A DNA stretch of 64,000 nt from Candidatus Saccharimonadota bacterium (GTDB taxonomy: Bacteria; Patescibacteriota; Saccharimonadia; Saccharimonadales; AWTP1-31), in the NCBI GenBank assembly GCA_003962975.1, contig RXKC01000003.1, positions 50,890 to 114,889 on the forward strand, written 5' to 3'. Below the pieces are notes generated by a model, which was not told the origin of the DNA, did no database searches, and saw only the letters and a list, made by a program, of their open reading frames with translations. The number at the start of each line of letters is the position of its first letter. The first letter of the stretch is position 1. The translations under genes and the position numbers were made by a program. Of this stretch, positions 1-64,000 are shown piece by piece.

Positions 1-864
1 CGTCAATGCTTCGCCTAGTGCAACAGCAATAGCTGCAGTTTGGTGGTTATGGGGGCCACCTTGCAGACCAGGAATGATCGCTCGGTCGATGAGGGATGGG
101 ATGTTCTCGACAGTTCGTTCTGGTTTTTTGAGAGGGTTAGATGGATTGCCATTAGCCAAGATGAGTGCACCGCGTGGACCACGGAGTGTTTTGTGTGTGG
201 TGGTCATAGTCACATCGACGATACCAATTGGCGATGGATGTACTCCTGCAACCACCAGACCAGCAATGTGCGAGATGTCGGCCGCCAAGAAAGCACCAAC
301 GCTGTCGGCAATCTTACGCAGCTTCTGCCAGTCGATGATACGTGGATAAGCAGTGGTACCGGCGATGATTAGCTTTGGTTTTTCCTGCAAGGCGAGTTCG
401 GCAATTGCGTCATAGTCTAGAAAGCCATCTTTGTCGGTAGTGTACTGTACAGAATTGTAAGTAGTACCAGAGAAGTTAACCTTCAAGCCATGCGTCATGT
501 GGCCACCGTAAAATAGACTCAGACCCATAACAGTGTCGCCTGGATCAACTAATGCAAAATAAATAGCTTGGTTTGCCGGGCTGCCAGAATAGGCCTGTAC
601 GTTTGCATGTGATACGCCAAAAAGTTCTTTAGCACGATCACGGGCAATGTTTTCGACTTGGTCGACAAATTCACAGCCACCATAGTAGCGCTGGCCCGGG
701 TAGCCCTCTGAATATTTGTCGGTGAGTCGACTGCCGAGTGCGGCGAGCACATCTGCTGACGTGTGGTTCTCGCTCGGGATCATCTCGAGACCCTCGACCT
801 GTCGTTTAGTTTCGGCCTTGATCAGTTTCTCAATAGCCTTATCTTTCATACTTGCTTGAGTCAT
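1..864 (-). CDS. glyA: serine hydroxymethyltransferase, N-terminal ~288 codons (3' part lies beyond the window start)
   Basis: Own reverse-strand translation from the ATG at 864: MTQASMKDKAIEKLIKAETKRQVEGLEMIPSENHTSADVLAALGSRLTDKYSEGYPGQRYYGGCEFVD ... TTHKTLRGPRG. These are classic SHMT motifs, including the PLP-lysine context. It is absent from the ORF track because it is open at the window edge. Confidence 0.95.
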   Translation of the reverse strand, partial: MTQASMKDKAIEKLIKAETKRQVEGLEMIPSENHTSADVLAALGSRLTDKYSEGYPGQRYYGGCEFVDQVENIARDRAKELFGVSHANVQAYSGSPANQAIYFALVDPGDTVMGLSLFYGGHMTHGLKVNFSGTTYNSVQYTTDKDGFLDYDAIAELALQEKPKLIIAGTTAYPRIIDWQKLRKIADSVGAFLAADISHIAGLVVAGVHPSPIGIVDVTMTTTHKTLRGPRGALILANGNPSNPLKKPERTVENIPSLIDRAIIPGLQGGPHNHQTAAIAVALGEALT

Positions 865-1099
865 AGTTGTTACCCCTCTATATCTCTAAGTTTTGTTGCT
901 TCGCTCGCGCCAAAAAGTTCTCTCTTACTTTTTGGCAGTGGTTATCGGGCGTAGCTAGATCATGTACTAATGTTACTGCATCTTTTCCAAAGTGAATACG
1001 GTAATAAATGCTACACCCCAAGAGCGTCACCTCGCCCAAGACTTGTCTTAGACAGTCTGTATGCAATACTGGTAGTAACGTTATCCATAAGGAATTCAT

Positions 1100-1858
1100 A
1101 TGAACGCTGAAAAAGTAAAAAAACTGACCATGCAGGTTATGATTGGCTCGCTGATCGTAGCAGCTCTTATTGCAGTAGTAGCGGTTTTAGCGGGCAGTTT
1201 TAATGACACATTCGGTAAAGCGCTCGGCACATTATTCCTGGTTATGCTGCATTCGCTGACAAGCTTGAGTTTTCTGGGCCAAACCTTACATGAAAATCGT
1301 GCCTTCAAATTCTTTGAAAACACTATTTTTGCTCTCATTATTATGAGTTTCTTTACGTCAGTACTGGGTGTATGGTCGTTACTAGACGGCGAAACTGTGG
1401 GCAAACTTTACATGACGTACGCAGTATTATTCTTTGCCAGTTTACATGGGCAAATGCTGTGGAGCACCAGAGGTAAAGAGCCTAAAATCGACGCCATTGT
1501 TACCGTAAACTACGTCTTTATGGTCGCAGTTATCCTGCTTTTACTACCTCCAATCTGGGTAGACAACGGCGACTTCCCATCAGTGTATTACCGCATCCTA
1601 GCTGCCCTGGGCATTATCGATGCGACGCTGACTATACTGGCTGTCATTCAACATCGTATGTACATGCAAAAACATCCTGAACTACAGAGCCCGATCTATA
1701 ATGTCCCTGTCGCCTATGACGCCAAGGGCAAGCCGCTCCCGGCACCAGCTGGACAAAAGCGACACTTTCACCCGCTAATATGGTTACTCGGGTTATTTAT
1801 CGTTGGACAAGTGGTACTACCGCTGATTTACCTGTTCTTCAACGCTATTAGTCAATAA
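1100..1858 (+). CDS. polytopic membrane protein, unknown function
   Basis: 252-aa ORF with at least 6 hydrophobic segments and no recognisable catalytic motif. Confidence 0.6.
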   Translation: MNAEKVKKLTMQVMIGSLIVAALIAVVAVLAGSFNDTFGKALGTLFLVMLHSLTSLSFLGQTLHENRAFKFFENTIFALIIMSFFTSVLGVWSLLDGETVGKLYMTYAVLFFASLHGQMLWSTRGKEPKIDAIVTVNYVFMVAVILLLLPPIWVDNGDFPSVYYRILAALGIIDATLTILAVIQHRMYMQKHPELQSPIYNVPVAYDAKGKPLPAPAGQKRHFHPLIWLLGLFIVGQVVLPLIYLFFNAISQ

Positions 1859-1937
1859 TAGCCCGTCCGTGAGATACCTCTTGTGGTAAATGTCAATATT
1901 GACCTTTATATCGTCCGGAGTATACTAACCGCTGATT

Positions 1938-3461
1938 ATGTCGACAACCAATGAGAAAATTGGCCAACTTATTTATCAGATAAGGCAAGATCGAGGCCTT
2001 ACTCAAGCTGCCTTTGCCAAGCAATTAGGTACCAGCCAGTCGGCGGTAAACCGTATTGAGCACGGCAAGCAAAACCTAAGCCTCGAAACTCTCGGTCGTA
2101 TCAGCGATGTGTTAAATAAGCCAATCATTCAGATTGGTGAAGGTGGCATTAACTTACGTGTTGAGGGTGGTCATGAATTGCACGGCAGTATTACCCTAAA
2201 AAAGAGTAAAAACGCCGCTGTCGCCCTGCTCTGCGCTAGCTTGTTGAATCACGGCATTACTCGCATCAAGTCTTTCCCTCGTATCGAAGAAGTTAACCGC
2301 ATTATCGAAGTGCTCGAAAGTATTGGCGTCAAAGTAAAGTGGTTACCCAATAATGACATCGAGATCCGTCGGCCAGCTAAGCTGGACATGGAAAAAATGG
2401 ATGCACCAGCTGCCCGCAAAACCCGCAGCGTACTGATGCTGCTGGGGCCATTGATGCACGAATTAACTAGCTTCAAGATCCCCTACGCCGGTGGCTGTAA
2501 GCTTGGCACCCGCACGGTTGAACCACATTTGCTAGCACTCGAGCAGTTTGGTGTAGGCGTCATCGCTCGTACTGGTCACTACGAAGTAGTGGTTGATAAA
2601 AAGAAACCCGTTGACCATGTCGTACTGTATGAAGCCGGTAACACTGTTACTAACAATGCCCTCATGGCAGCCGCTCGAACCAACGGCACAACCGTCATTC
2701 ACGGAGCTAGCGCTGACTATATGGTGCAAGATCTCTGCATGTTCTTAAAGCGCCTAGGCGTCAAAATCAGTGGTATTGGTTCATCGGTACTTACTATTGA
2801 AGGTACCGGGCCAATCAAAAAGAATATTACATTTGAGCCAACTGAAGATCCTATTGAGGCTATGTTCTTTATTTCTGCTGCTATTACCACTAATTCCCAC
2901 ATTACGATCAAGCGTGTGCCGATTGACTGGATTGCCCTCGAGCTCTTTAAGCTAAAGGTCATGGGCCTGAACTATAAGGCCAGCAAACGCTACCCTGCAG
3001 CCAATGACGTAACTGAGTTAGTTGATCTCGAAATTAATAAGCACAATGGCAATTTGGTCGCTCCGCGAGATAAATTGCACCCTAATTTGTGGCCAGGTAT
3101 TAACCCTGACAACATCCCCTATTTCGTCCCAATCGTCGCCGTTGCCAAAGGACGGACCCTGATTCATGACTGGATTTTTGAGAACCGCGCTATTTATTAC
3201 ACCGAGCTTACAAAGATCGGTGCCAACATCGAGTTAGCTGATCCACATCGTATTTACGTACATGGTCCAACTAAGTTTACAAAGGCAGATGTTGTCTGTC
3301 CGCCGGCCCTGCGTCCTGCCAGCTTGCTACTGATCGGTATGCTCGCCGCTGAAGGCACATCGATACTCCGTAACGTCTATACTATTAACAGAGGTTATGA
3401 AGATCTGGCCGAGCGATTGAACAGTCTTGGTGCATCGATAACCGTCCTTCACGAAATTTAA
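1938..3461 (+). CDS. murA: XRE-type HTH domain fused to UDP-N-acetylglucosamine 1-carboxyvinyltransferase (MurA/EPSP-synthase fold)
   Basis: Residues 8-62 (IRQDRGLTQAAFAKQLGTSQSAVNRIEHGKQNLSLETL) form an XRE/Cro HTH. The rest aligns to MurA: SKNAAVALLCASLL (Lys22 region), YAGGCKLGTRTVEPHL (catalytic Cys115/Arg120 loop) and IHDWIFENRAIYYTEL. It is one uninterrupted frame. Confidence 0.85.
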   Translation: MSTTNEKIGQLIYQIRQDRGLTQAAFAKQLGTSQSAVNRIEHGKQNLSLETLGRISDVLNKPIIQIGEGGINLRVEGGHELHGSITLKKSKNAAVALLCASLLNHGITRIKSFPRIEEVNRIIEVLESIGVKVKWLPNNDIEIRRPAKLDMEKMDAPAARKTRSVLMLLGPLMHELTSFKIPYAGGCKLGTRTVEPHLLALEQFGVGVIARTGHYEVVVDKKKPVDHVVLYEAGNTVTNNALMAAARTNGTTVIHGASADYMVQDLCMFLKRLGVKISGIGSSVLTIEGTGPIKKNITFEPTEDPIEAMFFISAAITTNSHITIKRVPIDWIALELFKLKVMGLNYKASKRYPAANDVTELVDLEINKHNGNLVAPRDKLHPNLWPGINPDNIPYFVPIVAVAKGRTLIHDWIFENRAIYYTELTKIGANIELADPHRIYVHGPTKFTKADVVCPPALRPASLLLIGMLAAEGTSILRNVYTINRGYEDLAERLNSLGASITVLHEI

Positions 3462-3554
3462 GCATAAGCGTGTTAAATATTATACTTGCATTTATCGCAA
3501 GTTAGTGAGATATTTCATAGCATATATAACGGGTGGGAAAATAGGAGAACTGCT

Positions 3555-6500
3555 ATGGTGCGACTGGGAGCCCGTTCGTTCAAAACAAAAACACTACTTT
3601 CAAGAGTAAAAAACACCGCGATTGCTGGTGTGTTTGCCGTGGTACAGCTTACACCTGCCGTTGTGCTGCCTGCCAAAGCAGCTGCAGCTACAACAGCGCC
3701 AACCAACCCAACCCTTACACAGGCTTGTGGTTTGGATATTGCCCTCGTTATCGATAACTCAAACAGTATTGATAATGGCGAAATGACCCAGATCAAGAAT
3801 GCCATGACTGGCTTTACCAACGCGCTTAACGGCACCCCTACCCAGTTCTCCGTTACTCGCTTTGGGACATCTGCAACTGTTTTGCGTAACTTTACTGCCA
3901 ACGTAGGCAATGTAAACAGTTCAATCAATGGCATCTCAACCGGTGGTGGTGGTACAAACTGGGAAGATGGTCTTCTCAAAGCCAGCGGCACCTTTGACCC
4001 ACGTGCCGACAAGCCAAACCTAGTAATCTTTGCTTCCGACGGTAACCCAACTTACCGAAACGACGGCAACGGCGGCATTGACGGAAACGGTTCAAGCGAT
4101 CCACTTGGCTACAACCTAGATAATGCTGTAGTTCGTGCCAACGCTATTAAAAGTGCAGGCACCCGTATCCTCGCTCTTGGTATCGGTGACGACCTAGATG
4201 TCAACAACCTCAAAGCTATTTCTGGCCCTAACGCCAACACCGGCAATGTTTTGACCTCTGACGTTATCACATCTAACTTTGCAACTCTTGCAAGCGACCT
4301 AGCTGCATTTGCACAGCAAACCTGTGGTGGCACCATTACAACTCAGAAGCTTATCGATGCCGACGGCAATCCTAACACTACAGACGATCGCACTCCTGCA
4401 GCTGGATGGACCTTTGATATCAACGGTTCACCAAGCAACCCTGCTGCTGAAGCTACTGCTGGCGTAAATGGTCAAACTTCAGCTGTGAAAGTACAAGCTG
4501 GTACATACAGTGTCAACGAAACTCCACAAGCCGGTTACGACATCCTGTCAGCAAGCTGTACTGGTGCCAATGCCAATGGCTCGCGTCAAGGCAACAGCAT
4601 CGTAGGTATTACTGTTGCTGATAGCAACATCGTCTCTTGCGTATTCGTCAACGCACCAAGCAAAGGCAGCGTAAAAGTCGACAAGAAACTCGACCTTGAC
4701 GGCGACGGTACATACGAAAGCGGCAACAGCGAAGCTCAAGCACGTAACATTTTCTGGAACCTCGACGGTGGCAGTAACACAACTTTTGGCGGTACTATCA
4801 GCAACGTTGCTGTTGGTAGCCACACCGTAAACGAAACAAGCGTCGTTGGCTACCACTTCACTGGCTGGTACCCAACCATGAATACACAGCAGCAGTCATG
4901 CGCTAACCCAGCTGGCACTACACTACCAGTAAATATCACTGTAAATTCTGGTGTCGCTACAGCCATTACTCTCTGTAATCAGCGTGATACCGGTAACCTA
5001 AAAGTTGTTAAGAAAGTCATTAATAATAATGGTGGTACTGCAGATGCAGATGACTTCACCCTCTATGTTAAAAAAGGTAGCACCAACGTAAGTGATAGCC
5101 CTGCAGCCGGCTCAGCGAGCGGCAAAACCTACAAGCTTCCTACCGATACGTACACCGTCAGCGAAGACGCCAAGACTGGCTATGCGCAGACTTCACTGGT
5201 TTGTAAAGATGATGTTACCGGCAATACTGTTACTCACCCTGTAGTGTTGGCTCGTGACCAAAAAGTCACCTGTACAATCACGAATGACGACAAAGCCCCA
5301 ACAGTTACCGTTACGAAAAAAGTAGTTAACCCATATGGTGTCCCACTTTCACCAACTGCCTTCCCTCTATACATCGATGGCACACCTGTTGTCAGCGGCA
5401 CTCCCTACACACAGTTCAACGCTGGCTGGCGAACTATTAGCGAAGATCAGCAGACCGGTTATGAGTTTGGTGGTGTGAGCGGCGACTGTCAGTATGGCAA
5501 CGACGTTATAAGCATCTTGCTCAGCCTTGATGCTCACGCAACCTGCACCATTACCAACACAGCCATTCAGCCAAAACTAATTGTTAAAAAGAAAGTCATC
5601 AACGATAACAGTGGCACAAAATCTGCTAGCGACTTCACCATGGTTGTTAGCGGCAACAGTGCCGTAGTACCAAACTTCCCTGGTAGCAGCTTTGGTCAGA
5701 GCGTTGGCCTCAACGAAGGCAGCTACAATGTCACCGAACTTGGCGCCGAAGGCTACAACGCCAGCTTCAGCGCCGACTGTTCAGGCACAATCAGTGTTGG
5801 CCAAACCAAGACTTGTGTCATCACGAACAATGACAAAGCAAACCCAAGCATTCACGTTGAGAAGTTCGGCCCAGGCACTGCACACGAAGGTGACGAGATC
5901 GTATACGTGTTCAAGGTAACCAACACCGGTGATACCACACTTGATAATGTAAACATCAGTGACGACATCGCATCTAACGAAACCTGTGACGATACCTCCC
6001 TGAACATTGGACAAACAACGACCTGTACTGCCACGTACACCGTACCAAGCCCACAGATTGCACACGTCGTAAACACCGTAACCGCTGAAGGCACTGACCC
6101 AGACGACACCACTGTTACTGATACTGACGACCACATCATGGACGTACTACATCCATCTATTAACGTCGAAAAGACTGGTCCTAACAGCGCCAACGCTGGC
6201 GACACCGTTACGTACACCTTTACGGTTACCAACACCGGCGATGTACCACTCAGCATCTACAGCGTCGAAGACAGCATCACTGGTGACGGTGAGTACGTCA
6301 GTGGCGACACCAACCTTAACGATGTTCTAGACCTAGACGAAACATGGATCTTTACGGGCAAATACACCATCCCGGTCAAGCAAACTGCACCAGTAGTTAA
6401 CACTGTTACAGCTTGCGGCTACGAGCAGTATTACTACGATGAAGAAGATGACCGAGATGACGTCCTAGAGCGACTCGTGATTCAAGATGACTTGCCAATT

Positions 6501-6713
6501 GCTCTGCCACCAGCAAACGCTCGTGACTGTGCAAGCGATAGCCACACTCTGACCATTAACCAAGTCCTCGGTGCAAGCATTAGCACACCTACACTAGCCG
6601 TAACCGGACAAGCCGTTAGTCAGACAACACTGGTTGCGTTGTTCGTAACTAGCACCCTGCTTGTTGCAGCTGCACTACGTGGTCAGCGAAATACCAAAAC
6701 AGACGAAGCATAA
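3555..6713 (+). CDS. large cell-surface adhesin: signal peptide, vWA domain, tandem prealbumin/SpaA-like domains, two DUF11-type repeats, LAVTG sorting signal
   Basis: ATG at 3555 is preceded by GGAGA, and is preferred over the TTG at 3486. The vWA MIDAS motif is DIALVIDNSNSID. Three ~95-aa repeats follow the pattern L.V.KKV.N.NGG...DF.L.V...Y.V.E...GY....C...C.ITN.DK. DUF11-like repeats are VEKxGPxxAxxGDxVxYxFxVTNTGD. The C-terminus has LAVTG (nt 6594-6608), a hydrophobic helix and RGQRNTK. Confidence 0.8.
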   Translation: MVRLGARSFKTKTLLSRVKNTAIAGVFAVVQLTPAVVLPAKAAAATTAPTNPTLTQACGLDIALVIDNSNSIDNGEMTQIKNAMTGFTNALNGTPTQFSVTRFGTSATVLRNFTANVGNVNSSINGISTGGGGTNWEDGLLKASGTFDPRADKPNLVIFASDGNPTYRNDGNGGIDGNGSSDPLGYNLDNAVVRANAIKSAGTRILALGIGDDLDVNNLKAISGPNANTGNVLTSDVITSNFATLASDLAAFAQQTCGGTITTQKLIDADGNPNTTDDRTPAAGWTFDINGSPSNPAAEATAGVNGQTSAVKVQAGTYSVNETPQAGYDILSASCTGANANGSRQGNSIVGITVADSNIVSCVFVNAPSKGSVKVDKKLDLDGDGTYESGNSEAQARNIFWNLDGGSNTTFGGTISNVAVGSHTVNETSVVGYHFTGWYPTMNTQQQSCANPAGTTLPVNITVNSGVATAITLCNQRDTGNLKVVKKVINNNGGTADADDFTLYVKKGSTNVSDSPAAGSASGKTYKLPTDTYTVSEDAKTGYAQTSLVCKDDVTGNTVTHPVVLARDQKVTCTITNDDKAPTVTVTKKVVNPYGVPLSPTAFPLYIDGTPVVSGTPYTQFNAGWRTISEDQQTGYEFGGVSGDCQYGNDVISILLSLDAHATCTITNTAIQPKLIVKKKVINDNSGTKSASDFTMVVSGNSAVVPNFPGSSFGQSVGLNEGSYNVTELGAEGYNASFSADCSGTISVGQTKTCVITNNDKANPSIHVEKFGPGTAHEGDEIVYVFKVTNTGDTTLDNVNISDDIASNETCDDTSLNIGQTTTCTATYTVPSPQIAHVVNTVTAEGTDPDDTTVTDTDDHIMDVLHPSINVEKTGPNSANAGDTVTYTFTVTNTGDVPLSIYSVEDSITGDGEYVSGDTNLNDVLDLDETWIFTGKYTIPVKQTAPVVNTVTACGYEQYYYDEEDDRDDVLERLVIQDDLPIALPPANARDCASDSHTLTINQVLGASISTPTLAVTGQAVSQTTLVALFVTSTLLVAAALRGQRNTKTDEA

Positions 6714-6731
6714 AACACATATCAAAGTACA

Positions 6732-6765
6732 AAAGGCCACCGGAAACGGTGGTCTTTTGCTTTGG
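6732..6765 (+). terminator. rho-independent terminator after the adhesin gene
   Basis: AAAGGCCACCG-GAAA-CGGTGGTCTTT forms an 11-bp stem (one G-U pair) and is followed by TGCTTTGG. Confidence 0.7.
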
Positions 6766-6773
6766 TAAAGCTA

Positions 6774-6802
6774 TTGACAAGCAGCATATATGGTGGTAGT
6801 AT
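6774..6802 (+). promoter_or_regulatory. sigma70-like promoter (TTGACA-N17-TAGTAT) for the GGDEF gene
   Basis: TTGACA at 6774-6779, a 17-nt spacer, then TAGTAT at 6797-6802. The same TTGACA-N17-TAnTAT architecture occurs upstream of tRNA-fMet. Confidence 0.4.
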
Positions 6803-6916
6803 TTTAATGTTTAACACTAGTGATAGTGGTAACAATAATTTTTTCATTGTCAGCTATGAAGCATATTCTTTCATCTGGTCGCTTGGGATATGTGGAGCTA
6901 GTAGCGAATCCACGGC

Positions 6917-7891
6917 ATGGACACACAATGTTGTTTATACCTTGGTACCCGCGACCAGGGATTTTTTATGTCATATAACGAAACACTTCCAGTCGAATCG
7001 AGCGTAGCCGGACAACTCCCTTCTCCATCTCTTGGTATTGGCGAGCTTATGAATGCTAGCCCCGAGCAACAAGTGATTATTAACACTTACTCTGAAGCCT
7101 TTGCAGCTGGGCACGAGCTTGGCAGCCTGCTGGTAGCAGAAAGTATTGCTGAGGTATGGGATGCAAAGGCGCGGCTCGAAGAAAAAGTTACCAACCTTAC
7201 GGCACAACTTGATCTTGATCCAAAACTGGGCGTATTAAACTACACTGCGTTTACAAAAATTGCTCAGGAACTCATCAATGACCCAGATGCCCTCGCCGAT
7301 CGTGAGCACCAAAGTTTTGGACTTTTGGTGATTGATCTTGATGACTTCAAAGCCATTAATACAGCCCTCGGCTATGACCAAGCAGATGCCACATGCCTTA
7401 TCCCAACTGCAGAAATATTGCAGCGTTATTCTCAGCGCTCTGCCGACCTTGCCGGTGCAACAGCCAACCAAGATCCTGAAAAATCGCACACAGCCACCGA
7501 AGACATACCTAGCCATGCGTCAAAAGCTGGACGATTTGGCGGTGAAGAATTCGTGATGCTACTTGCCGGCGTTGACCGTAATGGTTTAACCGCCGTAGCC
7601 GAAAAAATCAAGAAAGAGATAAACGCTATCCGCTACGTTGTAGGCGACGAAGAAAATCAGCTCGGCGTCAGTATCGGCGCGATTGTATTACCTCCCGGTG
7701 CTGACTACACTATCGGTTTCCAACTGGCGACAGAAGCCCAAATGTCGGCCAAATTACACAAAGGCAAAAACCTTGTTGTTATGGCCTCTGCGTATTGTGA
7801 TCTTGTGATCGATGATTTAACGCTTAGAAACCAAATCGAGAGCGAGAGCTCTGACCAAACTGCTGCAACAACTCCTGCTGTTGCCGGCTAA
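6917..7891 (+). CDS. GGDEF-domain diguanylate cyclase (GGEEF active site), start uncertain (6917 or 6968)
   Basis: Motifs [22 protein letters not shown] ... [15 protein letters not shown]. There is no RxxD I-site five residues upstream of GGEEF. The N-terminal ~100 aa are coiled-coil-like with no recognisable sensor domain. Confidence 0.8.
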
Positions 7892-8933
7892 GCTTGGTAG
7901 GCGTATCAACTATAAGCGTAACAATGTGTGCACCGCGGCCATTACTGCGCAAATGCGGCACGCCATGACCAGATAGTTTAAAATCGGTTCCACTTTGCGT
8001 GCCTGCCGGCACCTTCATGCGTACCGGTCCGTCCACTGTTTGGACATCAATCTCAGTCCCCAATGCAGCTTCTACCATACCAATATGCTCTTCGCTTAAA
8101 ATCAAATCACCTTCACGCGTAAAGTGCTTGTGAGCTTTTACTCGAACGTGCACATACAGGTCACCCTTTGGACCATGAGCCATGGCTTCACCTTGCTCAC
8201 GCAAACGAATAGTTGCACCATCATCTATACCGGCAGGTATCTTAATCTTTATCGATTGTTGCTTAGCCTTGGTACCCTTGCCATGACAAACGCTACAAGC
8301 TTTTTCAGGAACCTTGCCAGTACCTTTACAGGTATGGCACACACTCGCCTGCTGAATATTACCAAAAATGGTCTGCGTCACCCGCATGGTTTGGCCTTGG
8401 CCTTTACACGTATTACACGTCTTTAGCTCATGACCAGGTTCGGCGGTTGTGCCTTTACAGTGCTCACAAGTGTCTTCGAGATTCACATGGATGTCGTGCT
8501 CTTTGCCAAAAATTGCTTCTTCAAATGTCAGGTCAACGTTGGTTTCGACATCACGTCCACGGCTACTGCGACGCTGACCACCACCAGCACCACCGCCAAA
8601 AAAGCTACCAAAAATATCTCCAAGTCCCAGGTCACCAAAGTCAAAGTTAACGTTTTGGCCACCAAAGCCGCCAGCACCACCGCCAAACGGGTTGCCTCCG
8701 TCACTAGCTGCACTCGTGCCGACACCGGCATGCCCAAACTGATCATAACGCTGTCGTTTTCGCTCATCCTTCAGGACTTCGTAGGCCTCGTTGACTTCTT
8801 TAAACTTAGCTTCATCACCGCCTTCTTTGTCAGGGTGATGCGCAACAGCTTTTTTGCGAAAGGCTTTTTTTATCTCGTCATCGCTGGCATCCTTGCCAAC
8901 TCCAAGGACATCATAGTAATCTCGCTTACTCAT
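7824..8933 (-). CDS. dnaJ: molecular chaperone DnaJ
   Basis: J domain (DYYDVLGV...HHPDK), a G/F-rich region, and four CxxCxGxG zinc-finger repeats. Confidence 0.95.
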
Positions 8934-9571
8934 TTATTCCCCAGCGCAACCTTAATGCCGAGGGCAATCAATACACCACCAAATACGCGGTCGATATAGT
9001 GCTTCCACTTGCCAACAAGTCCACTGACTCGATTGTGCGACAATACGACCGCGACAAAAGCAAACCACGCAAACGTTATGACAACCATTGCTAGACCGTA
9101 GACAATTTTGGCGATCAAGGCGGTGTCAGGCTGAATGACAGTAGTGAACACAGCCAAAAAGTACATGGTCGCTTTCGGGTTAAGGACATTGGTAATAAAA
9201 CCCATACGAATAGCTTGCGCAGTAGAAAGATCTTTTTTCGGTAAAGCTTTAGGCACGTCAGCCTGATCCTTATCGGCAGTATCAGATGCTTTCTTTGCAA
9301 GTAAGGCTTTAAATCCGATAAAAATCAGATACAACGCACCCGCCCACTTTATGGCGTTAAACAACATGACTGATTGTGAGATAAGCAATCCGATACCTAG
9401 CAGAGAATATAGGACATGCACAATGATACCCAGACCCAAACCCGCTGCCGCTAGTACACCCGTTCGGCGTGAATACACCAAAGAATTCCGTACGACCATA
9501 GCAAAGTCGGGACCAGGGCTCATAACGGCCAGCAAATGAATGCCTGCAATAAGTAGCAAACCTTGTATCAT
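8930..9571 (-). CDS. LysE/RhtB-family amino-acid exporter
   Basis: N-terminal [19 protein letters not shown] signature and a 6-TM layout typical of LysE/RhtB translocators. There is a 4-nt overlap with the dnaJ start. Confidence 0.85.
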
Positions 9572-9581
9572 AGGGATTATT

Positions 9582-9608
9582 TTAGCACTTAAGCATGTCG
9601 AGTGCTAG
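9582..9608 (-). promoter_or_regulatory. CIRCE (HrcA operator) between dnaK stop and lysE-like start
   Basis: TTAGCACTT-N9-GAGTGCTAG compared with the consensus TTAGCACTC-N9-GAGTGCTAA; the two arms are 8/9 mutually complementary. Confidence 0.7.
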
Positions 9609-9620
9609 ACAAGCACAGTG

Positions 9621-11546
9621 TTACTTTTCGTCTTTGTCTTTATTATCTTCGTCGACAACTTCGCCTTCGACAGGTTCATCTTTGTCAGATGCATCGGACT
9701 CACCGTCCTTTTCGTCATCAGCACCCTCAGCCTTAGCAGCTTCCTCGTACATTTTGGCACCAATTGGCATGATAGCGTCAGTCAATGTTTTGGCTGCAGC
9801 TTCTAGCTCGTCTTTGTCAGCCTTTTCATCGGCAACTACCTTTTTAGCAGCTTCGACTGCCTCGTCGATTGCTTTAGCGTCATCTTCCGAGATCTTATCT
9901 TTGTTGTCTGACTTCATCTTTTCAGCCTGGTAAATGGCACTGTCGAGTTGATTCTTGGCATCGATACCTTCACGCTTTTTCTTGTCTTCTTCAGCGTGTG
10001 CCTCAGCTTCTTTAGCCATCTTTTCGACCTCATCTTTCGAGAGCCCAGAACTACCCTGGATGGTAATGGTCTGCTCTTTGCCAGAACCCTTGTCTTTTGC
10101 TGTCACATTCAAGATACCGTTGGCGTCTAGGTTAAAGGTAACTTCAACTTGCGGAACACCGCGAGGTGCTGGAGGAATACCATCTAGAACAAAACGTCCT
10201 AGGCTTTTGTTGTCATTTACGAATTCACGCTCACCCTGTACAACGTGAATCTCTACCTGATTTTGGTTGTCGGCCGCAGTACTAAAGACTTCACTTTTGC
10301 TACTTGGAATTGTCGTATTTCGCTCGATCAACTTAGTTGCAACACCACCAAGTGTTTCAATACCAAGACTGAGAGGAGTTACATCGAGTAGTAACACATC
10401 TTTAACATCGCCTTGCAATACACCACCTTGAATGGCTGCACCAATGGCGACAACTTCGTCAGGGTTTACGCCCTGCATTGGATCTTTACCAAAAATCTTC
10501 TTAACCTTCTCAATCACCGCTGGCATACGGGTCATACCACCGACCAACACCACAGCGTCGATATCGCTTGCCTTGAGCTTAGCGTCTTTCAAAGCTTTCT
10601 CGCATGGTTTAGCGGTATTATCGATCAACTCAGCCACCAGGCTTTCTAGCTTGGCGCGAGTCAGCTTGTGCTCAAAGTGTTTTGGACCATCTGCATCAGC
10701 AGTTAGGAACGGAAGGTTAATGTCTACCTCTTTGGCAGTAGAAAGCTCGATCTTGGCTTTCTCGGCTTCATCTCGCAAGCGCTGCATAGCGGCTTTATCG
10801 TCAGTGACGTCTACGCCCGACTCTTTTTTAAACTCATCAGCTAGATAGTTTACAATTGTCCGGTCAAAGTCAGCACCGCCCAAGTGAGTGTCACCGTTAG
10901 TACTTTTCACTTCAAAGACGCCGTCTCCAAGTTCTAGGATTGATACATCGAAGGTACCACCACCAAGGTCAAAAACAGCAATTTTCTCGTCAGTCTTATC
11001 TTTATCAAGCCCGTAAGCAAGAGCTGCAGCAGTAGGCTCGTTAATAATACGCTTAACCTCTAAGCCAGCAATCTTACCTGCATCCTTAGTAGCTTGTCGT
11101 TGTGAGTCATCAAAGTAGGCTGGTACGGTAATAACTGCTTCGGTAACTGGGCCACCGGTAAAGGCTTCCGCATCGGTCTTGAGCTTTGCCAGTACCATGG
11201 CACTAATTTCTTCTGGGCTATATTCTTTATCACCCATTTTTACTTTTACTGAATTGCCGCTCTTCACGATCTCGTAGCCCATCAGTTTGAGATCGCGTTG
11301 CACTTCTTTATCGTTAAAGTTACGTCCGATAAGACGCTTCACTTCATAAATTGTATTGCCTGGATTGGTCACCATCTGACGACGTGCTACCTGTCCGACG
11401 AGGCGTTCACCATTTTTGTTGATAGCTACAACACTTGGAGTCGTTCGAGCTCCTTCACTGTTGGCGATAATCTCTGGTTTGCCTGACTGCATAACAGCCA
11501 TGGCTGAGTTAGTTGTACCAAGGTCGATGCCGATAATTTTACCCAT
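9621..11546 (-). CDS. dnaK: molecular chaperone DnaK (Hsp70)
   Basis: [17 protein letters not shown] and [10 protein letters not shown] motifs. The 641-aa protein ends in an acidic/lysine-rich C-terminal tail. Confidence 0.98.
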
Positions 11547-11579
11547 TATTTTCTCCTTCTTTCTTAGCTAGGGTCATTT

Positions 11580-11606
11580 CTAGCAGTTGCCTGCGTAGAG
11601 TGCTAA
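11580..11606 (-). promoter_or_regulatory. degenerate CIRCE just downstream of the predicted dnaK transcription start
   Basis: Read on the minus strand: TTAGCACTC-N9-AACTGCTAG. One half-site is perfect and the other matches 6/9. Confidence 0.5.
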
Positions 11607-11615
11607 AACAATTGT

Positions 11616-11654
11616 ATCATACAAAAATTGGCACTCTCATGTCAAGAGTGCCAA
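11616..11654 (-). promoter_or_regulatory. dnaK promoter overlapped by a perfect variant CIRCE
   Basis: TTGGCACTC-N9-GAGTGCCAA (11628-11654) is a perfect 9-bp inverted repeat. On the minus strand, TTGACA lies inside the CIRCE spacer, followed by an 18-nt spacer and TATGAT (11616-11621). Confidence 0.7.
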
Positions 11655-11672
11655 CAATGCGCTGTCGTTACT

Positions 11673-13121
11673 TTACTCTATGGGGTCGGATGGTGGTCGG
11701 GTAGGAGTAATCATCGTGCCGGTGTCACCTTTTGCGTCGGCCTTCACGGTCTTATCTTCAGGGTTTTCCATAATTGTTTCGACTGCCACCTCTGGTTTTT
11801 TGCTGACAGTTTTCGTGGCAACAACCTTATCGGCACCAACTTTGCGTTCAATCTCGCTGAGAGTGTCGGTATCCTTAACGGCAGCCTTGTCTGGTGCTGT
11901 TTTGAGCTGAGTTTCGTGCAACGGCTTTGTCTCGGGAACAGACGGTGCTAGTGGCTGCACAGGTGCAGCATCTGGATCGGTGCCCACACCATTCACCACG
12001 ATACCACCAGTAACTTGGCGTCCTGAGCCTTTGCTTGGTCGGTGCTGGAGCCATCGTTTGCCAAGAACGATGAGTGCGATTGCAAGCGCAACTACAATTG
12101 CGATGCCTGCATACAGTGGCCAGTTAAATGGTTTCTTTAGAGTAAGTGCAAATTCCTGAGCAGTGACTGGTGAAGATGCGCTGGTATCAGTGACTGTTAT
12201 TTCTTTGGTAGCCGCACCAAGTACGCCTTTAGCTTCTAGCTTGTATTTGCCAGGTGCAATGCCGATAAAGCTGGCGACACCTTCATTGTCAGTAACAACG
12301 GTTTGCTTGTTGAGGGTTACGGATACGCCTGGGACTGGCTTGCCGTCAGGCCCCATGATAGTAATAGCGACAATGCCACCAAGTTGCGGTTGGGTAGCCG
12401 TCTCGTTTGGAGTAGTTACTTCTGTTGGAGAAGACGGGGTGGTAGGAGTTGTTGTGGGATTACTAGGCGTAGTCGGACGTGAAGTATTACCACCACCTCC
12501 GCCAGAGCGCGGCGTGGATGGCGTAGTAGGAGTTGTCGGAGTGCTAGGTGTTGTTGGAGGTTGTGGATTGTTTGTTGGTGGTTGTGGAGGCTGAGCCGGT
12601 GCAGCTAGAGTGTAGCTACCGCCACTCGTATTTCCGTTCCAGATATTAACACCTGTACCTGATTGAGAAATCTCGGAGTCAGACGTAAAGTTGAGAGCTG
12701 TCGAGCCCGTGGTTACTGCCTTGAAAACTGCCGTAGCAATCAATCGCTCATTAGTTACTGTGTTCGGTGGATTAATAAAACAGGTCACTCTGACAAGGCC
12801 ATTAGAGCCAGATGACTCTGGGCAGTTCGTGAATGAGCCGCCAGTATTGCTGACACTGACAAACTGAAACTTAGCAGTGTCATACGTTAAGCCAAATGTG
12901 ACAGCATTTACCGTAACGTTGCCGCTATTCTCGTAGATACCAACCGATATGTTTGTATCTTTGGTAACACTACCACTGGCTGGTTTTAACAAAAGGGTGG
13001 CATCACCGGTGGCAGCACGGGAGAATGTCAAGAGATACGTTCCAACAGCAGCGATCGCAACTACTACACCAATCCGTGCAATATTTTTTAGTACGTTACT
13101 TTTTTTGCCTGTTTTTTTCAT
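11673..13121 (-). CDS. membrane-anchored surface scaffold: cohesin-like module, Pro/Thr linker, Ig-like (carboxypeptidase-regulatory-like) domain, TM helix, cytoplasmic tail
   Basis: Signal/anchor IGVVVAIAAVGTYLLTFSRAATGD. A beta-rich ~130-aa module carries GLTYDTAKFQFVSV...ATAVFKAVTTGSTALNF, a cohesin-like pattern. The PT-rich linker includes PQPPTNNPQPPTTPSTPTTPTTPSTP. The Ig-like part reads GPDGKPVPGVSVTLN..TDNEGVASF..APGKYKL and the TM helix is LYAGIAIVVALAIALIVLG. Confidence 0.6.
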   Translation of the reverse strand: MKKTGKKSNVLKNIARIGVVVAIAAVGTYLLTFSRAATGDATLLLKPASGSVTKDTNISVGIYENSGNVTVNAVTFGLTYDTAKFQFVSVSNTGGSFTNCPESSGSNGLVRVTCFINPPNTVTNERLIATAVFKAVTTGSTALNFTSDSEISQSGTGVNIWNGNTSGGSYTLAAPAQPPQPPTNNPQPPTTPSTPTTPTTPSTPRSGGGGGNTSRPTTPSNPTTTPTTPSSPTEVTTPNETATQPQLGGIVAITIMGPDGKPVPGVSVTLNKQTVVTDNEGVASFIGIAPGKYKLEAKGVLGAATKEITVTDTSASSPVTAQEFALTLKKPFNWPLYAGIAIVVALAIALIVLGKRWLQHRPSKGSGRQVTGGIVVNGVGTDPDAAPVQPLAPSVPETKPLHETQLKTAPDKAAVKDTDTLSEIERKVGADKVVATKTVSKKPEVAVETIMENPEDKTVKADAKGDTGTMITPTRPPSDPIE

Positions 13122-14713
13122 TTCGCTGTCCAGTTATTTAACACTAGTAATAGATCGCTATAGTTTACGGAGCCTTTACCGTCTAGCTCGCCTTGCTCAC
13201 GAGTTCTGCCTGATTGACCCCAGTTGTTAAGCACGGCTAGAAGATCTTTATACTCAACGACTCCGTTGTTATCCACATCGCCTGCTTTTGGAGTTGGTGG
13301 TGGCGTAGTGACATTATCTGTAGTGACTGTGATGGAAGTTTGCTGACTGATATTTCCTGCCTTGTCCTGTACTCTGACCGATATCGTATGGCTGCCGTCA
13401 GCTACCTTAGTAGAATCCCATGCAAAGGTGTATGGAGCAGCCGTAACTGAACGCTGCAAGACACTGTTCACATAGAATTCTACCTGCTTCACTCCACTAC
13501 CCCCGACATTGTCGGCAGCATTGGCAGTAACATTAACGGTACCTTTTAGATTGGCCGCGTTGTTCGCAGGGCTGGTAATGCTAACAGTAGGCACGGTGAC
13601 GTCGGGGCTGCTAACCGCGATATCAATGCCGGTTGTATTATTTGATTCATTGCTTTCCACAACCTTATTGGTGCTGTCCACGGTGGCTTCTATGCGGTGA
13701 TTGCCGGCAATTGCTGTCCATGTAGCACCTGCGGTAATTTCAACTGTTGAGTTCGGGGCAATTGCAGGAGTATATGTAGCAGCTGTGATTGGCGACCCTC
13801 CAGCTGAAAAACTAATCACATTCTGCAGGCCAGCCACAGTTGCAGCTGCGCCTTGGTTGCGGATAGTGGCTTTTATAGTCACTCCATCACCAACCTTAGG
13901 TGAGGCAGGAGTTGTTGAGAGAGTAGCCACGATAAGATCTGGCTTGCCGTTTTGTACGATGACCTGGCGGGTTGTTGTCGCAGTGTTACCTGCGTCATCA
14001 GTTGCTCTAGCTGTGAGGGTGTGCGTGCCGTCAGTAGTAAGTAGCGTATTCCATTGAACAGAATATGGACTGGTTGTATCTGGTGTTGCCAGCGCAGTGC
14101 CGTTAAGCAAGAACTCTACTTGTTTAACGCGATTATTGTCGGTCGCTGTAGCAGAAACTGTTTGCGTTCCTGTCAGGACAGTTGGACTGGCAGCGGGCGC
14201 TGTCATGCTGACTGTAGGGTTTTGTACGTCAATCGGTTCAGCACAGTCATTGCCCAAGCCAGATGGCGTACAGGTTTCACCGCTAGTATTAATGCGGGTG
14301 AAGATTACTCTATCTACGAGGACTCCTTCACTCGTTCCCAGTAAGCGCATAGAAAATGGCGAACCGGCTGTCAGGTTAACATTGATCTTTGAACTGGCAG
14401 CCCCACCGTGAAAATCAACCCAAGTCCAGGTATTTGCGGGCAAGGAACCGGAGCCATTCACGGTATAGCAAGTACCGCCGTTAACTTCGATGAGAAAGTT
14501 ATTTTTTGCACTATCTGGTATTTGCATACGCGTCCAGACGCGGTATGTACCACTTTCTGGAACAGTAAGATTATTGAAACTAACCGTACCAAAGCTTGGG
14601 TTCGGATCGGCACAAGCTGCCTCTGCTCGTGATTCAACTAGTAAAAAACTAGCCGTCAACAGGGCGAAACCGACCAGCAAGGTAACCACACGGTTTTTGC
14701 TGATAAAACGCAT
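13118..14713 (-). CDS. secreted multi-domain protein with C-terminal dockerin (two EF-hand-like repeats), Ig-like repeats and a CARDB-like domain
   Basis: Start is preferred at MRFISKNRVV (14713). The dockerin duplicate is GDVDNNGVVEYKDLLAVLNNWG / GELDGKGSVNYSDLLLVLNNW. The CARDB-like stretch is KPDLIVATLSTTPASPKVGDGVTIKATIRNQG. Two Ig-like repeats follow the pattern P(T/V)VS(M/I)T(A/S)P...VxVxAxAxDNxxVxxVEFxxN. The stop TGA overlaps the ATG of the next gene (ATGA). Confidence 0.65.
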   Translation of the reverse strand: MRFISKNRVVTLLVGFALLTASFLLVESRAEAACADPNPSFGTVSFNNLTVPESGTYRVWTRMQIPDSAKNNFLIEVNGGTCYTVNGSGSLPANTWTWVDFHGGAASSKINVNLTAGSPFSMRLLGTSEGVLVDRVIFTRINTSGETCTPSGLGNDCAEPIDVQNPTVSMTAPAASPTVLTGTQTVSATATDNNRVKQVEFLLNGTALATPDTTSPYSVQWNTLLTTDGTHTLTARATDDAGNTATTTRQVIVQNGKPDLIVATLSTTPASPKVGDGVTIKATIRNQGAAATVAGLQNVISFSAGGSPITAATYTPAIAPNSTVEITAGATWTAIAGNHRIEATVDSTNKVVESNESNNTTGIDIAVSSPDVTVPTVSITSPANNAANLKGTVNVTANAADNVGGSGVKQVEFYVNSVLQRSVTAAPYTFAWDSTKVADGSHTISVRVQDKAGNISQQTSITVTTDNVTTPPPTPKAGDVDNNGVVEYKDLLAVLNNWGQSGRTREQGELDGKGSVNYSDLLLVLNNWTAK

Positions 14714-14825
14714 ACAATCATAGTACACGCATATGCTTAGTCTCTGCAATATCAGATGTATCTACCTGGTCACATCTGGCGGATAGGCTAAAAATCTGTA
14801 CAATAGATATACATAAGCATGGTGA

Positions 14826-16457
14826 ATGTTAATGACTAAACGCGGCACGCACCAAACAAGAGGAAAAGGCAAACCACGGGTGACACAAAAGGGCTTGAAG
14901 GCAAAAAGTCGATCTGTATCAAAGAGTTTTGGTCAGAAACTTACTAAACGGCTGGCCAAACTTCCCCGCATTGTAGTCATCATGGTTGGTTTTGCCATTG
15001 TTGGTACAGTCGCACTGGTTATATCTCAGGCCGCAACCCCAACCAGCAGTACCGAAGCTGAAGGTGGCACGCGGAGCAGCGGCGCGAATATTGTTGCGAA
15101 CGGCAACGCATCAGGGGGCGCTTACATACGCTTTGGCCCCGGCACCCCAACCAATAACCTGACCCGTCGATTCTTTGCCGATAGCGTTTCATGGAATAAG
15201 CCTGTCAGCCAAATGGGCATCTCTTCAAGTTACCCTGGTTACGTCGAGCGAATGTTTAAGTATAGTGGCGCGTCTGGCTGGGACGACCCTGTACTTGGTA
15301 TTGGGTTTAACCCCAGCGTACGGGGCAACTATAATCTTGCCCTGCGTGATTACTCGGTGCCAATTTATGATCTTGCCACTATGACTCCAGCCGAGAAGTC
15401 GAATCTTACCACCAAACGAGTGTATTGGTCTGGCTGGGCGTACCCAAATGCCGAAAGATACGAGTGTGACGGCGTTGGCATTTCGCCGTGCACCGGTTCA
15501 CAGACTTCAGTACCGGTAACACCGGGCATGTTTATTCCGTGGGATCCTGACTGGAAACCAGGCACTGGCTACGACCGCATCATGGCCGTTATAAATTCAA
15601 ATACAGGAGAATTCTGGTCATACTACGGCACTAACATCGATCCGCTACAGTGCACAATTTTTGGAGGTGGTGAGAACTGGCTTGGCAACGCTACCGCCAC
15701 CCCGGCCTTTGATGCCAACGATCCAAACCATATCTGCATGTCTGGAGCTAACAGGCGTGCGAATATTTATGAGATCAACCAGCCAACAACCGTCAATGGT
15801 CGCGGTATGGGCATCGATAAACTCGCTCTGGTTGTTCGTGCCGAAGAGGTACAAAGCGGTGAGATCAGGCATGCCCTAGGACTGACCATATTCAGCCAGA
15901 TGTTTGGCCCAGCCTGCAATCCGGCCACCCCAGCGGTTGCGGCAGGCGCTGGCGTCAGCTGTGCATTTTACTTGCCACCAGCAACTCGCATAGAACACAC
16001 GACCATACCCCATGGTGGCGCTAACGCATGTAAAGAAAATACCATTCAAAATACCCATGCCAACCGCTCAAAGACCATACCAAGTGGCATGCGCTTTCGC
16101 GTTAATCGGCCCAAAACCATTGCTGATGGAGCAAACTCAATAGAAGCATGGCTTAATAGCAAAGGATATACAGGAAACAAACGAAACACTGCGCGCATTA
16201 TTGGTACCGCATTAGTTGATTACGGATTTGTTGCCGCGTCTGAAACTGGCTGCGGTAACCCACACTGGGAATTTGATGGCATGCAAAACCCGAAAACGCG
16301 TGACATATGGGTCAACGAATTGGGTCTCGAGGATACTGGCTCAGACAATGGCGGTCAAAGCTCCGGCCAACCAGACGGACTTGCCGACTACCCTTCTGGC
16401 AACTTGATGCACGGTTTTATAACTGAGACAAATATGCAAATTGTTAACCCAGGTTAA
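14826..16457 (+). CDS. secreted/anchored protein of unknown function
   Basis: A basic N-terminus is followed by the anchor IVVIMVGFAIVGTVALVISQAAT and an AEGGT..GANIVANGNASGGAYIRFG motif. The large C-terminal region has no motif I can name. Confidence 0.6.
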   Translation: MLMTKRGTHQTRGKGKPRVTQKGLKAKSRSVSKSFGQKLTKRLAKLPRIVVIMVGFAIVGTVALVISQAATPTSSTEAEGGTRSSGANIVANGNASGGAYIRFGPGTPTNNLTRRFFADSVSWNKPVSQMGISSSYPGYVERMFKYSGASGWDDPVLGIGFNPSVRGNYNLALRDYSVPIYDLATMTPAEKSNLTTKRVYWSGWAYPNAERYECDGVGISPCTGSQTSVPVTPGMFIPWDPDWKPGTGYDRIMAVINSNTGEFWSYYGTNIDPLQCTIFGGGENWLGNATATPAFDANDPNHICMSGANRRANIYEINQPTTVNGRGMGIDKLALVVRAEEVQSGEIRHALGLTIFSQMFGPACNPATPAVAAGAGVSCAFYLPPATRIEHTTIPHGGANACKENTIQNTHANRSKTIPSGMRFRVNRPKTIADGANSIEAWLNSKGYTGNKRNTARIIGTALVDYGFVAASETGCGNPHWEFDGMQNPKTRDIWVNELGLEDTGSDNGGQSSGQPDGLADYPSGNLMHGFITETNMQIVNPG

Positions 16458-16460
16458 TAA

Positions 16461-16988
16461 CTAACGACGAACTTTGACCATGGCGTGTCGAATAACTGTG
16501 TCGCCTAATTGATAGCCAGCCTGCAGTTCTTCACTGACAATCTCTTCTTCACCATCGCCTTCGTCCACCCCAACAGCTTCATGAACATGAGGATTAAATG
16601 GCTCTCCTACCGTCGCAATACGTTTAACGCCAAGTCCTTGCAGGGTCTGCTCGAACTGTTTCACCACCCCTTGCACGCCTTTAATATAGTCATTGTCGGC
16701 AAGGTCTTCTGGCACATGCTTGAGTGCTCGTTCGAAGTTATCAATAACAGGTAGCAAGCTTTCGATAACGCTTACTTGTAGCACTGACTTTAGATTGGCT
16801 AGTTGCTCGTCATGGCGACGACGAATATTGGTCGCATCAGCTCGCTCGCGCTGCAGTGCTTCGGTAAGTTCAGCAACCTGACGCTGCAACAATTCTAGCT
16901 CTACGCTAGCCATAACGCCATCATTCTGTTGACTATTATTTTCTGGCTCCGGCTGTTTTGACGCATCATTCTTTGAAGTCTTAGACAT
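16461..16988 (-). CDS. grpE: nucleotide exchange factor GrpE
   Basis: GrpE C-terminal pattern (LPVIDNFERAL ... FNPHVHEAV ... GYQLGDTVIRHAMVKV). The ATG at 16988 overlaps the hrcA stop by 8 nt. Confidence 0.9.
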   Translation of the reverse strand: MSKTSKNDASKQPEPENNSQQNDGVMASVELELLQRQVAELTEALQRERADATNIRRRHDEQLANLKSVLQVSVIESLLPVIDNFERALKHVPEDLADNDYIKGVQGVVKQFEQTLQGLGVKRIATVGEPFNPHVHEAVGVDEGDGEEEIVSEELQAGYQLGDTVIRHAMVKVRR

Positions 16989-17691
16989 ACAAAACCTCTT
17001 CCAGCGCTTCACCAGTACGGCGCACCAAGCTCATAACATCACGGTAACTCTGCCTCGTCGGACCAAGAACTCCGATATAGCTGCGATCACTAAAATTGCT
17101 GCGAAAACGACTAACGATCAACGAACAGCCAGCGCTTCTGCCGACAGGATTCTCTTGGCCGATATAAACACTGAGTGGCTCGTTAGGGGCCGCCTCGTAC
17201 AGCCATGGCTCTAGATTGTCGAGCAAACGAGCTACCTCGCGCACCTGACCACCATTCATAAACTCTGGCTGACCAAACAAGTTTGAGAGGCCACTCATAT
17301 AGAGCTGATCGCCTATGGTAGCGATGCCTAGATTATGCGTTAGCTCAACCAAAGTATCGACAGTGTTTTTAATAACTTGCTCGCTGACACCACCACTTGC
17401 CACACGCGTTGCCAAAGCTTTTTCGGCTCGACGTTCGGCCGCAGATTCTGGTGCATTTTCTACCAAGTTATTAACATAGTATCGGTAGCCCTTATCCGTA
17501 GGAATACGACCAGCGCTGGTGTGTGGCTGTTTGATCATACCCTGCTTTTCAAGCTCAGCCATTTCGGAACGGACAGTTGCCGAGGACACGCTAAAAACCT
17601 TAGCCAAGAGGCTGCTACCTACAGGACTTGCTACCTCGGCGTATTGTTCAACAATAGCTTGCAGAATACGCTTCTGTCGTTCACTTAACAT
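16981..17691 (-). CDS. hrcA: heat-inducible transcription repressor HrcA (compact, 236 aa)
   Basis: N-terminal wHTH (LSERQKRILQAIVEQYAEVASPVGSSLLA...SSATVRSEMAELEKQGMIKQPHTSAGRIPTDKGYRYYV) and C-terminal IGVLGPTRQSYRDVMSLV. It is ~100 aa shorter than typical HrcA proteins. Confidence 0.9.
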   Translation of the reverse strand: MLSERQKRILQAIVEQYAEVASPVGSSLLAKVFSVSSATVRSEMAELEKQGMIKQPHTSAGRIPTDKGYRYYVNNLVENAPESAAERRAEKALATRVASGGVSEQVIKNTVDTLVELTHNLGIATIGDQLYMSGLSNLFGQPEFMNGGQVREVARLLDNLEPWLYEAAPNEPLSVYIGQENPVGRSAGCSLIVSRFRSNFSDRSYIGVLGPTRQSYRDVMSLVRRTGEALEEVLYV

Positions 17692-17700
17692 GGCTCCATT

Positions 17701-17727
17701 TTAGCACTCTAGTGCCTGCAGTGCCAA
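17701..17727 (-). promoter_or_regulatory. CIRCE operator 9 nt upstream of hrcA start
   Basis: TTAGCACTC-N9-CAGTGCCAA. The left half is the perfect consensus and the arms are 7/9 complementary. Confidence 0.6.
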
Positions 17728-17792
17728 TGCTTATAAACCATACAGGGGTAGCTGGGTTGAATTTTTGCCCCGCGTCGACTATACTGCCATAA

Positions 17793-18410
17793 ATGAAGTC
17801 ATCCCCCTCCAACCGCACTGCCCTTATCAAGCAGTGGCTCAGCACGGGGAGTATCAATATATTTGGTATACCGTTTTCGGGTAAAGATACCCAGTGTCAG
17901 AGACTGGCAGAAGTACTCGATGCTGCTAGCTTTGGCGGCGGCGACATACTACGCAGCAGCCAAGTATCTGCCCAGCTGACCGCAGATATTAATCAAGGCA
18001 AGTTAGCTCCGACAGAAGAATACCTTGCAACCGTGGTGCCTTATTTTGCACGAACAGAGATAGCCGACAAGCCGTTGGTACTCAGTTCGGTAGGTCGCTG
18101 GAGTGGCGAAGAAAACAGTGTTATTGCCGCTGCACAGAAAAGTAACCACCCAATTAAAGCGACTGTTTGGCTCAAGCTTGATCAAGCCGAAGCACTAAAA
18201 CGCCTACACGCTGCTGATCGTGGGCGCGATGATGATCATGAAGCAAAACTAGCCACTCGTATGCAGGAGTTCGCAGCAAAGACAGTCCCCGTACTAAAAA
18301 CCTACGAGAAACAAGATCTACTCATTGAAATCGATGGGACCAAAAGCCCCGAGCAAGTCACCGAACAGATCCTAAACGCTTTAGCTGGAAAGGCCACCCA
18401 AACAGCATGA
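17793..18410 (+). CDS. adenylate-kinase-family nucleoside monophosphate kinase (divergent P-loop)
   Basis: GIPFSGKDTQ aligns to GAPGAGKGTQ of Adk. GGGDILR aligns to STGDMLR. RGRDDDHEAKLATRMQEFAAKTVPVLKTYEK...IDGTKSPEQV matches the Adk C-terminal pattern. Confidence 0.55.
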   Translation: MKSSPSNRTALIKQWLSTGSINIFGIPFSGKDTQCQRLAEVLDAASFGGGDILRSSQVSAQLTADINQGKLAPTEEYLATVVPYFARTEIADKPLVLSSVGRWSGEENSVIAAAQKSNHPIKATVWLKLDQAEALKRLHAADRGRDDDHEAKLATRMQEFAAKTVPVLKTYEKQDLLIEIDGTKSPEQVTEQILNALAGKATQTA

Positions 18411-18874
18411 AACAAGCACCCGACTTTTCCCTACCCGACCAAACTGGCACAATAAAGTCACTGAAAGATTTTTCTGGACGCTGGGTCGTGCTGTATTTTT
18501 ATCCTAAGGACGACACTCCTGGCTGCACCACCGAAGCCTGCAACTTTCGAGATGCACGTGAATCGATTGCCAGCCTGGGTAATGCCGACGTAATCGGTAT
18601 TAGCAAAGACTCCGTCAAGAAACACGCTCGATTCGCAGAGAAATACCAACTGAACTTTACACTACTCAGTGATCCTGAAGCCGAGACCATCAAGGCCTAC
18701 GGCGCCTGGGGGCACAAAAAGTTTATGGGCCGTGAGTTTGAGGGCATACTACGCAACACGTATCTGATCACACCTGACGGTAACATTGCCAAAGAGTATC
18801 TTGGCGTAAATCCAAAAGAGCACGCCGCCGAAATCATCAACGACCTACAAGCCCTCCAAGCCGAGAACGGCTAA
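18407..18874 (+). CDS. bcp: thiol peroxidase Bcp (peroxiredoxin)
   Basis: FYPKDDTPGCTTEACNFRD active-site motif. There is an ATGA overlap with the upstream gene. Confidence 0.9.
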   Translation: MKQAPDFSLPDQTGTIKSLKDFSGRWVVLYFYPKDDTPGCTTEACNFRDARESIASLGNADVIGISKDSVKKHARFAEKYQLNFTLLSDPEAETIKAYGAWGHKKFMGREFEGILRNTYLITPDGNIAKEYLGVNPKEHAAEIINDLQALQAENG

Positions 18875-19047
18875 AAATCCTCGTGACCACAATCTACAAC
18901 TAGTAGTTCTTTCGGAACGTTCACGCGCGGGTAGCCGCCCGCCTGAACTGCACTAAAGTATCGCATTTCCGCGGTTGGCTACACCGGCTTCACTTAGATT
19001 CCTCAAGAATCTACTAATTGTAGCTTTCGCAAGGCTTTGTACAGCTG

Positions 19048-19563
19048 CTAGGCGGCAGAGGTTTGTTCTGGGGTGATCATGACGGTAGCGACTTCACCAG
19101 TTATATCTTTGGCTGGTAACGTAATCGTTACTGTCGTACCGGTACCAAGCTTGCTGCGGATTGCGATGGTACCACCCAACTTATCAAGGATAACCTTGTT
19201 GGTGTACAGACCAAGCCCAATACCTTCGTAATTGTACTGCATGGATTCAGTGCCGCGTACGAATGGCTTGAGCAGACTTGGTAGCTTCTGCTCAGATATA
19301 CCGACGCCTTGGTCACTGACAGTCAAAACAACTTTGTTAAATCGTTTGAAGAGATTCACTTGTACGGTACCGCCCTCTTTACTGAATTTAGCGGCGTTGT
19401 CTACCAACGAATCGATCAGCTGCTTAATCTCTTCCAGTTCTTTGACCCAGCCAACCAAAAACTCCCGTACACCCTCATTCAGGACTTTACGTCGGTACTT
19501 GGTCGGCCACACAAGATGGTAGTCACAGTAGAAGACCGCATGATCCATTCGTCGATACTTCAT
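19048..19563 (-). pseudogene. chimeric ORF: IS200/IS605 TnpA N-terminal ~45 aa fused in frame to the HATPase_c end of a histidine kinase
   Basis: MKYRRMDHAVFYCDYHLVWPTKYRRKVLNEGVREFLVGWVKELEEI is the Y1-transposase N-terminus and lacks the HUH motif and catalytic Tyr. It continues as LVDNAAKFSKEGG...DQGVGISEQ...GIGLGLYTNK...GTGTTVTITLP (N, G1 and G2 boxes). There is no HisKA or phospho-acceptor His. Confidence 0.7.
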
Positions 19564-19700
19564 AGGTGGAAGTATGACGTACTCAGTGGAGCCTTAGCAA
19601 CGCCCGGACGAAAGAAGCTGGCGGGGCTTTACAGCCCCGACCTGACGGTCGGGGAAAGTCGCGCCGGGATTATACTGAACTAGCCATTCAATGAAATGCC
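19426..19700 (-). mobile_element. IS200/IS605-family remnant (left-end hairpins plus truncated tnpA)
   Basis: The tnpA-homologous codons span 19426-19563. Upstream, two GC-rich hairpins overlap: GGGGC-TTTACA-GCCCC (19623-19638) and CCCCGACC-TGAC-GGTCGGGG (19635-19654). This resembles the subterminal hairpins of this IS family. No intact transposase or tnpB is present. Confidence 0.45.
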
Positions 19701-19724
19701 TTATGGTAAAAGAAATAGAAAGCG

Positions 19725-21503
19725 TTAGTCGCGTTTGAGCATGACGGTGAAGGCTTCGGCGGGGATGTCGACTTTACCAAATCGCTTGAGTCGCTTCTTG
19801 CCTTTTGCCTGTTTGGCCAGCACTTTCTTTTTTCGTGAGACGTCACCACCGTATAGTCCAGTTGTGACATCTTTACGGTAAGCACTGATATCTTCACGGG
19901 CGATAAACTTACCACCAATACCAGCTTGCAAAGCCACCTGGAAGTTCTGCCTTGGGATAACTTCTTTAAGTTTTTCAACGGTTTCGCGGCCTAAGCGCTG
20001 TGATTCGCTGCGGTGCACCATGACACTTAGCGCTTCAACCATTTCACCGGCAACGTAAAAGTCTACCTTTACCAAGTCTTCGGCACGGTAGTTGTCTAGC
20101 TCGTAGTTAAAGCTACCGTAGCCACTGGTCACACTCTTTAGTTGGTCGTAGAAATCAGTCAAGAGATTTGCCAGCGGAGCTTCGAACGAGACTAATGCCA
20201 GTTGGGCATCAACGTAGCTGAGATTCTTTTGAATGCCCCGCTTGCTAGAGATAAGCTGGATAACACCACCAACGTATTCTTTAGGTACTACCACCTCACC
20301 CTTAATCCAAGGCTCGCGTACCTCAAATATCTTGGCCGGATCAGGCAGATCCGCTGCACTTTTGATGTCGATCTCTTCTTTATTGACAAGCGTAATCTGG
20401 TAATCGGTAGAGGGGTTGGTTATAACCAGGTCTAGGTCGTACTCACGTTCTAATCGCTCGCGCACAATATCCATGTGCAGTAAGCCTAAAAAGCCTACCC
20501 TCACACCAAAGCCTAGTACTGGCGAATTCTCTGGCGTAAATTGCAGAGCCGAGTCACTAAGCGATAGTTTTTCGATAGCATCCTTCAGTAGCTGGTAGTT
20601 CTCGTTACTGTCCGGGAAAAAGCCGGCATACACAAACGGCCGAACATCTTTATATCCAGGTAGCGGTTGTGTAGCAGGTCTTTTCGTTAGTGTAACGGTA
20701 TCGCCAACTTTTGCTTCTCGAGTACTCCGCAGGTTAGTTACGACATAGCCAATTTCTCCAGTTGCGAGTTCTGGGAAGGGCTTCATTTCAGGATTTAAGC
20801 TCCCAACTTCGAGCGCAATGCCGCCTGCACCAGTTGCCATCATGGTTATTTCACTACCCTTGGCAATGGCACCATCCATAACCCGCACATACAACACTAC
20901 TCCCCGGTAATCATCATAGTAACTATCAAAGATCAGGGCACGGGTAGGTGCCTCGGCATCACCCGAAGGTGCTGGCACTACATCAATAACTCGCTCCAGT
21001 ACTGCCCCAACACCCTGCCCCGTTTTGGCGCTAATATGCAGGATATCTTCTTTACTACAGCCAAGCAGCGAGATAACCTCGGCACTTACGCGCTCTACGT
21101 CTGCCGCAGGCAAGTCAATCTTGTTTAGAACGGGAATAATAGTCAGGTCTGCTGCCATGGCTAGGTAGACGTTAGCGAGGGTCTGGGCTTGGATACCCTG
21201 GCTGGCGTCAACAACCAAGATTGCTCCTTCACACGCCTCAAGGCTACGTGACACCTCGTAACTAAAGTCAACGTGACCAGGTGTATCGATCAGGTTCAGC
21301 TCAACTCCCTGGTACTGCATACGTACCGGGGCAAGTTTAATTGTAATTCCCCGCTCCCGCTCTAGATCCATCTTGTCCAGCAGCTGCGATTTCATATCAC
21401 GTTTCTGGACAGTACCAGTCAGCTCCAGCAGACGGTCGGCCAGAGTACTTTTGCCATGGTCAATATGAGCGATAATACAGAAGTTTCGAATGTTCGATTG
21501 CAT
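19725..21503 (-). CDS. lepA: translation elongation factor 4 (LepA)
   Basis: IRNFCIIAHIDHGKSTLADR, DTPGHVDF, NKIDL, and the conserved LepA C-terminal domain. Confidence 0.97.
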   Translation of the reverse strand: MQSNIRNFCIIAHIDHGKSTLADRLLELTGTVQKRDMKSQLLDKMDLERERGITIKLAPVRMQYQGVELNLIDTPGHVDFSYEVSRSLEACEGAILVVDASQGIQAQTLANVYLAMAADLTIIPVLNKIDLPAADVERVSAEVISLLGCSKEDILHISAKTGQGVGAVLERVIDVVPAPSGDAEAPTRALIFDSYYDDYRGVVLYVRVMDGAIAKGSEITMMATGAGGIALEVGSLNPEMKPFPELATGEIGYVVTNLRSTREAKVGDTVTLTKRPATQPLPGYKDVRPFVYAGFFPDSNENYQLLKDAIEKLSLSDSALQFTPENSPVLGFGVRVGFLGLLHMDIVRERLEREYDLDLVITNPSTDYQITLVNKEEIDIKSAADLPDPAKIFEVREPWIKGEVVVPKEYVGGVIQLISSKRGIQKNLSYVDAQLALVSFEAPLANLLTDFYDQLKSVTSGYGSFNYELDNYRAEDLVKVDFYVAGEMVEALSVMVHRSESQRLGRETVEKLKEVIPRQNFQVALQAGIGGKFIAREDISAYRKDVTTGLYGGDVSRKKKVLAKQAKGKKRLKRFGKVDIPAEAFTVMLKRD

Positions 21504-21664
21504 CGCCCTATTATAACAGAGGTGTCGGATGTCTCCGACAGCTTCATATCCCGCATTTAGGGATGAAGATAATATTTACAGTGTGTTTGTTGTGGCGGAC
21601 AATAATAGAATTGTGGTATGTTAATTTGATCCTTTCGTTTGACGCGACGAACCAGACCTCACTC

Positions 21665-21701
21665 ATGAAAAAGCTCCAAACTATACTGAAGCTTGGAGCC
21701 T
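21665..21701 (-). terminator. rho-independent terminator after the 202-aa secreted-protein gene
   Basis: Minus strand: GGCTCCAA-13 nt-TTGGAGCT followed by TTTTT. Confidence 0.6.
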
Positions 21702-21758
21702 TTTCGAAGCAAACGTAAAAGTCAAACTTCAGGGAGCCACACTAGTAGAGCCAGTGGA

Positions 21759-22367
21759 TCACTTGCCGCCGGGGGATTTGCTGGGAGCAGGAGCAGCAGT
21801 ATCGGTAACCTCGTACCACATTTCGTATACATTAACCCAACCAGAGTGAGTTAAATTAGAAACGAACGCTCGACTACCCATTGGATCACTAGCAATTTTC
21901 GTCCAAGCTGAACAATAAGTATTGTATATATTGCTGATATTAACGTGAGTATACGGACCGTTCCAATTACCAATATTCATTTGTACGCTCGTTGAGCTGG
22001 TCGCACCCCTCATGTAGGCGCAGACTCTTGCATCTTTATTGGCCGCCGGAATAAGACTGCCGTCAATCAATATTTGTCCACCCTGTCGAACCTGAAACAC
22101 AAGCTGATTATCTGGCGCTTTGCCAGCTGGCCCGACATTGTCTTGGGTCGTAAATACTGTCGAATTCCATCGATTAGCTCCTACCCCACTACCGCCCGCC
22201 CTGTAACGCACACCTATACCAGCATCTGCGAAGCTTCGGTAAACCATAAAGCCACCACCTACGAGGGCAAAGGCCAAGAGCACCAAAACGCCACGCGTCT
22301 TGGGGGATTTAAAGTTTATTCTACTGAATAAACTTCGTTTTTTTGTTACGGTCTTTTTTGCTGGCAT
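21759..22367 (-). CDS. secreted protein, unknown function (MPxKK...RSFA leader family)
   Basis: The leader MPAKKTVTKKRSLFSRINFKSPKTRGVLVLLAFALVGGGFMVYRSFA is paralogous to that of the 24207-25247 gene. The protein has a Pro-rich C-terminal tail. Confidence 0.6.
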   Translation of the reverse strand: MPAKKTVTKKRSLFSRINFKSPKTRGVLVLLAFALVGGGFMVYRSFADAGIGVRYRAGGSGVGANRWNSTVFTTQDNVGPAGKAPDNQLVFQVRQGGQILIDGSLIPAANKDARVCAYMRGATSSTSVQMNIGNWNGPYTHVNISNIYNTYCSAWTKIASDPMGSRAFVSNLTHSGWVNVYEMWYEVTDTAAPAPSKSPGGK

Positions 22368-22475
22368 AAGAATATGCTCCTATTGTTTTTTGATAGATCT
22401 CAAGAATGTAACATTACCATAAACGGTTTGCAAGACTAAACCGTGGACTTATCCACAGACACCTTCTCTTCTTGA

Positions 22476-24083
22476 CTACGTTTCTATCTTAATTGGACGC
22501 AATATGAGCCGGCCAAGTTGCTTGAGCTTCCCAATAATTGGTCGTGCCTCTTCTAGATCAAAGAGTGACGATAGACCAAGATGTACCGAGAATGTGACGA
22601 TAGAAATGAGGCTCAGTTTTACGCCTAGAGTAATAAAACCAGTGTCATTAATATTGAGCGGAAACAGGCTTACCATGGTAAAGGCTGTGACAACCGTAAA
22701 ACCCGTAATTGAAATGATGCGTCCGACACCACCAAAGAACCGTATATCAAACAGCTTGGGATCTCGTATGAGCATAATGATCGTAAGGATAAATAACTGG
22801 CAAGCGGCTACGATTGATTCGGCGAGCGCAATGCCCGTAATGCCATAACTCTCTGGTTTAGCAAGATGCATGACCAGTATCACGTTAAGTCCGATAGCAA
22901 ACAGCGAGTCAATGAGTGGTGTCCAGGTGTCTTTTTGAGCATAAAAGTAACGCGACACAATGGTATACAACGTTCGGAAGAATATCGCGCCTGTCAAAAA
23001 TCCAAAGATCGCGGCGATTTCTGGCGCATTTCGGCTAAAGATCATACGAGCTAAATAACCACGTCCGAAGAAACAAATAACCACCACTGGGGTAGCAATC
23101 CATATGATCACGCGTAGTATTTGCAAAAACTCACGCCGGAACTCTTCCATACGGCCGTGCGACACACTGTTATTAAAATGAGGAAACACTGCAGAACTAA
23201 TGGCCGTACCAATTAACAGGGTCGGGGCCGTGTGAAGCGTGTAGGCATTTTCATAAAACGTAATATAGCCTGTGCCAAGACGCCTGGCATAGTTGGTATG
23301 AACAATACTGTTAATCGACATGATGCCCTGGTCAATCGACCGGGGGGGTAACTGTCGCAGAATCTTGCGAAAATCAGGTTTATTAAAATCAATGAAGCGA
23401 CGGTACGTAAAGTTAAGTCCAGCCAGCCCAGCAATCGCAATGCCTAGTTGCAATAACGCACCAACAAGGGCGCCGATGCCAAGACCAATGAGCCCTAAGT
23501 TGTCCCGGAAAATAAAGATACTGACAATAATTGAAAGGTTATATACTAGCGGCGCAACTGCGTAGAAAAAAAAACGACCAAAGGTTTGTTGGACACTGTT
23601 TAATACACCCCCGATCGTGAACAGGAGGGGGTTAAAGGCGATAAGACGCATAATAGTGACCGCATTGTGCATCTGTTCAGGACTGAGGCTAGGAGCCACA
23701 AGATGATGAATCAGCGGTTTTGCAAACACAAAAATAACCACCCCAAAAACAGCCATGATAATCGCCAGTAGGTTGAGTAGACTAGTCGAGAGTTCCCACA
23801 CGCCCTTTTTGTCGTGCTTCGCCAAATGGTCAGCCAGAACTGGCATAAAGGCTACGCCCAACGCACCTGCCGCAATCGTAAAGTAAAAGAAATCAGGAAT
23901 TTTAAATGCTGCAAAGAAGGCGTCAGTACTGCCCCCACCCGTCGCTGGGAAGTTGGCATTAACCAGCTTAACTCGCAAGAAACCAAGTAATTGCCCCAGC
24001 AAAGAAGAAGCGGCCAACAGTGCCGCGGCGTTGCCAAGCGAAAGCCGGGTATTTGCACGTCTAAGAATTCGTCTCACTACCAA
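22476..24083 (-). CDS. murJ: lipid II flippase MurJ (MviN family)
   Basis: 535 aa with ~14 TM segments. The N-terminus reads LGNAAALLAASSLLGQLLGFLRVKLVNANF and is followed by DAFFAAFKIPDFFY, typical of MurJ. Confidence 0.85.
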   Translation of the reverse strand: MVVRRILRRANTRLSLGNAAALLAASSLLGQLLGFLRVKLVNANFPATGGGSTDAFFAAFKIPDFFYFTIAAGALGVAFMPVLADHLAKHDKKGVWELSTSLLNLLAIIMAVFGVVIFVFAKPLIHHLVAPSLSPEQMHNAVTIMRLIAFNPLLFTIGGVLNSVQQTFGRFFFYAVAPLVYNLSIIVSIFIFRDNLGLIGLGIGALVGALLQLGIAIAGLAGLNFTYRRFIDFNKPDFRKILRQLPPRSIDQGIMSINSIVHTNYARRLGTGYITFYENAYTLHTAPTLLIGTAISSAVFPHFNNSVSHGRMEEFRREFLQILRVIIWIATPVVVICFFGRGYLARMIFSRNAPEIAAIFGFLTGAIFFRTLYTIVSRYFYAQKDTWTPLIDSLFAIGLNVILVMHLAKPESYGITGIALAESIVAACQLFILTIIMLIRDPKLFDIRFFGGVGRIISITGFTVVTAFTMVSLFPLNINDTGFITLGVKLSLISIVTFSVHLGLSSLFDLEEARPIIGKLKQLGRLILRPIKIET

Positions 24084-24206
24084 CCATTATAGACCGCGGG
24101 TTGGGTCTCTGCTAGCCAAAATATGCTTCAGAAATATGATTTATCCACACAACAGAAATGTTGCTGACGCGAATCTTTTCGTCCGGACAGCTATCCTGCT
24201 CCGCTA

Positions 24207-25247
24207 CTATTTTACTGGTGGCGGAGTGGGGGCTGGGGTTGTCGTCGAACCGACCGGCTCTAGGAACATAGAACTTATCTGAAGCGCAGAACCACCGTCG
24301 CCACCGTAATGTGCCGCACTAAGTGACCATGACTGATTTGGAACGACAACATCGATAGCCCCAGCACAATACTTACTATATGTAGTCCCGGCGGGTACTT
24401 TGTGATACACGACATCACCACCACTAGGGCTCAACAAGAACGTGCTCGATCCTCCCGTTGATTTTGCAAGAGCACACGTCCTGTATTGGCCTTTGTTTTG
24501 TATGTTGAAGTTCTTGCCTTGAAGTACGCTGCCCGAAGTTGTCATTTGATATACCTTAGCCCCGGCACTATCAGTGACGACCGAACACCCAGCGCTAGTA
24601 TAGGTGACCGTTCCATGGGGTGGAGCGGCGGCACATGACGCATTGCCAGCACTAGCACTCACGGTGTGAACAGCTGTAGTACCTGGGGTTGTTGGTTCTG
24701 TGGCCATCTTTTCAAGAGTTATCCGATTTACTGAAACTGGATTAGAGGTAAGATTCTGTAAGGACCAAGCCCAGTTTGCCGTATTGTCAACCTTGACCCC
24801 CTCAACACATGATCGTGTGTACTGTGAGGCTTGGGGAAGGTCAAAGACTTTAGTCTGGTTAGTAAAGCCAAGCTTTGCAGCACCAGATGCAGCGATATAG
24901 TTAATGCAAAAAAGATATTGCTGATTTGAAGGCGGCTGGTTTTCAGACTCGCTATTATATGCATGTGCACCTTTTGTCGGGAAATTAATTACTGATACAG
25001 TACTTTTTCCATCTGGTACATCCTGGAGTACGGCGCCATATTCTGTCCGAAAGAAAGCTGAGTTTATTCGATATTCGTAGTACACACCCCCACTTGTTGC
25101 TGCGAAGCTACGGAATACCATAACACCTCCGCCAATAACTACGAATGCCATAACGCTGGCAACTAGTTTAGATTTTTTCGTACTGAGCTTAAATCTTGCG
25201 AGTAATGATTGCTGCTTGACGTTGGCAGAAGATTTTTTTATGGGCAT
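24207..25247 (-). CDS. secreted Cys-containing protein, unknown function (MPxKK...RSFA leader family)
   Basis: Leader MPIKKSSANVKQQSLLARFKLSTKKSKLVASVMAFVVIGGGVMVFRSFAAT. There are at least 8 Cys residues in the mature part and a TTTPAPTPPPVK tail. Confidence 0.6.
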   Translation of the reverse strand: MPIKKSSANVKQQSLLARFKLSTKKSKLVASVMAFVVIGGGVMVFRSFAATSGGVYYEYRINSAFFRTEYGAVLQDVPDGKSTVSVINFPTKGAHAYNSESENQPPSNQQYLFCINYIAASGAAKLGFTNQTKVFDLPQASQYTRSCVEGVKVDNTANWAWSLQNLTSNPVSVNRITLEKMATEPTTPGTTAVHTVSASAGNASCAAAPPHGTVTYTSAGCSVVTDSAGAKVYQMTTSGSVLQGKNFNIQNKGQYRTCALAKSTGGSSTFLLSPSGGDVVYHKVPAGTTYSKYCAGAIDVVVPNQSWSLSAAHYGGDGGSALQISSMFLEPVGSTTTPAPTPPPVK

Positions 25248-25334
25248 GTTCTATCCTCGTTTATGGCTTAAGCATTATGATAGCACACCATAAGTACAAT
25301 GGTTAAACAGATTGTCTCTGCGGATCTTTATGTT

Positions 25335-27200
25335 CTAGAGTTGGGCAGTAGCTGGCATTTTGGTGCCTTCGAGTACTTCGAGGACTTCTTCGGCTTCAAC
25401 AGTCTCTTTCTTGAGCAAGCGGTCTTTCAGCTCTTCGAGTTTACCGCGGTTAGCCTTGATAACTTCACGAGCTCGGCGAGCAGCCTCGGTAATAAGACTT
25501 TCGACTTCGTCGTCAATAATCTTGGCAGTTTCATCCGAATAACGACGCTCATGAATCATACGTTCCATCATCAGACCTTCGTCAACATGGAATACTTGAT
25601 CACGCAGTTTGGTGCCCATGCCTTGATTTACTACCATATCACGAGCTAACTCTGCTGCTGTTTGTAGGTCACTACCAGCACCTGTAGTCACACGGTCAGC
25701 ACCATAAATAACTTCTTCGGCAATACGACCGCCTAAAGCACGTGCCAAAACGTCTTTGAATTCACGGATACTGTGGTAACTCTTATCTTCGGCTGGGATA
25801 GACCAGGTAACACCACCGGTACGGCCGCGTGGAATGATTGTTACCTTGTGAATAGGGTCGCTGTCTGGCAGAACGTGACCAACCAAGGCGTGGCCGGCTT
25901 CGTGATAGGCGGTGATCTCTTTTTCTTTTTCATTCATGACCTTGCTCTTACGCTCAGGGCCAATGGCAACTTTTTCGAAGGCACCTGTTACGTCCGCTTG
26001 AGTAATTTCTTTGCGGTTATTACGAGCAGCGATAATGGCTGACTCGTTGGCAATGTTCATCAGATCCGCACCAGATGAACCAGCGGTTTTGGCAGCTAGA
26101 GCGTCGAGGTTAACATTTTTAGCCAATGGCTTTTTCTCGAAGTGAATCTTGAGGATTGCTTCGCGGTCTTTACGGTCAGGTAGATCAATACTCACTTTAC
26201 GATCAAAACGACCTGGTCGCTGCAAGGCAGCATCGAGCACATCTGCCCGGTTAGTAGCGGCCAGCACGATAACATTCGTCCCCTGCTCGAAGCCGTCCAT
26301 TTCTACCAGGATTTGGTTGAGCGTCTGTTCACGTTCGTCGTGTCCACCACCCATACCACTACCTCGCTTACGTCCGACTGCATCGATTTCGTCGATAAAG
26401 ATAATACACGGTGCATTCTTTTTAGCCTTAGCAAATAAGTCACGTACGCGTGAAGCACCAACACCCACAAACATTTCTACGAACTCAGAACCAGAAATAC
26501 TAAAGAACGGTGCATTGGCCTCGCCAGCAACAGCTCGCGCCAACATAGTCTTACCAGTACCCGGAGGACCAACCAGCAGCACACCCTTAGGAATCTTGGC
26601 GCCAACTGATTCAAACTTTTTCGGATACTTAAGGAATTCGACTACTTCTTGCAGGTCAATTTTTGCCTCGTCGCTGCCTGCGATGTCTTTAAAGGTAACC
26701 TTATCTTTTTCGTTACCATACAAGCGGGCTTTGCTCTTTCCGAAACTCATTGCCTGATTACCCTGCCCTTGAGCACTCCGAAGCATGAAGAACAACACGA
26801 TACTTATCAAGATTACCGGGATAATGCCGCTGGCCAGGTTGATCCAGAAGCTATTGCCGCCCGTATCGGCTCGGACATCGACGTTGGTGTTGCGATTCGT
26901 GAGACCTTGTTCATAAATACTGCTACCGGCCTCTTTGTTCGATTTCTCGCTCGGCTTGTCTTCGCCCTTTTTGGTTATTTCGAGTGCATTACCTTTTATA
27001 GTAATTTTTTCTATTTCACCCTTGTTGGCGCGTGAGATAACGTCAGAAAACGACACCTGCTTTAGGGTGCTCGGCTGGCCCAAGGATGCGAAGACAATAA
27101 GCCCCATCAGAATCACCAGGGCAATAAACCCTGCGTTCTTCATTCCTTTTTTATTACCACCACTTGAAACTTGCTTTGAGCGAAAAGATTTTTTATCCAT
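25335..27200 (-). CDS. ftsH: ATP-dependent zinc metalloprotease FtsH
   Basis: Walker A GPPGTGKT, second region of homology, and the HEAGHAL zinc site. Confidence 0.97.
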
Positions 27201-27413
27201 GTTCCCTTAGTATACCCGAGTTGTTTGGCCTGTTCCAGCCTAGCGAGTGCGCAGCACTACAGTGGCAACTGTGCCTGCACTCTCTTTTAAGGTTAGATAA
27301 ATTCAGTTACTTCATAACCAGATGAGTACAGATATCTTCATAGTTAAATGTGCAGTTCTTCTCCTTAAAAAACATACCCTGACGAAGAAATTATCCGAAT
27401 AGAGATATACTTG

Positions 27414-28298
27414 CTAATTCACGATCAGTACTATTGTCTCGCGGCCCATACGCAAATGGTGCGAACGGTCGATCGCAATCTGCTTGCCTGGCGCCAGTGT
27501 TTTTGCCTTTGAGACCAGTTGTTCAAGCAGTTTTTTATCAAACGAAATGTGGTGGCTGCGCAACCACTGCGCCATAACCTCTAGCGCCACCGCGTGCGGC
27601 AATAGTATGAACTGATGCCTATCGAGTGACTGGCGCGACGGTTGTATATGCAGATACACCAAAAGATCTTTGTCTATTGCCCTATTCAGAACCGACATAT
27701 GCGAAACATGGGTCAATAACGTATGTTTGGCTTCGCGCCCCATCTTCGGTAATAGCACGCGGCGAATATAATTACGCAGCAGTGTCAGATCTTGGTTAGT
27801 GCTATCTTCTCGCCAGACTAGACCCTGGTCTTTGGCATACGCCTGCAGGTCGCTCTTTGGCACCGTCAAAAGAGGTCGAACGAGATGACGGTGACTCTGC
27901 AACGAAGACATGCCCCGCCTGCCCGTTCCGCGCAGCATGTTAATGATAGCTGTCTCAAGCACATCATCCTGATGGTGAGCCGTAATAATCGCCTGTGCCT
28001 GACTGGCGCGCTGGACTTGCCGTAAAAACGCATACCGCGCTAAGCGAGCCGCCTCCTCACTGGTACCTGCCCCAAGGTTACCTTGGTGATAGACAAAAGG
28101 CAGGCCATACTGCCGTGCCAATTTTTGTACAAGCTCTCTGTCTAGGCTGGAGTCACCACGGATACCATGGTCAAAATGAGCTACCGTAAGCTTTAGTCCG
28201 GGCGTTTTACTGAGTATATCGAGTAGCGCCACCGAATCAACCCCGCCCGAGACAGCGACGACATATCGCCCAGGTTCAATATCCACCCTCATATGCAT
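27414..28298 (-). CDS. tilS: tRNA(Ile)-lysidine synthase (short form)
   Basis: PP-loop VAVSGGVDSVALLD, and HFDHGIRG...ITAHHQDD. Confidence 0.9.
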   Translation of the reverse strand: MHMRVDIEPGRYVVAVSGGVDSVALLDILSKTPGLKLTVAHFDHGIRGDSSLDRELVQKLARQYGLPFVYHQGNLGAGTSEEAARLARYAFLRQVQRASQAQAIITAHHQDDVLETAIINMLRGTGRRGMSSLQSHRHLVRPLLTVPKSDLQAYAKDQGLVWREDSTNQDLTLLRNYIRRVLLPKMGREAKHTLLTHVSHMSVLNRAIDKDLLVYLHIQPSRQSLDRHQFILLPHAVALEVMAQWLRSHHISFDKKLLEQLVSKAKTLAPGKQIAIDRSHHLRMGRETIVLIVN

Positions 28299-28345
28299 TT
28301 ATAATACACGGTTACTCAGCGATTTTGCCCTACTCAACTAACTGC

Positions 28346-29884
28346 CTATAGACAAATGCGTCCGAGAAATCGCAGATCGTCTGGAACGGGCTTGAGAGGC
28401 GGTTTGGGTTTCTCGCTGAATGCATCAAGGTCGAATACCTCTCCCTTAAACTGTGCATTAGTGCCGTGCTTCTTTTCATCTGCAATCTGGGCGAGTAAGT
28501 CATCGATATCTTGCCGTTCATGCTCATCAAATCCTGGATTCATTCGTAACCCTTGCATCATTGCTGCCGCAGCAACAATAACAGGATGATCTTTTGACAG
28601 CGCAAACGGTGGTTGACTACGTAATTCTCGAGCTTTTTCAGCAAGTATACGGTGGTCCAGAACTGCTGTGATAAGTTGCCATATTTCCTCTACCTCACCA
28701 AGGTTAGGCTCATCAACCTTAGTCAAACGACCGCCAACATCAAAATGGCAGCGCGGCAGAGGACGAATACGAGCCCCTCGAATTTCAAAGCCGCTGATTG
28801 TTCGCCCTTCGCCAGGGCGGGCGCGAGTAATTTGCCACTTCAAACCATCTGCCGTCTTGTTATTGCCACCACGCCCATCTTTGTGTTTATGAATCGAGCC
28901 AATACCAAGCGCCAACGCTACATGATCAACGACGGGGCGCTTTGGCTTTTGCGTTTCTTTACCTGCATTTGCCTCATTAGACTCGCTATCTTGCTTGTTG
29001 TTCTCAGTATTTTGCAGAGCGGTATGCCCAAATTCATGGACATCCCCAGCCTCATCAACTTCAAATTGCAATAATGCCGCACCCTTGTCGGGCAAAAGAT
29101 CCTGGTATTCTCGATAGAATTTTTGAGATTCGCCAGCTATGCGATGCGAGAGCCATGGATATCTCTGCTCTTCTTCCGAACCCTGTTTAGAAAAACTCTT
29201 ATACGGATGTATGAGTGGAATCTGTTTTTCTGGCCAGCCACTCGTTTCTAACTGATCTGCCAAACGCATTAAGCCAGCTTCTTGGGCAGGAATTTTTCGG
29301 CGATTCTCAACATGCTCCTGATGTACGTCTAGCAGCAGATCAATATGTTCACTCATGCCAGCCCGCCCGAGCACGAGAGCTTCGGAGTTATCAATTGCAT
29401 CGTCTCGATTAAAGACCAGCTTGCGCCACGTCCCTTGCTCTAGACGACTAAACCAGAGCTTGCCGTACGCGCCTTTAGCCAGGCTGTACCAATGCTGCCC
29501 AATCAGATGTTCACCAGGCTGCAGCCTATAAGCCAAACTACCGCCTAGCTCTTCACCACGTCGGATAATTGCGCCGAACGCATCAGTGGACTTTGCTTTT
29601 GCATCCGTCAGTCGCTGGTACCGTGCCAACCACTTTGTTTGCTCTATACTCAATTGAGCTCGCTGGTCAGACATTCGCAGCAGCTCGGTCAGATCGTCTG
29701 CTGGCATAACTGGCAACATATCTTGCTGATCTGCCGCGGCAAGCCACCCCTCCAGCCCAATACTTTCTAAGCCGCGGATTGTTTCTAAGTCTTTATCGCT
29801 AACTTGTAGGTAGGGATCCAAAAACACCAGCTCTTGCACTGGTGTCATCGTTGTTGCTGCTAGCCCCTCTTTACTATCAAGCAT
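28346..29884 (-). CDS. cytoplasmic protein of unknown function (512 aa; start uncertain)
   Basis: A long uninterrupted ORF in the VKOR-tilS-ftsH strand block, with no TM segment or signal peptide. No motif I can assign. Confidence 0.55.
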   Translation of the reverse strand: MLDSKEGLAATTMTPVQELVFLDPYLQVSDKDLETIRGLESIGLEGWLAAADQQDMLPVMPADDLTELLRMSDQRAQLSIEQTKWLARYQRLTDAKAKSTDAFGAIIRRGEELGGSLAYRLQPGEHLIGQHWYSLAKGAYGKLWFSRLEQGTWRKLVFNRDDAIDNSEALVLGRAGMSEHIDLLLDVHQEHVENRRKIPAQEAGLMRLADQLETSGWPEKQIPLIHPYKSFSKQGSEEEQRYPWLSHRIAGESQKFYREYQDLLPDKGAALLQFEVDEAGDVHEFGHTALQNTENNKQDSESNEANAGKETQKPKRPVVDHVALALGIGSIHKHKDGRGGNNKTADGLKWQITRARPGEGRTISGFEIRGARIRPLPRCHFDVGGRLTKVDEPNLGEVEEIWQLITAVLDHRILAEKARELRSQPPFALSKDHPVIVAAAAMMQGLRMNPGFDEHERQDIDDLLAQIADEKKHGTNAQFKGEVFDLDAFSEKPKPPLKPVPDDLRFLGRICL

Positions 29885-29961
29885 TCTGAAACTTCATTGT
29901 AAACAGAGCCTTTGTGATTTTCTACAAAAGCTTATAATTCTACAACAATTAGACAAAATGT

Positions 29962-30579
29962 CTAAAGAACAGTTTGCCAGTAGTACCAGAATCGATTCAG
30001 GATAAGTCCGATGATAATTACATACCACAGTACCAAAATGTCACCGTGGTGCCGCTGCATAAACTCTGAAACTGACTGAAAACGTTTGGGCACTTTTATA
30101 TGTCCCATGCGCAAATTGTATAGAGTCGTATATAAAAATATCGGAATCATGATTGTCCAGACCACCATGCACCAGGGACATAAAGCGCCAATGTCATACA
30201 GTGCTGAATACATCAGCCAATGCACAAAGGCGATACCAAAGATCGTTCCGGCTTGCAGTCCTAACCAGAACCACCGCTTAAACGTAGCTCCTGCCAAGAG
30301 CGCCATACCAATAGTTGTGACCACACCAAAACCAAAGATACCGATGAGTGGGTTCATAAACCCAAAGGCTTCAGCCTGCGGTGAACGTATGATCGAGCCA
30401 CAACTGATAACGGGGTTTATGTTGCAGTTAGGAACGTAAGACGGATCTTTCAGGATATGAATCTTTTCAAGCGTCAGTATAAATGCAGCCAGTAAGCCGA
30501 TGATTCCTAAGATTGCCAAAATATAGCCAATTGTTTTTTGAAGAGTAAGTGGTTTCTTTGTAGGTGCTTTTGTTGCCAT
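29962..30579 (-). CDS. vitamin K epoxide reductase (VKOR) family membrane protein
   Basis: Start is preferred at MATKAPTKKP (30579). Loop Cys pair NCNINPVISC, active-site CPWC in a TM helix, and 4-5 TM segments. The 114-codon N-terminal extension in the ORF track crosses a structured non-coding region. Confidence 0.8.
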   Translation of the reverse strand: MATKAPTKKPLTLQKTIGYILAILGIIGLLAAFILTLEKIHILKDPSYVPNCNINPVISCGSIIRSPQAEAFGFMNPLIGIFGFGVVTTIGMALLAGATFKRWFWLGLQAGTIFGIAFVHWLMYSALYDIGALCPWCMVVWTIMIPIFLYTTLYNLRMGHIKVPKRFQSVSEFMQRHHGDILVLWYVIIIGLILNRFWYYWQTVL

Positions 30580-30610
30580 ACCTACATAATACACTGTCCT
30601 ACCGCGACTT

Positions 30611-30740
30611 GGCTTGGTGCTATTCCTGTTATGGCAAATCCGCACGAGCGGCGAAACCGAACGGGTTTCGGGCCGCGAGCTCAGGACTCTGTAGCCAGAA
30701 CAGGAATAGCCCAAGGCAACTACGCACAGTGCGGATTTGC
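30611..30740. ncRNA. candidate structured RNA / leader with two long interleaved helices (family unknown, strand undetermined)
   Basis: Helix A pairs 30613-30630 with 30699-30715 (17 bp, one bulge). Helix B pairs 30634-30645 with 30729-30740 (12 bp, perfect). An internal GC-rich hairpin spans 30648-30676. The order A-B-A'-B' implies a pseudoknot or mutually exclusive folds. Confidence 0.35.
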
Positions 30741-30798
30741 AAAAATCATACAATCCCAAGTCTAGCGCTGCATCTTGGTTTCTTTGTACAATAGAGGC

Positions 30799-31356
30799 AT
30801 GAAGCCGCTTTATCTTGCCAGCATTCCAAAAAGCAAACGCCCTCTTTTTGTACCAGACTTTGCTGCTGAAAGTATTTTGGATGTCGACTTTGCAGCCATC
30901 AGAAAACTGGGTGTCAAACATTTACTGATCGACCTTGACTTAACCCTACGTAAAAAAATGACTAGAAAGCTAGAGCCAGCGATTATTGAATACTTGACGA
31001 TCACCATGAAAAAGCACGGCTTTAGTTCTCTTAATATTGCCAGCAACAACATGCTCGATCTATCTGGCTATGGTAATTCTATTAAGGCCAAAGTTTTTCA
31101 GCCATTTTGGAAGCGACTAGTATTAATTCGCAAACCACACCGCTTATTCTTTGATCGCATTACGAAAACGCTAGGCGCTGATCCTAAAGAGTGCGTCATG
31201 ATCGGCGACAAACTTCGCGGCGATGTGTTTGGCGGCAACCAAGCTGGCATGTATACCGTCCATGTCAAACCCAAGGGTCAAGATTACTGGTACGACTTGA
31301 TCCTGTTTACGCGCTACCGCGAAAGACGATCTTTGAGCCGACATCATAAGAAATAA
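30799..31356 (+). CDS. YqeG-family HAD-IIIA phosphatase
   Basis: ATG at 30799 follows AGAGG. Motifs: HLLIDLDLTL (motif I), KP, and MIGDKLRGDVFGGNQAGMYTV (motif IV). Confidence 0.75.
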   Translation: MKPLYLASIPKSKRPLFVPDFAAESILDVDFAAIRKLGVKHLLIDLDLTLRKKMTRKLEPAIIEYLTITMKKHGFSSLNIASNNMLDLSGYGNSIKAKVFQPFWKRLVLIRKPHRLFFDRITKTLGADPKECVMIGDKLRGDVFGGNQAGMYTVHVKPKGQDYWYDLILFTRYRERRSLSRHHKK

Positions 31357-32025
31357 TTATGGCTGAGGCTGTTTGCTAGGTGATGCTGGTTCAGCAGCTC
31401 TTGAAATGATGGCGTCTACATTTCCCCAACCCATTACTCCGGCAGCACTGAGGCTTGGGTAAGTAACCGGCGTAACACGATTTGGTTTGCCGGCAGCACC
31501 AGAGTTGCCTTCGATTGTGTATAGCTCGGCGCCATTCATTTTCGTGACAATGCCAGTATGACTGCGCGAGAACAAAATAACATCACCTGGCTGTGGTGCA
31601 ACTGGCGCTTTAGCGCCTGTGTATTCTTGGTAGGCACCCATACTTATAAACAGATCCCGCAAGTTACCTGATTGTGGGCCGCGGTATACAGCCGGCACAC
31701 GCCAATCACCGTCTCGCAGCGGATACCCACTGTTCTTCATAACCCAGCTCACAAAATAGGCACACCATTCTGGGTTGTCAGAGCGACCTGTGTATTCACG
31801 AACACGTGCGCTGCCGTCCAGGTGTCCGGTTTCGCCGTGAGCCACCCGTAAGATGTTGAATCGCTGCGATGTGTAGTTGGTTTGTGCAGAACTGGTACGC
31901 AAAATAGCCGTGCCCAGTACTGCAAAGACTGCAACAACCATACCAATGCGCACCTTGTTAGATTGCTCGGTTACAAACAGAAAAAGGTTTCGTTTCTTTT
32001 TTATAGGCTTTTTTTGTTTTGGCAT
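31357..32025 (-). CDS. secreted CHAP-domain peptidoglycan amidase/peptidase
   Basis: Leader MPKQKKPIKKKRN... Catalytic Cys in PEWCAYFVSWV, His in SRSHTGIV, and TIEGNSG. Confidence 0.75.
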   Translation of the reverse strand: MPKQKKPIKKKRNLFLFVTEQSNKVRIGMVVAVFAVLGTAILRTSSAQTNYTSQRFNILRVAHGETGHLDGSARVREYTGRSDNPEWCAYFVSWVMKNSGYPLRDGDWRVPAVYRGPQSGNLRDLFISMGAYQEYTGAKAPVAPQPGDVILFSRSHTGIVTKMNGAELYTIEGNSGAAGKPNRVTPVTYPSLSAAGVMGWGNVDAIISRAAEPASPSKQPQP

Positions 32026-32099
32026 AATTTACTCTTACACAAAGTTAACCTCACCTCTACTGTAGTTGTCAATAAGCGTAAGGTGTTAGCGTGTAGCGG

Positions 32100-33350
<1,251 letters not shown>

Positions 33351-33361
33351 TCAACAGTATA

Positions 33362-34147
33362 TCACCCCTCGAGATACTCGATTAGCCCAACAGCATTGGC
33401 CGTCACAAAACGTAGGTTATCGATGGCCACCCCAAGTGTGAAATCTATTCCATCCTCGCCGGCATGCATCTGCGTGCGGAGCAGCATTCTATCCGTGCCT
33501 TCCACTGCCGCGGTATCAAGTGGTTCATTACTTGAACGATTCAGTAAATCAAACGGTGTATCACCCGATAACGTGCCAGTGACCACTGTCAAAAGACCGG
33601 CTCTAGCTGCATCCGATACCACTGGTGTGAGTCGGTTGACCGTAATATTTGAGCCAAAGGCTGCTTCAATTTCTTTGCTATGCGGATGTTCATCGTTCAA
33701 GCGATTTGCCATCCATATGCCACCTTGCTGTTCGCGCGGCGCATAACTTTTGCCACCAACACAGACGACATCTACCGCACCCTGCACATATGGTTCTAGA
33801 CCACTGTCTCGTAAACCACGGATCGTTGCTCCGGCCATGCAGCCTGGGTTCGAAAAGACGGTCGCATCACGCTTAAAGTCTTCTTCCCACGGCTGGCCGT
33901 CTGCACCGAGCAAAGCATACTGCCCATACCCAAAGCGTTTTGACCGGCCTGACAAGTCAATGACCCGCTTGCCTCCCATAACCAAATCCATCAGCCGTTC
34001 GCCAAGTTCAACATGCGACGGCAAGCAGATGGCAACGGTGTCAGCCGCATGATCTGTTTTTACAATCTCGTGACCTCTTTCAGCTGCTACCTCTGCTAGA
34101 TCGCTACCAATGCGGCCACCTTGTCCAAGTATATGTACTTTTGCCAT
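33362..34147 (-). CDS. short ArgC/LysY-like semialdehyde dehydrogenase family protein
   Basis: Motifs: FSNPGCMAGATI (ArgC ANPGCYPT active-site Cys), HPHSKEIEAAFG (HxxEIE), TPVVSDAARAGLL, and AIDNLRFVTANAVG (AIDNLVKGAAGQAV in ArgC). At 261 aa it is shorter than canonical ArgC. Confidence 0.6.
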   Translation of the reverse strand: MAKVHILGQGGRIGSDLAEVAAERGHEIVKTDHAADTVAICLPSHVELGERLMDLVMGGKRVIDLSGRSKRFGYGQYALLGADGQPWEEDFKRDATVFSNPGCMAGATIRGLRDSGLEPYVQGAVDVVCVGGKSYAPREQQGGIWMANRLNDEHPHSKEIEAAFGSNITVNRLTPVVSDAARAGLLTVVTGTLSGDTPFDLLNRSSNEPLDTAAVEGTDRMLLRTQMHAGEDGIDFTLGVAIDNLRFVTANAVGLIEYLEG

Positions 34148-34149
34148 TG

Positions 34150-34833
34150 TTATATCCTCCCGTTAGCCAGCCATTTTTTGGCTGATAGTAAATCGATTTC
34201 ACAAGCCAACACACTCGCCACTCTATCGTTTGGCGCTTCGACCGGTACTTCCTTTTGCCGTTGCACCATGATGACTCGACGCTGTTCTTTACCGAGTTTT
34301 TGCAGATCGTTTGCTACAGTCATATCCAGATCGTTATCGCGTAGCTGCTTATGGGCAACTTCTACCAGTTCGTCTTCTTCGACTCCGCTGAGTAGCTTAA
34401 AGCCAATCAGCGTGGAGTGTGGTCCAAAATGATGTCGTAGTGCCGCCAAGATTTTTTGTGTGCGCTGCATGCGTACAGCCAGTTCCGCTTGGTCAGAACG
34501 AATTTTGCCCGGCTCCCGCACGGGCGCATAGTCTGCCACCGCCGCACTGTGCACAACCACATTTGCTGACTCAATCGACAGAAGCTTATCTTCTAAACTT
34601 GCTGCCGTAGTAAAGGTGTCGTAGGTCACCAAGTCACTATCGCCAAAACGGTCGATTGATTCTTGCGGAGCTAGACAAAGTACCCTCCTGCCCATTTGTG
34701 CCATTTCGTCAGCAATCGCCAGTCCTAGCCGACCAGCTGAAAAGTTGCCGACAAAACGCACATCATCAATTGGCTCTCGGGTGCCGCCAGCCGTCACCAC
34801 GATGTCTTGTTGTACGCACTCTGGGTTTGCCAT
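34150..34833 (-). CDS. coaB: phosphopantothenate-cysteine ligase (stand-alone CoaB domain)
   Basis: VVTAGGTREPIDDVRFVGNFSAGRLG, HSAAVADYAP, IGFKLL and VANDL. No CoaC flavoprotein domain is attached. Confidence 0.8.
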   Translation of the reverse strand: MANPECVQQDIVVTAGGTREPIDDVRFVGNFSAGRLGLAIADEMAQMGRRVLCLAPQESIDRFGDSDLVTYDTFTTAASLEDKLLSIESANVVVHSAAVADYAPVREPGKIRSDQAELAVRMQRTQKILAALRHHFGPHSTLIGFKLLSGVEEDELVEVAHKQLRDNDLDMTVANDLQKLGKEQRRVIMVQRQKEVPVEAPNDRVASVLACEIDLLSAKKWLANGRI

Positions 34834-34963
34834 ATCTGCCTCCTTGTTTACGAGCTCAGTCTATGCCGGAGTGAAAATATTTAGAATATCCAATTATATT
34901 CGACTTTTATAGCAGTAAATTTACACTTTAAATATAGTAATAATATTATATAATGAAATTATA

Positions 34964-35737
34964 ATGACCCAGTTGATTCCATTCCTCGTTAGTATCGGGC
35001 TTTCTAAAACCGAAGCCACTATATACCTAGCGGCCATGCAAAAAAAGACAATCGGCGTGGACGAATTGCTAAAGATTGTTGATGTAAAACGTCCAGCCAT
35101 TTATCCAGCTGTGCGCAACCTTGTTCGCAAAGGTTTAGTTACCACAGCAACTGAGGAGGGCAAATTAGTAATTGCTGCCAAATCTAAAGAACGTATACAG
35201 GCCTACCTATCCGACCAGACCAAGATTATCGAACAGCAATCACAAACCTTTACGCATTTGCAGCATCTATTCCCAGAGGTTCCCAGCGAACAGGAACGTC
35301 CTGCTATTCAACTCTTTAATGATATCGGCGGTATTAAGCAGGTTGTCGAAAAGGCACTCGAGTGCAAAGACCGCAAGTGGCGCATCATTGCACCGAAGCA
35401 AAACTTCTTTTCAGAGTTCGACCGCGAATTTGCTGACTACTTTATCGATAAACGCGCTGCCCGCAATATTCAAGCCAAAAGCTTGTGGGAAGCAGGTTTT
35501 AGAGCCGATGATCGCCCCTTGTCATTACAAGAAATTGCTCTGCGTCGCCCACGCTTTTTACCACTCGAATATACCGGCAAATTCTCAGCGGTTATCATTA
35601 TTTTTGATGACTATGTCGCCTCTATTTCCTCACTCAAAGGCCACCACGCAGTACTCGTCAAATCATCAGAAATGACCAAGACTATGAACGTTATGTTCGA
35701 CGCTTTGTGGCAGTTTTCACACAGCACTACTCGATAA
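34964..35737 (+). CDS. TrmB-family transcriptional regulator
   Basis: N-terminal wHTH (IGLSKTEATIYLAAMQKKTIGVDELLKIVDVKRPAIYPAVRNLVRKGLV). The 3' end overlaps queA convergently by 11 nt. Confidence 0.6.
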   Translation: MTQLIPFLVSIGLSKTEATIYLAAMQKKTIGVDELLKIVDVKRPAIYPAVRNLVRKGLVTTATEEGKLVIAAKSKERIQAYLSDQTKIIEQQSQTFTHLQHLFPEVPSEQERPAIQLFNDIGGIKQVVEKALECKDRKWRIIAPKQNFFSEFDREFADYFIDKRAARNIQAKSLWEAGFRADDRPLSLQEIALRRPRFLPLEYTGKFSAVIIIFDDYVASISSLKGHHAVLVKSSEMTKTMNVMFDALWQFSHSTTR

Positions 35738-36770
35738 TGAGCATGCTGTCGCCGTAGCTCAGGAAGGCATAGTTTTCGGCTAGCGCGTGTTCGTAGGCGG
35801 CTTTTAGATGTTCCCAATCTGCAAAAGCCGCAGCCATCATCAGGACTGTCGATTTTGGAGCATGGTAGTTTGTCAGTAAGCCGTCGACAACCTTGAACTC
35901 GTAGCCAGGATAGATAAAGATGTCGGCCTCGCCATGAATTGGCTGAGCTCGATCAATTTCGGCAACCGCCATAATATCTGCGGCCGCATATTCTAGCGTA
36001 CGAGTTACCGTTGTGCCGACAGCGATGACGCGGCGACCCGATTGTTTTGCTCGAGCTATGGCCTGCGCAGTCACAACCGGAACCTCAAAGTACTCTTGGT
36101 GCATTTTGTGTTTAGTGACATCATCTACTCGAATCGGCATAAAGGTCCCAAGGCCAACATGTAGAGTAAGTTCGACTACCTCTACACCTTTGCTGCGAAT
36201 TGTCTCTAGTAAAGCAGGCGTCATGTTTAAGCTCGCAGTAGGTGCTGCTACCGAACCCCGCTCGCGGGCAAATACCGTTTGGTATCGTTCCCGGTCATCA
36301 GCTTCTTCACGACGGTGCATATAGGGCGGCAAGGGAACTTCTCCCTGCTCTTCGGCCAATTGCCATAGGTCATGTTCGCTGCTAATTTTTGCAGTACCGT
36401 TCTGAAAAACCTCTTCAACAGCTACAGTGCTGCCTCCGATATGTAGCTGTTGACCAGGTCGAATCTTTCGTCGGTACATGACCAATGATGTGTGGTGGTC
36501 ACTTCCCTGTCCATGTTTTTCAAGCAGGAGTAGTTCCCGTTCTTCGTCTGTCTCCGTTTTTGCAAGTAAGCGAGCGGGCAGCACCTTAGTATTGTTCAGT
36601 ACCAACACGTCACCCGATTGGAGCTGCTGGCTCAGGTTTTTATATACGTCATCCACGATGCTGCCAGTTTGTTTATCAAGTACCAGTAAGCGTGAGCTGC
36701 CCCGCTCTTTCGGTGGATGGATAGCAATGGCGCTTTCTGGCAAGTCATAATCGTAGTCTGAAAGTTGCAT
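35727..36770 (-). CDS. queA: S-adenosylmethionine:tRNA ribosyltransferase-isomerase
   Basis: MQLSDYDYDLPESAIAIHPPKERGSSRLLVL ... LPPYM ... AVGTTVTRTLE ... LLTNYHAPKSTVLMM. The ATG at 36770 follows GAGG. Confidence 0.95.
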   Translation of the reverse strand: MQLSDYDYDLPESAIAIHPPKERGSSRLLVLDKQTGSIVDDVYKNLSQQLQSGDVLVLNNTKVLPARLLAKTETDEERELLLLEKHGQGSDHHTSLVMYRRKIRPGQQLHIGGSTVAVEEVFQNGTAKISSEHDLWQLAEEQGEVPLPPYMHRREEADDRERYQTVFARERGSVAAPTASLNMTPALLETIRSKGVEVVELTLHVGLGTFMPIRVDDVTKHKMHQEYFEVPVVTAQAIARAKQSGRRVIAVGTTVTRTLEYAAADIMAVAEIDRAQPIHGEADIFIYPGYEFKVVDGLLTNYHAPKSTVLMMAAAFADWEHLKAAYEHALAENYAFLSYGDSMLIIE

Positions 36771-36995
36771 CGCCTCAGTATACTGCACCACTTGTGAATT
36801 GTCTTACAGCAAGCATGTAAGAAACCTCATAGTTTGGCACTGTTTTCCGTCATATAGTTAACGCATGCTAAGCAAACCCATTCGCTTAGCATAGAATGAT
36901 CGCCCCTTTCCTACCAGGGCAATACAGCCCCCGCTCTAACACTGGGTTTAGCAGTTACTCAGTCACAAAAGTTTAGAGTGGGGGCGTATAATTTG

Positions 36996-37628
36996 TCAGT
37001 CAATTTCGTAATGCATGTACTCACGACCATGTACCGCAAGCGTCATTTCCGCTAGTGGAACAATGGTTGTCGAACGATATAGCTTAGCAAGTGAGGCTGG
37101 TCGCGCAAGTGCGATGCCATTCTCGCCAATTTTGCTAATAATGATTGTCGGTTCCATAGGTAATCTCACACCAATGTGATCAGTATTTGGCTCAGGTGAG
37201 TCAGGATTATCAAAAAGTATAGGCACCATGAATGGAAGCTCTTCTATCTGCTCTCTATCATCGGTAGCAAAAGGCTCACCCAGTGGAGTGTAATGCTTTT
37301 TCTTTGAAGGCTGATCCCAAAATTGCCCATCCGACACAGGGTCATACGCTGCTCCACACAACATACCACCAAACACAGTACAGTCCGCAGCATAGCCTGC
37401 TCCTTCTAGTTTTCTAATTCTCCCCATGGTGTCGGCTAAACCGGTTAGCGTCAGCTCATCTAAAGCCACCCGCGTTTGATTTACCCATAAGCCTGCCGGT
37501 CTCTCGGGTATTTCAGTAGCAAACGCCACCACCGCAGTACTGCCCTGCATATCACGAGCAATTACTAACTCTTCTTCGAACCTTAGCGGGCCAAACTCAG
37601 CAACCCTAGCATCAACCATTTTTGACAT
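36996..37628 (-). CDS. hypothetical cytoplasmic protein (210 aa)
   Basis: ORF only; no recognisable motif. Confidence 0.5.
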   Translation of the reverse strand: MSKMVDARVAEFGPLRFEEELVIARDMQGSTAVVAFATEIPERPAGLWVNQTRVALDELTLTGLADTMGRIRKLEGAGYAADCTVFGGMLCGAAYDPVSDGQFWDQPSKKKHYTPLGEPFATDDREQIEELPFMVPILFDNPDSPEPNTDHIGVRLPMEPTIIISKIGENGIALARPASLAKLYRSTTIVPLAEMTLAVHGREYMHYEID

Positions 37629-37684
37629 TAAGATAATTTATACCACTTTACCCACATTTATCAAGTTTCAGTTACTATGAGTAC

Positions 37685-38218
37685 ATGCCGCATATAAATA
37701 CTGGGCCTGGCGAACATGATCTGACAGCAAGCGCCTTTATTATCCGCACCGACACACCAGAACCAACTGCCATGGTGCATCAGCACAAGTTACTACCCTT
37801 AAAGCTGCAGTTTGGCGGCCATGTCGAAAAGACAGAGAGTCCTTGGCAAGCCATTGGCCACGAACTATCAGAAGAGACTGGTTACACATTAGAAGAGTTA
37901 ATGATACTGCAACCGCACGATCGCATTCGTAGTACAGCCACCACAACAATCCTTCCCTACCCAGTCATGATGCAAACGCATCAGTTTGGATATATCGATC
38001 ATTATCATAATGATGTTGATTATGCGTTTGTAGCCACCGCACCCCCCACTCAGACACCAGGTGACGGCGAATCAACTGACTTTGTACTATTAACAGCCAC
38101 CGAAATTGAAGGGCTAGATGACACGCAGATGCCCGAGAATGTTCGCTTGGCCTTTCTTTTTATTATGGAAGTCTGTCTGGAAAAGTGGGAACATGTGCCA
38201 GCAGACACCCTAGCCTAA
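37685..38218 (+). CDS. NUDIX hydrolase
   Basis: Nudix box GGHVEKTESPWQAIGHELSEETGY (GX5EX7[R/H]EXXEEXG). Confidence 0.75.
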   Translation: MPHINTGPGEHDLTASAFIIRTDTPEPTAMVHQHKLLPLKLQFGGHVEKTESPWQAIGHELSEETGYTLEELMILQPHDRIRSTATTTILPYPVMMQTHQFGYIDHYHNDVDYAFVATAPPTQTPGDGESTDFVLLTATEIEGLDDTQMPENVRLAFLFIMEVCLEKWEHVPADTLA

Positions 38219-38377
38219 CAGATATAAATATGCTAAACTCAGTCAGACCCGACTCCTTATAAAGGGGTCCCCGCAAATGCTTGTCATTTGTGGGGTAAAG
38301 GAAGAAGCGACCAGAGCGTGTAGCATAATAAAGCTAAGTAGGTTTATTATGCGAAAGGCGACCGTCGGTTCTGACGT

Positions 38378-38454
38378 GCCGGTGTAGCTCAGTTGGTTAG
38401 AGCACAGGACTCATAAGCCTGGGGTCAGTGGTTCAAATCCACTCATCGGCACCA
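38378..38454 (+). tRNA. tRNA with CAU anticodon, elongator-Met-like (Ile2/lysidine identity not excluded), CCA encoded
   Basis: The cloverleaf folds by hand: acceptor GCCGGUG/CAUCGGC, D arm GCUC-AGUUGGUUA-GAGC, anticodon loop CUCAUAA, T arm AGUGG-UUCAAAU-CCACU. It closely resembles E. coli metT. The 31:39 pair is an A-G mismatch. Confidence 0.9.
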
Positions 38455-38455
38455 T

Positions 38456-38480
38456 AACTCTGCAGTTGCAGAGTTTTTTA
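38456..38480 (+). terminator. rho-independent terminator after tRNA-Met
   Basis: AACTCTGCA-GT-TGCAGAGTT followed by TTTTA. Confidence 0.7.
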
Positions 38481-38489
38481 TTTCAAGAA

Positions 38490-39215
38490 TTATTGACTGA
38501 TCGAGAAGTTAACCGCGCGCCACACACCACCAGATTCCTGCATGGCTAGCGAGCCACTATACGTCTTACCCTGAATAGTAATACTGAACCCAACCGTAGC
38601 TCGGGTTGCGTCTGTTTGCGCCCAGCTACCTTTGTTGACAGCTATGGTTGATCCGTCCGGAATTTGACTCAGTTGCGACTGGTCCATGGCCACATATGGA
38701 TTGTTCTTGGGACCAATCCGCTCTATTTCGAGCACTGAAGTACAAGCAGCCGCGGGCATGGCAGTATTGCCGCAAGCCGAGCCGCCGCCTCCAGTTGGTG
38801 CGGGCGGAGCAACTGGTGCTGCCGGCGCACCGCCTCCAGTACCGCCTCCTAAATCAGCTGAGCCACCACTATTGGCAGAGCCTGGGTCAACTCCTTGACC
38901 ACCCTGCCCATCGTTGACCGGAACTGATCCAGAAGTACCGGTATTACTTGTCTCGACGGGTGTAGCTTTGCTCTTCCAGGAAAAAATACCACTAAACTGG
39001 TTACTGAAATCTTCGAGACCAATATATTTACCACCCCAGGCAAAACCAACAAATACTGCTACGACTGCACCGACAATCATGAGGCGATTCATGACCTTGC
39101 TTCGAGTGAGCTGACGATTCAGCTGGACCGTATTGTATGACCGAATTTGATTTTGAGGCATAACGCGTAATTTACTCTTTAAAGCATACTGCTTGCGCTT
39201 ACTCTGGTCAAACAC
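38490..39215 (-). CDS. membrane-anchored Gly/Pro-rich extracytoplasmic protein, unknown function (start uncertain)
   Basis: TM helix LMIVGAVVAVFVGFAWGG, a G/P/A-rich linker, and a ~95-aa C-terminal domain with two Cys. Confidence 0.5.
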   Translation of the reverse strand: MFDQSKRKQYALKSKLRVMPQNQIRSYNTVQLNRQLTRSKVMNRLMIVGAVVAVFVGFAWGGKYIGLEDFSNQFSGIFSWKSKATPVETSNTGTSGSVPVNDGQGGQGVDPGSANSGGSADLGGGTGGGAPAAPVAPPAPTGGGGSACGNTAMPAAACTSVLEIERIGPKNNPYVAMDQSQLSQIPDGSTIAVNKGSWAQTDATRATVGFSITIQGKTYSGSLAMQESGGVWRAVNFSISQ

Positions 39216-39704
39216 CTAACAAAACAAAAACTCCCCTGGCCTGGAGAGTTTTTGTATTCTACTTGTTGTAGATAGTAAATTATTTGCGGTTATTATTAGC
39301 CTAGTAGATCGTCAAATTCCACAACATTCGTGTCATTTGATGGTATAAGCTCATATGCAAATAGTTGGCTTATTTTCATTGAATTATATCTACCCTTCTT
39401 TGTACTTATTTTTTTATATTTTGCTGTCAGTCGTTTTTGTTTTATGATCAATAAAACTACTACACATTATACATAAGCTTTATAATTTGTCAAGTATATT
39501 GCACTGTACAAGGGGTCAACAGATATTATCTGGTTGCGATCACCTGCACTTCGTGATTAAATAGCGCCAGCAGGTGCTTATCTGTTCGCCAGCACGTTCG
39601 AAAAGAAAGTCCAGAGTTATCCGGTACGATCTCCTTCGGTTAGACAGCAGCATTAGATAAGGTTAAAGGTCGTACCTAGCGGTAACATAAGGAAACAATT
39701 ACAT

Positions 39705-40016
39705 ATGTACAAGCTATTCGTAGGTGGTTTGCCATTCGCAACCACAGATGAAGAACTGAACGAACTGTTCAGTCAGCACGGCGCTGTAAGCTCTGCCGTG
39801 GTCGTCAAAGACCGCGACACAGGTCGCAGCAAAGGCTTTGGCTTTGTCGAGTTTGAAAACGACGACGAAGGTAAGGCAGCTGAAAAAGCTCTTCACAACT
39901 CTGACCTTGGTGGACGAACCATCACTGTCAACGAAGCCCGACCTAAAGAAGATCGACCTCGTCGAGACTTCGGCGGTAACGGCGGTGGCGGCTACGGCGG
40001 TCAAAAAAGCTGGTAA
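39705..40016 (+). CDS. RRM-type RNA-binding protein with Gly-rich tail
   Basis: RNP2 KLFVGGL, RNP1 KGFGFVEF, and C-terminal RPRRDFGGNGGGGYGG. Confidence 0.9.
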   Translation: MYKLFVGGLPFATTDEELNELFSQHGAVSSAVVVKDRDTGRSKGFGFVEFENDDEGKAAEKALHNSDLGGRTITVNEARPKEDRPRRDFGGNGGGGYGGQKSW

Positions 40017-40031
40017 TTTTACCCGTCTTTT

Positions 40032-40060
40032 AAAAAGAGCCCCCTGAGGGCTCTTTTTTT
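40032..40060. terminator. bidirectional rho-independent terminator between convergent genes
   Basis: AAAAA-AGAGCCC-CCTGA-GGGCTCT-TTTTTT; A-run and T-run flank a 7-bp GC-rich stem. Confidence 0.8.
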
Positions 40061-40409
40061 ATGAGTACGTTACCGTGTTGGTGGGTGGCTCGTCCTTCTT
40101 GTCTTGCTCTACTGGCTTGGAAGGCACTTTAATCTGACTCCAGTCGGGTGCTTTATTGTCTGCGGCAATAACCGCTTTATAGCGGAGGTAGCCAGCATAC
40201 ACCAATAAACCGAAAGCAGCTGGCATAGAGATAACTAAGATAATCGAGATAAACGGAATAAATAAGGCTATAGCTGTGATAGCTACCGCTCCCGCTAGAT
40301 ACATCAGCACCTTCTTCAGTTTCTGATCTATAGGAATAGACGGCGCATCGCCCGTGAACTGAATCGGGCTTTCTTTGAGGGTCTTATTGGGATCGTGAGA
40401 ATCTTGCAT
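40059..40409 (-). CDS. small membrane protein, unknown function
   Basis: 116 aa with two adjacent TM helices. Confidence 0.55.
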   Translation of the reverse strand: MQDSHDPNKTLKESPIQFTGDAPSIPIDQKLKKVLMYLAGAVAITAIALFIPFISIILVISMPAAFGLLVYAGYLRYKAVIAADNKAPDWSQIKVPSKPVEQDKKDEPPTNTVTYS

Positions 40410-40462
40410 ACGCTTATTCTATAGTACCACCCCCCAACTTAGTCAGAGCAAGCTCGAGTTGT

Positions 40463-40717
40463 TTAAGCTCGATGCGATACTGCCTTGTAAAGACCTAGTA
40501 ATACAACTGATCCTATGATGGCAATAAATAAGCTGCTTAGGTTGAACCCAGTGACTCCATTAGCGCCGAGTAGTCGGGCGCCAAATCCGCCAATCATGGC
40601 TCCGACGATCCCAACCACAATATTCATGAATGCGCCCTGCTCTTCGTTGGTGTTCATCAGCAGCGAAGCGATCCACCCAGCCAGTGCGCCAAAAATAATC
40701 CATGCTAAAATACCCAT
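40463..40717 (-). CDS. GlsB/YeaQ/YmgE-family stress membrane protein
   Basis: MGILAWIIFGALAGWIASLLM...IVVGIVGAMIGGFG is the family signature. An AAGGAG RBS is present. Confidence 0.85.
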   Translation of the reverse strand: MGILAWIIFGALAGWIASLLMNTNEEQGAFMNIVVGIVGAMIGGFGARLLGANGVTGFNLSSLFIAIIGSVVLLGLYKAVSHRA

Positions 40718-40735
40718 TTCTTCTCCTTTTAAGTT

Positions 40736-40954
40736 TTATAGAGCGTAGTGCAGCTGGATGCCACGAGTTCCCCGCACGCCATGGTTAGCATCGTGCTCAT
40801 ACACATCCTTCGCATAGGTGTGTAGTGGGCTAGCTACCACAGCCGAGTCGAGTTCACGAGTAAGCTTGTTAACTGGCTGTGCCAAGTCAGGGTACTGTCG
40901 CTGTTTGCGAGCTAGAAAACTATGTATCCTCTTATCCAACAATGCTTCTTTCAT
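40736..40954 (-). CDS. hypothetical small protein (72 aa)
   Basis: ORF with a strong GAGGAGG RBS 7 nt upstream; no recognisable motif. Confidence 0.5.
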   Translation of the reverse strand: MKEALLDKRIHSFLARKQRQYPDLAQPVNKLTRELDSAVVASPLHTYAKDVYEHDANHGVRGTRGIQLHYAL

Positions 40955-41092
40955 GGTAACCTCCTCGGTTGCTCATTTAATTGCACTATCAGCATATCCC
41001 GTCCTGCTGAGCATCTGCTGTAAAGAAACTTATGCATATCGTGTAATATTTTTAACAATAACCCTCTGTTATCTGAGAGTATACTGAAGTAA

Positions 41093-42856
41093 ATGCGTAA
41101 AAAACTGAAGTTAATTGGCAACCTTGCCACCCCCTCGCTTAAAACATATATTACCGCTGCCACTGTCGTCCTGCTGGCCTCACTACTAGTTTCTTTTTGG
41201 ACATGGAATAACGCTCGAACAAGTCTGAAACGAGACATAGCAACAACCTTGCAAGGTGGCACGGATGGGGCACGTGATATGGTAATCAGCAAAATAGGCA
41301 CGTATGCAGAAGTCTTAAATGGTGCTGCTGGATTGTTTAAAGCATTACCAACAGTTAATCAACAGGCTTGGACAAATTACGTATCACATTTAAATATTCA
41401 GAACCGTTATCCCGGCCTACAGGCAATTGTCTACAGCGAGGTAGTGCCAGACAATGAACGTGATGCATATATTGCTGGTCGTCAAACAGACCGACCAGGC
41501 TTTTCTATTCGGCCTGAAGGTCAGCGGGACGTATATGTACCAGTACGACTTATCGAACCGAACGTAGGTGAAAATGCTCAGGTTATCGGCTTTGACCCGT
41601 ATCAAGAACCTGCCCGGAAAAAAGCTATGGATCAGGCGCGTGATACTGGCGCCCTAAGTATTACCAGCCGACTAGTACTCGTTCCAGACCAAAATAACCC
41701 TAAAGCATCACCCGGCTTTATTATCTTTGTGCCCGTATATAGCAACAACGCACCGCTCGATACCGTCAATGAGCGTCGTGCTGCATTGATTGGTTTTGTA
41801 TCGGCAGGTGTACGTAGTTACGAGCTTATTGATGGCCTACTGGGTTCTGCTATTACCGAGAATTCTGCCGTGCAAGTATTCGACGGCACCAACCAAGATG
41901 CCAAGAATCTGATTTATGAATCTCCTACGCTTTCTAATTTACGTAAGCAACCAGGAATAATAAGTAGCAGCAGCGTCATCACCGTCGGCAGTAACCGTTG
42001 GACACTAGTCGGCTACGTTAATCAAAGTATCGCCTCAAAGGCACAACGTAACCAACCCCGGCTCTTTCTGATTGCCGGTATATTATTTAGTTTCATGATT
42101 GCCGGCGGACTATTATTTGTCATGATTACGCGCGCTCGACATATTGCGCACGAGAAAAACCGTGAAGTTCAAGAAGCCAAAGACAGCCTCATCTCACTTG
42201 CCTCACATCAGCTGCGTACTCCAGCAACTGGCGTCAAGCAGTTTATAGGCATGCTCATGGATGGATATGCCGGAGACGTCAGCAAAGAACAAAAACGCAT
42301 GCTACAAAAAGCCTACCAGAGCAACGAACGACAACTAGAGATTATCAACCAAATCCTCCATGTCACTCGCGCCGATTCTGGCCGACTGGTGCTGCGCAAA
42401 GAGCCGGTTGATCTACACAGCTTGATCCGCCGGGTTATCGACGAGCATGCCGGCAGTATAAAAGATCGTCAACAACGTGTTATCGTCAGCAAAGCGCGCG
42501 CCGGCTTATCCGTGCAGGCGGATCCGCAATACCTGACAATGGTGCTCGATAACTTACTCAGCAATGCCAGCAAGTACTCACACCCCCGCACTACCATTCG
42601 TATCACAACCAAACAATCTGGCGATACCATAACCATAGCCGTGTCTGACGCGGGCGTGGGCATCAGCGACGAAGATATGCCTCGGCTTTTCCAAAAATTC
42701 TCTCGTATCGACAACGAACTTTCCATCGAAGCCGGTGGCACAGGTATTGGTCTGTACTTGTGTGAACAAGTCATGACATTACACGATGGCAGCATTACCG
42801 TAAAATCAACAGAAGGAGAAGGCTCGACGTTTACTGTTTCTTTGCCGTCCAAGTAA
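41093..42856 (+). CDS. CHASE-domain sensor histidine kinase
   Basis: An N-terminal TM is followed by a periplasmic CHASE-like region (AWTNYV...YPGLQAIVYSE...YVPVRLIEP...IGFDPYQEPARKKAMDQARDTG). Then come a second TM, the H-box SHQLRTPAT, and the N/G1/G2 boxes. Confidence 0.9.
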   Translation: MRKKLKLIGNLATPSLKTYITAATVVLLASLLVSFWTWNNARTSLKRDIATTLQGGTDGARDMVISKIGTYAEVLNGAAGLFKALPTVNQQAWTNYVSHLNIQNRYPGLQAIVYSEVVPDNERDAYIAGRQTDRPGFSIRPEGQRDVYVPVRLIEPNVGENAQVIGFDPYQEPARKKAMDQARDTGALSITSRLVLVPDQNNPKASPGFIIFVPVYSNNAPLDTVNERRAALIGFVSAGVRSYELIDGLLGSAITENSAVQVFDGTNQDAKNLIYESPTLSNLRKQPGIISSSSVITVGSNRWTLVGYVNQSIASKAQRNQPRLFLIAGILFSFMIAGGLLFVMITRARHIAHEKNREVQEAKDSLISLASHQLRTPATGVKQFIGMLMDGYAGDVSKEQKRMLQKAYQSNERQLEIINQILHVTRADSGRLVLRKEPVDLHSLIRRVIDEHAGSIKDRQQRVIVSKARAGLSVQADPQYLTMVLDNLLSNASKYSHPRTTIRITTKQSGDTITIAVSDAGVGISDEDMPRLFQKFSRIDNELSIEAGGTGIGLYLCEQVMTLHDGSITVKSTEGEGSTFTVSLPSK

Positions 42857-42908
42857 TGTAATAATTATTACTTGAGCAGAACACAAATTTAGGGATACTA
42901 TAAAAACA

Positions 42909-43298
42909 ATGGCGCACATTCTGATTGTCGAAGACGAAACTAGCCTCAACGAGGCATACACTATTATTCTCAAAAAAGAAGGTTACAGCATTAGCAATGC
43001 GTTTAATGGCGTTCAGGCCCTAGAGGCTATCAAGCAGACTGAGCCCGATCTGATTCTGCTAGACTTGCGCATGCCGCAAATGGATGGAGTTGAGTTCTTA
43101 CGCAACCTTGCCCCCCTCGAGAACTATCCAGCTATGAAGATAATCGTATTTAGTAATTATGATGTGCAACAAGACATTGACGAAGCTTTTAAGCTTGGTG
43201 CTACTCACTACATGCTAAAAGCATGGGCCTCACCTCGAGAGCTTGTTAAAGTTGTTGCACAGACTCTGAAAGAAACAAGAAAAACCCGCGTTTCTTAA
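42909..43298 (+). CDS. single-domain response regulator (receiver only)
   Basis: ILIVEDE ... LILLDLRMPQMDG ... K at the KAW position. At 129 aa it has no output domain. Confidence 0.9.
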   Translation: MAHILIVEDETSLNEAYTIILKKEGYSISNAFNGVQALEAIKQTEPDLILLDLRMPQMDGVEFLRNLAPLENYPAMKIIVFSNYDVQQDIDEAFKLGATHYMLKAWASPRELVKVVAQTLKETRKTRVS

Positions 43299-43969
43299 AT
43301 TGTCAGGTCGCGTAGTTCGTCTTCGCCCAGTATTTGGCGCATCTTTTCGGCATTAAGAATGTAACGCTGATTTTGGTAGCTAATCACCTTCTGTGTACGC
43401 AACTTACCTAATTCAACTGCCGTAGTTTCCCTGGTCATGCCGATCATGCTGGCAAGATCTTGATGCGTCAGACGAATATCGACTTTAAAGGTGCCCGGAC
43501 GGATCTCTTTACCAAAGCGTAGCGACAACCACTGCAGAATACGCAGCAGCTTTTCTGCAGCCTTAGTTTGTTCAAGTGCTGAGATGTGCAGAGTTGCACC
43601 CACATATAGGTTTATATATCGGCGCAGCGTAAACTGTAACATCTCTTCATTACTATGAAGCATATCGAAGAGTAGTTGCCGTGGGATGGCGTATACCTCT
43701 GCGTCTGTGAAGGCGTCACAGTAATACAGCGAGACTGGCGATTTATCAAAGAGCCATTCCATTGGCAAAAAGCCATCGGTATCTGTAAAGGTAATAACTT
43801 TTTCTTCGCCGTTGGCGTTAATGTCATAGACCTTAATCATGCCACTTTTGACCACAAAAGCCGAACGCGGAACTTCACCTTGGTACAAAAGTGGCCAACC
43901 TTTTTTAAGCTTACGCGTTGGATATTTTTCAAAGAAACGTGTCAACTCTGCAGGTGTGGCGTTATCCAT
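43295..43969 (-). CDS. Crp/Fnr-family transcriptional regulator
   Basis: cNMP-binding beta-barrel N-terminus and a C-terminal HTH (LTHQDLASMIGMTRETTAVELGKL). Confidence 0.85.
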   Translation of the reverse strand: MDNATPAELTRFFEKYPTRKLKKGWPLLYQGEVPRSAFVVKSGMIKVYDINANGEEKVITFTDTDGFLPMEWLFDKSPVSLYYCDAFTDAEVYAIPRQLLFDMLHSNEEMLQFTLRRYINLYVGATLHISALEQTKAAEKLLRILQWLSLRFGKEIRPGTFKVDIRLTHQDLASMIGMTRETTAVELGKLRTQKVISYQNQRYILNAEKMRQILGEDELRDLTI

Positions 43970-44005
43970 GCATCTATTATACTTGCTGATGCTACTATAC
44001 CTACT

Positions 44006-44890
44006 ATGTCAGTCAGATTAATTCAGATGCCGAGCGAAGAAACCATGCTGGCGAGCGTTCGCCGACACTTCCCAGACATTGATTTACAGAACTACGTTAT
44101 TAACACAGATGGCTGGGACCATGCTGTTTTACTCGTCAACAACCAGTACGTGTTTCGCTTTCCGCTCGACGATGACTACCTCGAGCAACTCAGCCGGGAG
44201 ATTACGATCCTCAAGCAACTTTCACCACTTGTTTCTGTCGATATTCCTCAGTATGAATTTATCCCTGACAACAAACAGTTTGCTGGGTACCCGATGCTTC
44301 CCGGTCATCAATTGAAAAAAGCAGTACTCGATTCGTTGTCTGACCAAGAGCAAACCATTATTGCCAGTCAGCTAGCAGCGTTTTTGACCGAGCTACACAC
44401 TACCGTTGCTAATGGACACGCATTCCCTGGCCTGCCTGCATGGTTACTTCACCAAGATCAGCCCGAACTGGTCGAAAACGCCCAGAAGTTCTTGCCAAGC
44501 AAACTTACACCTACAGAATTAGAGCGGGTACAGAAGGTCTTGGGCACAACCGAGACCATGTTACGCAATCCCCCCACCCAAGCATTCATCCACAACGACC
44601 TATACAGCAGTCACATTTTGTGGGACTCAGCTCAACAAAAACTAGGCGTTATCGACTTTAGCGACATGTGCATGGGCGACCCAGCGGTGGACTTTAACGA
44701 GCTATTTGAATATGGGAAAGACTTTGTGGAAAAGGTCTACGAGCTGTACCAAGGACCAAAGGACAACACTTTTCTGCAAAGAGCCTGGCAGTACCAGCAG
44801 TGGACTGGAGTCTTTATGATGACCGACTACTTTATCAACGATAAACTCACGTGGGCCGAAGCTCGCGAACTGTTCGACAAAACGGTCTGA
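44006..44890 (+). CDS. aminoglycoside/choline-kinase-type phosphotransferase (APH family)
   Basis: Start at MSVRLIQ. Brenner motif FIHNDLYSSHILW and the DFG-equivalent VIDFSDMCMGDPAVDF. The longer ORF-track version runs antisense into crp. Confidence 0.8.
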   Translation: MSVRLIQMPSEETMLASVRRHFPDIDLQNYVINTDGWDHAVLLVNNQYVFRFPLDDDYLEQLSREITILKQLSPLVSVDIPQYEFIPDNKQFAGYPMLPGHQLKKAVLDSLSDQEQTIIASQLAAFLTELHTTVANGHAFPGLPAWLLHQDQPELVENAQKFLPSKLTPTELERVQKVLGTTETMLRNPPTQAFIHNDLYSSHILWDSAQQKLGVIDFSDMCMGDPAVDFNELFEYGKDFVEKVYELYQGPKDNTFLQRAWQYQQWTGVFMMTDYFINDKLTWAEARELFDKTV

Positions 44891-44915
44891 CGTTCTGGTC
44901 GTGCTTACAGCCGTA

Positions 44916-44944
44916 TTGACATATTCTTCCCTGTTCTGTACTAT
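44916..44944 (+). promoter_or_regulatory. sigma70-like promoter for tRNA-fMet (TTGACA-N17-TACTAT)
   Basis: TTGACA at 44916-44921, a 17-nt spacer, then TACTAT at 44939-44944. The tRNA starts 15 nt downstream. Confidence 0.5.
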
Positions 44945-44958
44945 ACAAGTTGCTTTAT

Positions 44959-45033
44959 CGCGGGGTAGAGCAGTGGCAGCTCGTGTGGCTCATAACCACA
45001 AGGTCGCAGGTTCGAGTCCTGCCCCCGCTACCA
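44959..45033 (+). tRNA. initiator-type tRNA-fMet (CAU), CCA encoded
   Basis: CGCGGGG...CCCCGCU-ACCA with an unpaired 1:72 (C-U). It is near-identical to E. coli tRNA-fMet in the acceptor, D and T arms. The anticodon stem carries two, not three, consecutive G-C pairs next to the loop. Confidence 0.9.
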
Positions 45034-45044
45034 TAAGCATAATC

Positions 45045-45076
45045 ACCTCTGCTATTTGTAGCAGAGGTTTTTGTTT
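45045..45076 (+). terminator. rho-independent terminator after tRNA-fMet
   Basis: ACCTCTGCTA-TTTG-TAGCAGAGGT followed by TTTTGTTT. Confidence 0.8.
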
Positions 45077-45127
45077 GCCCTGAAATTCTAAAGTGTAATT
45101 CGGTTCGAGACTTACTTGGTATTTACT

Positions 45128-45146
45128 TATACCCCCTGGGGGTATA
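45128..45146 (+). promoter_or_regulatory. CsoR/RcnR-family-type operator (perfect 19-bp palindrome)
   Basis: TATACCCCC-T-GGGGGTATA lies 11 nt upstream of the repressor ATG. Its architecture, a G/C tract flanked by AT-rich inverted repeats, matches known operators of this family. Confidence 0.6.
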
Positions 45147-45156
45147 TATTTAAGTT

Positions 45157-45441
45157 ATGATTAAAGATTTTAAAAAGCGAGCCAGTCATCGTTCTAAAAT
45201 TGTTCAAGGGCAGTTTAACGGCTTGCAAAAAATGATAGATAACGAAGCTTATTGCATGGATATTCTTACCCAAAGTCTAGCAATCCAGAAGTCGTTAGCA
45301 TCATTAAATAAGTTAGTACTTGAAAACCATTTAAGAACCCATGTCACAGAAATGCTAGCGGATGACGAAAAGGACACCCAAGACAAAGCAATAACTGAAC
45401 TTTTGAGTTTGTACGAATTGAATAATATAAGGGGGAAATAA
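45157..45441 (+). CDS. CsoR/RcnR-family metal- or stress-sensing repressor (x-C-H-H ligand pattern)
   Basis: AYCMDILTQSLAIQKSL ... ENHLRTHV aligns to RcnR HECAAVLQQ...KGHLTEHI. The third ligand position is His rather than the Cys of Cu-CsoR. Confidence 0.85.
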   Translation: MIKDFKKRASHRSKIVQGQFNGLQKMIDNEAYCMDILTQSLAIQKSLASLNKLVLENHLRTHVTEMLADDEKDTQDKAITELLSLYELNNIRGK

Positions 45442-45968
45442 TGCATAAAGATCATCCTCAAGAACACCAAGTCATAGTAAACGGTGAACATTCCCCAGTC
45501 GAAGTTGCTAAGTTTATTCTGATAATTTCAGCCATACTCGGCGCATCTTTAGCACTGACTAATAAATATGGCCCGATTAATTTTGAGGGTTGGTCACGCT
45601 GGTTTATGGGTGTATTCTTTGTAGTCTTCGCTAGCTTTAAGTTTGTCGGCTATAAAATGTTTTCCATGATGTTCGCAGGATATGACGTGATTGCTAAGCG
45701 TTCCATGCTTTACGCTCATTTGTATCCATTTATTGAACTAGCGTTAGGCCTAGCATACCTACTGAATATCGCACCCGTAGCCCGAGATGTTTCGGCATTA
45801 ATTATCATGTCTGTTAGCACTATTGGTGTTTACCAGGAAATAAAGAAAAGAAGTGGAATACACTGTGCTTGCTTAGGTAACGTAATTAAACTGCCATTAA
45901 GCACAGTAAGTCTTGTTGAAGATGTAAGCATGGGACTTATGGCTTTAATAATGCTGGCGAAAAGATAG
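45441..45968 (+). CDS. MauE/DoxX-like membrane protein with CxC motif
   Basis: 4-5 TM segments and SGIHCACLGNVIKLPLS. The start shares one nucleotide with the repressor stop (TAATG). Confidence 0.6.
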   Translation: MHKDHPQEHQVIVNGEHSPVEVAKFILIISAILGASLALTNKYGPINFEGWSRWFMGVFFVVFASFKFVGYKMFSMMFAGYDVIAKRSMLYAHLYPFIELALGLAYLLNIAPVARDVSALIIMSVSTIGVYQEIKKRSGIHCACLGNVIKLPLSTVSLVEDVSMGLMALIMLAKR

Positions 45969-45975
45969 GGGAAAT

Positions 45976-46329
45976 ATGGCTTTATATAACATAACGACTA
46001 GAAAAGAATTTGAAGAAAAAGTTCTTAAAAGTAAAAAAGTGGTTCTTGTGGACTTCTGGGCAGCTTGGTGCCCACCCTGCTTAGCGATGGCTCCAGTTCT
46101 ACATGATGTGGCTGAAGAAAACGATGATCTAATGGACGTGGTCAAAGTAGATATTGAAGATACAGATGAAAACCGTGCACTTGCTGACGAATTTGGCGTG
46201 CGCAGCATACCTAACATGCCTTTATTTCTACAAGGCAAAGAAGTTGAGAGGATAGTGGGATTAATGTCAAAGGGTAATGTAGTTGGCATGGCTAACTACG
46301 TTCTAAAAAATAGTCAAAAGCAATCTTAA
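45976..46329 (+). CDS. trxA: thioredoxin
   Basis: VDFWAAWCPPCLAMAP active site and IPNMPLF cis-Pro region. Confidence 0.9.
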   Translation: MALYNITTRKEFEEKVLKSKKVVLVDFWAAWCPPCLAMAPVLHDVAEENDDLMDVVKVDIEDTDENRALADEFGVRSIPNMPLFLQGKEVERIVGLMSKGNVVGMANYVLKNSQKQS

Positions 46330-46627
46330 TCCAGGTTGTGTATAGGTTCTAGTCCCTTGCGGTAGAGAAAACTAAACCTGTTACTTCCCTGTTCAGCTGC
46401 AGCCAGCGACTTAGCTCCATAAGAATAAGGTTCCAATTCGTATGTACTTGGGCTACCAGGTATGAATAACAGATACGAATTTACAATTATGTAAGTCCGT
46501 ATTTTTATTTCACCTCTATATGCACAAACTAGGCTATACGTACTTAAGGTGCAACTGTAACGTTTCTTACTGTTACTTTACGCGTATCAAACTAAAATTA
46601 TTCATTATTACTATAAGGAGGATTGAG

Positions 46628-46774
46628 ATGCTGAGAATTATAGCTATAGCCCTAATCGTATTCTGGTTACTTGGATTGCTGGGAAAGATTGGTGGAGGGT
46701 TGGTTCATTTGTTACTCGTAATTGCTTTGGTAGTATTTATCTTTGACTTAGTTTCGGGGCGCAGAAGCGTTTAA
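46628..46774 (+). CDS. lmo0937-family small membrane protein (48 aa)
   Basis: MLRIIAIALIVFWLLGLLGKIGGGLVHLLLVIALVVFIFDLVSGRR. An AAGGAGG RBS is present. The longer ORF-track start is unsupported. Confidence 0.7.
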   Translation: MLRIIAIALIVFWLLGLLGKIGGGLVHLLLVIALVVFIFDLVSGRRSV

Positions 46775-46811
46775 CCTAAAAATCCCAACTATCAACATTA
46801 AGGAGTAGGGT

Positions 46812-47213
46812 ATGCAACAAGTTAATAAAGTAATTAATAAAGAACAGAAGCTCGCAGCAAACGACGGCACAGTAGAAACTAGACGGGTTCAAACCGTAAA
46901 ATCAGATGTTGATCCTAAGGTTACAATTGCAAATATAATCTGGTACATATATGGACTGATTGCCATTATCTTGGCCTTTCGTTTTGTTCTCAAATTAGCG
47001 GGTGCTAACGCTGGCAATGCCTTTGTTAATTTTATATATACCGTAAGTAAGATTTTTAGTGCACCATTCGACACAATTTTTGGAGTTACGACAGCAAGTT
47101 CGGGTACGGTGCGTTCTGTATTTGAGCCATCAATCTTGATAGCAATAGCGGTCTATGCTCTCATTGCGTGGGGACTCGCCAAACTTTTCACCCTCAACGA
47201 ACCCCAAGATTAG
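46812..47213 (+). CDS. YggT-like membrane protein
   Basis: AFRFVLKLAGANAGNAFVNFIYTVSKIFSAPF followed by a second TM helix. An AGGAG RBS is present. Confidence 0.5.
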   Translation: MQQVNKVINKEQKLAANDGTVETRRVQTVKSDVDPKVTIANIIWYIYGLIAIILAFRFVLKLAGANAGNAFVNFIYTVSKIFSAPFDTIFGVTTASSGTVRSVFEPSILIAIAVYALIAWGLAKLFTLNEPQD

Positions 47214-47290
47214 TCTTATTAATCTCATCAGTTTCTAGTATCTTACGATCCAGCCTCACCTCAGTTTACTCATTTGCTACAATAAAGCTG

Positions 47291-47851
47291 ATGCATAATC
47301 TAAGACAAAAGGGTGTTAGAGCTATGGTAGTCATAACTCTACTCGTCTTGGGAATAGCGCTTACGGCAGCCTGGAAAAGTACACAGTCAAAATCTGCCAG
47401 CACAACTGCTCAAGAAAGCTCGGCGCAGGCTGTCGACAACTCAAAATATATAAAGACGCAGGATAGCGAAACCAATAAGGAAAATAAGGAAGCAACTGGC
47501 ACTGTAATTACAAGTGGCGAAAGTCAATTCGGGACAATGCTCTTTAATACCAGTCAGCAAGCCATTTACATTTGGGAAGTTGAGGAATCCACGAATGCTG
47601 AGTGTTACGCGGACTGCGCCGACTTATGGCCACCAGTACTTACCGATGGCTCCCCAAGGGCATCCGGAAACGTCAAAAGTGAACTGCTTGGCACCACCAC
47701 GCGAACCGACGGTAGTGTTCAAGTCACGTACAATGGACATCCTCTCTACTACTACGCGCATGAAGGACCTGGAGAAGTAGAGTGTCACAACATCATTACC
47801 CACGGTGGCTTGTGGTGGGTGATTCACCCGGACGGCAATAGGACGGATTGA
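47291..47851 (+). CDS. secreted/lipoprotein-like protein with the COG4315-type tandem repeat (Yx[FWY]xxD family)
   Basis: FGTMLFNTSQQAIYIWEVEESTNAECYADCADLWPP ... VQVTYNGHPLYYYAHEGPGEVECH. Confidence 0.65.
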   Translation: MHNLRQKGVRAMVVITLLVLGIALTAAWKSTQSKSASTTAQESSAQAVDNSKYIKTQDSETNKENKEATGTVITSGESQFGTMLFNTSQQAIYIWEVEESTNAECYADCADLWPPVLTDGSPRASGNVKSELLGTTTRTDGSVQVTYNGHPLYYYAHEGPGEVECHNIITHGGLWWVIHPDGNRTD

Positions 47852-47852
47852 T

Positions 47853-47993
47853 ATGTTTGCGCATTTACATGGCCCTCCGAACGACAACTTTGACGGACAC
47901 GGTTACCGAAAAATGCTAGCCATAGGCTTAACTATTTTCTTCCTGTTGATCATTGGAATGCTCTATATTGCCATGAACTCCAAAGGCTTCTAG
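47853..47993 (+). CDS. possible 46-aa membrane micro-protein
   Basis: MFAHLHGPPNDNFDGHGYRKMLAIGLTIFFLLIIGMLYIAMNSKGF. The ATG starts 2 nt after the upstream TGA stop (TGATATG). It falls below the ORF-track length cutoff. Confidence 0.35.
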   Translation: MFAHLHGPPNDNFDGHGYRKMLAIGLTIFFLLIIGMLYIAMNSKGF

Positions 47994-48067
47994 ACCTTCT
48001 GTAAAGCCAAGGTACTCCAGTTGCGGTAGTGCTTGCAGATAGCAACAATGTAATGAATACTGGCTTT

Positions 48068-48688
48068 ATGTCAAAACTTATTCTTGCCCGTCATGGTGCA
48101 ACCCCTTATAACGCTCAGGGTCTTTGGACTGGCCACATCGATGTAGACATGTCCGAAGCTGGCTATGACGAAGTTCGGCAAAGTGCAGAATTCTTGGCAA
48201 GTACCGGCATTGACGCTGCATTTTGCTCAACTCTGCGGCGAGCACGAAACACGGCAGCAGTAATCTTGAGCCACCAAGAACGCCCTAACATTCCTCTGCT
48301 CTCAACAGAGCTTTTGGATGAAAAGAATTACGGGGTGTTTACGGGAAGAAATAAACACGAAGTACAGGCTGAAGTTGGAGACGACGCATTCATGCTGATC
48401 CGACGTAGCTGGGACTACGAAATCGAAGGCGGCGAGTCACTACAAGCTGTCCATGAGCGAGTTACATCACTGCATCACGGCGTTATTGCCCCGCTGCTTG
48501 AGGCTGGTCAAACTGTACTCGTAGCCTCGCACAATAATACGCTGCGAGCCTACGTCAAAGAAGTTGAAGAGATACCCGTCAGCGATACACCTGCAATCGA
48601 GCTGGGAACTGCCGAAGTAAGAGTCTACGGCTACAGCGCAGGCGCTTTTGAGTTAGAGAGCAGACAAGTCGTCGGCAGCGTGCATTAA
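48068..48688 (+). CDS. histidine phosphatase / dPGM-family phosphoglycerate mutase
   Basis: LILARHGATPYNAQGLWTGHIDVDMSEAG and SHNNTLRAYV (AHGNSLRALV in dPGM). Confidence 0.8.
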   Translation: MSKLILARHGATPYNAQGLWTGHIDVDMSEAGYDEVRQSAEFLASTGIDAAFCSTLRRARNTAAVILSHQERPNIPLLSTELLDEKNYGVFTGRNKHEVQAEVGDDAFMLIRRSWDYEIEGGESLQAVHERVTSLHHGVIAPLLEAGQTVLVASHNNTLRAYVKEVEEIPVSDTPAIELGTAEVRVYGYSAGAFELESRQVVGSVH

Positions 48689-48754
48689 AGACTCAGATTA
48701 TACAGTAGGTGGTATCACCCACGAGAAGATCTTTGTTTGTTTATACTTTTAGGT

Positions 48755-49291
48755 ATGGACTTTCTGGAAAATAATGCGCCGACTGTTGCCAAGTCGCTTA
48801 TTGGCTGGAAGTTTTTTGTACGTGAACCAGACGGAAGTTTAACTGGCGGAATGATTACCGAAACCGAAGCCTATACCAGTGAAGATGTTGCCAGTCACAG
48901 CTTTCGTGGTAAGACGCCGCGTAACGAGGTTATGTTTGGTCCAGCAGGTCATATATATGTGTACTTTACCTATGGCATGCACTGGTGCGTCAATATAGTC
49001 ACGGGTGATTCTGGCGATGGGCAGGCAGTATTACTGCGCGCTATTCAGCCGACACACAATCTAGCCACAATGCGCCAGCGCCGGGCCAATCGTCCAGACC
49101 CAGAACTGACCAATGGTCCAGCCAAACTATGCCAAGCCCTGGCCATAACCGGCCAAGACAATGGTCAATCTGTAGATGGTCCACGTTTTATACTTAAACC
49201 CCCAACGGCCAAACAACAAAACATCATGGCTACAAAAAGAATTGGTATTAGCCAGGACAAGCATCGGTTGTGGCGATTTATTGCTACCTAG
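48755..49291 (+). CDS. DNA-3-methyladenine glycosylase (AAG/MPG family)
   Basis: TETEAYTSEDVASHSFRGKTPRNEVMFGPAGHIYVYFTYGMHWCVNIV. Confidence 0.85.
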   Translation: MDFLENNAPTVAKSLIGWKFFVREPDGSLTGGMITETEAYTSEDVASHSFRGKTPRNEVMFGPAGHIYVYFTYGMHWCVNIVTGDSGDGQAVLLRAIQPTHNLATMRQRRANRPDPELTNGPAKLCQALAITGQDNGQSVDGPRFILKPPTAKQQNIMATKRIGISQDKHRLWRFIAT

Positions 49292-49370
49292 CGGCTGTGA
49301 GATAAGTTACTTCGCCTACTCTTCCCTTGCGCTATGGTTAAGACACCACTAACCTCAGCAGGAATGACCT

Positions 49371-49763
49371 ATGGCTAATCAGTACACTATGCAAGATCCA
49401 ACCACTCAGTACCCAAAGCTCGACATACCAGAACAACGCCAAGACGAGCCGGGGCTCGACACCAACCTGCAACCAAAAGCCGACCACGGCGAAGAAACTT
49501 ATGAGGGCCATAATCGACTAAGCGGGCGCAAAGCTCTCATTACTGGTGCCGACTCTGGCATTGGCGCAGCAGTGGCCATTGCCTTTGCCCGACCCAGTTG
49601 GTCTTGGTGTTCTTGGTGTAAGCGCACCAAACACTGGCTTCAAACGAACCAAGTAAGCATTCTTTTAACCACGGGCCCTACCAACCCGAGACGTCTTATA
49701 AATATAGTAAACATAGCTGTTGCATATTCTATATTTTTAGGTTATAGTTTGCTTTATGATTGA
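49371..49763 (+). pseudogene. truncated SDR oxidoreductase (YghA/YhxC-like): only the first ~75 codons are homologous
   Basis: MQDPTTQYPK...EETYEGHNRLSGRKALITGADSGIGAAVAIAFAR matches the N-terminus and the TGxxxGIG cofactor loop. After about nt 49595 the frame reads low-complexity nonsense (PSWSWCSWCKRTKHW...), and ~215 expected codons are missing. Confidence 0.7.
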
Positions 49764-50235
49764 GCGACTAGTTTACCGTGCAGCACCTCTTGTTGCAGTA
49801 CTTGGCCTTGGGCTTACCGCTTGTGGCACACATATTGACGGGGTTGTAGGCCTTGATCTTCTTGACTGCGCAGACGGCCCCAGAAAGAACTCACTATCTC
49901 TTGGTGCGATGCGTGAGGGATCATCATTCACAGTTGCACAAACGGTATATGTTGACGGTTCCGACAGTGGTATCACCGATGGAGTAACCGTGACGGCACA
50001 AAGCGAAGGCTTCTATAAACTGCGTGTCGATACTGGCACTTTAAGCCTTGATGGACAAGATTTTATTTCCGTAGAGCGCGGCGATGAAGCAGTTTTTGCA
50101 GCACTAGAGTCAGGTGATACCGTTACCTATAGTGAAGGCGGCGAACGCTATGAAATTACTGCCAGTGGCGTAACTGGCCAAAAAGAAGGCAGTGAAATGC
50201 CTCAACTCATCATCGACGCTAGCTGCAACGACTAG
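49756..50235 (+). CDS. putative lipoprotein, unknown function
   Basis: Lipobox-like LGLGLTAC at residues 17-24. Confidence 0.55.
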   Translation: MIERLVYRAAPLVAVLGLGLTACGTHIDGVVGLDLLDCADGPRKNSLSLGAMREGSSFTVAQTVYVDGSDSGITDGVTVTAQSEGFYKLRVDTGTLSLDGQDFISVERGDEAVFAALESGDTVTYSEGGERYEITASGVTGQKEGSEMPQLIIDASCND

Positions 50236-50308
50236 ATCTTACTCTCCGTGCTTGACAGCACTTGCCATTCACTCAACAATACGGACAATACATTAAGTGG
50301 AGGGGCGT

Positions 50309-50722
50309 ATGGTAGAGATACAAGGCATGAACTATTTGGCAATTGTAGTTGCATGGTTAATTAACTGTGGGGTTGGCGCATTCTGGTACTCACCTGCGGG
50401 GTTTGCAAAAGAATGGACCAAACAAACCAAGATCGACATAATGAAGATCCCTCAGCAACAAGCTACAAAGATCCTCATGTCGGTAGTCGCATCTGGGCTT
50501 GTGCAGGCAGTCACTCTGGCAATCCTGATCCGTTCGCTTGGTAGCGACACTGCCAGTGAAGGACTCGCTGCGGGCCTCCTGATGTGGTTTGGCCTAGTCA
50601 CTGCTACAACCGTAGGAGTGAGCCTTTATTCAAAACGAAGCTGGAAATTTATCGGTCTCAACAGCCTGTACTTTCTCGTGGTGATGTCTGCCAACTCGAT
50701 CATCTTCGCCGTGTGGCAGTAA
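50309..50722 (+). CDS. DUF1761-family membrane protein
   Basis: MNYLAIVVAWLINCGVGAFWYSPAGFAKEW signature and 4 TM segments. Confidence 0.65.
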   Translation: MVEIQGMNYLAIVVAWLINCGVGAFWYSPAGFAKEWTKQTKIDIMKIPQQQATKILMSVVASGLVQAVTLAILIRSLGSDTASEGLAAGLLMWFGLVTATTVGVSLYSKRSWKFIGLNSLYFLVVMSANSIIFAVWQ

Positions 50723-50804
50723 TCTGTTTAGACTGTTGCAAAGAAATCCTTGTCGAAACTAGCAAAATGATGAATAATATCATTGCTAACTAAAGGAGAA
50801 AAGA

Positions 50805-51245
50805 ATGGCAATCGACCCACGCAGTTCGCTCGGTCAAAGTATTAGTGTTGGCGAACCGGTCACGATGAACTTGGGACAACTGAGCCCAGAAGCTGGCGAA
50901 CTTATCGCAACTCGTTGCGCAGATGGCACGCCCCGCGAAGAAGTCATTGCCAGACTCCTTGATCATACTAGCAGACTTATGGCTGATGGAGTTGTATCAA
51001 TAGACACTACTCAAATCTTTGCAGCACACCCAGATGTTGCCGATGCAGTCGACACTATGAGGGCAGCTACAGAAGAGCAAGGCGGCAGATTTAGGGTTAG
51101 CCATGCTCTCACACGCTTAATGGTTCGCGGAGCAAAACCAGCCGAAAGTACAACGTCAGACTTCCCTGGATCAGATGGCTCGCTTGCCGATCTGTTTGAC
51201 AGCTGGTTTTCGGGCGGAACTGATCGTACTAGACCCCGCCGATAA
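50805..51245 (+). CDS. hypothetical protein (146 aa)
   Basis: ORF with a GGAGAA RBS; no recognisable motif. Confidence 0.5.
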   Translation: MAIDPRSSLGQSISVGEPVTMNLGQLSPEAGELIATRCADGTPREEVIARLLDHTSRLMADGVVSIDTTQIFAAHPDVADAVDTMRAATEEQGGRFRVSHALTRLMVRGAKPAESTTSDFPGSDGSLADLFDSWFSGGTDRTRPRR

Positions 51246-51268
51246 CATCTGTCTGCTATAGTGAAGTC

Positions 51269-51661
51269 ATGAAGATTAAATACCTTGTGGGCATTCAAAT
51301 TGTACTGGTTCTATTGGCAGCCTTTGCCGGCCTAAAACTTAAGACCGATCTAGCCGACGGCCCACGAACACTACACCGCATGGCGGGCATGCTGGCGGGC
51401 GTGGGTAGCTTGGCCAGCGTTGCGGCTGTCGTTATTGCTAAGCGCAGTTACACGCATATTGCCCTAGCCGGCTTAAGCCTGATACTGGTCATGTCGGCAG
51501 GCACTGCTGGGGCTATGCTCAAAGAGACTGCCAACTACAGTACTATGTACGACGTGATGCGCTTATCTGGTATCGCCGCCTTACTCAGCTCTGTTGCGCT
51601 GTTGGTTGTCGAGCTCAAACCCAAATCAGTCACACACAAACATTCTGCTCCTAAAGATTAG
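51269..51661 (+). CDS. 4-TM membrane protein, unknown function
   Basis: Hydrophobicity pattern only. Confidence 0.5.
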   Translation: MKIKYLVGIQIVLVLLAAFAGLKLKTDLADGPRTLHRMAGMLAGVGSLASVAAVVIAKRSYTHIALAGLSLILVMSAGTAGAMLKETANYSTMYDVMRLSGIAALLSSVALLVVELKPKSVTHKHSAPKD

Positions 51662-51688
51662 TGCGTTTATTGCTATACTAATAGCAAG

Positions 51689-52024
51689 ATGAAAATTACG
51701 ACGGTTAGTTTTCTATTTTCTGAGGGTGAGCATGATCTGCTGAACGACAAACAAGCAGTACATGACCTTTTGCACGACATTGTAAAGGTGGCCAACCTAA
51801 CACCACTTGATTATTCTGTGCACGCCTTCGAACCACAGGGTTTGAGCGCCACGCTGATTTTGTCGGAGTCACATATTGCTCTGCACACTTGGCCAGAAGA
51901 CGGTACGGGTTATGTGCTGCTGAGTTCGTGTATGCAGCCAGATGAAAACTTTATCCCGGCAGCCAGCGACCTCATTCAGAAAGCGTTTCGTGCGTCAGTA
52001 AACACCGCTAAGGAGCTCGTGTAA
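51689..52024 (+). CDS. speD: S-adenosylmethionine decarboxylase proenzyme (small class 1 type)
   Basis: LILSESHIALHTWPEDG contains the E-S self-cleavage / pyruvoyl site motif (ES-H..HTWPE). Confidence 0.8.
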   Translation: MKITTVSFLFSEGEHDLLNDKQAVHDLLHDIVKVANLTPLDYSVHAFEPQGLSATLILSESHIALHTWPEDGTGYVLLSSCMQPDENFIPAASDLIQKAFRASVNTAKELV

Positions 52025-52854
52025 TGGCCTTTAAACTATTCCGTAAACGACCAGCTGCGCGCATAAAACTGGGCAGCACTTTTTTGGGTACGATCTCGGC
52101 CACAGCTGAAGGCTACGTCATCTACAAAGAATGGGACAGCGAAGACTCATGCAACTACTACTGGGAAGAATGGGAACTGCGCGGCTTCAATGACTATGAC
52201 AGTTGGATAGAGTACGACCACTACACTCGTAAAATTTCACTGTACGAACCAATGAAACCAAAAGAGTTTGTTGACCCGACCAACCTCAAAAAGGGTCAGG
52301 AGGTCAGCTTTACCACCCAACGCGGCGAGCACATTACTGCCACTGTTGTAGAAGTTGGAGTAGGTACCGTTGCTCGCCGAGAAGGCACACTAACCTATCA
52401 TGTGTTTGAAAAAGATAAGGTCGCCTATGCTGAATGCGCGGGACCCAAGGGGCGATACTGCATCGAAAAATATAATGATAAAGAACTCGACATCTACAAG
52501 ATGCAGGTACTGAGTCGTGCACAGCAAAAGAAACTGCTTGGGCGCGTTGTTGCTCCTGGTGCGCTCGGCCAATGGCGATCCTTAAACTTCGGAAATAAAG
52601 TAACTGTTGCGGTCGTAATCTTAATGGTTCCCTTCATGTTTATTGACTACATCATTCCTCAGTATGAACGCTTCTGCACACCGCGCACCTCTGTCACTGG
52701 CACCACACCACGTGCCGTGACCAGCCCTTCTACTTCGACCTCTACTACCCCCTCGACTGCCTTACCGTCAGACGAGGTAACTTCACAAAACGATACACAG
52801 ACGTGCTATCGTCGAAGGATCTATGGTGGCGGAGGCGGTGGTGCAGGTAAATAA
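52024..52854 (+). CDS. DUF4178-domain protein with C-terminal TM helix and S/T/P-rich, Gly-rich tail
   Basis: YYWEEWELRGFNDYDSWIEYDHYTRKISLYEP matches the DUF4178 pattern. The TM helix is VTVAVVILMVPFMFIDYII. The start shares one nucleotide with the speD stop (TAATG). Confidence 0.7.
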   Translation: MAFKLFRKRPAARIKLGSTFLGTISATAEGYVIYKEWDSEDSCNYYWEEWELRGFNDYDSWIEYDHYTRKISLYEPMKPKEFVDPTNLKKGQEVSFTTQRGEHITATVVEVGVGTVARREGTLTYHVFEKDKVAYAECAGPKGRYCIEKYNDKELDIYKMQVLSRAQQKKLLGRVVAPGALGQWRSLNFGNKVTVAVVILMVPFMFIDYIIPQYERFCTPRTSVTGTTPRAVTSPSTSTSTTPSTALPSDEVTSQNDTQTCYRRRIYGGGGGGAGK

Positions 52855-52878
52855 CAACATAGGTAAAGGAGATACGTA

Positions 52879-53130
52879 ATGACTGAGTATGTAAGTACCG
52901 TAATAGAAAGTTCAGATCACGGCCTCAGTGGCGAGGCGTTCATAGCAACTATAGTGTATGCCTTCACTGGCATTGCTGTGATGATGATTGCTATGGTGGC
53001 TGTCAACGCAATGTTTAACCTCAACATTCACCGCGAGCTCGTCAAAGAGCACAACACTGCCTTTGGTATTTTGTTTGGTTGTATATCTATCGCTATCGCT
53101 ATCATTATTGCTAGCACCATTGTTGGCTAG
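52879..53130 (+). CDS. DUF350 (YjfL-like) membrane protein
   Basis: Two TM helices flank HRELVKEHNTAFGILFG, as in DUF350. Confidence 0.75.
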   Translation: MTEYVSTVIESSDHGLSGEAFIATIVYAFTGIAVMMIAMVAVNAMFNLNIHRELVKEHNTAFGILFGCISIAIAIIIASTIVG

Positions 53131-53135
53131 TACTT

Positions 53136-54686
53136 ATGCCCAGAGCAAAGTCGACCCCGATCCATAAGTCTGCTGTTCTTGCCGCCGCTCTGTTGGTCGC
53201 CATTGGCGGCCTGATCTACGAACTGCTGCTCGGTACCGCCTCTTCATATTTGTTTGGTGATTCTATTACCAGTTTTAGCCTCAGTATTGGCACTATGCTG
53301 TTTGGTATGGGCGTTGGCTCTCTGTTATCTTCGCGGTTACTTAGCAAAGCTCCCCGTAATTTTGTATTGACCGAACTACTGCTCAGTCTGATCGGCGGCA
53401 ATGCAGTTATTCTGATGTTTAGCGCCTTTGTGTATACCAAGCTGTATTGGCTGGTCTTTGTACTGCTGAGTACCGGTATTGGTATACTGATTGGTTTTGA
53501 AATACCCCTCATGGTGCGCATTGCCAAACAAGCTCAACAGAAAGACGTTGAAAAGTTATTATCACGAGTCCTTGCCTTGGATTACCTGGGAGCCTTAGTC
53601 GCCTCCCTACTGTTCCCCTTTTTGCTCTTGCCCTATCTCGGCTTAGTGCGCACCAGCTACATCATGGGTCTGCTCAATGCAGTGATCGCACTGTTTATCT
53701 TGGCCAAGGTACAGACTGGACAGCGCAAGCCATGGATCGTAGCACTTAACCTGGTAATCATTATCTTTTTTGCTGTAAGTTTTGTATTTTCACACCGTAT
53801 CGAACGCGCCATTGGCACTGCTCAGTACGGTGACCCAGTGGTGGCCTATAAACTGACCCCCTACCAAAAAATCGCAGTCACTGCCTATGGTCAAGATGTC
53901 CGCCTGTTTTTAAATGACCAGCTGCAGTTTAGTTCTATCGACGAGGCTCGCTACCACGAGACGTTGACCCATTCCGCTTTGACATCGGTAAAGCAGCCTC
54001 GCAACGTGCTTATTTTGGGCGGGGGTGACGGGCTGATTGCCCGTGAAGTCCTAAAATATGACAGCGTACAGCGTATTACACTTGTTGATATCGATCCCGC
54101 TATGACAACTATGGCCCGGACGAATCGCTTGCTAAGCGACGTTAACCACGGATCATTAGATGACGCGCGTGTGAAAGTCATTAATCAAGATGCCTTCTCG
54201 TATACCAGGAACTCGCGCGAATCATACGATGCCATTATCGTTGACCTGGTCGACCCATCTAATGAGCGCGTTGCCAAGCTATACTCACAAGAATTCTACC
54301 GAGCTGCACACGCCCGACTAACACCAAATGGCGCATTCATTACCCAAGCTTCTTCGACGTACTTTACGCCCAATGCTTTTCAGACAATCCGACAAACTAT
54401 TGCCAGCACCGCTGAGGCACGTAAGATCTCGCCGCTCAACATCAATGTGCCCTCTTTTGGTGAATGGGGCTTTGTTCTCAGTACGCCAGCCTCGACGCAG
54501 CTATTTCGTGAAAACCAGCTACCAAAGAATCTCTCTTATGTAAGCACTCAGACGCTTGCCCAGGCAGCCGGCACACCGCGCGACTTTCAACCTACCGTTT
54601 CTGCCGATACGGTATCAACCTTAATTTACCCGAAGCTGTATCATATCTACCAAAAAGATATGCGCCAGTGGCGCTACGGCAATTAA
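53136..54686 (+). CDS. speE: polyamine aminopropyltransferase (spermidine synthase) fused to an N-terminal ~7-TM domain
   Basis: VLILGGGDGLIAREVLKY, ITLVDIDPAMT, DAIIVDLVDP and ITQASS. Confidence 0.85.
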   Translation: MPRAKSTPIHKSAVLAAALLVAIGGLIYELLLGTASSYLFGDSITSFSLSIGTMLFGMGVGSLLSSRLLSKAPRNFVLTELLLSLIGGNAVILMFSAFVYTKLYWLVFVLLSTGIGILIGFEIPLMVRIAKQAQQKDVEKLLSRVLALDYLGALVASLLFPFLLLPYLGLVRTSYIMGLLNAVIALFILAKVQTGQRKPWIVALNLVIIIFFAVSFVFSHRIERAIGTAQYGDPVVAYKLTPYQKIAVTAYGQDVRLFLNDQLQFSSIDEARYHETLTHSALTSVKQPRNVLILGGGDGLIAREVLKYDSVQRITLVDIDPAMTTMARTNRLLSDVNHGSLDDARVKVINQDAFSYTRNSRESYDAIIVDLVDPSNERVAKLYSQEFYRAAHARLTPNGAFITQASSTYFTPNAFQTIRQTIASTAEARKISPLNINVPSFGEWGFVLSTPASTQLFRENQLPKNLSYVSTQTLAQAAGTPRDFQPTVSADTVSTLIYPKLYHIYQKDMRQWRYGN

Positions 54687-54829
54687 TAGCCCTCCCTCAA
54701 AAGAGTTGCTGATTTGACATTATTATGCTAATATATACCTATTGTTTTGTATGATCCCGGGTTGTTCGCTAGTACTTTGGTTTCATCTCTGACAATCACT
54801 GTACTAATAACCTAAGAGGATCTATTTTT

Positions 54830-56038
54830 ATGTCTTATTCATATCGTTCCACGCGCAGCTCTGCTCGTGGTAGCGGCCGCCGTCCTGGTGGTCAACAAAA
54901 CCGAAACCGCAGCCGCGGTGGTGGTGGGAACCGTCAATATATTGACCCAAGCCGTTTTATCAAAGTCGCTAATCCCGTCGAAACTCAGTCGTACGAACCG
55001 CTGAACGCTTTTACAGATTTCGCCTTGCCTCAGCTTTTGCAAGATAACCTCGCTAAGCTTGGCTACAAATTACCTTCGCCTATTCAAGATCAAGCTATCC
55101 CAGTTGCTCTAACTGGTAAAGATGTTATTGGTATTGCTAGTACTGGTACCGGCAAAACTGCCGCTTTTGGTTTGCCTGTGTTGGCGCGTCTATTGGCAGA
55201 CCGCAAGTCAGCTGCCCTGATTGTAGCGCCAACCCGTGAACTCGCTCAGCAAATTGAAGCCGAGCTACGCAAGATCGCTCGTGGTAGCGGTCTAACCGGT
55301 GCTGTACTTATTGGTGGCACAAGCATGGGCCCACAGCTGCGTGATTTGCGTGCAAAACCCCGTGTCGTCATTGGCACACCTGGGCGCATCAAAGACCACC
55401 TAGAGCGAGGCACACTGAATCTACAGAACTTTACTATGGTGGTGCTCGACGAAGTTGATCGCATGCTCGACATGGGCTTCGTCAATGATGTTACTGACAT
55501 CCTAAGTCAATTTGGTGGCGAACGACAGTCCTTCTTTTTCTCGGCCACTATGGACGAGCGCGTACGCAAACTGATCACCGTCTTTACAGAGAACCCAGTC
55601 ACTATTGCCCTCAAAGCAAGTTCTGCCAGCGAGAATGTTCACCAGGATGTCGTCAAATTCCAAAGTCATAATGAAAAGCTTGATAAGCTGCACGATATTC
55701 TTATTCGTGATGAAGTTTCTAAGGCTATCATCTTTGATGAGACACAGCGCAGCGTCGAACGTCTCAGCAACGAGCTGGTTGCTCGTGGCTTCCAGGCTGA
55801 ATCGTTACACGGTGGTAAGTCACAAGGTCAACGTCAGCGTGCTTTAGCTAAGTTCAAGAAAAGTGAAGTGCGTGTATTGGTTGCAACTGATGTTGCCGCA
55901 CGTGGTATCGACATTGTGGACATCACTCACGTGGTTAACTATTCTGTACCAAAAGTTTACGACGACTATATCCACCGTATCGGCCGTGCAGGTCGAGCAG
56001 GTAAAGTTGGCTACGCACTAACGTTTGTTGGCAAATAA
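54830..56038 (+). CDS. DEAD-box ATP-dependent RNA helicase (DEVD variant) with Arg/Gly-rich N-terminal extension
   Basis: Q motif region, ASTGTGKTAAF, PTRELA, VLDEVDRML, SAT and HRIGRAGRAG. The N-terminus reads RSSARGSGRRPGGQQNRNRSRGGGGNR. Confidence 0.92.
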   Translation: MSYSYRSTRSSARGSGRRPGGQQNRNRSRGGGGNRQYIDPSRFIKVANPVETQSYEPLNAFTDFALPQLLQDNLAKLGYKLPSPIQDQAIPVALTGKDVIGIASTGTGKTAAFGLPVLARLLADRKSAALIVAPTRELAQQIEAELRKIARGSGLTGAVLIGGTSMGPQLRDLRAKPRVVIGTPGRIKDHLERGTLNLQNFTMVVLDEVDRMLDMGFVNDVTDILSQFGGERQSFFFSATMDERVRKLITVFTENPVTIALKASSASENVHQDVVKFQSHNEKLDKLHDILIRDEVSKAIIFDETQRSVERLSNELVARGFQAESLHGGKSQGQRQRALAKFKKSEVRVLVATDVAARGIDIVDITHVVNYSVPKVYDDYIHRIGRAGRAGKVGYALTFVGK

Positions 56039-56050
56039 CAAGGAGGGGTT

Positions 56051-56110
56051 ATGTCTAAAGATAAAGGACGTAAAGAAGTTAAAAAGCCAAAACAGAAAAA
56101 AGTAGTCTAA
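56051..56110 (+). CDS. possible 19-aa lysine-rich micro-protein
   Basis: MSKDKGRKEVKKPKQKKVV. The ATG lies 4 nt after AAGGAGGGG. It sits in the 74-nt gap after the helicase gene. Confidence 0.3.
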   Translation: MSKDKGRKEVKKPKQKKVV

Positions 56111-56112
56111 AC

Positions 56113-56361
56113 GTGTCTGTACAGAAAAAGGCCGACGCCTTCCTCTCAAGCCTAGCAGGCGCTGAAGTCAGAAAATCACTTGTGGCTATGACAGAAAGCA
56201 CCACCTACAATACTCAGGCTACCTACAGTACTGATAGCACTTTGTATCCTGACAATCTGATTCCCTTTGTTGATAAGCACATGAACTACTTGTCCAAGCA
56301 TCCTGCCACCGACCCTGTGCAGTACTTGGCAAACTTGCGCTTGATGACCAAAGTACGTTAG
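56113..56361 (+). CDS. hypothetical protein (82 aa, GTG start)
   Basis: ORF only. Confidence 0.45.
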   Translation: MSVQKKADAFLSSLAGAEVRKSLVAMTESTTYNTQATYSTDSTLYPDNLIPFVDKHMNYLSKHPATDPVQYLANLRLMTKVR

Positions 56362-56402
56362 TTTCGAGAGCTCAAGCCGGCAATGTTTGCTATGATACTT
56401 AC

Positions 56403-56834
56403 ATGCCTTCTCGTCGTTCTACATCCCATCGCAAATTAATCTTCCTCATAGCTGGGGCAGTGATTGTATTGTCAGTAACTGGCTGGTTCCTCCTGAAAGA
56501 CAAGAAGAACTCAGATGCCGCACAAACAACACCTCAGACTCAGAACGGCACCACGTGCGACGACATTTATAGCACGACATATCAGTCAGTTGAAATGCAC
56601 GAAATGGGTCGAAGCGTTACGCTCGAGGAATCGCAAGGCTACTGGAAAATAGTCTTTACCAATTCCGACTATATCTGGACACATTCCGATATGGTCACCC
56701 GAGGTACGTTTACTTGTAAGGACGGCGTTATTACCGCAAAAGACGCTGGTGGTGGTGATTTTGAGGCTCGTTTTGATACTGAAAGCGGTGAGTTGATCTG
56801 GGGCAGTGAACGCTACATAAAAGAGAAGCAGTAG
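56403..56834 (+). CDS. N-terminally anchored extracytoplasmic protein, unknown function
   Basis: TM helix LIFLIAGAVIVLSVTGWFLL. Confidence 0.5.
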   Translation: MPSRRSTSHRKLIFLIAGAVIVLSVTGWFLLKDKKNSDAAQTTPQTQNGTTCDDIYSTTYQSVEMHEMGRSVTLEESQGYWKIVFTNSDYIWTHSDMVTRGTFTCKDGVITAKDAGGGDFEARFDTESGELIWGSERYIKEKQ

Positions 56835-58289
56835 TTGAAGCGTACCCTCAGCAAACTAGATGCCTACCAAGCGATTGCGTTTATAACCGGCTTTGGCCTC
56901 CTAACCTATGAATTAATAGCTTCACGCCTATTAGCTCCAACCATTGGAAGCTCAATTTATGTTTGGACAAGTGTTATTGGAGTAATCATTGCAGCCCTGT
57001 CTCTTGGCTATACCATTGGCGGATCACTGGCAGACAAACGCACCGACCCACTGGACATTAGCTGGTTGCTCATCATGTCTTCTGCAGGCGTGCTGACAAC
57101 GCTGATTCTGTCGCCTGTCATACTGAGCGCCGTTACGGTATTATTCGCTGATCCGAGATTGCAAGGTTTGTTCGCTTCGTTATTATTGTTTGCGCCAACT
57201 AGTTTTGTATTGGGCATGATCAGCCCATACCTGGCAAAGCTAAAAAATGTGTCGCTCAAGACAACTGGTTCAACCATTGCTTCGCTGAGCGCGCTCAATG
57301 CTATGGGCAGTATAACTGGCACTTTTTTGACCGGCTTTATATTTATGGCCTACATTGGATCTAGTGAAACACTCATCCTTGTGTGTCTTACGCTACTGGC
57401 AAGTAGCTGGCTAATTCTGCCTCGCAGCTTACAGCAGCCACGACTAGCCGCTTCTGCCATTGTGATATTAATTGCTGTTTTAGCTCAGGTAGGCGCGATT
57501 ACATCCACGAGTGCGATCACTATAGACACACCTACTTCCAGCTATGAACTGATTGATGCTACTATTGCCGGTCGTGATGTTCGTGTTCTTTCTTCTGGTC
57601 CAGGAGCCTACCAGTCCGGCATTTTTTTAGATAAAGATCCGTCACTGGTTTTTGCGTATACAAAAACACTCGCTAAAGTTGTAGACGAAGCTCCAAAAAA
57701 GGAGCGCATTCTGGTGCTGGGCGGCGGAGCCTACACCCTGCCACAACACCTGGCACGCGCTTATCCGAAAGCCCGGATAGACGTGGTCGAAATCGATGCC
57801 AAACTTGCTTCGGTTGCTCGTAAGCATTTTGATTACAATCCGCCAGCAAACATAACTGACTACCATCTGGATGCACGCGCATTTCTTAACCAAACAGATA
57901 ATACCTACGACGTTGTCCTGGTTGATGTGTTTAGCGACACACAGATTCCATTTTCAGTCACCACAGCTCAGTATGGTCAGCAACTGCGACGTATCCTGAA
58001 CCCAGAAGGCACAGTCGTCACAAACTTTATTGGCACAAACAATGGTGCCTGCAGCCAACTGCTCGGCTCAATCTACAAGACGTACCGTCAGAACTTTGCA
58101 ACCGGTAAAATACTCCCGCTTGGTGACGAGGCAATGACTAACAGTCAAAATATCATTATGGCATTTAGTCAGACCGAACTTGCTTGGTTAAAGAATGGTT
58201 GGAGAGACTACGAACCATCAAGCGCAAGCTTAGTGCTACGTGATAATTTTGCACCAGTCGAACAGTTGCAGGCTCGTTGCCCAGCGTAA
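56835..58289 (+). CDS. fused membrane / spermidine-synthase-like protein (degenerate paralog, TTG start)
   Basis: ~7 N-terminal TM helices, then ILVLGGGAYTLPQHLARAY, IDVVEIDAKL and DVVLVDVFSD. The Asp of the GGGDG motif is replaced. Confidence 0.7.
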   Translation: MKRTLSKLDAYQAIAFITGFGLLTYELIASRLLAPTIGSSIYVWTSVIGVIIAALSLGYTIGGSLADKRTDPLDISWLLIMSSAGVLTTLILSPVILSAVTVLFADPRLQGLFASLLLFAPTSFVLGMISPYLAKLKNVSLKTTGSTIASLSALNAMGSITGTFLTGFIFMAYIGSSETLILVCLTLLASSWLILPRSLQQPRLAASAIVILIAVLAQVGAITSTSAITIDTPTSSYELIDATIAGRDVRVLSSGPGAYQSGIFLDKDPSLVFAYTKTLAKVVDEAPKKERILVLGGGAYTLPQHLARAYPKARIDVVEIDAKLASVARKHFDYNPPANITDYHLDARAFLNQTDNTYDVVLVDVFSDTQIPFSVTTAQYGQQLRRILNPEGTVVTNFIGTNNGACSQLLGSIYKTYRQNFATGKILPLGDEAMTNSQNIIMAFSQTELAWLKNGWRDYEPSSASLVLRDNFAPVEQLQARCPA

Positions 58290-59453
58290 CTATTTCTTGA
58301 TTGTGCCTTGCCAGAAGACATGGGCGTTGTAGACAGCGTTACCGGCACTTGTGCGCCAGGCGCCAAAGCCATAGAAGTTGTAGGCTGGGTCAAGTATGTT
58401 GTTTCTGTGACCAGGACTATTCCAGTAAGCATCCATGACGATACGAGCAGCGTTTTCAGTAGCTGGTCTGTCGGCACCGACAGGAATACCAACCACACCG
58501 ACGTTCTCACCAATTTTCATCCAAGTGTTACCGCAGAACTGTACTGGCAGGTGAGCAATAGGACTGCTGTGCTGTAGCACATTGCGAGCAGCTAGTTGTC
58601 GCGCCCACTCACGAGCCGCGATGTCTAGACAAGTTATTCTGGTCATGGCTGCACGACCGGCTCCCACCCGCATTTCGATAAAGCGAATTGCGAGAGCGTT
58701 TTCGTGATCAACATCCATTGCATAGTAATTTACCGCTGGTACAGGGGTTGGCGCTGGCGCACCCGGTGCAGGTGCAGAGCCACCGGCATGAGCTGTTGGC
58801 ACAACTGCATTTGCTAGTCGGTTTGCCAAGCTTGGATTGTTCTTTCGTTCCATCGAAGTCTTGGCATGGGGAACAATCAGATCCCACTGCGGTAGGTCAG
58901 AATCTTGTATAGCTTCGCCTGTCACGCCACATAGTCCCTCTAGATAGGCAACTGTCTCGAGGAAGAGAGGACTTTCTTGGTCAGGTGTGTAGATGTCTGA
59001 ATTCTCTTCGAGGCCCATGTCTCGAATAAAGATACCACGGTAATCGTTGACCAGAGCTGTTTGGTTATTGGCATCTGTCCCCGCAGGTAATTTCTCGCTC
59101 TTGGCTCGGTCTATAAGACTAATAACGCCTTGGCGCTCGGTGTCAGAGAGTTTTCGCAGAGTGACTGAACCTTTGTCTTCAGGCGTACAGTACAAATTGG
59201 CTGTCTTTGAAACATCAATGGTACGCGGCCGGGAGGTATACTCTCTGATGCCATTTTCATCTTGAGTGATAGAAACTGGCTTTTCATTCACATAACTCAT
59301 GGCAATGTTGCCCTTTGCTACGAACTCGGCACGGTAGTCAGTAGCAGCATTAGCATAGACTATGATCGAACCAATACCGATAACAGCGAGCATAACTGCC
59401 CAGAAGGATTTTTTTGTATAACGTGGTGTTTGTTTTTGAATGCGCGACGGCAT
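58290..59453 (-). CDS. secreted CAP/SCP (PR-1-like, YkwD-type) domain protein
   Basis: Leader MPSRIQKQTPRYTKKSFWAVMLAVIGIGSIIVYANA. The C-terminal domain reads AAREWARQLAARNVLQHS...ENVG...MDAYWNSPGHRNNIL...FGFGAW. Confidence 0.7.
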   Translation of the reverse strand: MPSRIQKQTPRYTKKSFWAVMLAVIGIGSIIVYANAATDYRAEFVAKGNIAMSYVNEKPVSITQDENGIREYTSRPRTIDVSKTANLYCTPEDKGSVTLRKLSDTERQGVISLIDRAKSEKLPAGTDANNQTALVNDYRGIFIRDMGLEENSDIYTPDQESPLFLETVAYLEGLCGVTGEAIQDSDLPQWDLIVPHAKTSMERKNNPSLANRLANAVVPTAHAGGSAPAPGAPAPTPVPAVNYYAMDVDHENALAIRFIEMRVGAGRAAMTRITCLDIAAREWARQLAARNVLQHSSPIAHLPVQFCGNTWMKIGENVGVVGIPVGADRPATENAARIVMDAYWNSPGHRNNILDPAYNFYGFGAWRTSAGNAVYNAHVFWQGTIKK

Positions 59454-59532
59454 ACTGCTTGTCCTTATTTATGCCCCAAGCATATCAGAGAGCAGGGATG
59501 TAATGCAACTTAGCCCATATAAACTTCGCACA

Positions 59533-59560
59533 CAAAAGCCCATCGATAATGACGGGCTTC
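59533..59560 (-). terminator. rho-independent terminator after the KGG micro-protein gene
   Basis: Minus strand: AAGCCCGTC-ATTATC-GATGGGCTT followed by TTTGTGTG. Confidence 0.6.
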
Positions 59561-59583
59561 TGCATGAGACTTTACAAGTTACT

Positions 59584-59703
59584 TTATGACTGCTGATCAG
59601 TCATTTTAATCGGTCCACGGCGGCTGGCCTGACCTCCCTTGCGCGCAATTTCCCTCTGCTTTTCCTTGCTCATTGCTGCGAAACCACGTTTTGCTTGTGC
59701 CAT
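59584..59703 (-). CDS. KGG-repeat small stress protein (39 aa)
   Basis: MAQAKRGFAAMSKEKQREIARKGGQASRRGPIKMTDQQS. An AGGAGG RBS lies 7 nt upstream. The RGFA..M....REIA.KGG pattern marks the KGG / general-stress family. Confidence 0.6.
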   Translation of the reverse strand: MAQAKRGFAAMSKEKQREIARKGGQASRRGPIKMTDQQS

Positions 59704-59840
59704 AATTGCTCCTCCTTATTACTTTTACCTTACCAGCATAACCATACAGATAACCATGTGCAGTAAACTTTCTTACTTCAAATACTCAGGAATTTACAAG
59801 GCTTAGCTTGCTATACTGGAGTGGTATTAAGGGGAAATGC

Positions 59841-60338
59841 ATGCAACCACAACCAAAAAAGAATACTGCACTTATCGGCCTCATTGCCATTGTCGTACTG
59901 GCCGCACTTGTCGTGGGCACCATAGCACTACAGCCAAAGAAGGACTCGTCACAAAACAGTGACACAAACACCAGCACGAACACCCCATCATCAGACACAG
60001 AAACATCAAATCCTTCCTCAACTACTGAGCAGGAAAGCGGTGAGTATAAAGACGGTACATACAAAGCCACCGGCAGCTACGTATCGCCCGGCGGCAACGA
60101 AGAGATAGATGTCACCATAACAATTGCTGACGGTAAGATCACCGATAGTTCGGTTGCACCACAAGCTGCAACTCGTGAATCATTAGAATACCAAGACGAA
60201 TTTGTGAATGGTTATAAAGAACAAGTAACCGGTAAAGATCTAGCAACTTTGATGCTTGGTAAAGTGTCAGGATCATCCCTGACGTCGAGAGGATTTAATG
60301 AAGCACTCGACCAAATTCGCAGCCAAGCCAAAATCTAA
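59841..60338 (+). CDS. membrane-anchored FMN-binding-domain protein (predicted ApbE substrate)
   Basis: TM anchor LIGLIAIVVLAALVVGTIAL, YKDGTYKATGSYVSPGGNEEIDVTITIADGKITD, and the flavinylation-type motif VSGSSLTS (compare D..SGAT). Confidence 0.65.
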   Translation: MQPQPKKNTALIGLIAIVVLAALVVGTIALQPKKDSSQNSDTNTSTNTPSSDTETSNPSSTTEQESGEYKDGTYKATGSYVSPGGNEEIDVTITIADGKITDSSVAPQAATRESLEYQDEFVNGYKEQVTGKDLATLMLGKVSGSSLTSRGFNEALDQIRSQAKI

Positions 60339-61209
60339 TATTCAGCTCGACTTCGAGGCCATTGGCACCATGTGGGCCGTACAGCTCGCTGCACCAGCAG
60401 AACATGCACAGCGAATTAGCAAACTGATCGCTGACCGCATTAGTCTTTTTGATCGCACTTATTCCCGCTTTCGTCCTGATTCGTGGGTACAGCAATGTAG
60501 TCAGCCAAGTCGATACAGAACCCCTGCCGACTTTGCACCACTTTTTGAGCTATACCAACAACTAAATGAACTTACGGATGGCGCCGTGACGCCGCTGATT
60601 GGCGACGTACTAGAAAGGGCAGGGTACGACCAAAATTACAGCCTCGAACCAAAAGCGCTGCAGCAAATTCCGTCCATGCCAGAAGCACTTGAACTCATTG
60701 ATAATACTTTACATGTTAAGTATAAAGTATGTTTAGACTTTGGCGCTGCTGGCAAAGGATACTTAGTTGATATCATCGCCGCGCTACTCATTAAGGAGGA
60801 TATTACCGAATTTTATATAGACGCCGGTGGAGATATCTACCATAACTTCCCTACTCCCACCCCTGTTGGCCTCGAGGACCCAGCCGACAGCACTAAAGTT
60901 GTTGGTATTGCTAAATTGCAGGCCGCCAGCCTGTGCGGATCTGCCGGCAACCGACGGCAATGGGCCGGACTACACCACATTTTTGACCCCCGCAGCCTGC
61001 AACCAACCGATACTATTGAGGCTGTTTGGGTACTTATACCTCATAGTTCAGACATAACTTATCCAACTATGCTGGCCGACGGGCTGTCGACTGCCCTATT
61101 CTTTAGCAAGCCATCCTTACTAGAAAACAGCTTCGCGTTTGAATATGTCATACTGTCTACAGACAAAAGTGCGTATACCTCAAAACACTTTCCAGGAGGA
61201 TTAGCATGA
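60298..61209 (+). CDS. apbE: FAD:protein FMN transferase ApbE
   Basis: FEAIGTMWAVQL, FGAAGKGYLVD, IDAGGDI and HHIFDPRS. Confidence 0.85.
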   Translation: MKHSTKFAAKPKSNIQLDFEAIGTMWAVQLAAPAEHAQRISKLIADRISLFDRTYSRFRPDSWVQQCSQPSRYRTPADFAPLFELYQQLNELTDGAVTPLIGDVLERAGYDQNYSLEPKALQQIPSMPEALELIDNTLHVKYKVCLDFGAAGKGYLVDIIAALLIKEDITEFYIDAGGDIYHNFPTPTPVGLEDPADSTKVVGIAKLQAASLCGSAGNRRQWAGLHHIFDPRSLQPTDTIEAVWVLIPHSSDITYPTMLADGLSTALFFSKPSLLENSFAFEYVILSTDKSAYTSKHFPGGLA

Positions 61210-62720
61210 AGCAAATCGACCAACTACTAAACCGCATCACCATGTACAAACTGTTGCTATGGGGTTTGCGTGGCTTGTTCGTAATTTCCTGGATATTCAG
61301 TATCGCCGGAGTTTTGCCATATGGTGCAGTGCGTCCCCTTGTAGGTGTCAGTATTTTGCTAGGCATCAGTTTTGCTGCTAACTATATATTTGCCGGGCTA
61401 TACCGGGTTGCTGCCAACAGCGAATCTACCAACATTACTGCCCTGCTTTTGTACTTTATTTTTCAGCCACCCAAAGACGTACGCGAAGCGATTATTCTTG
61501 GTTTAGCTGCCCTTTTAGCTATAGCCTCAAAGTACCTGATCACCAAACACGAGCGACACATATTTAACCCAGCCGCCTTTGCAGCCGTGGTGATTGGTTT
61601 AAGCGGTCTACTGACTTCACGCTGGTGGATTGGCCGTGATACCATGTTTATCTTTGTAATTATCCTGGCTCTTTTAATTGTCAGAAAAATTCACCGTTTT
61701 CCTATGGTCATGGTATTTGGTGCCAGTGCCACAATACTGTTGCTGGTACGCAATGCCGGTGATGCAGCTGCGGCAACACTGCTGCGTGATGCTGTTTTGT
61801 CCTTCCCAATCTTCTTTTTGGGTGGCACCATGCTAACCGAACCTGTCACTACACCACCTCGCCGATACCAGCAAGTTATGTATGGATTATTGGTCGGTCT
61901 GTTATTTAGCTCTGGCCTACATCTTGGTGACCGATTTATGACGCCAGAACTTGCACTGGTTATTGGTAACCTAGCCGTCTGGATAATTGCGACTCGTGGC
62001 AGGCAACCATTAAAGCTTGTTGGCATTGAGACTATTGGTAAGACAATTTTTGAGTACCGATTCAAACCAGTCCGACCACTTGCCTTCAAGCCCGGGCAAT
62101 ATTTAGAGCTGACCCTGCCACTACAAAAAACCGACTTTCGCGGTAATCGCCGAACCTTTACCATTGCCTCGTCGCCGACTGAAGACGAGATACTGTTTGG
62201 CATTAAGCAAGTTGAACCCAGCAGTGCTTTTAAATCAGCATTGGCCAAGCTTGAGTCTGGTCATGAAGTAACCGGCAACAACCTTGCAGGTGATTTTCTT
62301 CTGCCCGATGATCCAAAACAAAAGCTAGTATTTATCGCCGGTGGCATCGGCGTGACACCATTCCGCAGCATGCTAAAGTTTTTGACCGACAACCGCCAAA
62401 CAAGAAACATTGTGCTGTTTTATTGCGTCACAGACCCCAAGCAAATTGTTTACAAAGATATCCTTAATGATGCAAAAGAGTATGGCTTAAAAGTAGTATA
62501 TGTTCTCAACCCTGCTCCCGGCCAAGAAGCACCAGCTAGTTGGAAGGGTGAATTAGGCTTTCTGACGAAAGACCTTATCGCTAAGCATGCGCTCGATTAC
62601 GAGCAACGCACCTTCTATATATCTGGCCCCGATGTCATGGTGCAAGCCAATAAAAAGCTACTGCGCAGTATGGGTATCCAGCGCACAAATATTCGCACTG
62701 ACTATTTCTCGGGCTACTAA
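61206..62720 (+). CDS. polytopic membrane domain fused to FNR-type FAD/NAD(P)H oxidoreductase domain
   Basis: The N-terminal ~250 aa carry ~8 TM helices and GGTMLTEPVTTPP, reminiscent of the NqrB/RnfD TDPxT(S/T)P motif. The C-terminus has FKPGQYLELTLP, RRTFTIASSP and FIAGGIGVTPF. Confidence 0.75.
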   Translation: MKQIDQLLNRITMYKLLLWGLRGLFVISWIFSIAGVLPYGAVRPLVGVSILLGISFAANYIFAGLYRVAANSESTNITALLLYFIFQPPKDVREAIILGLAALLAIASKYLITKHERHIFNPAAFAAVVIGLSGLLTSRWWIGRDTMFIFVIILALLIVRKIHRFPMVMVFGASATILLLVRNAGDAAAATLLRDAVLSFPIFFLGGTMLTEPVTTPPRRYQQVMYGLLVGLLFSSGLHLGDRFMTPELALVIGNLAVWIIATRGRQPLKLVGIETIGKTIFEYRFKPVRPLAFKPGQYLELTLPLQKTDFRGNRRTFTIASSPTEDEILFGIKQVEPSSAFKSALAKLESGHEVTGNNLAGDFLLPDDPKQKLVFIAGGIGVTPFRSMLKFLTDNRQTRNIVLFYCVTDPKQIVYKDILNDAKEYGLKVVYVLNPAPGQEAPASWKGELGFLTKDLIAKHALDYEQRTFYISGPDVMVQANKKLLRSMGIQRTNIRTDYFSGY

Positions 62721-62729
62721 TGCCTGGAC

Positions 62730-63284
62730 TTAAGTAGTTCCTCTGAGCGCAGCAACCGCTCTAACCCAACGACTAGTATGTTGCTGCATCCGCTCTTCGG
62801 CTTCGTATATCAGTTGCATACGAGACCGCGTTCTAGCGGGGTGATCCAACACTGAACAGACTAAACCTATCTGATCTGGATGAGTTACCACAAGTCGCCC
62901 ACCATTCAAGGCTGCGGCAATATAGGCCAGACCACCTTCATCTAGTCTAGGATTTTCAAGCGTTGGATTCCTCAGACTAATAACAGCAACCTGTATCGCT
63001 GAATTTCCTAACTCAGCAAGAACAGCAGGATCATCTCGAAGACGAGGTAATACAAATCGCCCCAGCTCGGCACGGCGCTCAAGCGCAGAAGCATCTGCCC
63101 AGGGTGAGTCCGGGCCTACGCCCAAGTACTGGGCCTCAATGTCAGTAACAGTCAGACCCGCCCCACTCAGCGTGTCTGCACTACCACCGAACGAAAGTAC
63201 TTCATGCCCACGTTGGGCAATTTCACTCACTAGCTCAGGTAGACCTTCTTTGATCGAACTGCTCACCAGCACATTTTGTGTCAT
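62730..63284 (-). CDS. stand-alone MGS-like / PurH-N-terminal-like domain protein
   Basis: VLVSSSIKEGLPELVSEIAQRGHEVLSFGGSADTLSGAGLTVTDIEAQ resembles PurH ALLSVSDKTGIVEFAQAL..RGVELLSTGGTA..L...GL.VTEVSD. AVISLRNPTL aligns to VVVNLYPF. Confidence 0.45.
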   Translation of the reverse strand: MTQNVLVSSSIKEGLPELVSEIAQRGHEVLSFGGSADTLSGAGLTVTDIEAQYLGVGPDSPWADASALERRAELGRFVLPRLRDDPAVLAELGNSAIQVAVISLRNPTLENPRLDEGGLAYIAAALNGGRLVVTHPDQIGLVCSVLDHPARTRSRMQLIYEAEERMQQHTSRWVRAVAALRGTT

Positions 63285-63401
63285 GCAGTCACTCTAACAC
63301 TGGTAATACACAAATAAAAATGCTTACGCTTTGGTTGGAGTTGACACACAGACGTTGATAATACTATACTTTATATAGTATTAAGTTTGAGAGAGGTATG
63401 T

Positions 63402-64000
63402 ATGAGGGCAGCACAAATAAAAGACTACGGTCACGCCAGTGATATTGAGATCGTGGTAGTTGATAAACCAACCGCAGGAGACGACCAGGTAGTCGTTGCC
63501 GTGCAGGCGGCAAGCATCAACCCATTCGACACCATTATTCGCGAAGGATATATGAAAGACAATATTCCGCTTAATCTACCCGTGACCCTGGGCGGTGATA
63601 TAGCTGGCGTCGTTGAGAGCGTTGGCAACAGTGTATCTAACGTTAAGGTTGGCGACACTATATACGGTCAAGCCCACGCAGTGGCTGGCAACAGCGGCGC
63701 CTTAGCTGAATTTGCCGCAACCAAAAGTGACCAAGTTGCCATAGCACCAAAAAATATCACACCGCAAGAAGCTGCCTCACTACCGCTTGTTGGCGTCAGT
63801 GCAATTCAAGGACTACTCGAACACCTCGAACTTTCATCCGGACAAAAACTATTCATACACGGCGCAGCTGGTGGCATTGGCTCAATCGCCATTCAAATTG
63901 CCAAGCACGTTGGTGCTTATGTAGCAGTAACTGCAACGGGCGACGGCATAGACTATGTAAAAAGCCTGGGCGCAGATGAAGTCATCGATTACAAAGCAAC
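63402..64000 (+). CDS. zinc-independent MDR-family NADPH:quinone oxidoreductase, N-terminal part (3' end beyond the window)
   Basis: Own translation: MRAAQIKDYGHASDIEIVVVDKPTAGDDQVVVAVQAASINPFDTIIREGY...LGGDIAGVVESVG...GQKLFIHGAAGGIGSIAIQIAK. Confidence 0.85.
   Translation, partial: MRAAQIKDYGHASDIEIVVVDKPTAGDDQVVVAVQAASINPFDTIIREGYMKDNIPLNLPVTLGGDIAGVVESVGNSVSNVKVGDTIYGQAHAVAGNSGALAEFAATKSDQVAIAPKNITPQEAASLPLVGVSAIQGLLEHLELSSGQKLFIHGAAGGIGSIAIQIAKHVGAYVAVTATGDGIDYVKSLGADEVIDYKA

Follow-up and report, generated by a model that had tools for sequence, protein, structure and literature searches.

The window, by which we mean the whole 64,000-nucleotide stretch of DNA analyzed here, carries an open reading frame (ORF) at positions 1938 to 3461 of its forward strand in which an XRE-type helix-turn-helix (HTH) domain is joined in frame to MurA. 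A preliminary description of the sequence had proposed this fusion, and the Pfam, NCBIfam and residue-mapping outputs agree with it; the peptides cited in that description (GLTQAAFAKQLGTSQSAVNRIEHGKQNLSLETL, KKSKNAAV, YAGGCKLGTRT and GINPDNIPYF) are all found in the ORF. The gene and its parts are as follows:

1938..3461, + strand: HTH-MurA fusion gene, with an ATG start and 507 codons plus stop (ORF list, profile matches)
1971..2126, + strand: XRE/Cro-C1 helix-turn-helix domain (aa 12-63, Pfam HTH_3)
2127..2153, + strand: linker, predicted to be flexible (aa 64-72, low pLDDT)
2154..3446, + strand: MurA (UDP-GlcNAc 1-carboxyvinyltransferase) domain (aa 73-503, NF006873 and residue mapping)

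The AlphaFold model of the fusion protein (mean pLDDT, 89.6) comprises a four-helix HTH (helices at aa 4-18, 23-30, 34-41 and 49-59), followed by a disordered linker and then the MurA fold. The pLDDT of the linker falls below 50 at aa 64-68, and its residues I63, I64 and I66 match residues common to 62-77% of the aligned sequences. The fusion gene is neighbored in the window by genes for a membrane protein without a Pfam match and for a VWA/SpaA surface protein. Rfam scans of the intergenic DNA upstream of the neighboring glyA gene returned no match.

Distribution of the fusion and state of its MurA domain

The approximately 505-aa HTH-MurA architecture was present in more than 200 independent assemblies, representing Saccharibacteria, Paceibacterota, Doudnabacteria and other Patescibacteria, in addition to Nonomuraea and other high-GC contigs. 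The best 120 homologs, drawn from NCBI, JGI, ENA and Logan assemblies, all measure 506-529 aa, combine the HTH with EPSP_synthase, and share 76-100% identity. Among the genome loci, which are one-genome-per-species representatives, 43 of 45 encode the fusion, the two exceptions being a stand-alone MurA (L040) and a truncated 3' fragment (L041); all fusion-carrying genome loci are titled Saccharibacteria or Saccharimonadales, save for L039 ("uncultured bacterium"). The same fusion is encoded by 80 metagenome loci. Matches to a distant member bear the names Paceibacterota, Liptonbacteria, Taylorbacteria, Colwellbacteria, Doudnabacteria and Parcubacteria; the full K-N-R-C-R-D-R-R-R signature was retained in 113 of these matches. 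The copy in Nonomuraea species is 509 aa in length with 55% identity. The preliminary description had left undecided whether the fusion is typical of its lineage; these homolog, genome and metagenome surveys establish that it is, and that it reaches far beyond Saccharibacteria. A literature search, which was incomplete and whose outcome is absence of evidence only, returned no description of HTH-MurA fusions. The databases label such proteins either "UDP-N-acetylglucosamine 1-carboxyvinyltransferase" or "helix-turn-helix domain-containing protein," which leaves the regulatory half invisible there.

The C-terminal portion matches EPSP_synthase (PF00275) at aa 75-494 with an E value of 2.4e-40, covering the full length of the model (positions 1-417 of 417), and passes the cut-off of the NCBIfam MurA subfamily model NF006873 (318.7 bits; cut-off, 297). 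Its score against the equivalog model TIGR01072, which is stricter than NF006873, lies under the cut-off (303.9 versus 392.7 bits), and that of NF009470 was likewise not reached (206.5 versus 552 bits). The closest solved structures by sequence are all MurA (5ujs, 4e-54; 1uae, 2e-47), and the AlphaFold model superimposes on solved MurA structures with TM scores of 0.90-0.94 (normalized to the target). The two-domain inside-out alpha/beta barrel fold is shared with NikO and with AroA (EPSP synthase), but the matches to these enzymes are much weaker than those to MurA (NikO 4fqd, 1.3e-17 by sequence and TM 0.81-0.83 to the fusion model; aroA TIGR01356, 65.5 bits versus a cut-off of 287), and MurA-specific residues are present in the fusion.

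Residue mapping from E. coli numbering placed K22 at K91 of the fusion, N23 at N92, R91 at R163, C115 at C187, R120 at R192, H125 at H197, D305 at D391, R331 at R417, L370 at L458, R371 at R459 and R397 at R485, with the catalytic Cys187 specified by a TGT codon at 2496-2498. The preliminary description had regarded the active site as apparently intact from the equivalents of K22, C115, R120 and D305; these and five more (N23, R91, R331, R371 and R397) are indeed all kept in the window protein. The sole mapped MurA position to be replaced is D369, which is Pro or Ala according to the alignment. As this replacement and the low family scores are also seen in stand-alone relatives from the same MurA clade, the loss of D369 is taken to be a trait of the clade and not a sign of decay. 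The missed TIGR01072 cut-off and the replaced D369 mean that full MurA activity is not guaranteed; the residue pattern suggests that the window fusion protein is an active MurA.

A small offshoot of the HTH-MurA family has lost its catalytic residues and kept both HTH and operator. Eight paralogs without R91, the C115 loop, R120, R371 and R397 still hold all of the invariant HTH residues described below, and three members with decayed active sites (P0127, P0131 and P0136) adjoin a canonical murA. The decayed paralogs are divergently oriented from a canonical murA accompanied by murB or a Mur ligase gene, and are themselves followed by Mur ligase or Ddl genes. In a neighbor-joining (NJ) tree, all fusions together with some stand-alone MurAs form one clade (100% bootstrap), from which the canonical murA neighbors of the decayed fusions are excluded; the internal nodes of this tree are weakly supported (11-51%) and do not resolve the sequence in which fusions and fissions occurred, or a single versus multiple origin or loss of the HTH.

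The division of labor at the P0127, P0131 and P0136 loci raises the question of whether the Saccharibacteria fusion is itself purely a regulator, i.e., a MurA-derived sensor and repressor alongside a separate canonical murA that performs the chemistry, a reading with which the sub-threshold TIGR01072 score would be compatible. We consider this unlikely, as all nine catalytic or substrate-binding positions that were tested show no variation in Saccharibacteria fusions and in most other Patescibacteria fusions, and the D369 replacement and low scores are shared by stand-alone members of the clade. Furthermore, where a second murA adjoins, the catalytic residues are lost: across the flanks of the fetched loci, a second murA lies nearby only at decayed-paralog loci, with none found within the 64-kb window or flanking any of the intact fusions. 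A second canonical murA had been named in the preliminary description as a sign that this copy is a non-enzymatic paralog. The HTH-MurA copy is presumably the only murA of its genome.

The HTH domain and the operator-like palindrome

The N-terminal domain is a clear match to HTH_3 (PF01381) at aa 12-63 (E value, 5.4e-15; 55.6 bits; cut-off, 23), and its recognition helix lies inside T32-N46 (TSQSAVNRIEHGKQN), conforming to a nearly invariant family pattern, TSQSAVxRxExGxQN. Across 69 sequences of 50-83% identity, the invariant HTH residues are R16, T22, Q23, T32, Q34, S35, R39, E41, G43 and N46. Because these residues also persist in the catalytically decayed paralogs, the domain appears to be under selection for the reading of DNA.

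The features upstream of the fusion gene are the following:

1874..1889, no strand assigned: additional site, ATACCTCTTGTGGTAA, which differs from the motif at one position and lies 34 nt upstream of the main site
1899..1904, + strand: -35-like hexamer TTGACC of the murA promoter (promoter scan)
1908..1923, no strand assigned: candidate operator ATATC-GTCCGG-AGTAT, with one mismatch to ATAYC-N6-GRTAT
1921..1926, + strand: -10 hexamer TATACT (promoter scan), which ends 11 nt before the ATG

The predicted murA promoter (TTGACC-16 nt-TATACT) scored 10 of 12 matches in the promoter scan. A search for palindromes in 1859-1937, suggested in the preliminary description, yielded the operator-like site at 1908-1923, which is situated in the promoter spacer, shares its last 3 nt with the start of the -10 hexamer, and ends 14 nt before the ATG; its single mismatch is in the right half-site, AGTAT. 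No Shine-Dalgarno sequence was found between the -10 hexamer and the ATG of the fusion gene (TATACTAACCGCTGATTATG) and, given this and the proximity of the -10 to the ATG, the mRNA is probably leaderless or carries a leader of only about 5 nt. The match at 1874-1889 is considered doubtful because the closest relatives lack a conserved counterpart, none being present in the upstream sequences of L001, L002 and L029. A further palindrome, TAAATGTCAAT/ATTGACCTTTA, at 1887-1908 over the -35 hexamer was rejected, as it too has no counterpart in the closest relatives. In the window as a whole, 10 matches to the motif with at most one mismatch were observed, against 4.6 expected, two of them being at the murA promoter. 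A regulon inside the window was rejected, since all matches outside the murA promoter are in coding sequence except for that at 48700-48715, upstream of a methylpurine-DNA glycosylase gene, which is ascribed to chance because no -10 hexamer follows it.

Across the family, the palindrome is a 16-bp element, ATAYC-N6-GRTAT, which overlaps the -10 hexamer of the fusion-gene promoters and, in almost every Saccharibacteria locus, ends 12-14 nt upstream of the ATG. It is present in exact form at the promoter in 27 genome loci, within which only 2 further exact matches occur; among the metagenome loci, 46 of 80 carry the exact palindrome at the promoter, and 11 more carry it with one mismatch. Over the 945,534 bases of the fetched loci, fusion promoters hold 77 of the 93 exact matches, these counts being from phylogenetically related loci and, thus, not independent events. 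Twelve of the 16 matches elsewhere are still tied to the fusion gene, with 8 in the HTH coding region (conserved in one subclade), 3 farther upstream, and 1 at the head of an operon.

A profile of 43 nonredundant loci assigned 0.7-2.0 bits per position to the half-sites versus 0-0.7 to the spacer, with a weak TTG signal at the -35 equivalent and T-A-T-A-n-T kept at motif positions 13-18. Conservation is not uniform, in that the left half-site is weak in about a fifth of the loci and one Saccharibacteria subclade carries ATGCA-N6-GATAT instead. A hand tally of left-Y/right-R half-site covariation (C/G 8, T/A 10, T/G 8, C/A 2) revealed a weak association, which was not used.

The palindrome also precedes far more distant fusions, namely those of L047, L049 and L051, and as a variant that of L048, whose proteins are 34-43% identical to that of the window; in L050, it heads the operon. 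A site preceding a VTT/DedA gene in L052 provides a lead to a possible further target. Where the surrounding DNA has a GC content of 67-73%, an AT-rich variant, ATCTC-N6-GAGAT, occupies the same promoter place, and the recognition helix does not covary with operator type (ATATC versus ATCTC), the same helix being found in both groups. The operator position is likewise the same in the copies of Nonomuraea and other high-GC contigs, which hints at gene transfer between Patescibacteria and Actinobacteria, the latter being known hosts of Saccharibacteria. The upstream DNA of three stand-alone relatives (L040, L053 and L054) lacks the palindrome, as does that of P0132, in which Pfam detects no HTH.

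These distributions bear on the possible roles offered in the preliminary description, namely autoregulation, a moonlighting repressor, or an HTH serving merely for dimerization or localization. An HTH acting in dimerization, localization or protein-protein contact, with the palindrome representing core promoter or the site of another factor, would fit the overlap of the right half-site with the -10 hexamer, because of which its conservation is partly trivial. The left half-site, however, lies in the spacer, where no core element is expected, and yet it attains 0.7-1.4 bits per position, versus approximately 0.4-0.5 for the -35 TTG. In addition, the palindrome tracks HTH-bearing genes over Patescibacteria classes and into 70% GC actinobacterial DNA and is missing before HTH-less relatives, and it is in helix 2 and the recognition helix that the residues are invariant. 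A purely structural module is disfavored because its DNA-reading residues remain nearly invariant even in paralogs where catalysis has decayed, and we regard this reading as improbable. Autoregulation is favored by a palindrome that sits on the -10, keeps its position in distant relatives, and is missing before stand-alone relatives.

An antitoxin-like function, in which a HipB/Y4mF-type HTH forms part of a toxin-antitoxin or defense arrangement, would be suggested by the best NCBIfam match of the domain, TIGR03070 (Y4mF antitoxin subfamily; E value, 1.3e-13), by weaker matches to the HipB, HigA and PezA models, and by HipB(Lp) among the PDB matches. The TIGR03070 score of 50.6 bits is, however, under the cut-off of 71.65, no toxin gene adjoins (the neighbors being the membrane and VWA/SpaA surface protein genes mentioned above), and the HTH is paired with a conserved housekeeping enzyme. 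The toxin-antitoxin reading was rejected on the sub-threshold score and the absent toxin gene, and such a module is very improbable. An artifact in which murA was joined to a small XRE regulator gene through a frameshift or mis-join, a possibility of which the preliminary description had named the frameshift as a potential flaw, has a negligible chance of being correct and is excluded by the continuous ORF in the best 120 homologs from four data sources, in 43 of the 45 genome loci, and in the 80 metagenome contigs; the linker region is itself conserved.

Proposed autoregulation of MurA

On the basis of the above, we consider it likely that the fusion protein belongs to the bifunctional "trigger enzymes," working as MurA and at the same time repressing its own, probably near-leaderless, promoter. 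In this proposal, the C-terminal 430 aa would act as MurA, transferring the enolpyruvyl moiety of PEP to UDP-GlcNAc in the committed step of peptidoglycan synthesis, while the N-terminal XRE-type HTH would turn the same polypeptide into a repressor of its own promoter. Two HTH domains are envisaged to read both half-sites of ATAYC-N6-GRTAT, the centers of which are 11 bp (one helical turn) apart, and a dimer is presumed because two such domains are needed for two half-sites. Of the two half-sites, the left falls within the promoter spacer and the right forms part of the -10 hexamer; since the operator thereby overlaps the promoter, bound protein would exclude RNA polymerase. The predicted outcome is that MurA dosage is under negative autoregulation, the transcript being short or leaderless. 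Binding of the palindrome by the HTH, repression as opposed to activation, dimerization and enzymatic activity are each presumed in this proposal. Against the arrangement, the solved MurA structures offer no precedent for a dimer that would set a pair of HTH domains on a palindrome, and AlphaFold predicts a disordered linker in the fusion protein.

A more speculative element is that the ligand state of MurA may tune DNA binding, such that promoter occupancy would report the supply of precursors. UDP-GlcNAc causes MurA to open and close, and MurA enters a tight complex with UDP-MurNAc and a PEP-Cys115 adduct, as in PDB entries 3su9, 3swd and 8d84, which are among the structure matches to the fusion model; BirA operates comparably.

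The broadest version of this proposal is advanced tentatively, with a probability somewhat short of even. It holds that, in much of the Patescibacteria (CPR) and some Actinobacteria, the committed step of peptidoglycan synthesis may be governed by a one-protein feedback loop, in which MurA would bind the deeply conserved ATAYC-N6-GRTAT on its own -10 with a grip set by ligand, loosening or tightening with UDP-GlcNAc, PEP or UDP-MurNAc, and that the family may span a natural series from enzyme through bifunctional enzyme-repressor to a sensor without catalysis that regulates murA, murB and Mur ligase genes.

Relation to known systems and significance

The established paradigm for trigger enzymes is BirA, which is both biotin protein ligase and repressor of the bio operon and stands alongside PutA and NadR; the ligand state of the enzyme controls its dimerization and DNA binding. 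Two publications term BirA a bifunctional ligase and repressor (PMC6391492, PMC4877710). The fusion protein resembles BirA in placing an N-terminal HTH-type domain and a metabolic enzyme on one chain, with a candidate palindromic operator at a promoter belonging to its own pathway. In contrast to the winged HTH of BirA, it possesses an XRE/Cro-C1 HTH, and the enzyme fold and pathway also differ; for the MurA fusion, co-repressor and dimer are hypothetical, and the supported target is its own promoter only.

A second parallel is provided by BzdR, the repressor of benzoyl-CoA metabolism in Azoarcus, with a shikimate-kinase-like effector domain. The BzdR subfamily has the same order of N-terminal XRE HTH, linker and enzyme-derived C-terminal domain, and it has been argued that BzdR-like regulators descend from enzymes that acquired a DNA-binding domain and subsequently ceased to be catalytic, a bifunctional chimera having been built as the "missing link" for the origin of BzdR (PMC3602430). 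The window protein is not a member of the BzdR family, its match to the BzdR-type model NF006015 being confined to the HTH portion at 25.3 bits, far under the cut-off of 204. Unlike that of BzdR, its effector domain has the MurA/EPSP-synthase fold and not that of shikimate kinase, and its catalysis looks to be retained. The HTH-MurA family appears to hold both stages naturally, as intact fusions and as decayed ones beside canonical murA.

The fusion shares with canonical MurA (of E. coli and E. cloacae, and MurAA/MurA1 of Firmicutes) the fold, the catalytic residues, the cysteine targeted by fosfomycin and, presumably, the reaction. It differs in its 72 extra N-terminal residues with the HTH, its separate clade (100% bootstrap) and its replaced D369. 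Model bacteria control MurA post-translationally, through proteolysis by ClpCP together with ReoM and PrkA in Firmicutes and through feedback by UDP-MurNAc, and we know of no fused transcription-factor domain on MurA in these organisms. Transcriptional self-control through a fused DNA-binding domain would, if true, be new for the committed step of cell wall synthesis.

Patescibacteria account for a large share of bacterial diversity, with tiny genomes and few recognizable transcription factors, and their gene regulation is, to our knowledge, almost unstudied. If MurA is its own repressor, it would provide a conserved and testable circuit in Patescibacteria, with a defined operator, an overlapped -10, and little or no leader. 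The path from enzyme to regulator has until now been reconstructed only artificially, for BzdR (PMC3602430); with intact and catalytically decayed members in one family, the HTH-MurA proteins may represent a natural series for this evolutionary transition.

Architecture and distribution of the HTH-MurA fusion

The gene located at positions 1938-3461 (plus strand) comprises a single unbroken ORF of 507 codons with an ATG start, and the preliminary description of its product as an in-frame fusion of an XRE-type HTH domain to a MurA with conserved key residues was found to be correct in every detail (ORF, Pfam domains, and residue mapping). The Pfam assignments are as follows.

aa 12-63: HTH_3 (E 5.4e-15)
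aa 75-494: EPSP_synthase, covering the entire model length (E 2.4e-40)

The C-terminal part was assigned to the NCBIfam MurA subfamily NF006873 (318.7 bits versus a cut-off of 297), the score for the stricter equivalog TIGR01072 being below threshold (303.9 versus 392.7). Strong matches to solved structures were MurA without exception, and fold, subfamily score, and residues all place the protein within MurA, with this one equivalog threshold not reached. The N-terminal part scored as a member of the XRE HTH family, its nearest NCBIfam relatives being antitoxin-type XRE domains whose cut-offs exceeded its scores, as did the BzdR and HipB/Y4mF antitoxin thresholds; the scan returned no NCBIfam model matching the HTH and the MurA domain together. 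Following transfer of the E. coli MurA numbering through HMMER and MAFFT alignments, K22, N23, R91, C115, R120, H125, D305, R331, L370, R371, and R397 were each observed to be retained. The sole replaced residue, D369, is likewise replaced in stand-alone (HTH-less) members of the same MurA clade, and the replacement is, therefore, a clade trait rather than a sign of decay. In the AlphaFold model, generated from an alignment of 69 sequences (mean pLDDT, 89.6), the HTH forms four helices (aa 4-59), the linker at aa 64-68 is disordered (pLDDT < 50), and the MurA body matches solved MurA structures with target-normalised TM scores of 0.90-0.94; the N-terminal extension was present in no solved structure compared.

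The 120 best database homologues (76-100% identity; 506-529 aa), drawn from NCBI, JGI, ENA, and Logan assemblies, all possess both domains. A scan with one genome per species yielded 45 loci, 43 of which encode the fusion at 60-90% identity, while L040 represents a Paceibacterota stand-alone MurA aligning to aa 71-504 only and L041 a truncated 3′ fragment. With the exception of L040 and L039 ("uncultured bacterium"), the locus titles name Saccharibacteria, Saccharimonadales, or Saccharimonadia. The recurrence of a continuous fusion across both sets rules out the frameshift or assembly artefact considered previously, and the survey settles the question, formerly left open, of whether the architecture is lineage-typical: the HTH-MurA fusion is a real feature which is typical of the lineage and which pipelines annotate simply as MurA. 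A search of 1.84 billion cluster representatives returned additional full-length fusions (34-55% identity) and stand-alone relatives (42-57% identity). When the distant fusion P0127 was used as the query, the 120 listed matches measured approximately 500-530 aa, contained both domains, and belonged, where named, to Paceibacterota, Liptonbacteria, Taylorbacteria, Colwellbacteria, Doudnabacteria, Parcubacteria, or "Patescibacteria group"; the K22-N23-R91-C115-R120-D305-R331-R371-R397 signature was complete in 113 of these, and most of the non-Saccharibacteria fusions share 50-58% identity with the window protein. Because it recurs across Saccharibacteria, other Patescibacteria, and Nonomuraea, the architecture is considered to be old and widespread. 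No description of the fusion was found in the literature searched, within which it appears to be undescribed.

Genomic surroundings and a candidate operator

The gene is flanked in the window by the following features.

3-864, minus strand: glyA (SHMT), the divergent neighbour
865-1099, minus strand: candidate glyA leader region, with a conserved core, GTAGCTAGATCATG, at 951-964 and a hairpin at approximately 905-932
1100-1858: membrane-protein gene (252 aa) inserted between glyA and murA
3486-6713, plus strand: predicted surface protein (1075 aa) directly 3′ of murA, with a VWA domain and several SpaA/prealbumin-like and DUF7507 repeats
6917-7891, plus strand: GGDEF-domain protein, after the surface protein
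7824-11546, minus strand: dnaJ (by eye), a small ORF at the grpE position, and dnaK (by Pfam)

The C terminus of the surface protein (LAVTG, a hydrophobic stretch, and a basic tail) was recognized by eye as a sortase-type anchor signal. The candidate glyA leader, which no Rfam family matches, recurs in L001, L005, L006, L009-L011, L014-L018, L021, L024, L029-L033, and L044, where it precedes the fusion gene by approximately 60-170 nt. A conserved -10-like TACAAT lies approximately 60-100 nt upstream of the glyA ATG, and 5-6 nt beyond it comes a mini-ORF of two codons, ATG-ATY/ATA-stop (Met-Ile-stop). The Ile codon (ATT, ATC, or ATA) and the stop codon (TAG, TAA, or TGA) differ from locus to locus, as though conservation acted on the short frame itself; the element may represent a leaderless start-Ile-stop or a conserved leader controlling glyA.

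The palindrome search suggested in the preliminary description identified an operator-like site at 1908-1923 whose position is conserved in relatives. When the 140-nt regions preceding the start codons of the genome loci were compared, a candidate operator, ATAYC-N6-GRTAT, was seen to end 12-14 nt before the ATG; the TAT of its right half forms the first bases of the -10 hexamer (TATAAT, TATACT, or TATATT), and its left half is located within the promoter spacer.

1899-1926, plus strand: promoter-like TTGACC-16-TATACT enclosing 1908-1923 (promoter scan)
1908-1923: candidate operator ATATC GTCCGG AGTAT, a palindrome with one mismatch (motif match)

An exact match occupies the operator position in 27 genome loci, with just 2 elsewhere in those loci, and 80 further metagenome loci (57-78% identity) contributed 46 exact sites and 11 with one mismatch at the same start distance. 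Across all 134 loci (945,534 bases), 77 of the 93 exact matches fall in the 60 nt preceding a fusion gene. By a rough composition estimate (approximately 7e-6 per position for AT-rich sequence), about 0.02 would be expected at the promoters and about 7 in the whole set. The loci are kin, and the counts, therefore, overstate the number of independent events. Of the 16 outlying matches, 8 form a conserved second site within the HTH-coding part of the gene in one subclade, 3 lie 70-130 nt upstream of the fusion gene, and 1 stands at the head of an operon containing the fusion gene (L050); the remaining 4 are no more than chance would produce. When 43 non-redundant upstream regions were profiled, the half-sites were found to hold 0.7-2.0 bits per position, the six spacer positions 0-0.7, and the -35 TTG approximately 0.3-0.5. 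The left half-site, weak in some loci, thus surpasses a core promoter element in conservation by a wide margin, and does so in a stretch where core promoters carry no element. That the spacer and flanks are randomised points to selection acting on the half-sites.

Two additional window sites were observed, namely, a 22-bp palindrome (TAAATGTCAAT/ATTGACCTTTA) at 1887-1908, overlapping the -35 hexamer, and, at 1874-1889, a second match to the operator motif with one mismatch, located 34 nt upstream of the main site. Counterparts of these two are lacking in the closest relatives, in which the upstream context is different. Furthermore, a second exact palindrome, ATATCAGYYTTGATAT, lies within the fusion gene of one subclade (57-59% identity to the window protein) and is absent from the window.

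L110, L114, L118, and L122: internal palindrome at 4119-4134
L112: internal palindrome at 1006
L115: internal palindrome at 2489
L116: internal palindrome at 541
L121: internal palindrome at 975

Relative to the position that aligns with the first codon of the window protein, it lies approximately 136-142 nt downstream, within the HTH codons for N-I-S-L/F-D-M, its half-sites being fixed and its spacer variable; it may serve as a second operator, for looping or as a roadblock, or may result from conservation of the peptide.

Divergent, decayed, and actinobacterial fusions

The candidate operator accompanies fusions only distantly related to the window protein. The sequence ATATCATATATGATAT lies 12 nt before the ATG in L047 (P0127, 41% identity) and is identical in L051 (P0131, 43%), while L049 (P0163, 36%) carries ATATCAAATATGATAT and L048 (P0136, 36%) the variant ATAACATATATGCTAT; in L050 (P0145, 36%), the site is located upstream of the first gene of a NUDIX/NTP-transferase/fusion operon. 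The candidate operator was not found upstream of the stand-alone relatives L040, L053 (P0126), and L054 (P0128) or of P0132, in which Pfam detects no HTH. Residues R16, T22, Q23, T32, Q34, S35, R39, E41, G43, and N46, which fall in helix 2 and the recognition helix, are invariant in 69 sequences with identity down to 50% and 98-100% conserved in 121 fusion sequences. As the predicted operator accompanies HTH-bearing genes and the DNA-reading residues are near-invariant, the pattern is read as the one that comparative genomics classically reveals for a transcription factor regulating its own gene.

L052, which encodes P0132 (a MurA with an N-terminal extension), harbors an exact palindrome, ATACCCCTAGGGGTAT, at 4281-4296, followed by AAT and an ATG 10 nt on. 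The gene behind it (4310-5017) specifies a VTT/DedA-family membrane protein, and the layout is that of the fusion-gene promoters. This single case, which may have arisen by chance, offers a lead to a wider regulon.

A small offshoot of the fusions (P0127, P0131, P0136, and P0286-P0290) lacks R91, the C115 loop, R120, R371, R397, and often K22, and P0140, P0145, P0162, and P0163 of the same offshoot have lost catalytic residues in other ways; all invariant HTH residues and the candidate operator are retained. Three loci are informative.

L047, 4624-7503: decayed paralogue region
L048, 3768-6740: decayed paralogue region
L051, 95-5003: decayed paralogue region

In each, a canonical stand-alone murA, accompanied by murB or a Mur ligase gene, is divergent from the decayed copy, behind which come Mur ligase or Ddl genes; no other locus of the whole set has a second murA close by. 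A neighbor-joining tree places all fusions and some stand-alone MurAs in one clade (100% support), with weak inner nodes and the canonical neighbours outside. The decayed fusions have the appearance of pseudo-enzymes dedicated to regulating peptidoglycan precursor genes, the presence of a separate enzyme presumably leaving the fused copy free to become a pure sensor or regulator of such genes. No second murA was found within the 64-kb window, and the fused copy encoded there is most likely still the enzyme, since its catalytic residues are invariant.

P0121 (55% identity to the window protein) belongs to Nonomuraea species, and the 246 members of its cluster, which bear WP_ accessions, are annotated either as MurA or as "helix-turn-helix domain-containing protein".

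L046 (Nonomuraea sp. NEAU-A123, GCA_018603905.1), 8001-9530: HTH-MurA fusion, 509 aa, 55% identity

This 509-aa fusion possesses Cys at the C115 position, and ATCTCATATGTGAGAT lies 13 nt before the ATG of the Nonomuraea gene (69% GC). Several metagenome contigs of 67-73% GC encode close relatives of P0121 (HTH-MurA loci L119, L123, L124, L126, L127, L129, L132, and L134), and in most of these an AT-rich palindrome (ATCTC-N6-GAGAT or GATCT) occurs at the same start distance, none being evident in L119. The Nonomuraea fusion gene has a formyltransferase/enoyl-CoA hydratase-like gene on its 5′ side and a phage-type integrase gene on its 3′ side, neighbours which suggest that this copy is accessory, perhaps having been transferred between Patescibacteria and Actinobacteria.

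Proposed regulation and known systems

The proposed mechanism builds on the observed architecture, the intact active-site residues, the conserved DNA-reading helix, and the co-inherited palindrome over the -10 hexamer. Two HTH domains would each occupy one half-site, with 11 bp from centre to centre, and the bound protein would occlude the -10 region, such that the fusion would repress its own gene. With 11 nt between the -10 hexamer and the ATG, and no Shine-Dalgarno sequence, the transcript leader is probably just a few nucleotides long. More speculatively, and by analogy with BirA, the ligand state of the MurA domain may tune DNA binding or dimerisation. MurA is known to close on UDP-GlcNAc and to become trapped by UDP-MurNAc with a PEP-Cys adduct (PDB 3su9, 3swd, 3swe, and 8d84).

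In the proposed mechanism, the fusion most resembles BirA, PutA, and NadR, all of them bifunctional enzyme-repressors; in layout it is nearest to BzdR, which consists of an XRE HTH, a linker, and a sensor derived from shikimate kinase. The path by which an enzyme became the regulator BzdR, by way of a bifunctional intermediate, has been rebuilt artificially (PMC3602430). Judged from sequence, HTH-MurA would represent a fresh take on the trigger-enzyme theme, with a specific, testable candidate operator.

Follow-up and report, generated by a model that had tools for sequence, protein, structure and literature searches.

Between lepA and bcp, in one strain of Saccharibacteria (TM7), the start of a transposase gene is joined in frame to the end of a kinase-type ATPase gene. 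We read this locus as the scar of an IS-associated deletion, with a probability of about 85%. The event is a fresh instance of a well-known kind, since IS-associated deletions and chimeric pseudogenes occur in host-dependent bacteria with reduced genomes. It shares with these a deletion that would have one end inside an IS, the loss of flanking genes and an accidental fusion ORF. In contrast to the typical case, the break lies within tnpA at a microhomology, and not at an IS terminus or between two copies of the element.

A transposase start fused to an ATP-binding domain

The chimeric ORF has 171 codons, starts with ATG and occupies 19048..19563 on the minus strand of the window (the whole 64-kb stretch that was analysed), as given by the ORF list and by the Pfam matches to Y1_Tnp and HATPase_c. 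In the ORF list its neighbours are lepA (19725-21503, minus strand) and bcp (18407-18874, plus strand). It consists of TnpA residues 1-45 followed, in the same frame, by the 126 C-terminal residues of a kinase-type ATPase domain. The tnpA remnant (19430..19563, minus strand) comprises codons 1 to 44 plus two bases and was delimited by tblastn with residues 1-45 of the intact transposase P0003, to which it is 93% identical. The remainder (19048..19429, minus strand, stop codon included) is the remnant of the catalytic and ATP-binding (CA) domain of a giant Saccharibacteria kinase-like protein, recognised from C-termini that are 55-74% identical.

Profile searches recognise both halves. Pfam Y1_Tnp covers residues 10-47 of the chimera with profile positions 2-39 of 121 (E 9.6e-6; 26.2 bits, the Pfam cut-off being 23), and HATPase_c covers residues 45-152 with profile positions 5-110 of 111 (E 2.7e-23). 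In a PDB search the Sulfolobus Y1 transposase 2ec2 matches residues 1-38 (E 8.8e-6) and kinase catalytic domains match residues 39-157, while NCBIfam aligns the chimera from about 39-52 to about 147-159 with the C-terminal ends of many sensor kinases. All the ATP-binding boxes are kept, namely N56, D84-x-G86-x-G88 (G1), F101 and G114-x-G116-L-G118 (G2); they are invariant in the alignment with the homologous fragment P0002 and agree with the family profile.

The first-pass annotation had described about 45 codons of a Y1 transposase that end before the HUH motif and run on into the N, G1 and G2 boxes of an HATPase_c domain lacking HisKA, and this chimera is confirmed. The remnant stops ahead of both the HUH motif and the catalytic tyrosine, which lie beyond residue 45 in P0003, the three boxes (and the F box) can be read in the sequence and alignment, and Pfam gives no HisKA-type match in the chimera at E up to 1, its residues 1-45 being TnpA. 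The similarity to TnpA is significant by Pfam, tblastn and blastn alike.

The source element and its left end

P0003 is an intact TnpA of 143 residues in which the HUH motif (HIHLH) and the C-terminal tyrosine (in RRYIENQ) are readable; PF01797 is carried by it and by two further intact relatives, P0006 and P0018. It is encoded on many contigs and in at least six unrelated flanking contexts in Saccharibacteria, with HSP20/L10, CYTH and an rve-type IS among the neighbouring genes. The same element is thus found at different genomic sites, which is how mobility is recognised in the IS200/IS605 family. Alignment of P0003-encoding loci from different sites, together with blastn, gives an IS length of 583-586 bp. 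The intact IS begins with (T)ATAATATCGGTGCGACTTT followed by CCCCGACC-GTAA-GGTCGGGG, and finishes with CCCCGAGC-GTAA-GCTCGTGG followed by GAAGTTTAAT; the right end is also written as ...GGGAAGTTTAAT. In the left-end hairpin the loop is GTAA or GTCA, depending on the copy. The stems carry compensatory changes between left end (LE) and right end (RE), GACC/GGTC as against GAGC/GCTC, and the LE of a more distant lineage (L034/L036) has GGGC/GCCC.

The mechanistic reference for the IS200/IS605 family is IS608 (PMC3201880, PMC3597680), in which TnpA cuts at sites set by the end hairpins, and in which the distances from end to hairpin are 19 nt on the left and 10 nt on the right (PMC3201880). The Saccharibacteria element has the same asymmetry: terminus and hairpin foot are 19-20 nt apart on the left and 10 nt apart on the right. 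Like the family as a whole it has imperfect subterminal palindromes at both ends and no terminal inverted repeats, and as in IS608 and the IS200 group its intact copies encode a Y1 HUH transposase of about 143 residues. Unlike its IS200/IS605 relatives the element is very short. Members of the family insert 3' of a specific tetra- or pentanucleotide and make no target-site duplication; here no conserved tetranucleotide was recognisable 5' of the left end at seven insertion sites, where the adjoining 4-5 nt read AAAT, AATG, GTTA, CCCA, AATG, TCAG and ATGC. No target-site duplication is visible at the IS flanks. Judged by these sequence features, the source element is a tnpA-only IS200-group member of the IS200/IS605 family.

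In the window, the 111 nt upstream of the chimeric ORF (19564..19674, minus strand) are the non-coding LE of this element, which alignment with intact copies and blastn show to be complete to its outer terminus, TATAAT.... By blastn the DNA from 19674 to 19430 is 87% identical to the IS of L031/L032 and 80% identical to that of L005/L014. Homology to the IS stops at 19674, and the 49-50 nt that separate it from the lepA stop (19675..19724, minus strand) are host DNA flanking the insertion site. The subterminal LE hairpin CCCCGACC-GTCA-GGTCGGGG lies at 19635..19654 on the minus strand (arms 19635-19642 and 19647-19654); it was recognised as an inverted repeat with a predicted fold, is kept in intact IS copies and is the putative recognition structure of TnpA. 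A smaller hairpin read from the sequence, GGGGC-TGTAAA-GCCCC (19623..19638, minus strand; arms 19623-19627 and 19634-19638), is identical in the IS copies L005, L014 and L031. The two overlap by 4 nt in a shared CCCC tract and must therefore be alternative pairings.

These are the two overlapping GC-rich hairpins of the first-pass annotation, located where it had put them. Its suggestion that they are subterminal structures of the TnpA type holds well: because intact IS copies carry the same end hairpins, those in the window are genuine LE structures of an IS200-group element, and the LE hairpin is preserved with compensatory changes in mobile copies, its recognition by TnpA being putative. 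No Rfam family explains the hairpins, either in the whole window at gathering thresholds or in 18700-19900 at E up to 1; the only matches from these searches were two tRNAs and one sub-threshold, snoRNA-like chance match.

When the intact TnpA and the full IS were searched against the 64-kb window by tblastn and blastn, no 3' part of tnpA, no IS right end and no other IS DNA turned up. Among 50 further window ORFs (five small ORFs at 50297-52024 left out) none has a transposase or integrase Pfam match, consistent with the view that this is the only mobile-element trace in the 64 kb. The IS copy in the window is thus a 245-nt fragment without catalytic motifs and without a right end, and hence immobile; it does not have the complete transposase gene and two ends of a functional IS.

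A giant gene probably lost between lepA and bcp

We scanned one genome per GTDB species for the kinase domain and found nine Saccharibacteria loci in which it is 55-74% identical, none being above 74%. With the exception of L023, C-termini of this similarity (L015-L023, L025/L026) belong to proteins of 2,100-2,240 residues, and in L015, L016 and L018-L022 the domain closes an open frame of more than 2,100 residues wherever the contig permits. The giant protein of L026 has 2,238 residues, and the homologous frame in L023 has 508. Pfam finds fn3 and HATPase_c domains in the giant proteins, with the ATPase domain at the very end. A HisKA-like match in them is sub-threshold only (E 0.014-0.027) and is centred around the motif ITTHYLNTPVAIM; as read from the sequence, this motif is flanked by hydrophobic segments and precedes the ATPase domain. 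The absence of HisKA from the chimera is therefore only partly due to truncation, given that the parent proteins also have no Pfam-significant HisKA. The kinase gene proposed earlier as parent is thus right as to the source of the ATP-binding domain; however, in most relatives the gene encodes a surface or membrane protein of 2,100-2,240 residues, and what was lost would be more than a few hundred codons.

Comparison of the locus in related genomes, which the first-pass annotation had proposed, shows the giant gene to lie where the chimera sits, convergent with bcp. The convergent arrangement is found wherever both genes are seen (L015, L016, L019, L021-L023 and L025/L026, and also L004); in L018 and L020 more than 4 kb separate the domain match from the bcp-like DNA. 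The closest LepA relatives (93% identical in LepA, about 77-78% in DNA) have the order murJ - lepA - two small genes - 2,238-aa gene - bcp - gmk - hrcA. In the window the order is murJ - orf202 - lepA - chimera - bcp - adk - hrcA - grpE, a match which places the chimera at the exact position, and in the orientation, of the 3' end of the giant gene. A relative whose LepA is 92% identical has no giant gene in the lepA-bcp interval, and in L027 lepA is found near bcp. The small genes between lepA and bcp are unrelated from lineage to lineage, so this interval is variable.

No other part of the giant gene is present in the 64-kb window, as judged by tblastn with the giant proteins, though the genome may hold a copy elsewhere. 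The sole extra match in the window was an unrelated canonical CHASE-HisKA-HATPase_c kinase at 41093-42856, which together with an adjacent receiver protein spans 41093-43298.

Codon-level comparison of the chimera, the tnpA of L005 and eleven kinase homologs places the junction at the pentanucleotide GAAGA (19430..19434, minus strand). Here the chimera reads GAA CTG GAA GAG ATT AAG CAG (E L E E I K Q) and the IS reads GAA CTT GAA GAC CAT AGA (E L E D H R), whereas the kinase homologs have Q-P-(E/A)-E-(I/M)-(K/R)-Q, for example CCA GAA GAA ATT CGT in L004 and L017. The crossover would fall in GAAGA, which would amount to a 5-nt microhomology if the lost kinase parent read GAA GAx. Since the break lies inside tnpA at a microhomology and not at an IS terminus, transposase chemistry was probably not responsible, and the pattern points to slippage or illegitimate recombination instead.

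Two other features near the junction were considered and set aside. A 9-nt sequence at the junction, GAAGAGATT, recurs inverted at 19348-19356, but chance alone would yield about one such pair over this length. The LVGW of the chimera is similar to the LVGY of the L016 and L026 kinases, a likeness that we regard as coincidence, since the remaining kinase homologs have other residues there and L(I/V)GW is found in TnpA relatives.

These data are consistent with a model in which the ancestor would have carried, between lepA and bcp, a gene for a large membrane or surface protein, transcribed towards bcp as the synteny in relatives shows and ending in a histidine-kinase-type ATP-binding domain. 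An IS of about 585 bp, encoding only tnpA, would have landed some 49 nt beyond lepA with the same orientation, as the intact LE shows. A single deletion at GAAGA, most likely by replication slippage or illegitimate recombination, would then have fused tnpA at codon 44/45 to the beginning of the N-box helix of the kinase. Lost in this step would have been tnpA codons 46-143, the right end of the IS, any genes that lay between the two, and the whole kinase gene apart from its last 126 codons. The frame would have been preserved by luck, with one chance in three, so that the tnpA start came to head a 171-codon ORF. The core of the history suggested at first, an IS insertion followed by deletion of the rest of both genes, is supported, but the IS is most simply placed upstream of the kinase gene and not inside it: the LE is complete and begins 49 nt past the lepA stop, so that one deletion is enough.

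In L026 about 8 kb separate the lepA stop from the corresponding codon of the kinase gene, which suggests that probably 6-8 kb was lost together with about 0.35 kb of the IS, provided that the parent was of the giant type. For a short parent of the L023 kind the figure would be about 1.2 kb or more. DNA identity to the nearest relatives is only 72-78%, and the sequence of the parent, the precise microhomology and the deletion size are all inferred. An un-deleted allele or close relative was found neither by the protein search and the GTDB species scan nor in the JGI metagenomes or among the LepA relatives.

A rearrangement could also bring the two halves together, if recombination between the IS and the giant gene had inverted or translocated DNA and left the 5' part of the giant gene, joined to the 3' part of tnpA, elsewhere in the genome. 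The DNA inspected amounts to 64 kb of that genome, and recombination partners could exist, given that L025 holds two giant paralogs (1..4357 and 13498..20214). However, the position of the chimera between lepA and bcp keeps the ancestral gene order and orientation seen in L025, L026 and L029, whereas an inversion or translocation ending at the chimera would break this synteny, and the window contains neither a further fragment of the giant gene nor an IS right end. We therefore consider such a rearrangement very improbable.

A single-strain ORF and its product

The identical junction occurs in four other assemblies, L001 (ENA), L002 and L003 (Logan) and L037 (GenBank WGS), on contigs ERZ28614720, SRR28640823, SRR28640815 and JACCDG010865367.1, which come from different pipelines and samples. 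An assembly artefact, in which IS reads were mis-joined to kinase-gene reads, deserves mention because every matching contig is metagenomic, the window most likely so too, and IS copies are classic break points for assemblers. Its probability is negligible and it is effectively refuted, since the same junction was assembled independently in these four contigs and both flanks run on into syntenic single-copy genes.

The contigs bearing the junction are 99.6-100% identical to the window and thus represent the same strain. In no diverged genome was the fusion detected by the protein search, the GTDB species scan or the metagenome scan: after the chimera itself, the next-best protein match is the non-chimeric fragment P0002 (51% identity), and the JGI metagenomes gave one copy of the chimera at 100% identity, the next locus being 68% identical in the kinase domain. 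The ORF is intact, with every ATP-binding box preserved, in all five assemblies. The same would be expected after a recent deletion. Across the same-strain contigs it carries two SNPs, N122S (in three contigs) and a synonymous change, which are too few for a test of selection. A 171-residue ortholog conserved under purifying selection, the observation that the first-pass annotation would have taken to speak against a scar, was not found; the protein is confined to the 99.6-100% identical contigs.

The product has neither the HUH motif nor the catalytic tyrosine and so cannot be a transposase, and having no transmembrane segment, no sensor and no phospho-acceptor helix it should be unable to autophosphorylate as a kinase. 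It shows strong profile and sequence similarity to the CA domains of histidine kinases and, like those of WalK/YycG (3sl2), PhoR (8h70), EnvZ (1bxd) and HK853 (2c2a), has the N, G1, F and G2 boxes. Unlike these kinases it has no dimerisation and phospho-acceptor domain, no sensor and no membrane anchor. It also differs from solved CA domains in that TnpA sequence, unrelated to the domain, stands in place of its first 40-47 residues. The isolated CA-domain structures 3sl2, 8h70, 1bxd and 6blk begin 40-49 residues before the aligned part, and the chimera aligns with solved domains only from their residue 41-50 on, so that the structural ATP-binding domain is short of about 40-47 residues at its N-terminus. 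AlphaFold2, run with an alignment spanning both halves, gave pLDDT values below 50 for residues 1-26 and of about 45-64 for residues 21-40, with a mostly confident core at about 50-150 that dips at 101-120. Given these low values, the TnpA-derived segment is not predicted to replace the missing elements.

The expression signals of the ORF are weak. It had been proposed that the promoter, ribosome-binding site and start of the IS still head the frame. The tnpA ATG does open an intact frame of 171 codons, but no sigma-70-like promoter was found upstream and no Shine-Dalgarno sequence is visible ahead of the ATG, which itself lies in the loop of a predicted hairpin formed by CGTCATACTT and AAGTATCGACG (19550..19579, minus strand). 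This 10-bp hairpin was predicted when the RNA of the window and that of the intact L005 IS were folded, and intact IS copies share it. In Salmonella IS200 a 5' stem-loop reportedly represses translation of tnpA (Beuzon, Marques and Casadesus 1999). The hairpin around the start codon, present in the chimera and in the intact copies, is reminiscent of that arrangement, although it has no sequence homology to IS200 and no support from covariation, and by analogy it may damp translation. The product is most likely non-functional and, if made at all, would be made at a low level.

The opposite case would be a domesticated gene, expressed from the IS left end and kept by selection as a small soluble ATP-binding protein, whose target in trans might be another kinase, for example the CHASE-HisKA-HATPase_c protein at 41093-42856. 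The open frame and the preserved nucleotide-binding boxes would fit such a role. Pfam HATPase_c begins almost exactly where the in-frame junction lies, which could be read as selection for a whole domain, the chimera occurs in five assemblies from at least three samples, and the kinase and receiver pair in the window is a conceivable partner. In vitro, CA domains on their own can phosphorylate dimerisation domains supplied separately, as in the domain complementation of EnvZ. Against this, the five copies are one strain (99.6-100% identical) with no ortholog in diverged genomes, and of the two SNPs in the ORF one changes an amino acid. The lack of the N-terminal CA residues, for which the TnpA segment is not predicted to substitute, the lack of promoter and Shine-Dalgarno matches and the start codon enclosed in a hairpin likewise make domestication very unlikely. 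Very unlikely, too, is a newborn gene in which the IS left end starts transcription and translation of a selected, free-standing ATP-binding module, or in which the IS 5' region serves as a regulatory RNA; were it true, the module could modulate the remaining CHASE-type kinase in trans after loss of the giant sensor.

As the probable scar of a deletion, the ORF matters for annotation. Automatic pipelines will name it an ATP-binding protein or a histidine kinase, and a pseudogene or fusion flag is advisable. The comparison also documents an uncatalogued and very small (about 585-bp) IS200-group element circulating in Saccharibacteria; literature searches on Saccharibacteria and IS200, and on giant kinases, returned nothing relevant.

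The locus shows a small IS taking part in the loss of what was probably a 6-8-kb surface-protein gene in a lineage with reduced genomes. The lost gene, which lies outside the window, is a more interesting object than the chimera itself: it belongs to a family of proteins of 2,100-2,240 residues that combine an extracellular repeat region with a C-terminal kinase-like module. Among Saccharibacteria the lepA-bcp interval may hold this gene, lack it or hold a shortened form, a pattern that suggests a variable locus, possibly one related to interaction with the host.

The lepA-bcp interval and its long hairpin

The composition of the interval between lepA and bcp, which in the window holds the chimera (19048-19563, minus strand), differs among Saccharibacteria, as seen in two loci of other assemblies that we compared. 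One (L027, 11780-13157) lacks the giant gene, that is, the gene of relatives encoding a kinase-like protein with a C-terminus of the type found in the chimera, and the other (L023, 2801-6375) carries a short, 508-aa version of it together with an inverted lepA. The small genes inside the interval also differ, the set in L026 being unrelated to that in L027.

RNA folding shows an imperfect long hairpin of about 135 nt (18891-19026) in the intergenic space that separates the stop codon of the chimera from that of bcp. Its minimum free energy, -67.7 kcal/mol, corresponds to a z of about -4.5 to -5.0 and was equalled by none of the shuffled sequences. The hairpin sequence occurs once within the window and has no match in Rfam. 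In L026 an equally strong long hairpin (12061-12200, z -5.6) occupies the same place 3' of an intact giant gene, and the two hairpins have no sequence similarity; in other relatives the spacers at this place are short and unstructured. The window hairpin may serve as a bidirectional terminator, or it may be a small palindromic element.

Other features of the window

Comparison of bcp with the same-strain contig L002 revealed 21 SNPs clustered in 136 nt (18565-18700), all but one of them synonymous, outside which the two sequences are nearly identical. Such clustering suggests that a diverged allele contributed this tract by homologous recombination. Elsewhere, a 507-aa ORF (1938-3461, plus strand) joins an N-terminal HTH_3 (XRE-type) domain to a full-length EPSP_synthase-family (MurA/AroA-like) domain, an architecture that is unusual.

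Copies of the small IS in other assemblies

One copy of the small IS directly adjoins two further genes for transposases, one of the HTH plus rve type and one of the DDE_Tnp_1 type, and is part of an IS cluster (L008, 369-2862; also L011) on another Saccharibacteria-like contig. In the IS copy of L031 and L032, which of all copies most resembles the left end in the window, tnpA starts with GTG rather than ATG; P0006, an intact PF01797 relative of the window's tnpA fragment, is 150 aa long because gene callers extended this ORF upstream.

The giant proteins of relatives

Giant Saccharibacteria proteins encoded outside the window (L015, 1-6378; L016, 4-6372; L026, 5344-12060; L025, 1-4357) form one family, on which we found no literature. 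Complete members have 2,122-2,238 aa, those of L015 and L025 (1-4357) being incomplete as they run off their own loci; the L025 genome has two paralogs. An anchor lies at the N-terminus, and the proteins also contain Gly-rich repeats and domains of the fn3 or Ig-like type; farther along, a transmembrane segment precedes a weak HisKA-like H box, after which two further hydrophobic segments lead to HATPase_c. In L004 (1-1520) a 51%-identical kinase homolog is broken across two reading frames around 540-594. The cause is a frameshift or an error in sequencing, and the locus may represent a second, independent decay within the giant-gene family.

Follow-up and report, generated by a model that had tools for sequence, protein, structure and literature searches.

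The closest described relative of the locus analysed here is the NQR/RNF-like flavinylation-associated system. Its definition comes from Méheust et al. (2021, eLife; PMC8238504) and a model of it from Huang et al. (2024, mSystems; PMC11334425); these authors found it chiefly in the candidate phyla radiation and in Actinobacteria. According to the 2021 definition, one protein carries an N-terminal PF03116 domain, accepted at an operational cut-off of E≤1e-3, and a C-terminal NqrF-like PF00175 domain, with ApbE and/or FMN_bind encoded within five genes (PMC8238504). By AlphaFold-multimer, the flavinylation site of the partner protein adjoins the flavin pocket of the membrane subunit (PMC11334425), and a one-way path from NAD(P)H to the outside was put forward independently in the two papers (PMC8238504, PMC11334425). 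No experimental characterisation of any member was found in the literature searched. The module described below is a member of this published system and its architecture is not new.

Three overlapping genes in the order A, B, C were found by an ORF scan at 59841-62720, on the plus strand of the window (the whole stretch of DNA analysed, 64,000 nucleotides), exactly where the original prediction had placed three consecutive overlapping genes; all features of the module given below lie on this strand. Gene A (59841-60338; ORF, PF04205, profile match to 8p2a) encodes a membrane-anchored, NqrC/RnfG-like FMN_bind protein of 165 aa, gene B (60298-61209; ORF, PF02424) an ApbE-family FAD:protein FMN transferase of 303 aa, and gene C (61206-62720; ORF) a protein of 504 aa in which an NqrB/RnfD-like membrane domain is followed, in the same chain, by one of the FNR-like type. 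A and B overlap by 41 nt and B and C by 4 nt (ATGA), and the three genes probably constitute one operon. The longest ORF of gene A begins with TTG at 59808; we took the ATG at 59841 as the start because a Shine-Dalgarno-like AAGGGGA, read from the sequence, stands 5-6 nt 5' of it (59829-59835). Gene callers on identical contigs likewise give 165 aa for gene A. Considering that the ORFs are long and that homologues of C number in the thousands (the named ones mostly Candidatus Saccharimonadales), chance is no concern for A, B, and C. The motifs VSGSSLTS, TEPVTTPP, RRTFTIASSP, and GGIGVTPF, named in the original prediction, were all found in the translations of A and C.

The membrane half of C (aa 1-266, 61206-62003) was assigned to the NqrB/RnfD fold, with 10 helices and an N-in/C-in orientation, by Foldseek, hhalign, and a positive-inside count; this domain has 625 cluster representatives at E≤1e-30. 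In C itself PF03116 reached 18.6 bits, under the cutoff of 27.7, with an E of 1.3e-3 that falls just outside the cut-off of the NQR/RNF-like system, but of 40 homologues 30 contain it, with E values down to 1.1e-12. The HMM searches suggested together with the original prediction were borne out in C, B, and A for PF00175, PF02424, and PF04205, and for PF03116 through the homologues. In a global hhalign over aa 1-266, the profile of the membrane half matched the RnfD/NqrB profile with a probability of 98.2% and an E of 2e-13, and the C profile matched RnfD 8ahx_D with an E of 1.3e-4. The top 15 Foldseek matches of the membrane part in the PDB were all RnfD/NqrB, with TM-scores of 0.60-0.77; beyond these, the matches were urea and ammonium transporters. 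The proposed relation to NqrB/RnfD was supported in this way, and the number of transmembrane helices had to be corrected from about 8 to 10 in the AF2 model (pLDDT 88.5, pTM 0.81). The FNR domain was placed in the cytoplasm because the K+R sums of 40 homologues were 12.8 on the side of the N- and C-termini versus 3.0 on the other side.

The riboflavin of NqrB is bound by T162, N200, N203, A205, and D346 (PMC10643135), and this site could be followed in C through three conserved stretches. By chained alignments, T78 of NSESTNIT (aa 71-78, 61416-61439) is the equivalent of the ligand T162, and E73 that of NqrB E157; S74 and T78 do not vary, and E73 is kept in at least 90%. HIFNPAA (aa 118-124, 61557-61577) aligns with N200-F-L-N203-P204-A205 of the riboflavin site, N121 corresponding to N203 and A123 to A205, with H118 at the position of N200. 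N121 and P122 do not vary, and conservation reaches at least 90% for H118, A123, and A124. TEPVTTPP (aa 211-218, 61836-61859), where T211, E212, P213, and P217 are invariant, is the equivalent of TDPV[TS] of RnfD/NqrB, the likeness noticed at the outset; the Asp of that motif (NqrB D346, here E212) binds riboflavin (PMC10643135). The riboflavin-site residues are conserved in C (T78, N121, A123, E212), and binding of a flavin is predicted from the alignments. By the same kind of comparison, the loop of ~80 aa that bears the covalent FMN of NqrB/RnfD is deleted in C. In its place there is a short outer loop, RWWIG (aa 139-143, 61620-61634), with invariant W140 and W141, and in hhalign the residues ~141-225 of RsxD, including D-G-I-S-Q-A-T187, face a gap at this point. 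A motif scan of the whole protein found no [ST]G[AS][ST] in C.

The C-terminal half of C (aa 267-504, 62004-62717) is a flavin/NAD(P)H domain of the ferredoxin-NADP-reductase type, as had been read from its motifs. PF00175 gave 60.5 bits, the NCBIfam matches were Fre, Hmp, and NqrF, the PDB matches were 1qfj (Fre) and NqrF, and Foldseek gave target-normalised TM-scores of 0.7-0.84 to the FAD/NAD modules of Fre, NqrF, and Hmp. PF00970 was not detected in C and appeared in only 10 of the 40 homologues; PF08030 matched in 34 of the 40. RRTFTIASSP (aa 315-324, 62148-62177) is the flavin-binding R-x-[YF]-[ST]-x-x-S motif, aligned with RPFSMAS of Fre; R315, R316, F318, and S323 are invariant and T319 and S322 at least 90% conserved. 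GGIGVTPF (aa 379-386, 62340-62363), the NAD(P)H-binding G-G-x-G-x-x-P motif, lies inside the PF00175 match, with G379, G380, G382, T384, and P385 invariant.

Protein A was recognised as an anchored FMN_bind protein, in agreement with the original prediction: PF04205 gave 24 bits (cutoff 22), the profile of A-type proteins matched the solved FMN-binding domain of PDB 8p2a with an E of 7e-17, and there is a putative signal anchor. The match to NCBIfam PplA was weak (32.6 bits, cutoff 325). The N-terminus is short and basic (KK) and is followed by a hydrophobic segment of 21 residues (aa 10-30, 59868-59930; Kyte-Doolittle 2.93 in a 19-residue window), a layout common to all homologues; actinobacterial orthologues carry the lipoboxes VAGC, GAGC, and LASC. 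Because of this basic N-terminus with one transmembrane helix and the lipoboxes of the orthologues, the FMN_bind domain was placed outside, so both domains are predicted to lie on the sides of the membrane that the topology check was meant to find. A linker rich in Ser, Thr, and Asn precedes the folded domain (aa 69-165, 60045-60335), which was delimited by the alignment of A-type proteins and the match to 8p2a. The motif GKVSGSS (aa 140-146, 60258-60278) aligns with DAVSGAT of 8p2a and with the D-I-[IV]-[ST]-G-A-T of other cluster partners, and Ser146 is the predicted FMN acceptor. The VSGSSLTS that had been read as flavinylation-like is indeed present (aa 142-149); GKVSGSS departs from the canonical form at two positions, D being replaced by G and A by S, with the S, the G, and the acceptor S kept. 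The canonical motif is D-x-x-[ST]-G-A-[ST]; exchange of its D for A has minor effects, and exchange of its A for V leaves ~50% flavinylation (PMC12052999). The acceptor position is Ser or Thr in all 19 aligned A-type partners.

The product of gene B was identified as the flavin transferase ApbE (PF02424, 117.5 bits), in line with the original prediction, and it aligned with the solved ApbEs 1vrm, 4xgw, and 2o18 over the AGKGY, DAGGD, HHIFDP, and ADGLSTA stretches, the ApbE motifs being retained. No export signal was found in B: the N-terminus is hydrophilic, the ORF cannot be extended upstream, and from residue 17 onwards B aligns with an E. coli construct made for crystallisation without its signal, starting at residue 18 there. 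The ApbEs of all ~20 related clusters also show no signal peptide, transmembrane helix, or lipobox, their ORFs beginning ~5-25 residues before the catalytic domain. An N-terminal lipoprotein or secretion signal is typical, not universal, of ApbEs with extracytosolic targets. The signal-less ApbE is a point that had been overlooked where ApbE was supposed to flavinylate its neighbour. Between it and its presumed target A, which is exported, there is a mismatch: A may be flavinylated before it leaves the cytoplasm, or else the role of ApbE is a different one. The parts of PMC8238504 and PMC11334425 that describe the system contain no comment on the signal-less cluster ApbE or on riboflavin-site conservation.

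The order A, ApbE, C is kept in 17 of ~22 assessable related loci, which come from Saccharibacteria, other Patescibacteria, Ktedonospora, Arthrobacter, Nocardioides, and Amnibacterium. Within ~±10 kb the neighbours encode CAP, KGG, MFS/spermidine synthases, a DEAD helicase, Zn-ADH, DivIC, and unknowns. Beyond the module, none of NqrA/C/D/E/F or RnfA/B/C/E/G was found in this region (±10 kb) or in the related loci L001-L004. No conserved adjoining gene family was found across the related loci, no conserved terminal reductase near the module, and no respiratory chain is visible within the window, which probably derives from a member of the Saccharibacteria.

Compared with the NQR/RNF-like system, the locus shows no essential difference. 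C is the fusion of Méheust et al., with PF00175 detected directly and PF03116 through homologues, hhalign, and fold, and the genes for FMN_bind (NqrC/RnfG-like) and ApbE lie immediately upstream of C and overlap. As in the system of Huang et al., C is without the flavinylated Thr of NqrB/RnfD, and the cluster encodes two structural subunits only and no further Nqr/Rnf subunits. The proposed one-way path and the taxa are also shared (candidate phyla radiation and Actinobacteria, with Ktedonobacteria used in the Huang model), and the partner motif differs, being GKVSGSS in A versus DxxSGAT. With NqrB/RnfD themselves, C has in common the fold, the xxNPA and T[DE]PVT motifs, the riboflavin ligands, and the 10 helices with N-in/C-in orientation. 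Unlike them, it includes an NAD(P)H dehydrogenase domain in the same chain and has no covalent FMN site in a periplasmic loop, and its electron flow is predicted to be outward-only, whereas that of NqrB/RnfD systems is semicircular. C was rejected as a bona fide Na+-NQR/Rnf subunit for the missing periplasmic-loop covalent FMN motif and the partner subunits, which are not encoded. The NOX/ferric reductase/MsrQ-like fusions (e.g., SpNOX 8qq7) also join a membrane redox domain to a C-terminal FNR-type domain and carry the electrons of NAD(P)H outward, and their dehydrogenase domain is structurally similar to that of C. Their membrane domain has six helices and two haems, whereas C has the unrelated RnfD fold with predicted flavin(s) and needs a separate flavinylated partner; membership of this family was discarded, no ferric-reductase domains being among the Foldseek matches of the membrane domain. 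Listeria EET (Ndh2, EetA/B, PplA, FmnB) likewise has as final carrier a tethered extracellular FMN_bind protein flavinylated by ApbE, but it crosses the membrane via the quinone pool and EetA/B and not via an NqrB-like flavin wire. Listeria FmnB is an exported lipoprotein that receives FAD outside from a dedicated transporter (PMC9973259), whereas B has no export signal.

Taking these comparisons together, A, B, and C are probably a two-subunit, flavin-only transmembrane electron conduit with its maturation enzyme, of the NQR/RNF-like kind. The path from NAD(P)H to an extracellular flavoprotein that had been proposed is supported by profile, fold, and topology, and none of its refuting outcomes that could be computed turned up. 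From the domains and the membrane sides established above we infer the electron steps as follows. In the FNR-like domain of C, on the cytoplasmic side, a flavin would oxidise NAD(P)H and pass the electrons to a non-covalent flavin in the membrane domain, at the NqrB riboflavin site. From there they would reach the FMN covalently held on Ser146 of external A, which would dock against C from outside, at the place of the covalent FMN that NqrB/RnfD themselves have; B is assumed to attach this FMN to A, from FAD. The reduced external FMN could then deliver the electrons to an extracellular acceptor, for example Fe(III), free flavins, quinones, O2, or a host-cell component. The net result would be a one-way export of reducing equivalents with regeneration of NAD(P)+.

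For the step assigned to B there is another explanation, namely that ApbE acts in the cytoplasm and A is not flavinylated outside. A would then be flavinylated and afterwards exported by Sec, or ApbE would load or process flavin for C (e.g., as an Ftp-like FAD pyrophosphatase), with A binding FMN non-covalently or getting it elsewhere. It agrees with this that the export signal is absent from ApbE in every A-B-C locus examined, that B aligns with the signal-less construct almost from its start, and that FAD would be directly available to an enzyme in the cytoplasm; ApbEs of the cytosol are known (PMC12052999). The partner motif is also degenerate in the subtype of Saccharibacteria and Actinobacteria. 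Yet B retains catalytic-type ApbE motifs, the Ser/Thr acceptor is kept in 19/19 partners, and the other subtype has the fully canonical D-I-[IV]-[ST]-G-A-T despite an ApbE that is also signal-less. Against flavinylation before export, we know of no precedent for a pre-flavinylated protein passing through Sec. We consider this explanation rather unlikely.

It is also conceivable, although quite unlikely in our judgement, that C works as an NAD(P)H:quinone oxidoreductase, in effect a pared-down Nqr without the circular path, in which electrons go from the FNR flavin through the riboflavin-site flavin to membrane quinone, while A lies on a side branch or offers another point of entry or exit. The ligands of the riboflavin site, from which ubiquinone is fed in NqrB, are kept in C, and the window encodes a VKOR-family protein (29962-30921; PF07884, 150.6 bits). 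VKOR enzymes normally require membrane quinone. However, no quinone biosynthesis genes were found among the window genes scanned, and it would be left unexplained why C is so tightly and so widely linked to ApbE and an exported FMN_bind protein. Compared with NqrB, C moreover begins ~84 residues later (C T78 being NqrB T162) and therefore lacks the region of amphipathic helices (L26, A29, L33) that closes over the ubiquinone of NqrB (PMC10643135). That the complex retains the ion translocation of NqrB/RnfD, coupling outward electrons to Na+ or H+ as a minimal redox-driven pump in a cell that has no respiratory chain, seems very improbable. NqrB is the Nqr subunit with the Na+ path and sites, and mutation of its D346, the equivalent of C E212, lowers voltage generation (PMC10643135); C E73 corresponds to NqrB E157 at the cytoplasmic entry. 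But D346 is primarily a riboflavin ligand, the Glu position of the periplasmic exit (G-E-x-S) is not conserved in C homologues, whose consensus is WWVGSxxM, and the conformational switch driven by NqrC depends on NqrD/E, absent here. Most Na+ ligands are backbone carbonyls, which are beyond judging by sequence. We keep the one-way flavin conduit as the preferred reading.

Since the idea of such a conduit is already published, the locus is another instance of it and not a discovery. The points that could guide experiments are the signal-less ApbE, the riboflavin site kept while the covalent-FMN loop is deleted, and the presence of the three-gene module in cultivable Arthrobacter, Nocardioides, and Ktedonospora, which may suit as test organisms. 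There is a bolder version, to which we give only a slim chance, in which the wire is all-flavin, with no haem and no Fe-S, A is flavinylated in the cytoplasm by the signal-less ApbE and then exported, and Na+ or H+ is possibly moved, given that the NqrB/RnfD scaffold conducts ions; if true, this would be a minimal two-subunit redox-driven pump for Patescibacteria that have no respiratory chain. Patescibacteria (candidate phyla radiation) are generally without electron transport chains. Electron export to the cell surface is a plausible way for them to rebalance NAD(P)H, and the A-B-C module may also help to acquire iron or mediate redox exchange between the cell and its host.

The three genes of the module were found as head-to-tail overlapping ORFs on the forward strand at window positions 59841-62720, as in the original prediction. 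Gene A, which encodes the FMN_bind protein (59841-60338, 165 aa), overlaps by 41 nt with gene B, which encodes ApbE (60298-61209, 303 aa), and this shares a 4-nt ATGA overlap with gene C (61206-62720), which encodes the 504 aa membrane-FNR fusion. The longest possible form of A starts at TTG 59808. Considering that the sequence AAGGGGA is located at 59829-59835, 5-6 nt upstream of ATG 59841, and that the gene-caller annotation of identical metagenomic contigs also gives 165 aa, the start at 59841 was retained. The exact C protein was present in 18 public contigs with identical neighbours. Scans for promoters and terminators gave nothing better than shuffled sequence. Upstream of A and divergent from it are the genes for a 387 aa protein that has a CAP/YkwD domain and, at its N-terminus, a TM helix (58290-59453, reverse strand) and a 39 aa KGG-repeat stress protein (about 59584-59703, reverse strand; PF10685, by annotation). 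The gene convergent with C (62730-63284, reverse strand) encodes a 184 aa protein without Pfam family, whose N-terminus is weakly like the PurH MGS-like domain (25.6 bits in NCBIfam, where the cutoff is 402). A polyamine cluster also lies immediately upstream of the module, formed by two paralogous fused MFS/spermidine-synthase genes (53136-54686 and 56835-58289, forward strand; the second matching NF037959 with 233.9 bits) and, near them, an AdoMet decarboxylase gene (484-819 in L001, a locus that extends beyond the window).

The membrane half of C was beforehand the element in greatest doubt, and four independent tests settle its relation to NqrB/RnfD. C itself matched PF03116 with 18.6 bits (E 1.3e-3), under the Pfam cutoff, and the family was matched by 30 of 40 full-length homologues of C, with a best E of 1.1e-12. 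Since PDB searches with the whole 504 aa protein, either as sequence or as model, were dominated by matches to the FNR half and uninformative on the membrane half, residues 1-266 were cut out and their profile (A2) was used alone. A2 matched RnfD (8ahx_D) with E 1.3e-4. When A2 was aligned by hhalign with a single RsxD sequence only the C-terminal half was covered (probability 75%); this was replaced by a global alignment with a small RnfD/NqrB profile, built from E. coli RsxD and PDB alignments, and the whole domain was aligned with a probability of 98.2% and E 2e-13. For the AlphaFold2 model of residues 1-266 (pLDDT 89.4, pTM 0.87), the 15 best matches in the PDB were all chains of RnfD or NqrB (probability 1.00, TM-score 0.60-0.77), with urea and ammonium transporters far behind. 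The likeness to NqrB/RnfD that had been proposed is thus sustained by profiles and fold, but the helix number is not, since the model has 10 helices instead of about 8.

The alignment of the family with RsxD was chained with the correspondence between RsxD and V. cholerae NqrB numbering. The ligands of riboflavin in NqrB are T162, G198 (backbone), N200, N203, A205, F342 (backbone), and D346, and a D346 mutant loses most of the voltage generation (Hau et al. 2023, PMC10643135). T162, N203, and D346 correspond to T78, N121, and E212 of C, which are invariant in its family, while N200 and A205 correspond to H118 and A123, at least 90% conserved. From this mapping, in which E212 occupies the position of D346, the TEPVTTPP stretch first noted only as reminiscent of NqrB/RnfD is the T[DE]PVT riboflavin-site motif. 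The periplasmic loop of about 80 residues that contains the flavinylated Thr (D-G-I-S-Q-A-T187 in RsxD, T236 in NqrB) falls opposite a gap in C, which keeps instead a short R-W-W-I-G loop whose W140 and W141 are invariant. No [ST]G[AS][ST] motif was present anywhere in C.

The C-terminal half of C (residues ~267-504) is, as predicted, a module of the ferredoxin-NADP-reductase type. It matched PF00175 with 60.5 bits, Fre, Hmp, and NqrF in NCBIfam, and Fre (1qfj) and NqrF in the PDB sequence search; the structural matches had target-normalised TM-scores of 0.7-0.84. Across the 40 homologues both RRTFTIASSP, the motif for flavin, and GGIGVTPF, the one for the nucleotide, are conserved, and PF08030 (ferric-reductase NAD-binding) was matched by 34 of them. 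Many Saccharibacteria also have short FNR-only proteins (~210-310 aa) which match only residues ~230-504 of C and might represent the dehydrogenase domain in a split or independent form; they were noted in Saccharibacteria and related genomes (loci L033-L040, L043, L045, L054, and L056). Taking the helices of the AlphaFold2 model as membrane segments, K+R residues were counted in the 40 homologues, resulting in 12.8 for the loops that share a side with the N-terminus and the FNR junction versus 3.0 for the alternate loops. Therefore both ends of C are inside, the FNR domain is cytoplasmic, as the original prediction required, and the vestigial FMN loop is outside, which is the same layout as in NqrB/RnfD.

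The identity of A as an FMN_bind protein was barely over the threshold in Pfam (24 bits, threshold 22, PF04205). It is also supported by a profile built on 19 A-type sequences of related loci, which matched the solved FMN-binding domain 8p2a with E 7e-17 and aligned the motif G-K-V-S-G-S-S of A onto D-A-V-S-G-A-T. This motif is one of two features that fit poorly with the proposed mechanism, the other concerning ApbE. In the subtype of A, found in Saccharibacteria and Actinobacteria, it is [KR]-[VI]-[SAG]-[GS]-[SA]-[ST], and in the second subtype the canonical D-I-[IV]-[ST]-G-A-T. Published mutagenesis (PMC12052999) suggested that the Asp of the flavinylation motif is dispensable, and replacement of Ala by Val left about 50% flavinylation. 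In A and in all its orthologues a short basic stretch at the N-terminus is followed by one hydrophobic helix, and the orthologues of Arthrobacter, Nocardioides, and Amnibacterium carry the lipoboxes VAGC, GAGC, and LASC; because of these features the FMN_bind domain is placed outside the cell, anchored at its N-terminus, on the side anticipated for it. A second FMN_bind match, 5.6 kb downstream and outside the window (L001 17093-17536), was considered spurious, since it has neither a Pfam match nor an SGAT-like motif and rests on a TM anchor and a low-complexity linker.

B is clearly an ApbE, with 117.5 bits against PF02424 and with the stretches AGKGY, DAGGD, HHIFDP, and ADGLSTA aligned with solved ApbEs. 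It lacks an export signal: the N-terminal 22 residues are hydrophilic, the ORF cannot be extended upstream, and from residue 17 onward it aligns with the signal-less E. coli crystallisation construct from residue 18. Neither signal peptide, TM helix, nor lipobox was detected in the ApbE of any of the loci with the order A-B-C that were examined (L005-L032). Topologically, a signal-less ApbE does not match the exported FMN_bind protein encoded next to it, and no discussion of this mismatch appears in the consulted text of PMC8238504 and PMC11334425. Cytosolic ApbEs are known, but their targets are cytosolic too (PMC12052999). Fusion of A to ApbE by a programmed frameshift, with export of the latter as a result, was excluded, since in four of the compared loci (L010, L017, L024, and L029) A is separated from the ApbE frame by an in-frame stop. 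Export of pre-flavinylated A by Tat is unlikely, as no A orthologue has a twin-arginine motif. The remaining options are that A is flavinylated in the cytoplasm ahead of its export by Sec, that this ApbE has another role, or that export takes a non-classical route.

The module fits feature by feature the NQR/RNF-like system associated with flavinylation, as defined by Méheust et al. 2021 (PMC8238504), so that its kind is already described. In Huang et al. 2024 (PMC11334425), an AlphaFold-multimer model of the Ktedonobacter racemifer complex has a membrane subunit without flavinylation site, and the flavinylation site of its partner docks near the non-covalent flavin pocket of that subunit. In our literature search no experimental work on members of the system came up, and the main text of the Cell 2023 paper on Patescibacteria genetics is silent on ApbE, flavin, and FMN. 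By the mechanism that we propose, NAD(P)H would reduce the flavin of the FNR domain of C, from which electrons would pass to a non-covalent flavin at the position of the NqrB riboflavin, then to the FMN on Ser146 of A, docked at the outer face, and finally to an external acceptor. NADPH oxidases and ferric reductases likewise join a membrane redox domain to a C-terminal FNR-type dehydrogenase, but they use haems where the module has flavins, and by PDB fold matches the membrane domain of the ferric-reductase family is unrelated to that of C. Residual ion pumping by the NqrB-like scaffold of C is at most a slender possibility: E73 of C aligns with the entry Glu of NqrB (E157), yet the position of the exit Glu is not conserved in the C family. 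Taken together, the analysis confirms what had been noted in the sequence and supports the reading given to it.

A conserved terminal reductase or transporter was sought beside the module, but no further gene family was consistently adjacent to it; the only recurring neighbours were components of ABC transporters, in 7 loci, and two-component regulators, in 3-4. It looks self-contained, with the acceptor not encoded alongside. As had been remarked from the sequence, no respiratory complex was present among the other window genes scanned, which encode housekeeping and surface proteins. VKOR is a quinone-dependent disulfide oxidoreductase, and despite the presence of a 319 aa VKOR-family protein (29962-30921, reverse strand; PF07884, 150.6 bits) neither a respiratory chain nor quinone synthesis was seen in the portion of the window that was scanned. 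Two surface proteins could possibly be host-attachment factors of an epibiont: a pilus- or adhesin-like one of 1075 aa with VWA, SpaA-type prealbumin folds, and DUF7507 (3486-6713, forward strand), and one of 543 aa with Big_7 and CARDB domains (13118-14749, reverse strand). An unusual architecture was also seen at 1938-3461 (forward strand), where one protein joins a Cro/C1-type HTH domain to a complete EPSP-synthase-fold domain (PF00275). Apart from two tRNA genes (38378-38451 and 44959-45030, forward strand), Rfam had no matches in the window.

The named close homologues of C belong to Candidatus Saccharimonadales/Saccharibacteria. When species-representative genomes were scanned, relatives of full length turned up in Saccharibacteria and in several further lineages of Patescibacteria; they also occur in Ktedonospora formicarum, Arthrobacter globiformis, Nocardioides sp., Micrococcales, and Amnibacterium, and in a few proteobacterial or unclassified MAGs. 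The exhaustive search with the membrane-domain profile gave, at E≤1e-30, 625 representatives of clusters made at 50% identity, and most of the best 150 of these had the length of the fusion (480-515 aa). Of the about 22 loci whose upstream sequence was long enough to judge, 17 have the order A, ApbE, C. A and ApbE were compared with those of Actinobacteria (L029, L030, and L032) and of other Patescibacteria (L007, L011, and L026): against the Arthrobacter versions the E values were 8e-23 and 1e-57, respectively, versus ~1e-4 to 1e-5 against other Patescibacteria. C was only slightly nearer to other Patescibacteria than to Actinobacteria. Taking into account the closeness of A and ApbE to the actinobacterial versions, together with a crude NJ tree in which Saccharibacteria stand beside Actinobacteria, these sequence comparisons hint that there may have been exchange between epibionts and their actinobacterial hosts.
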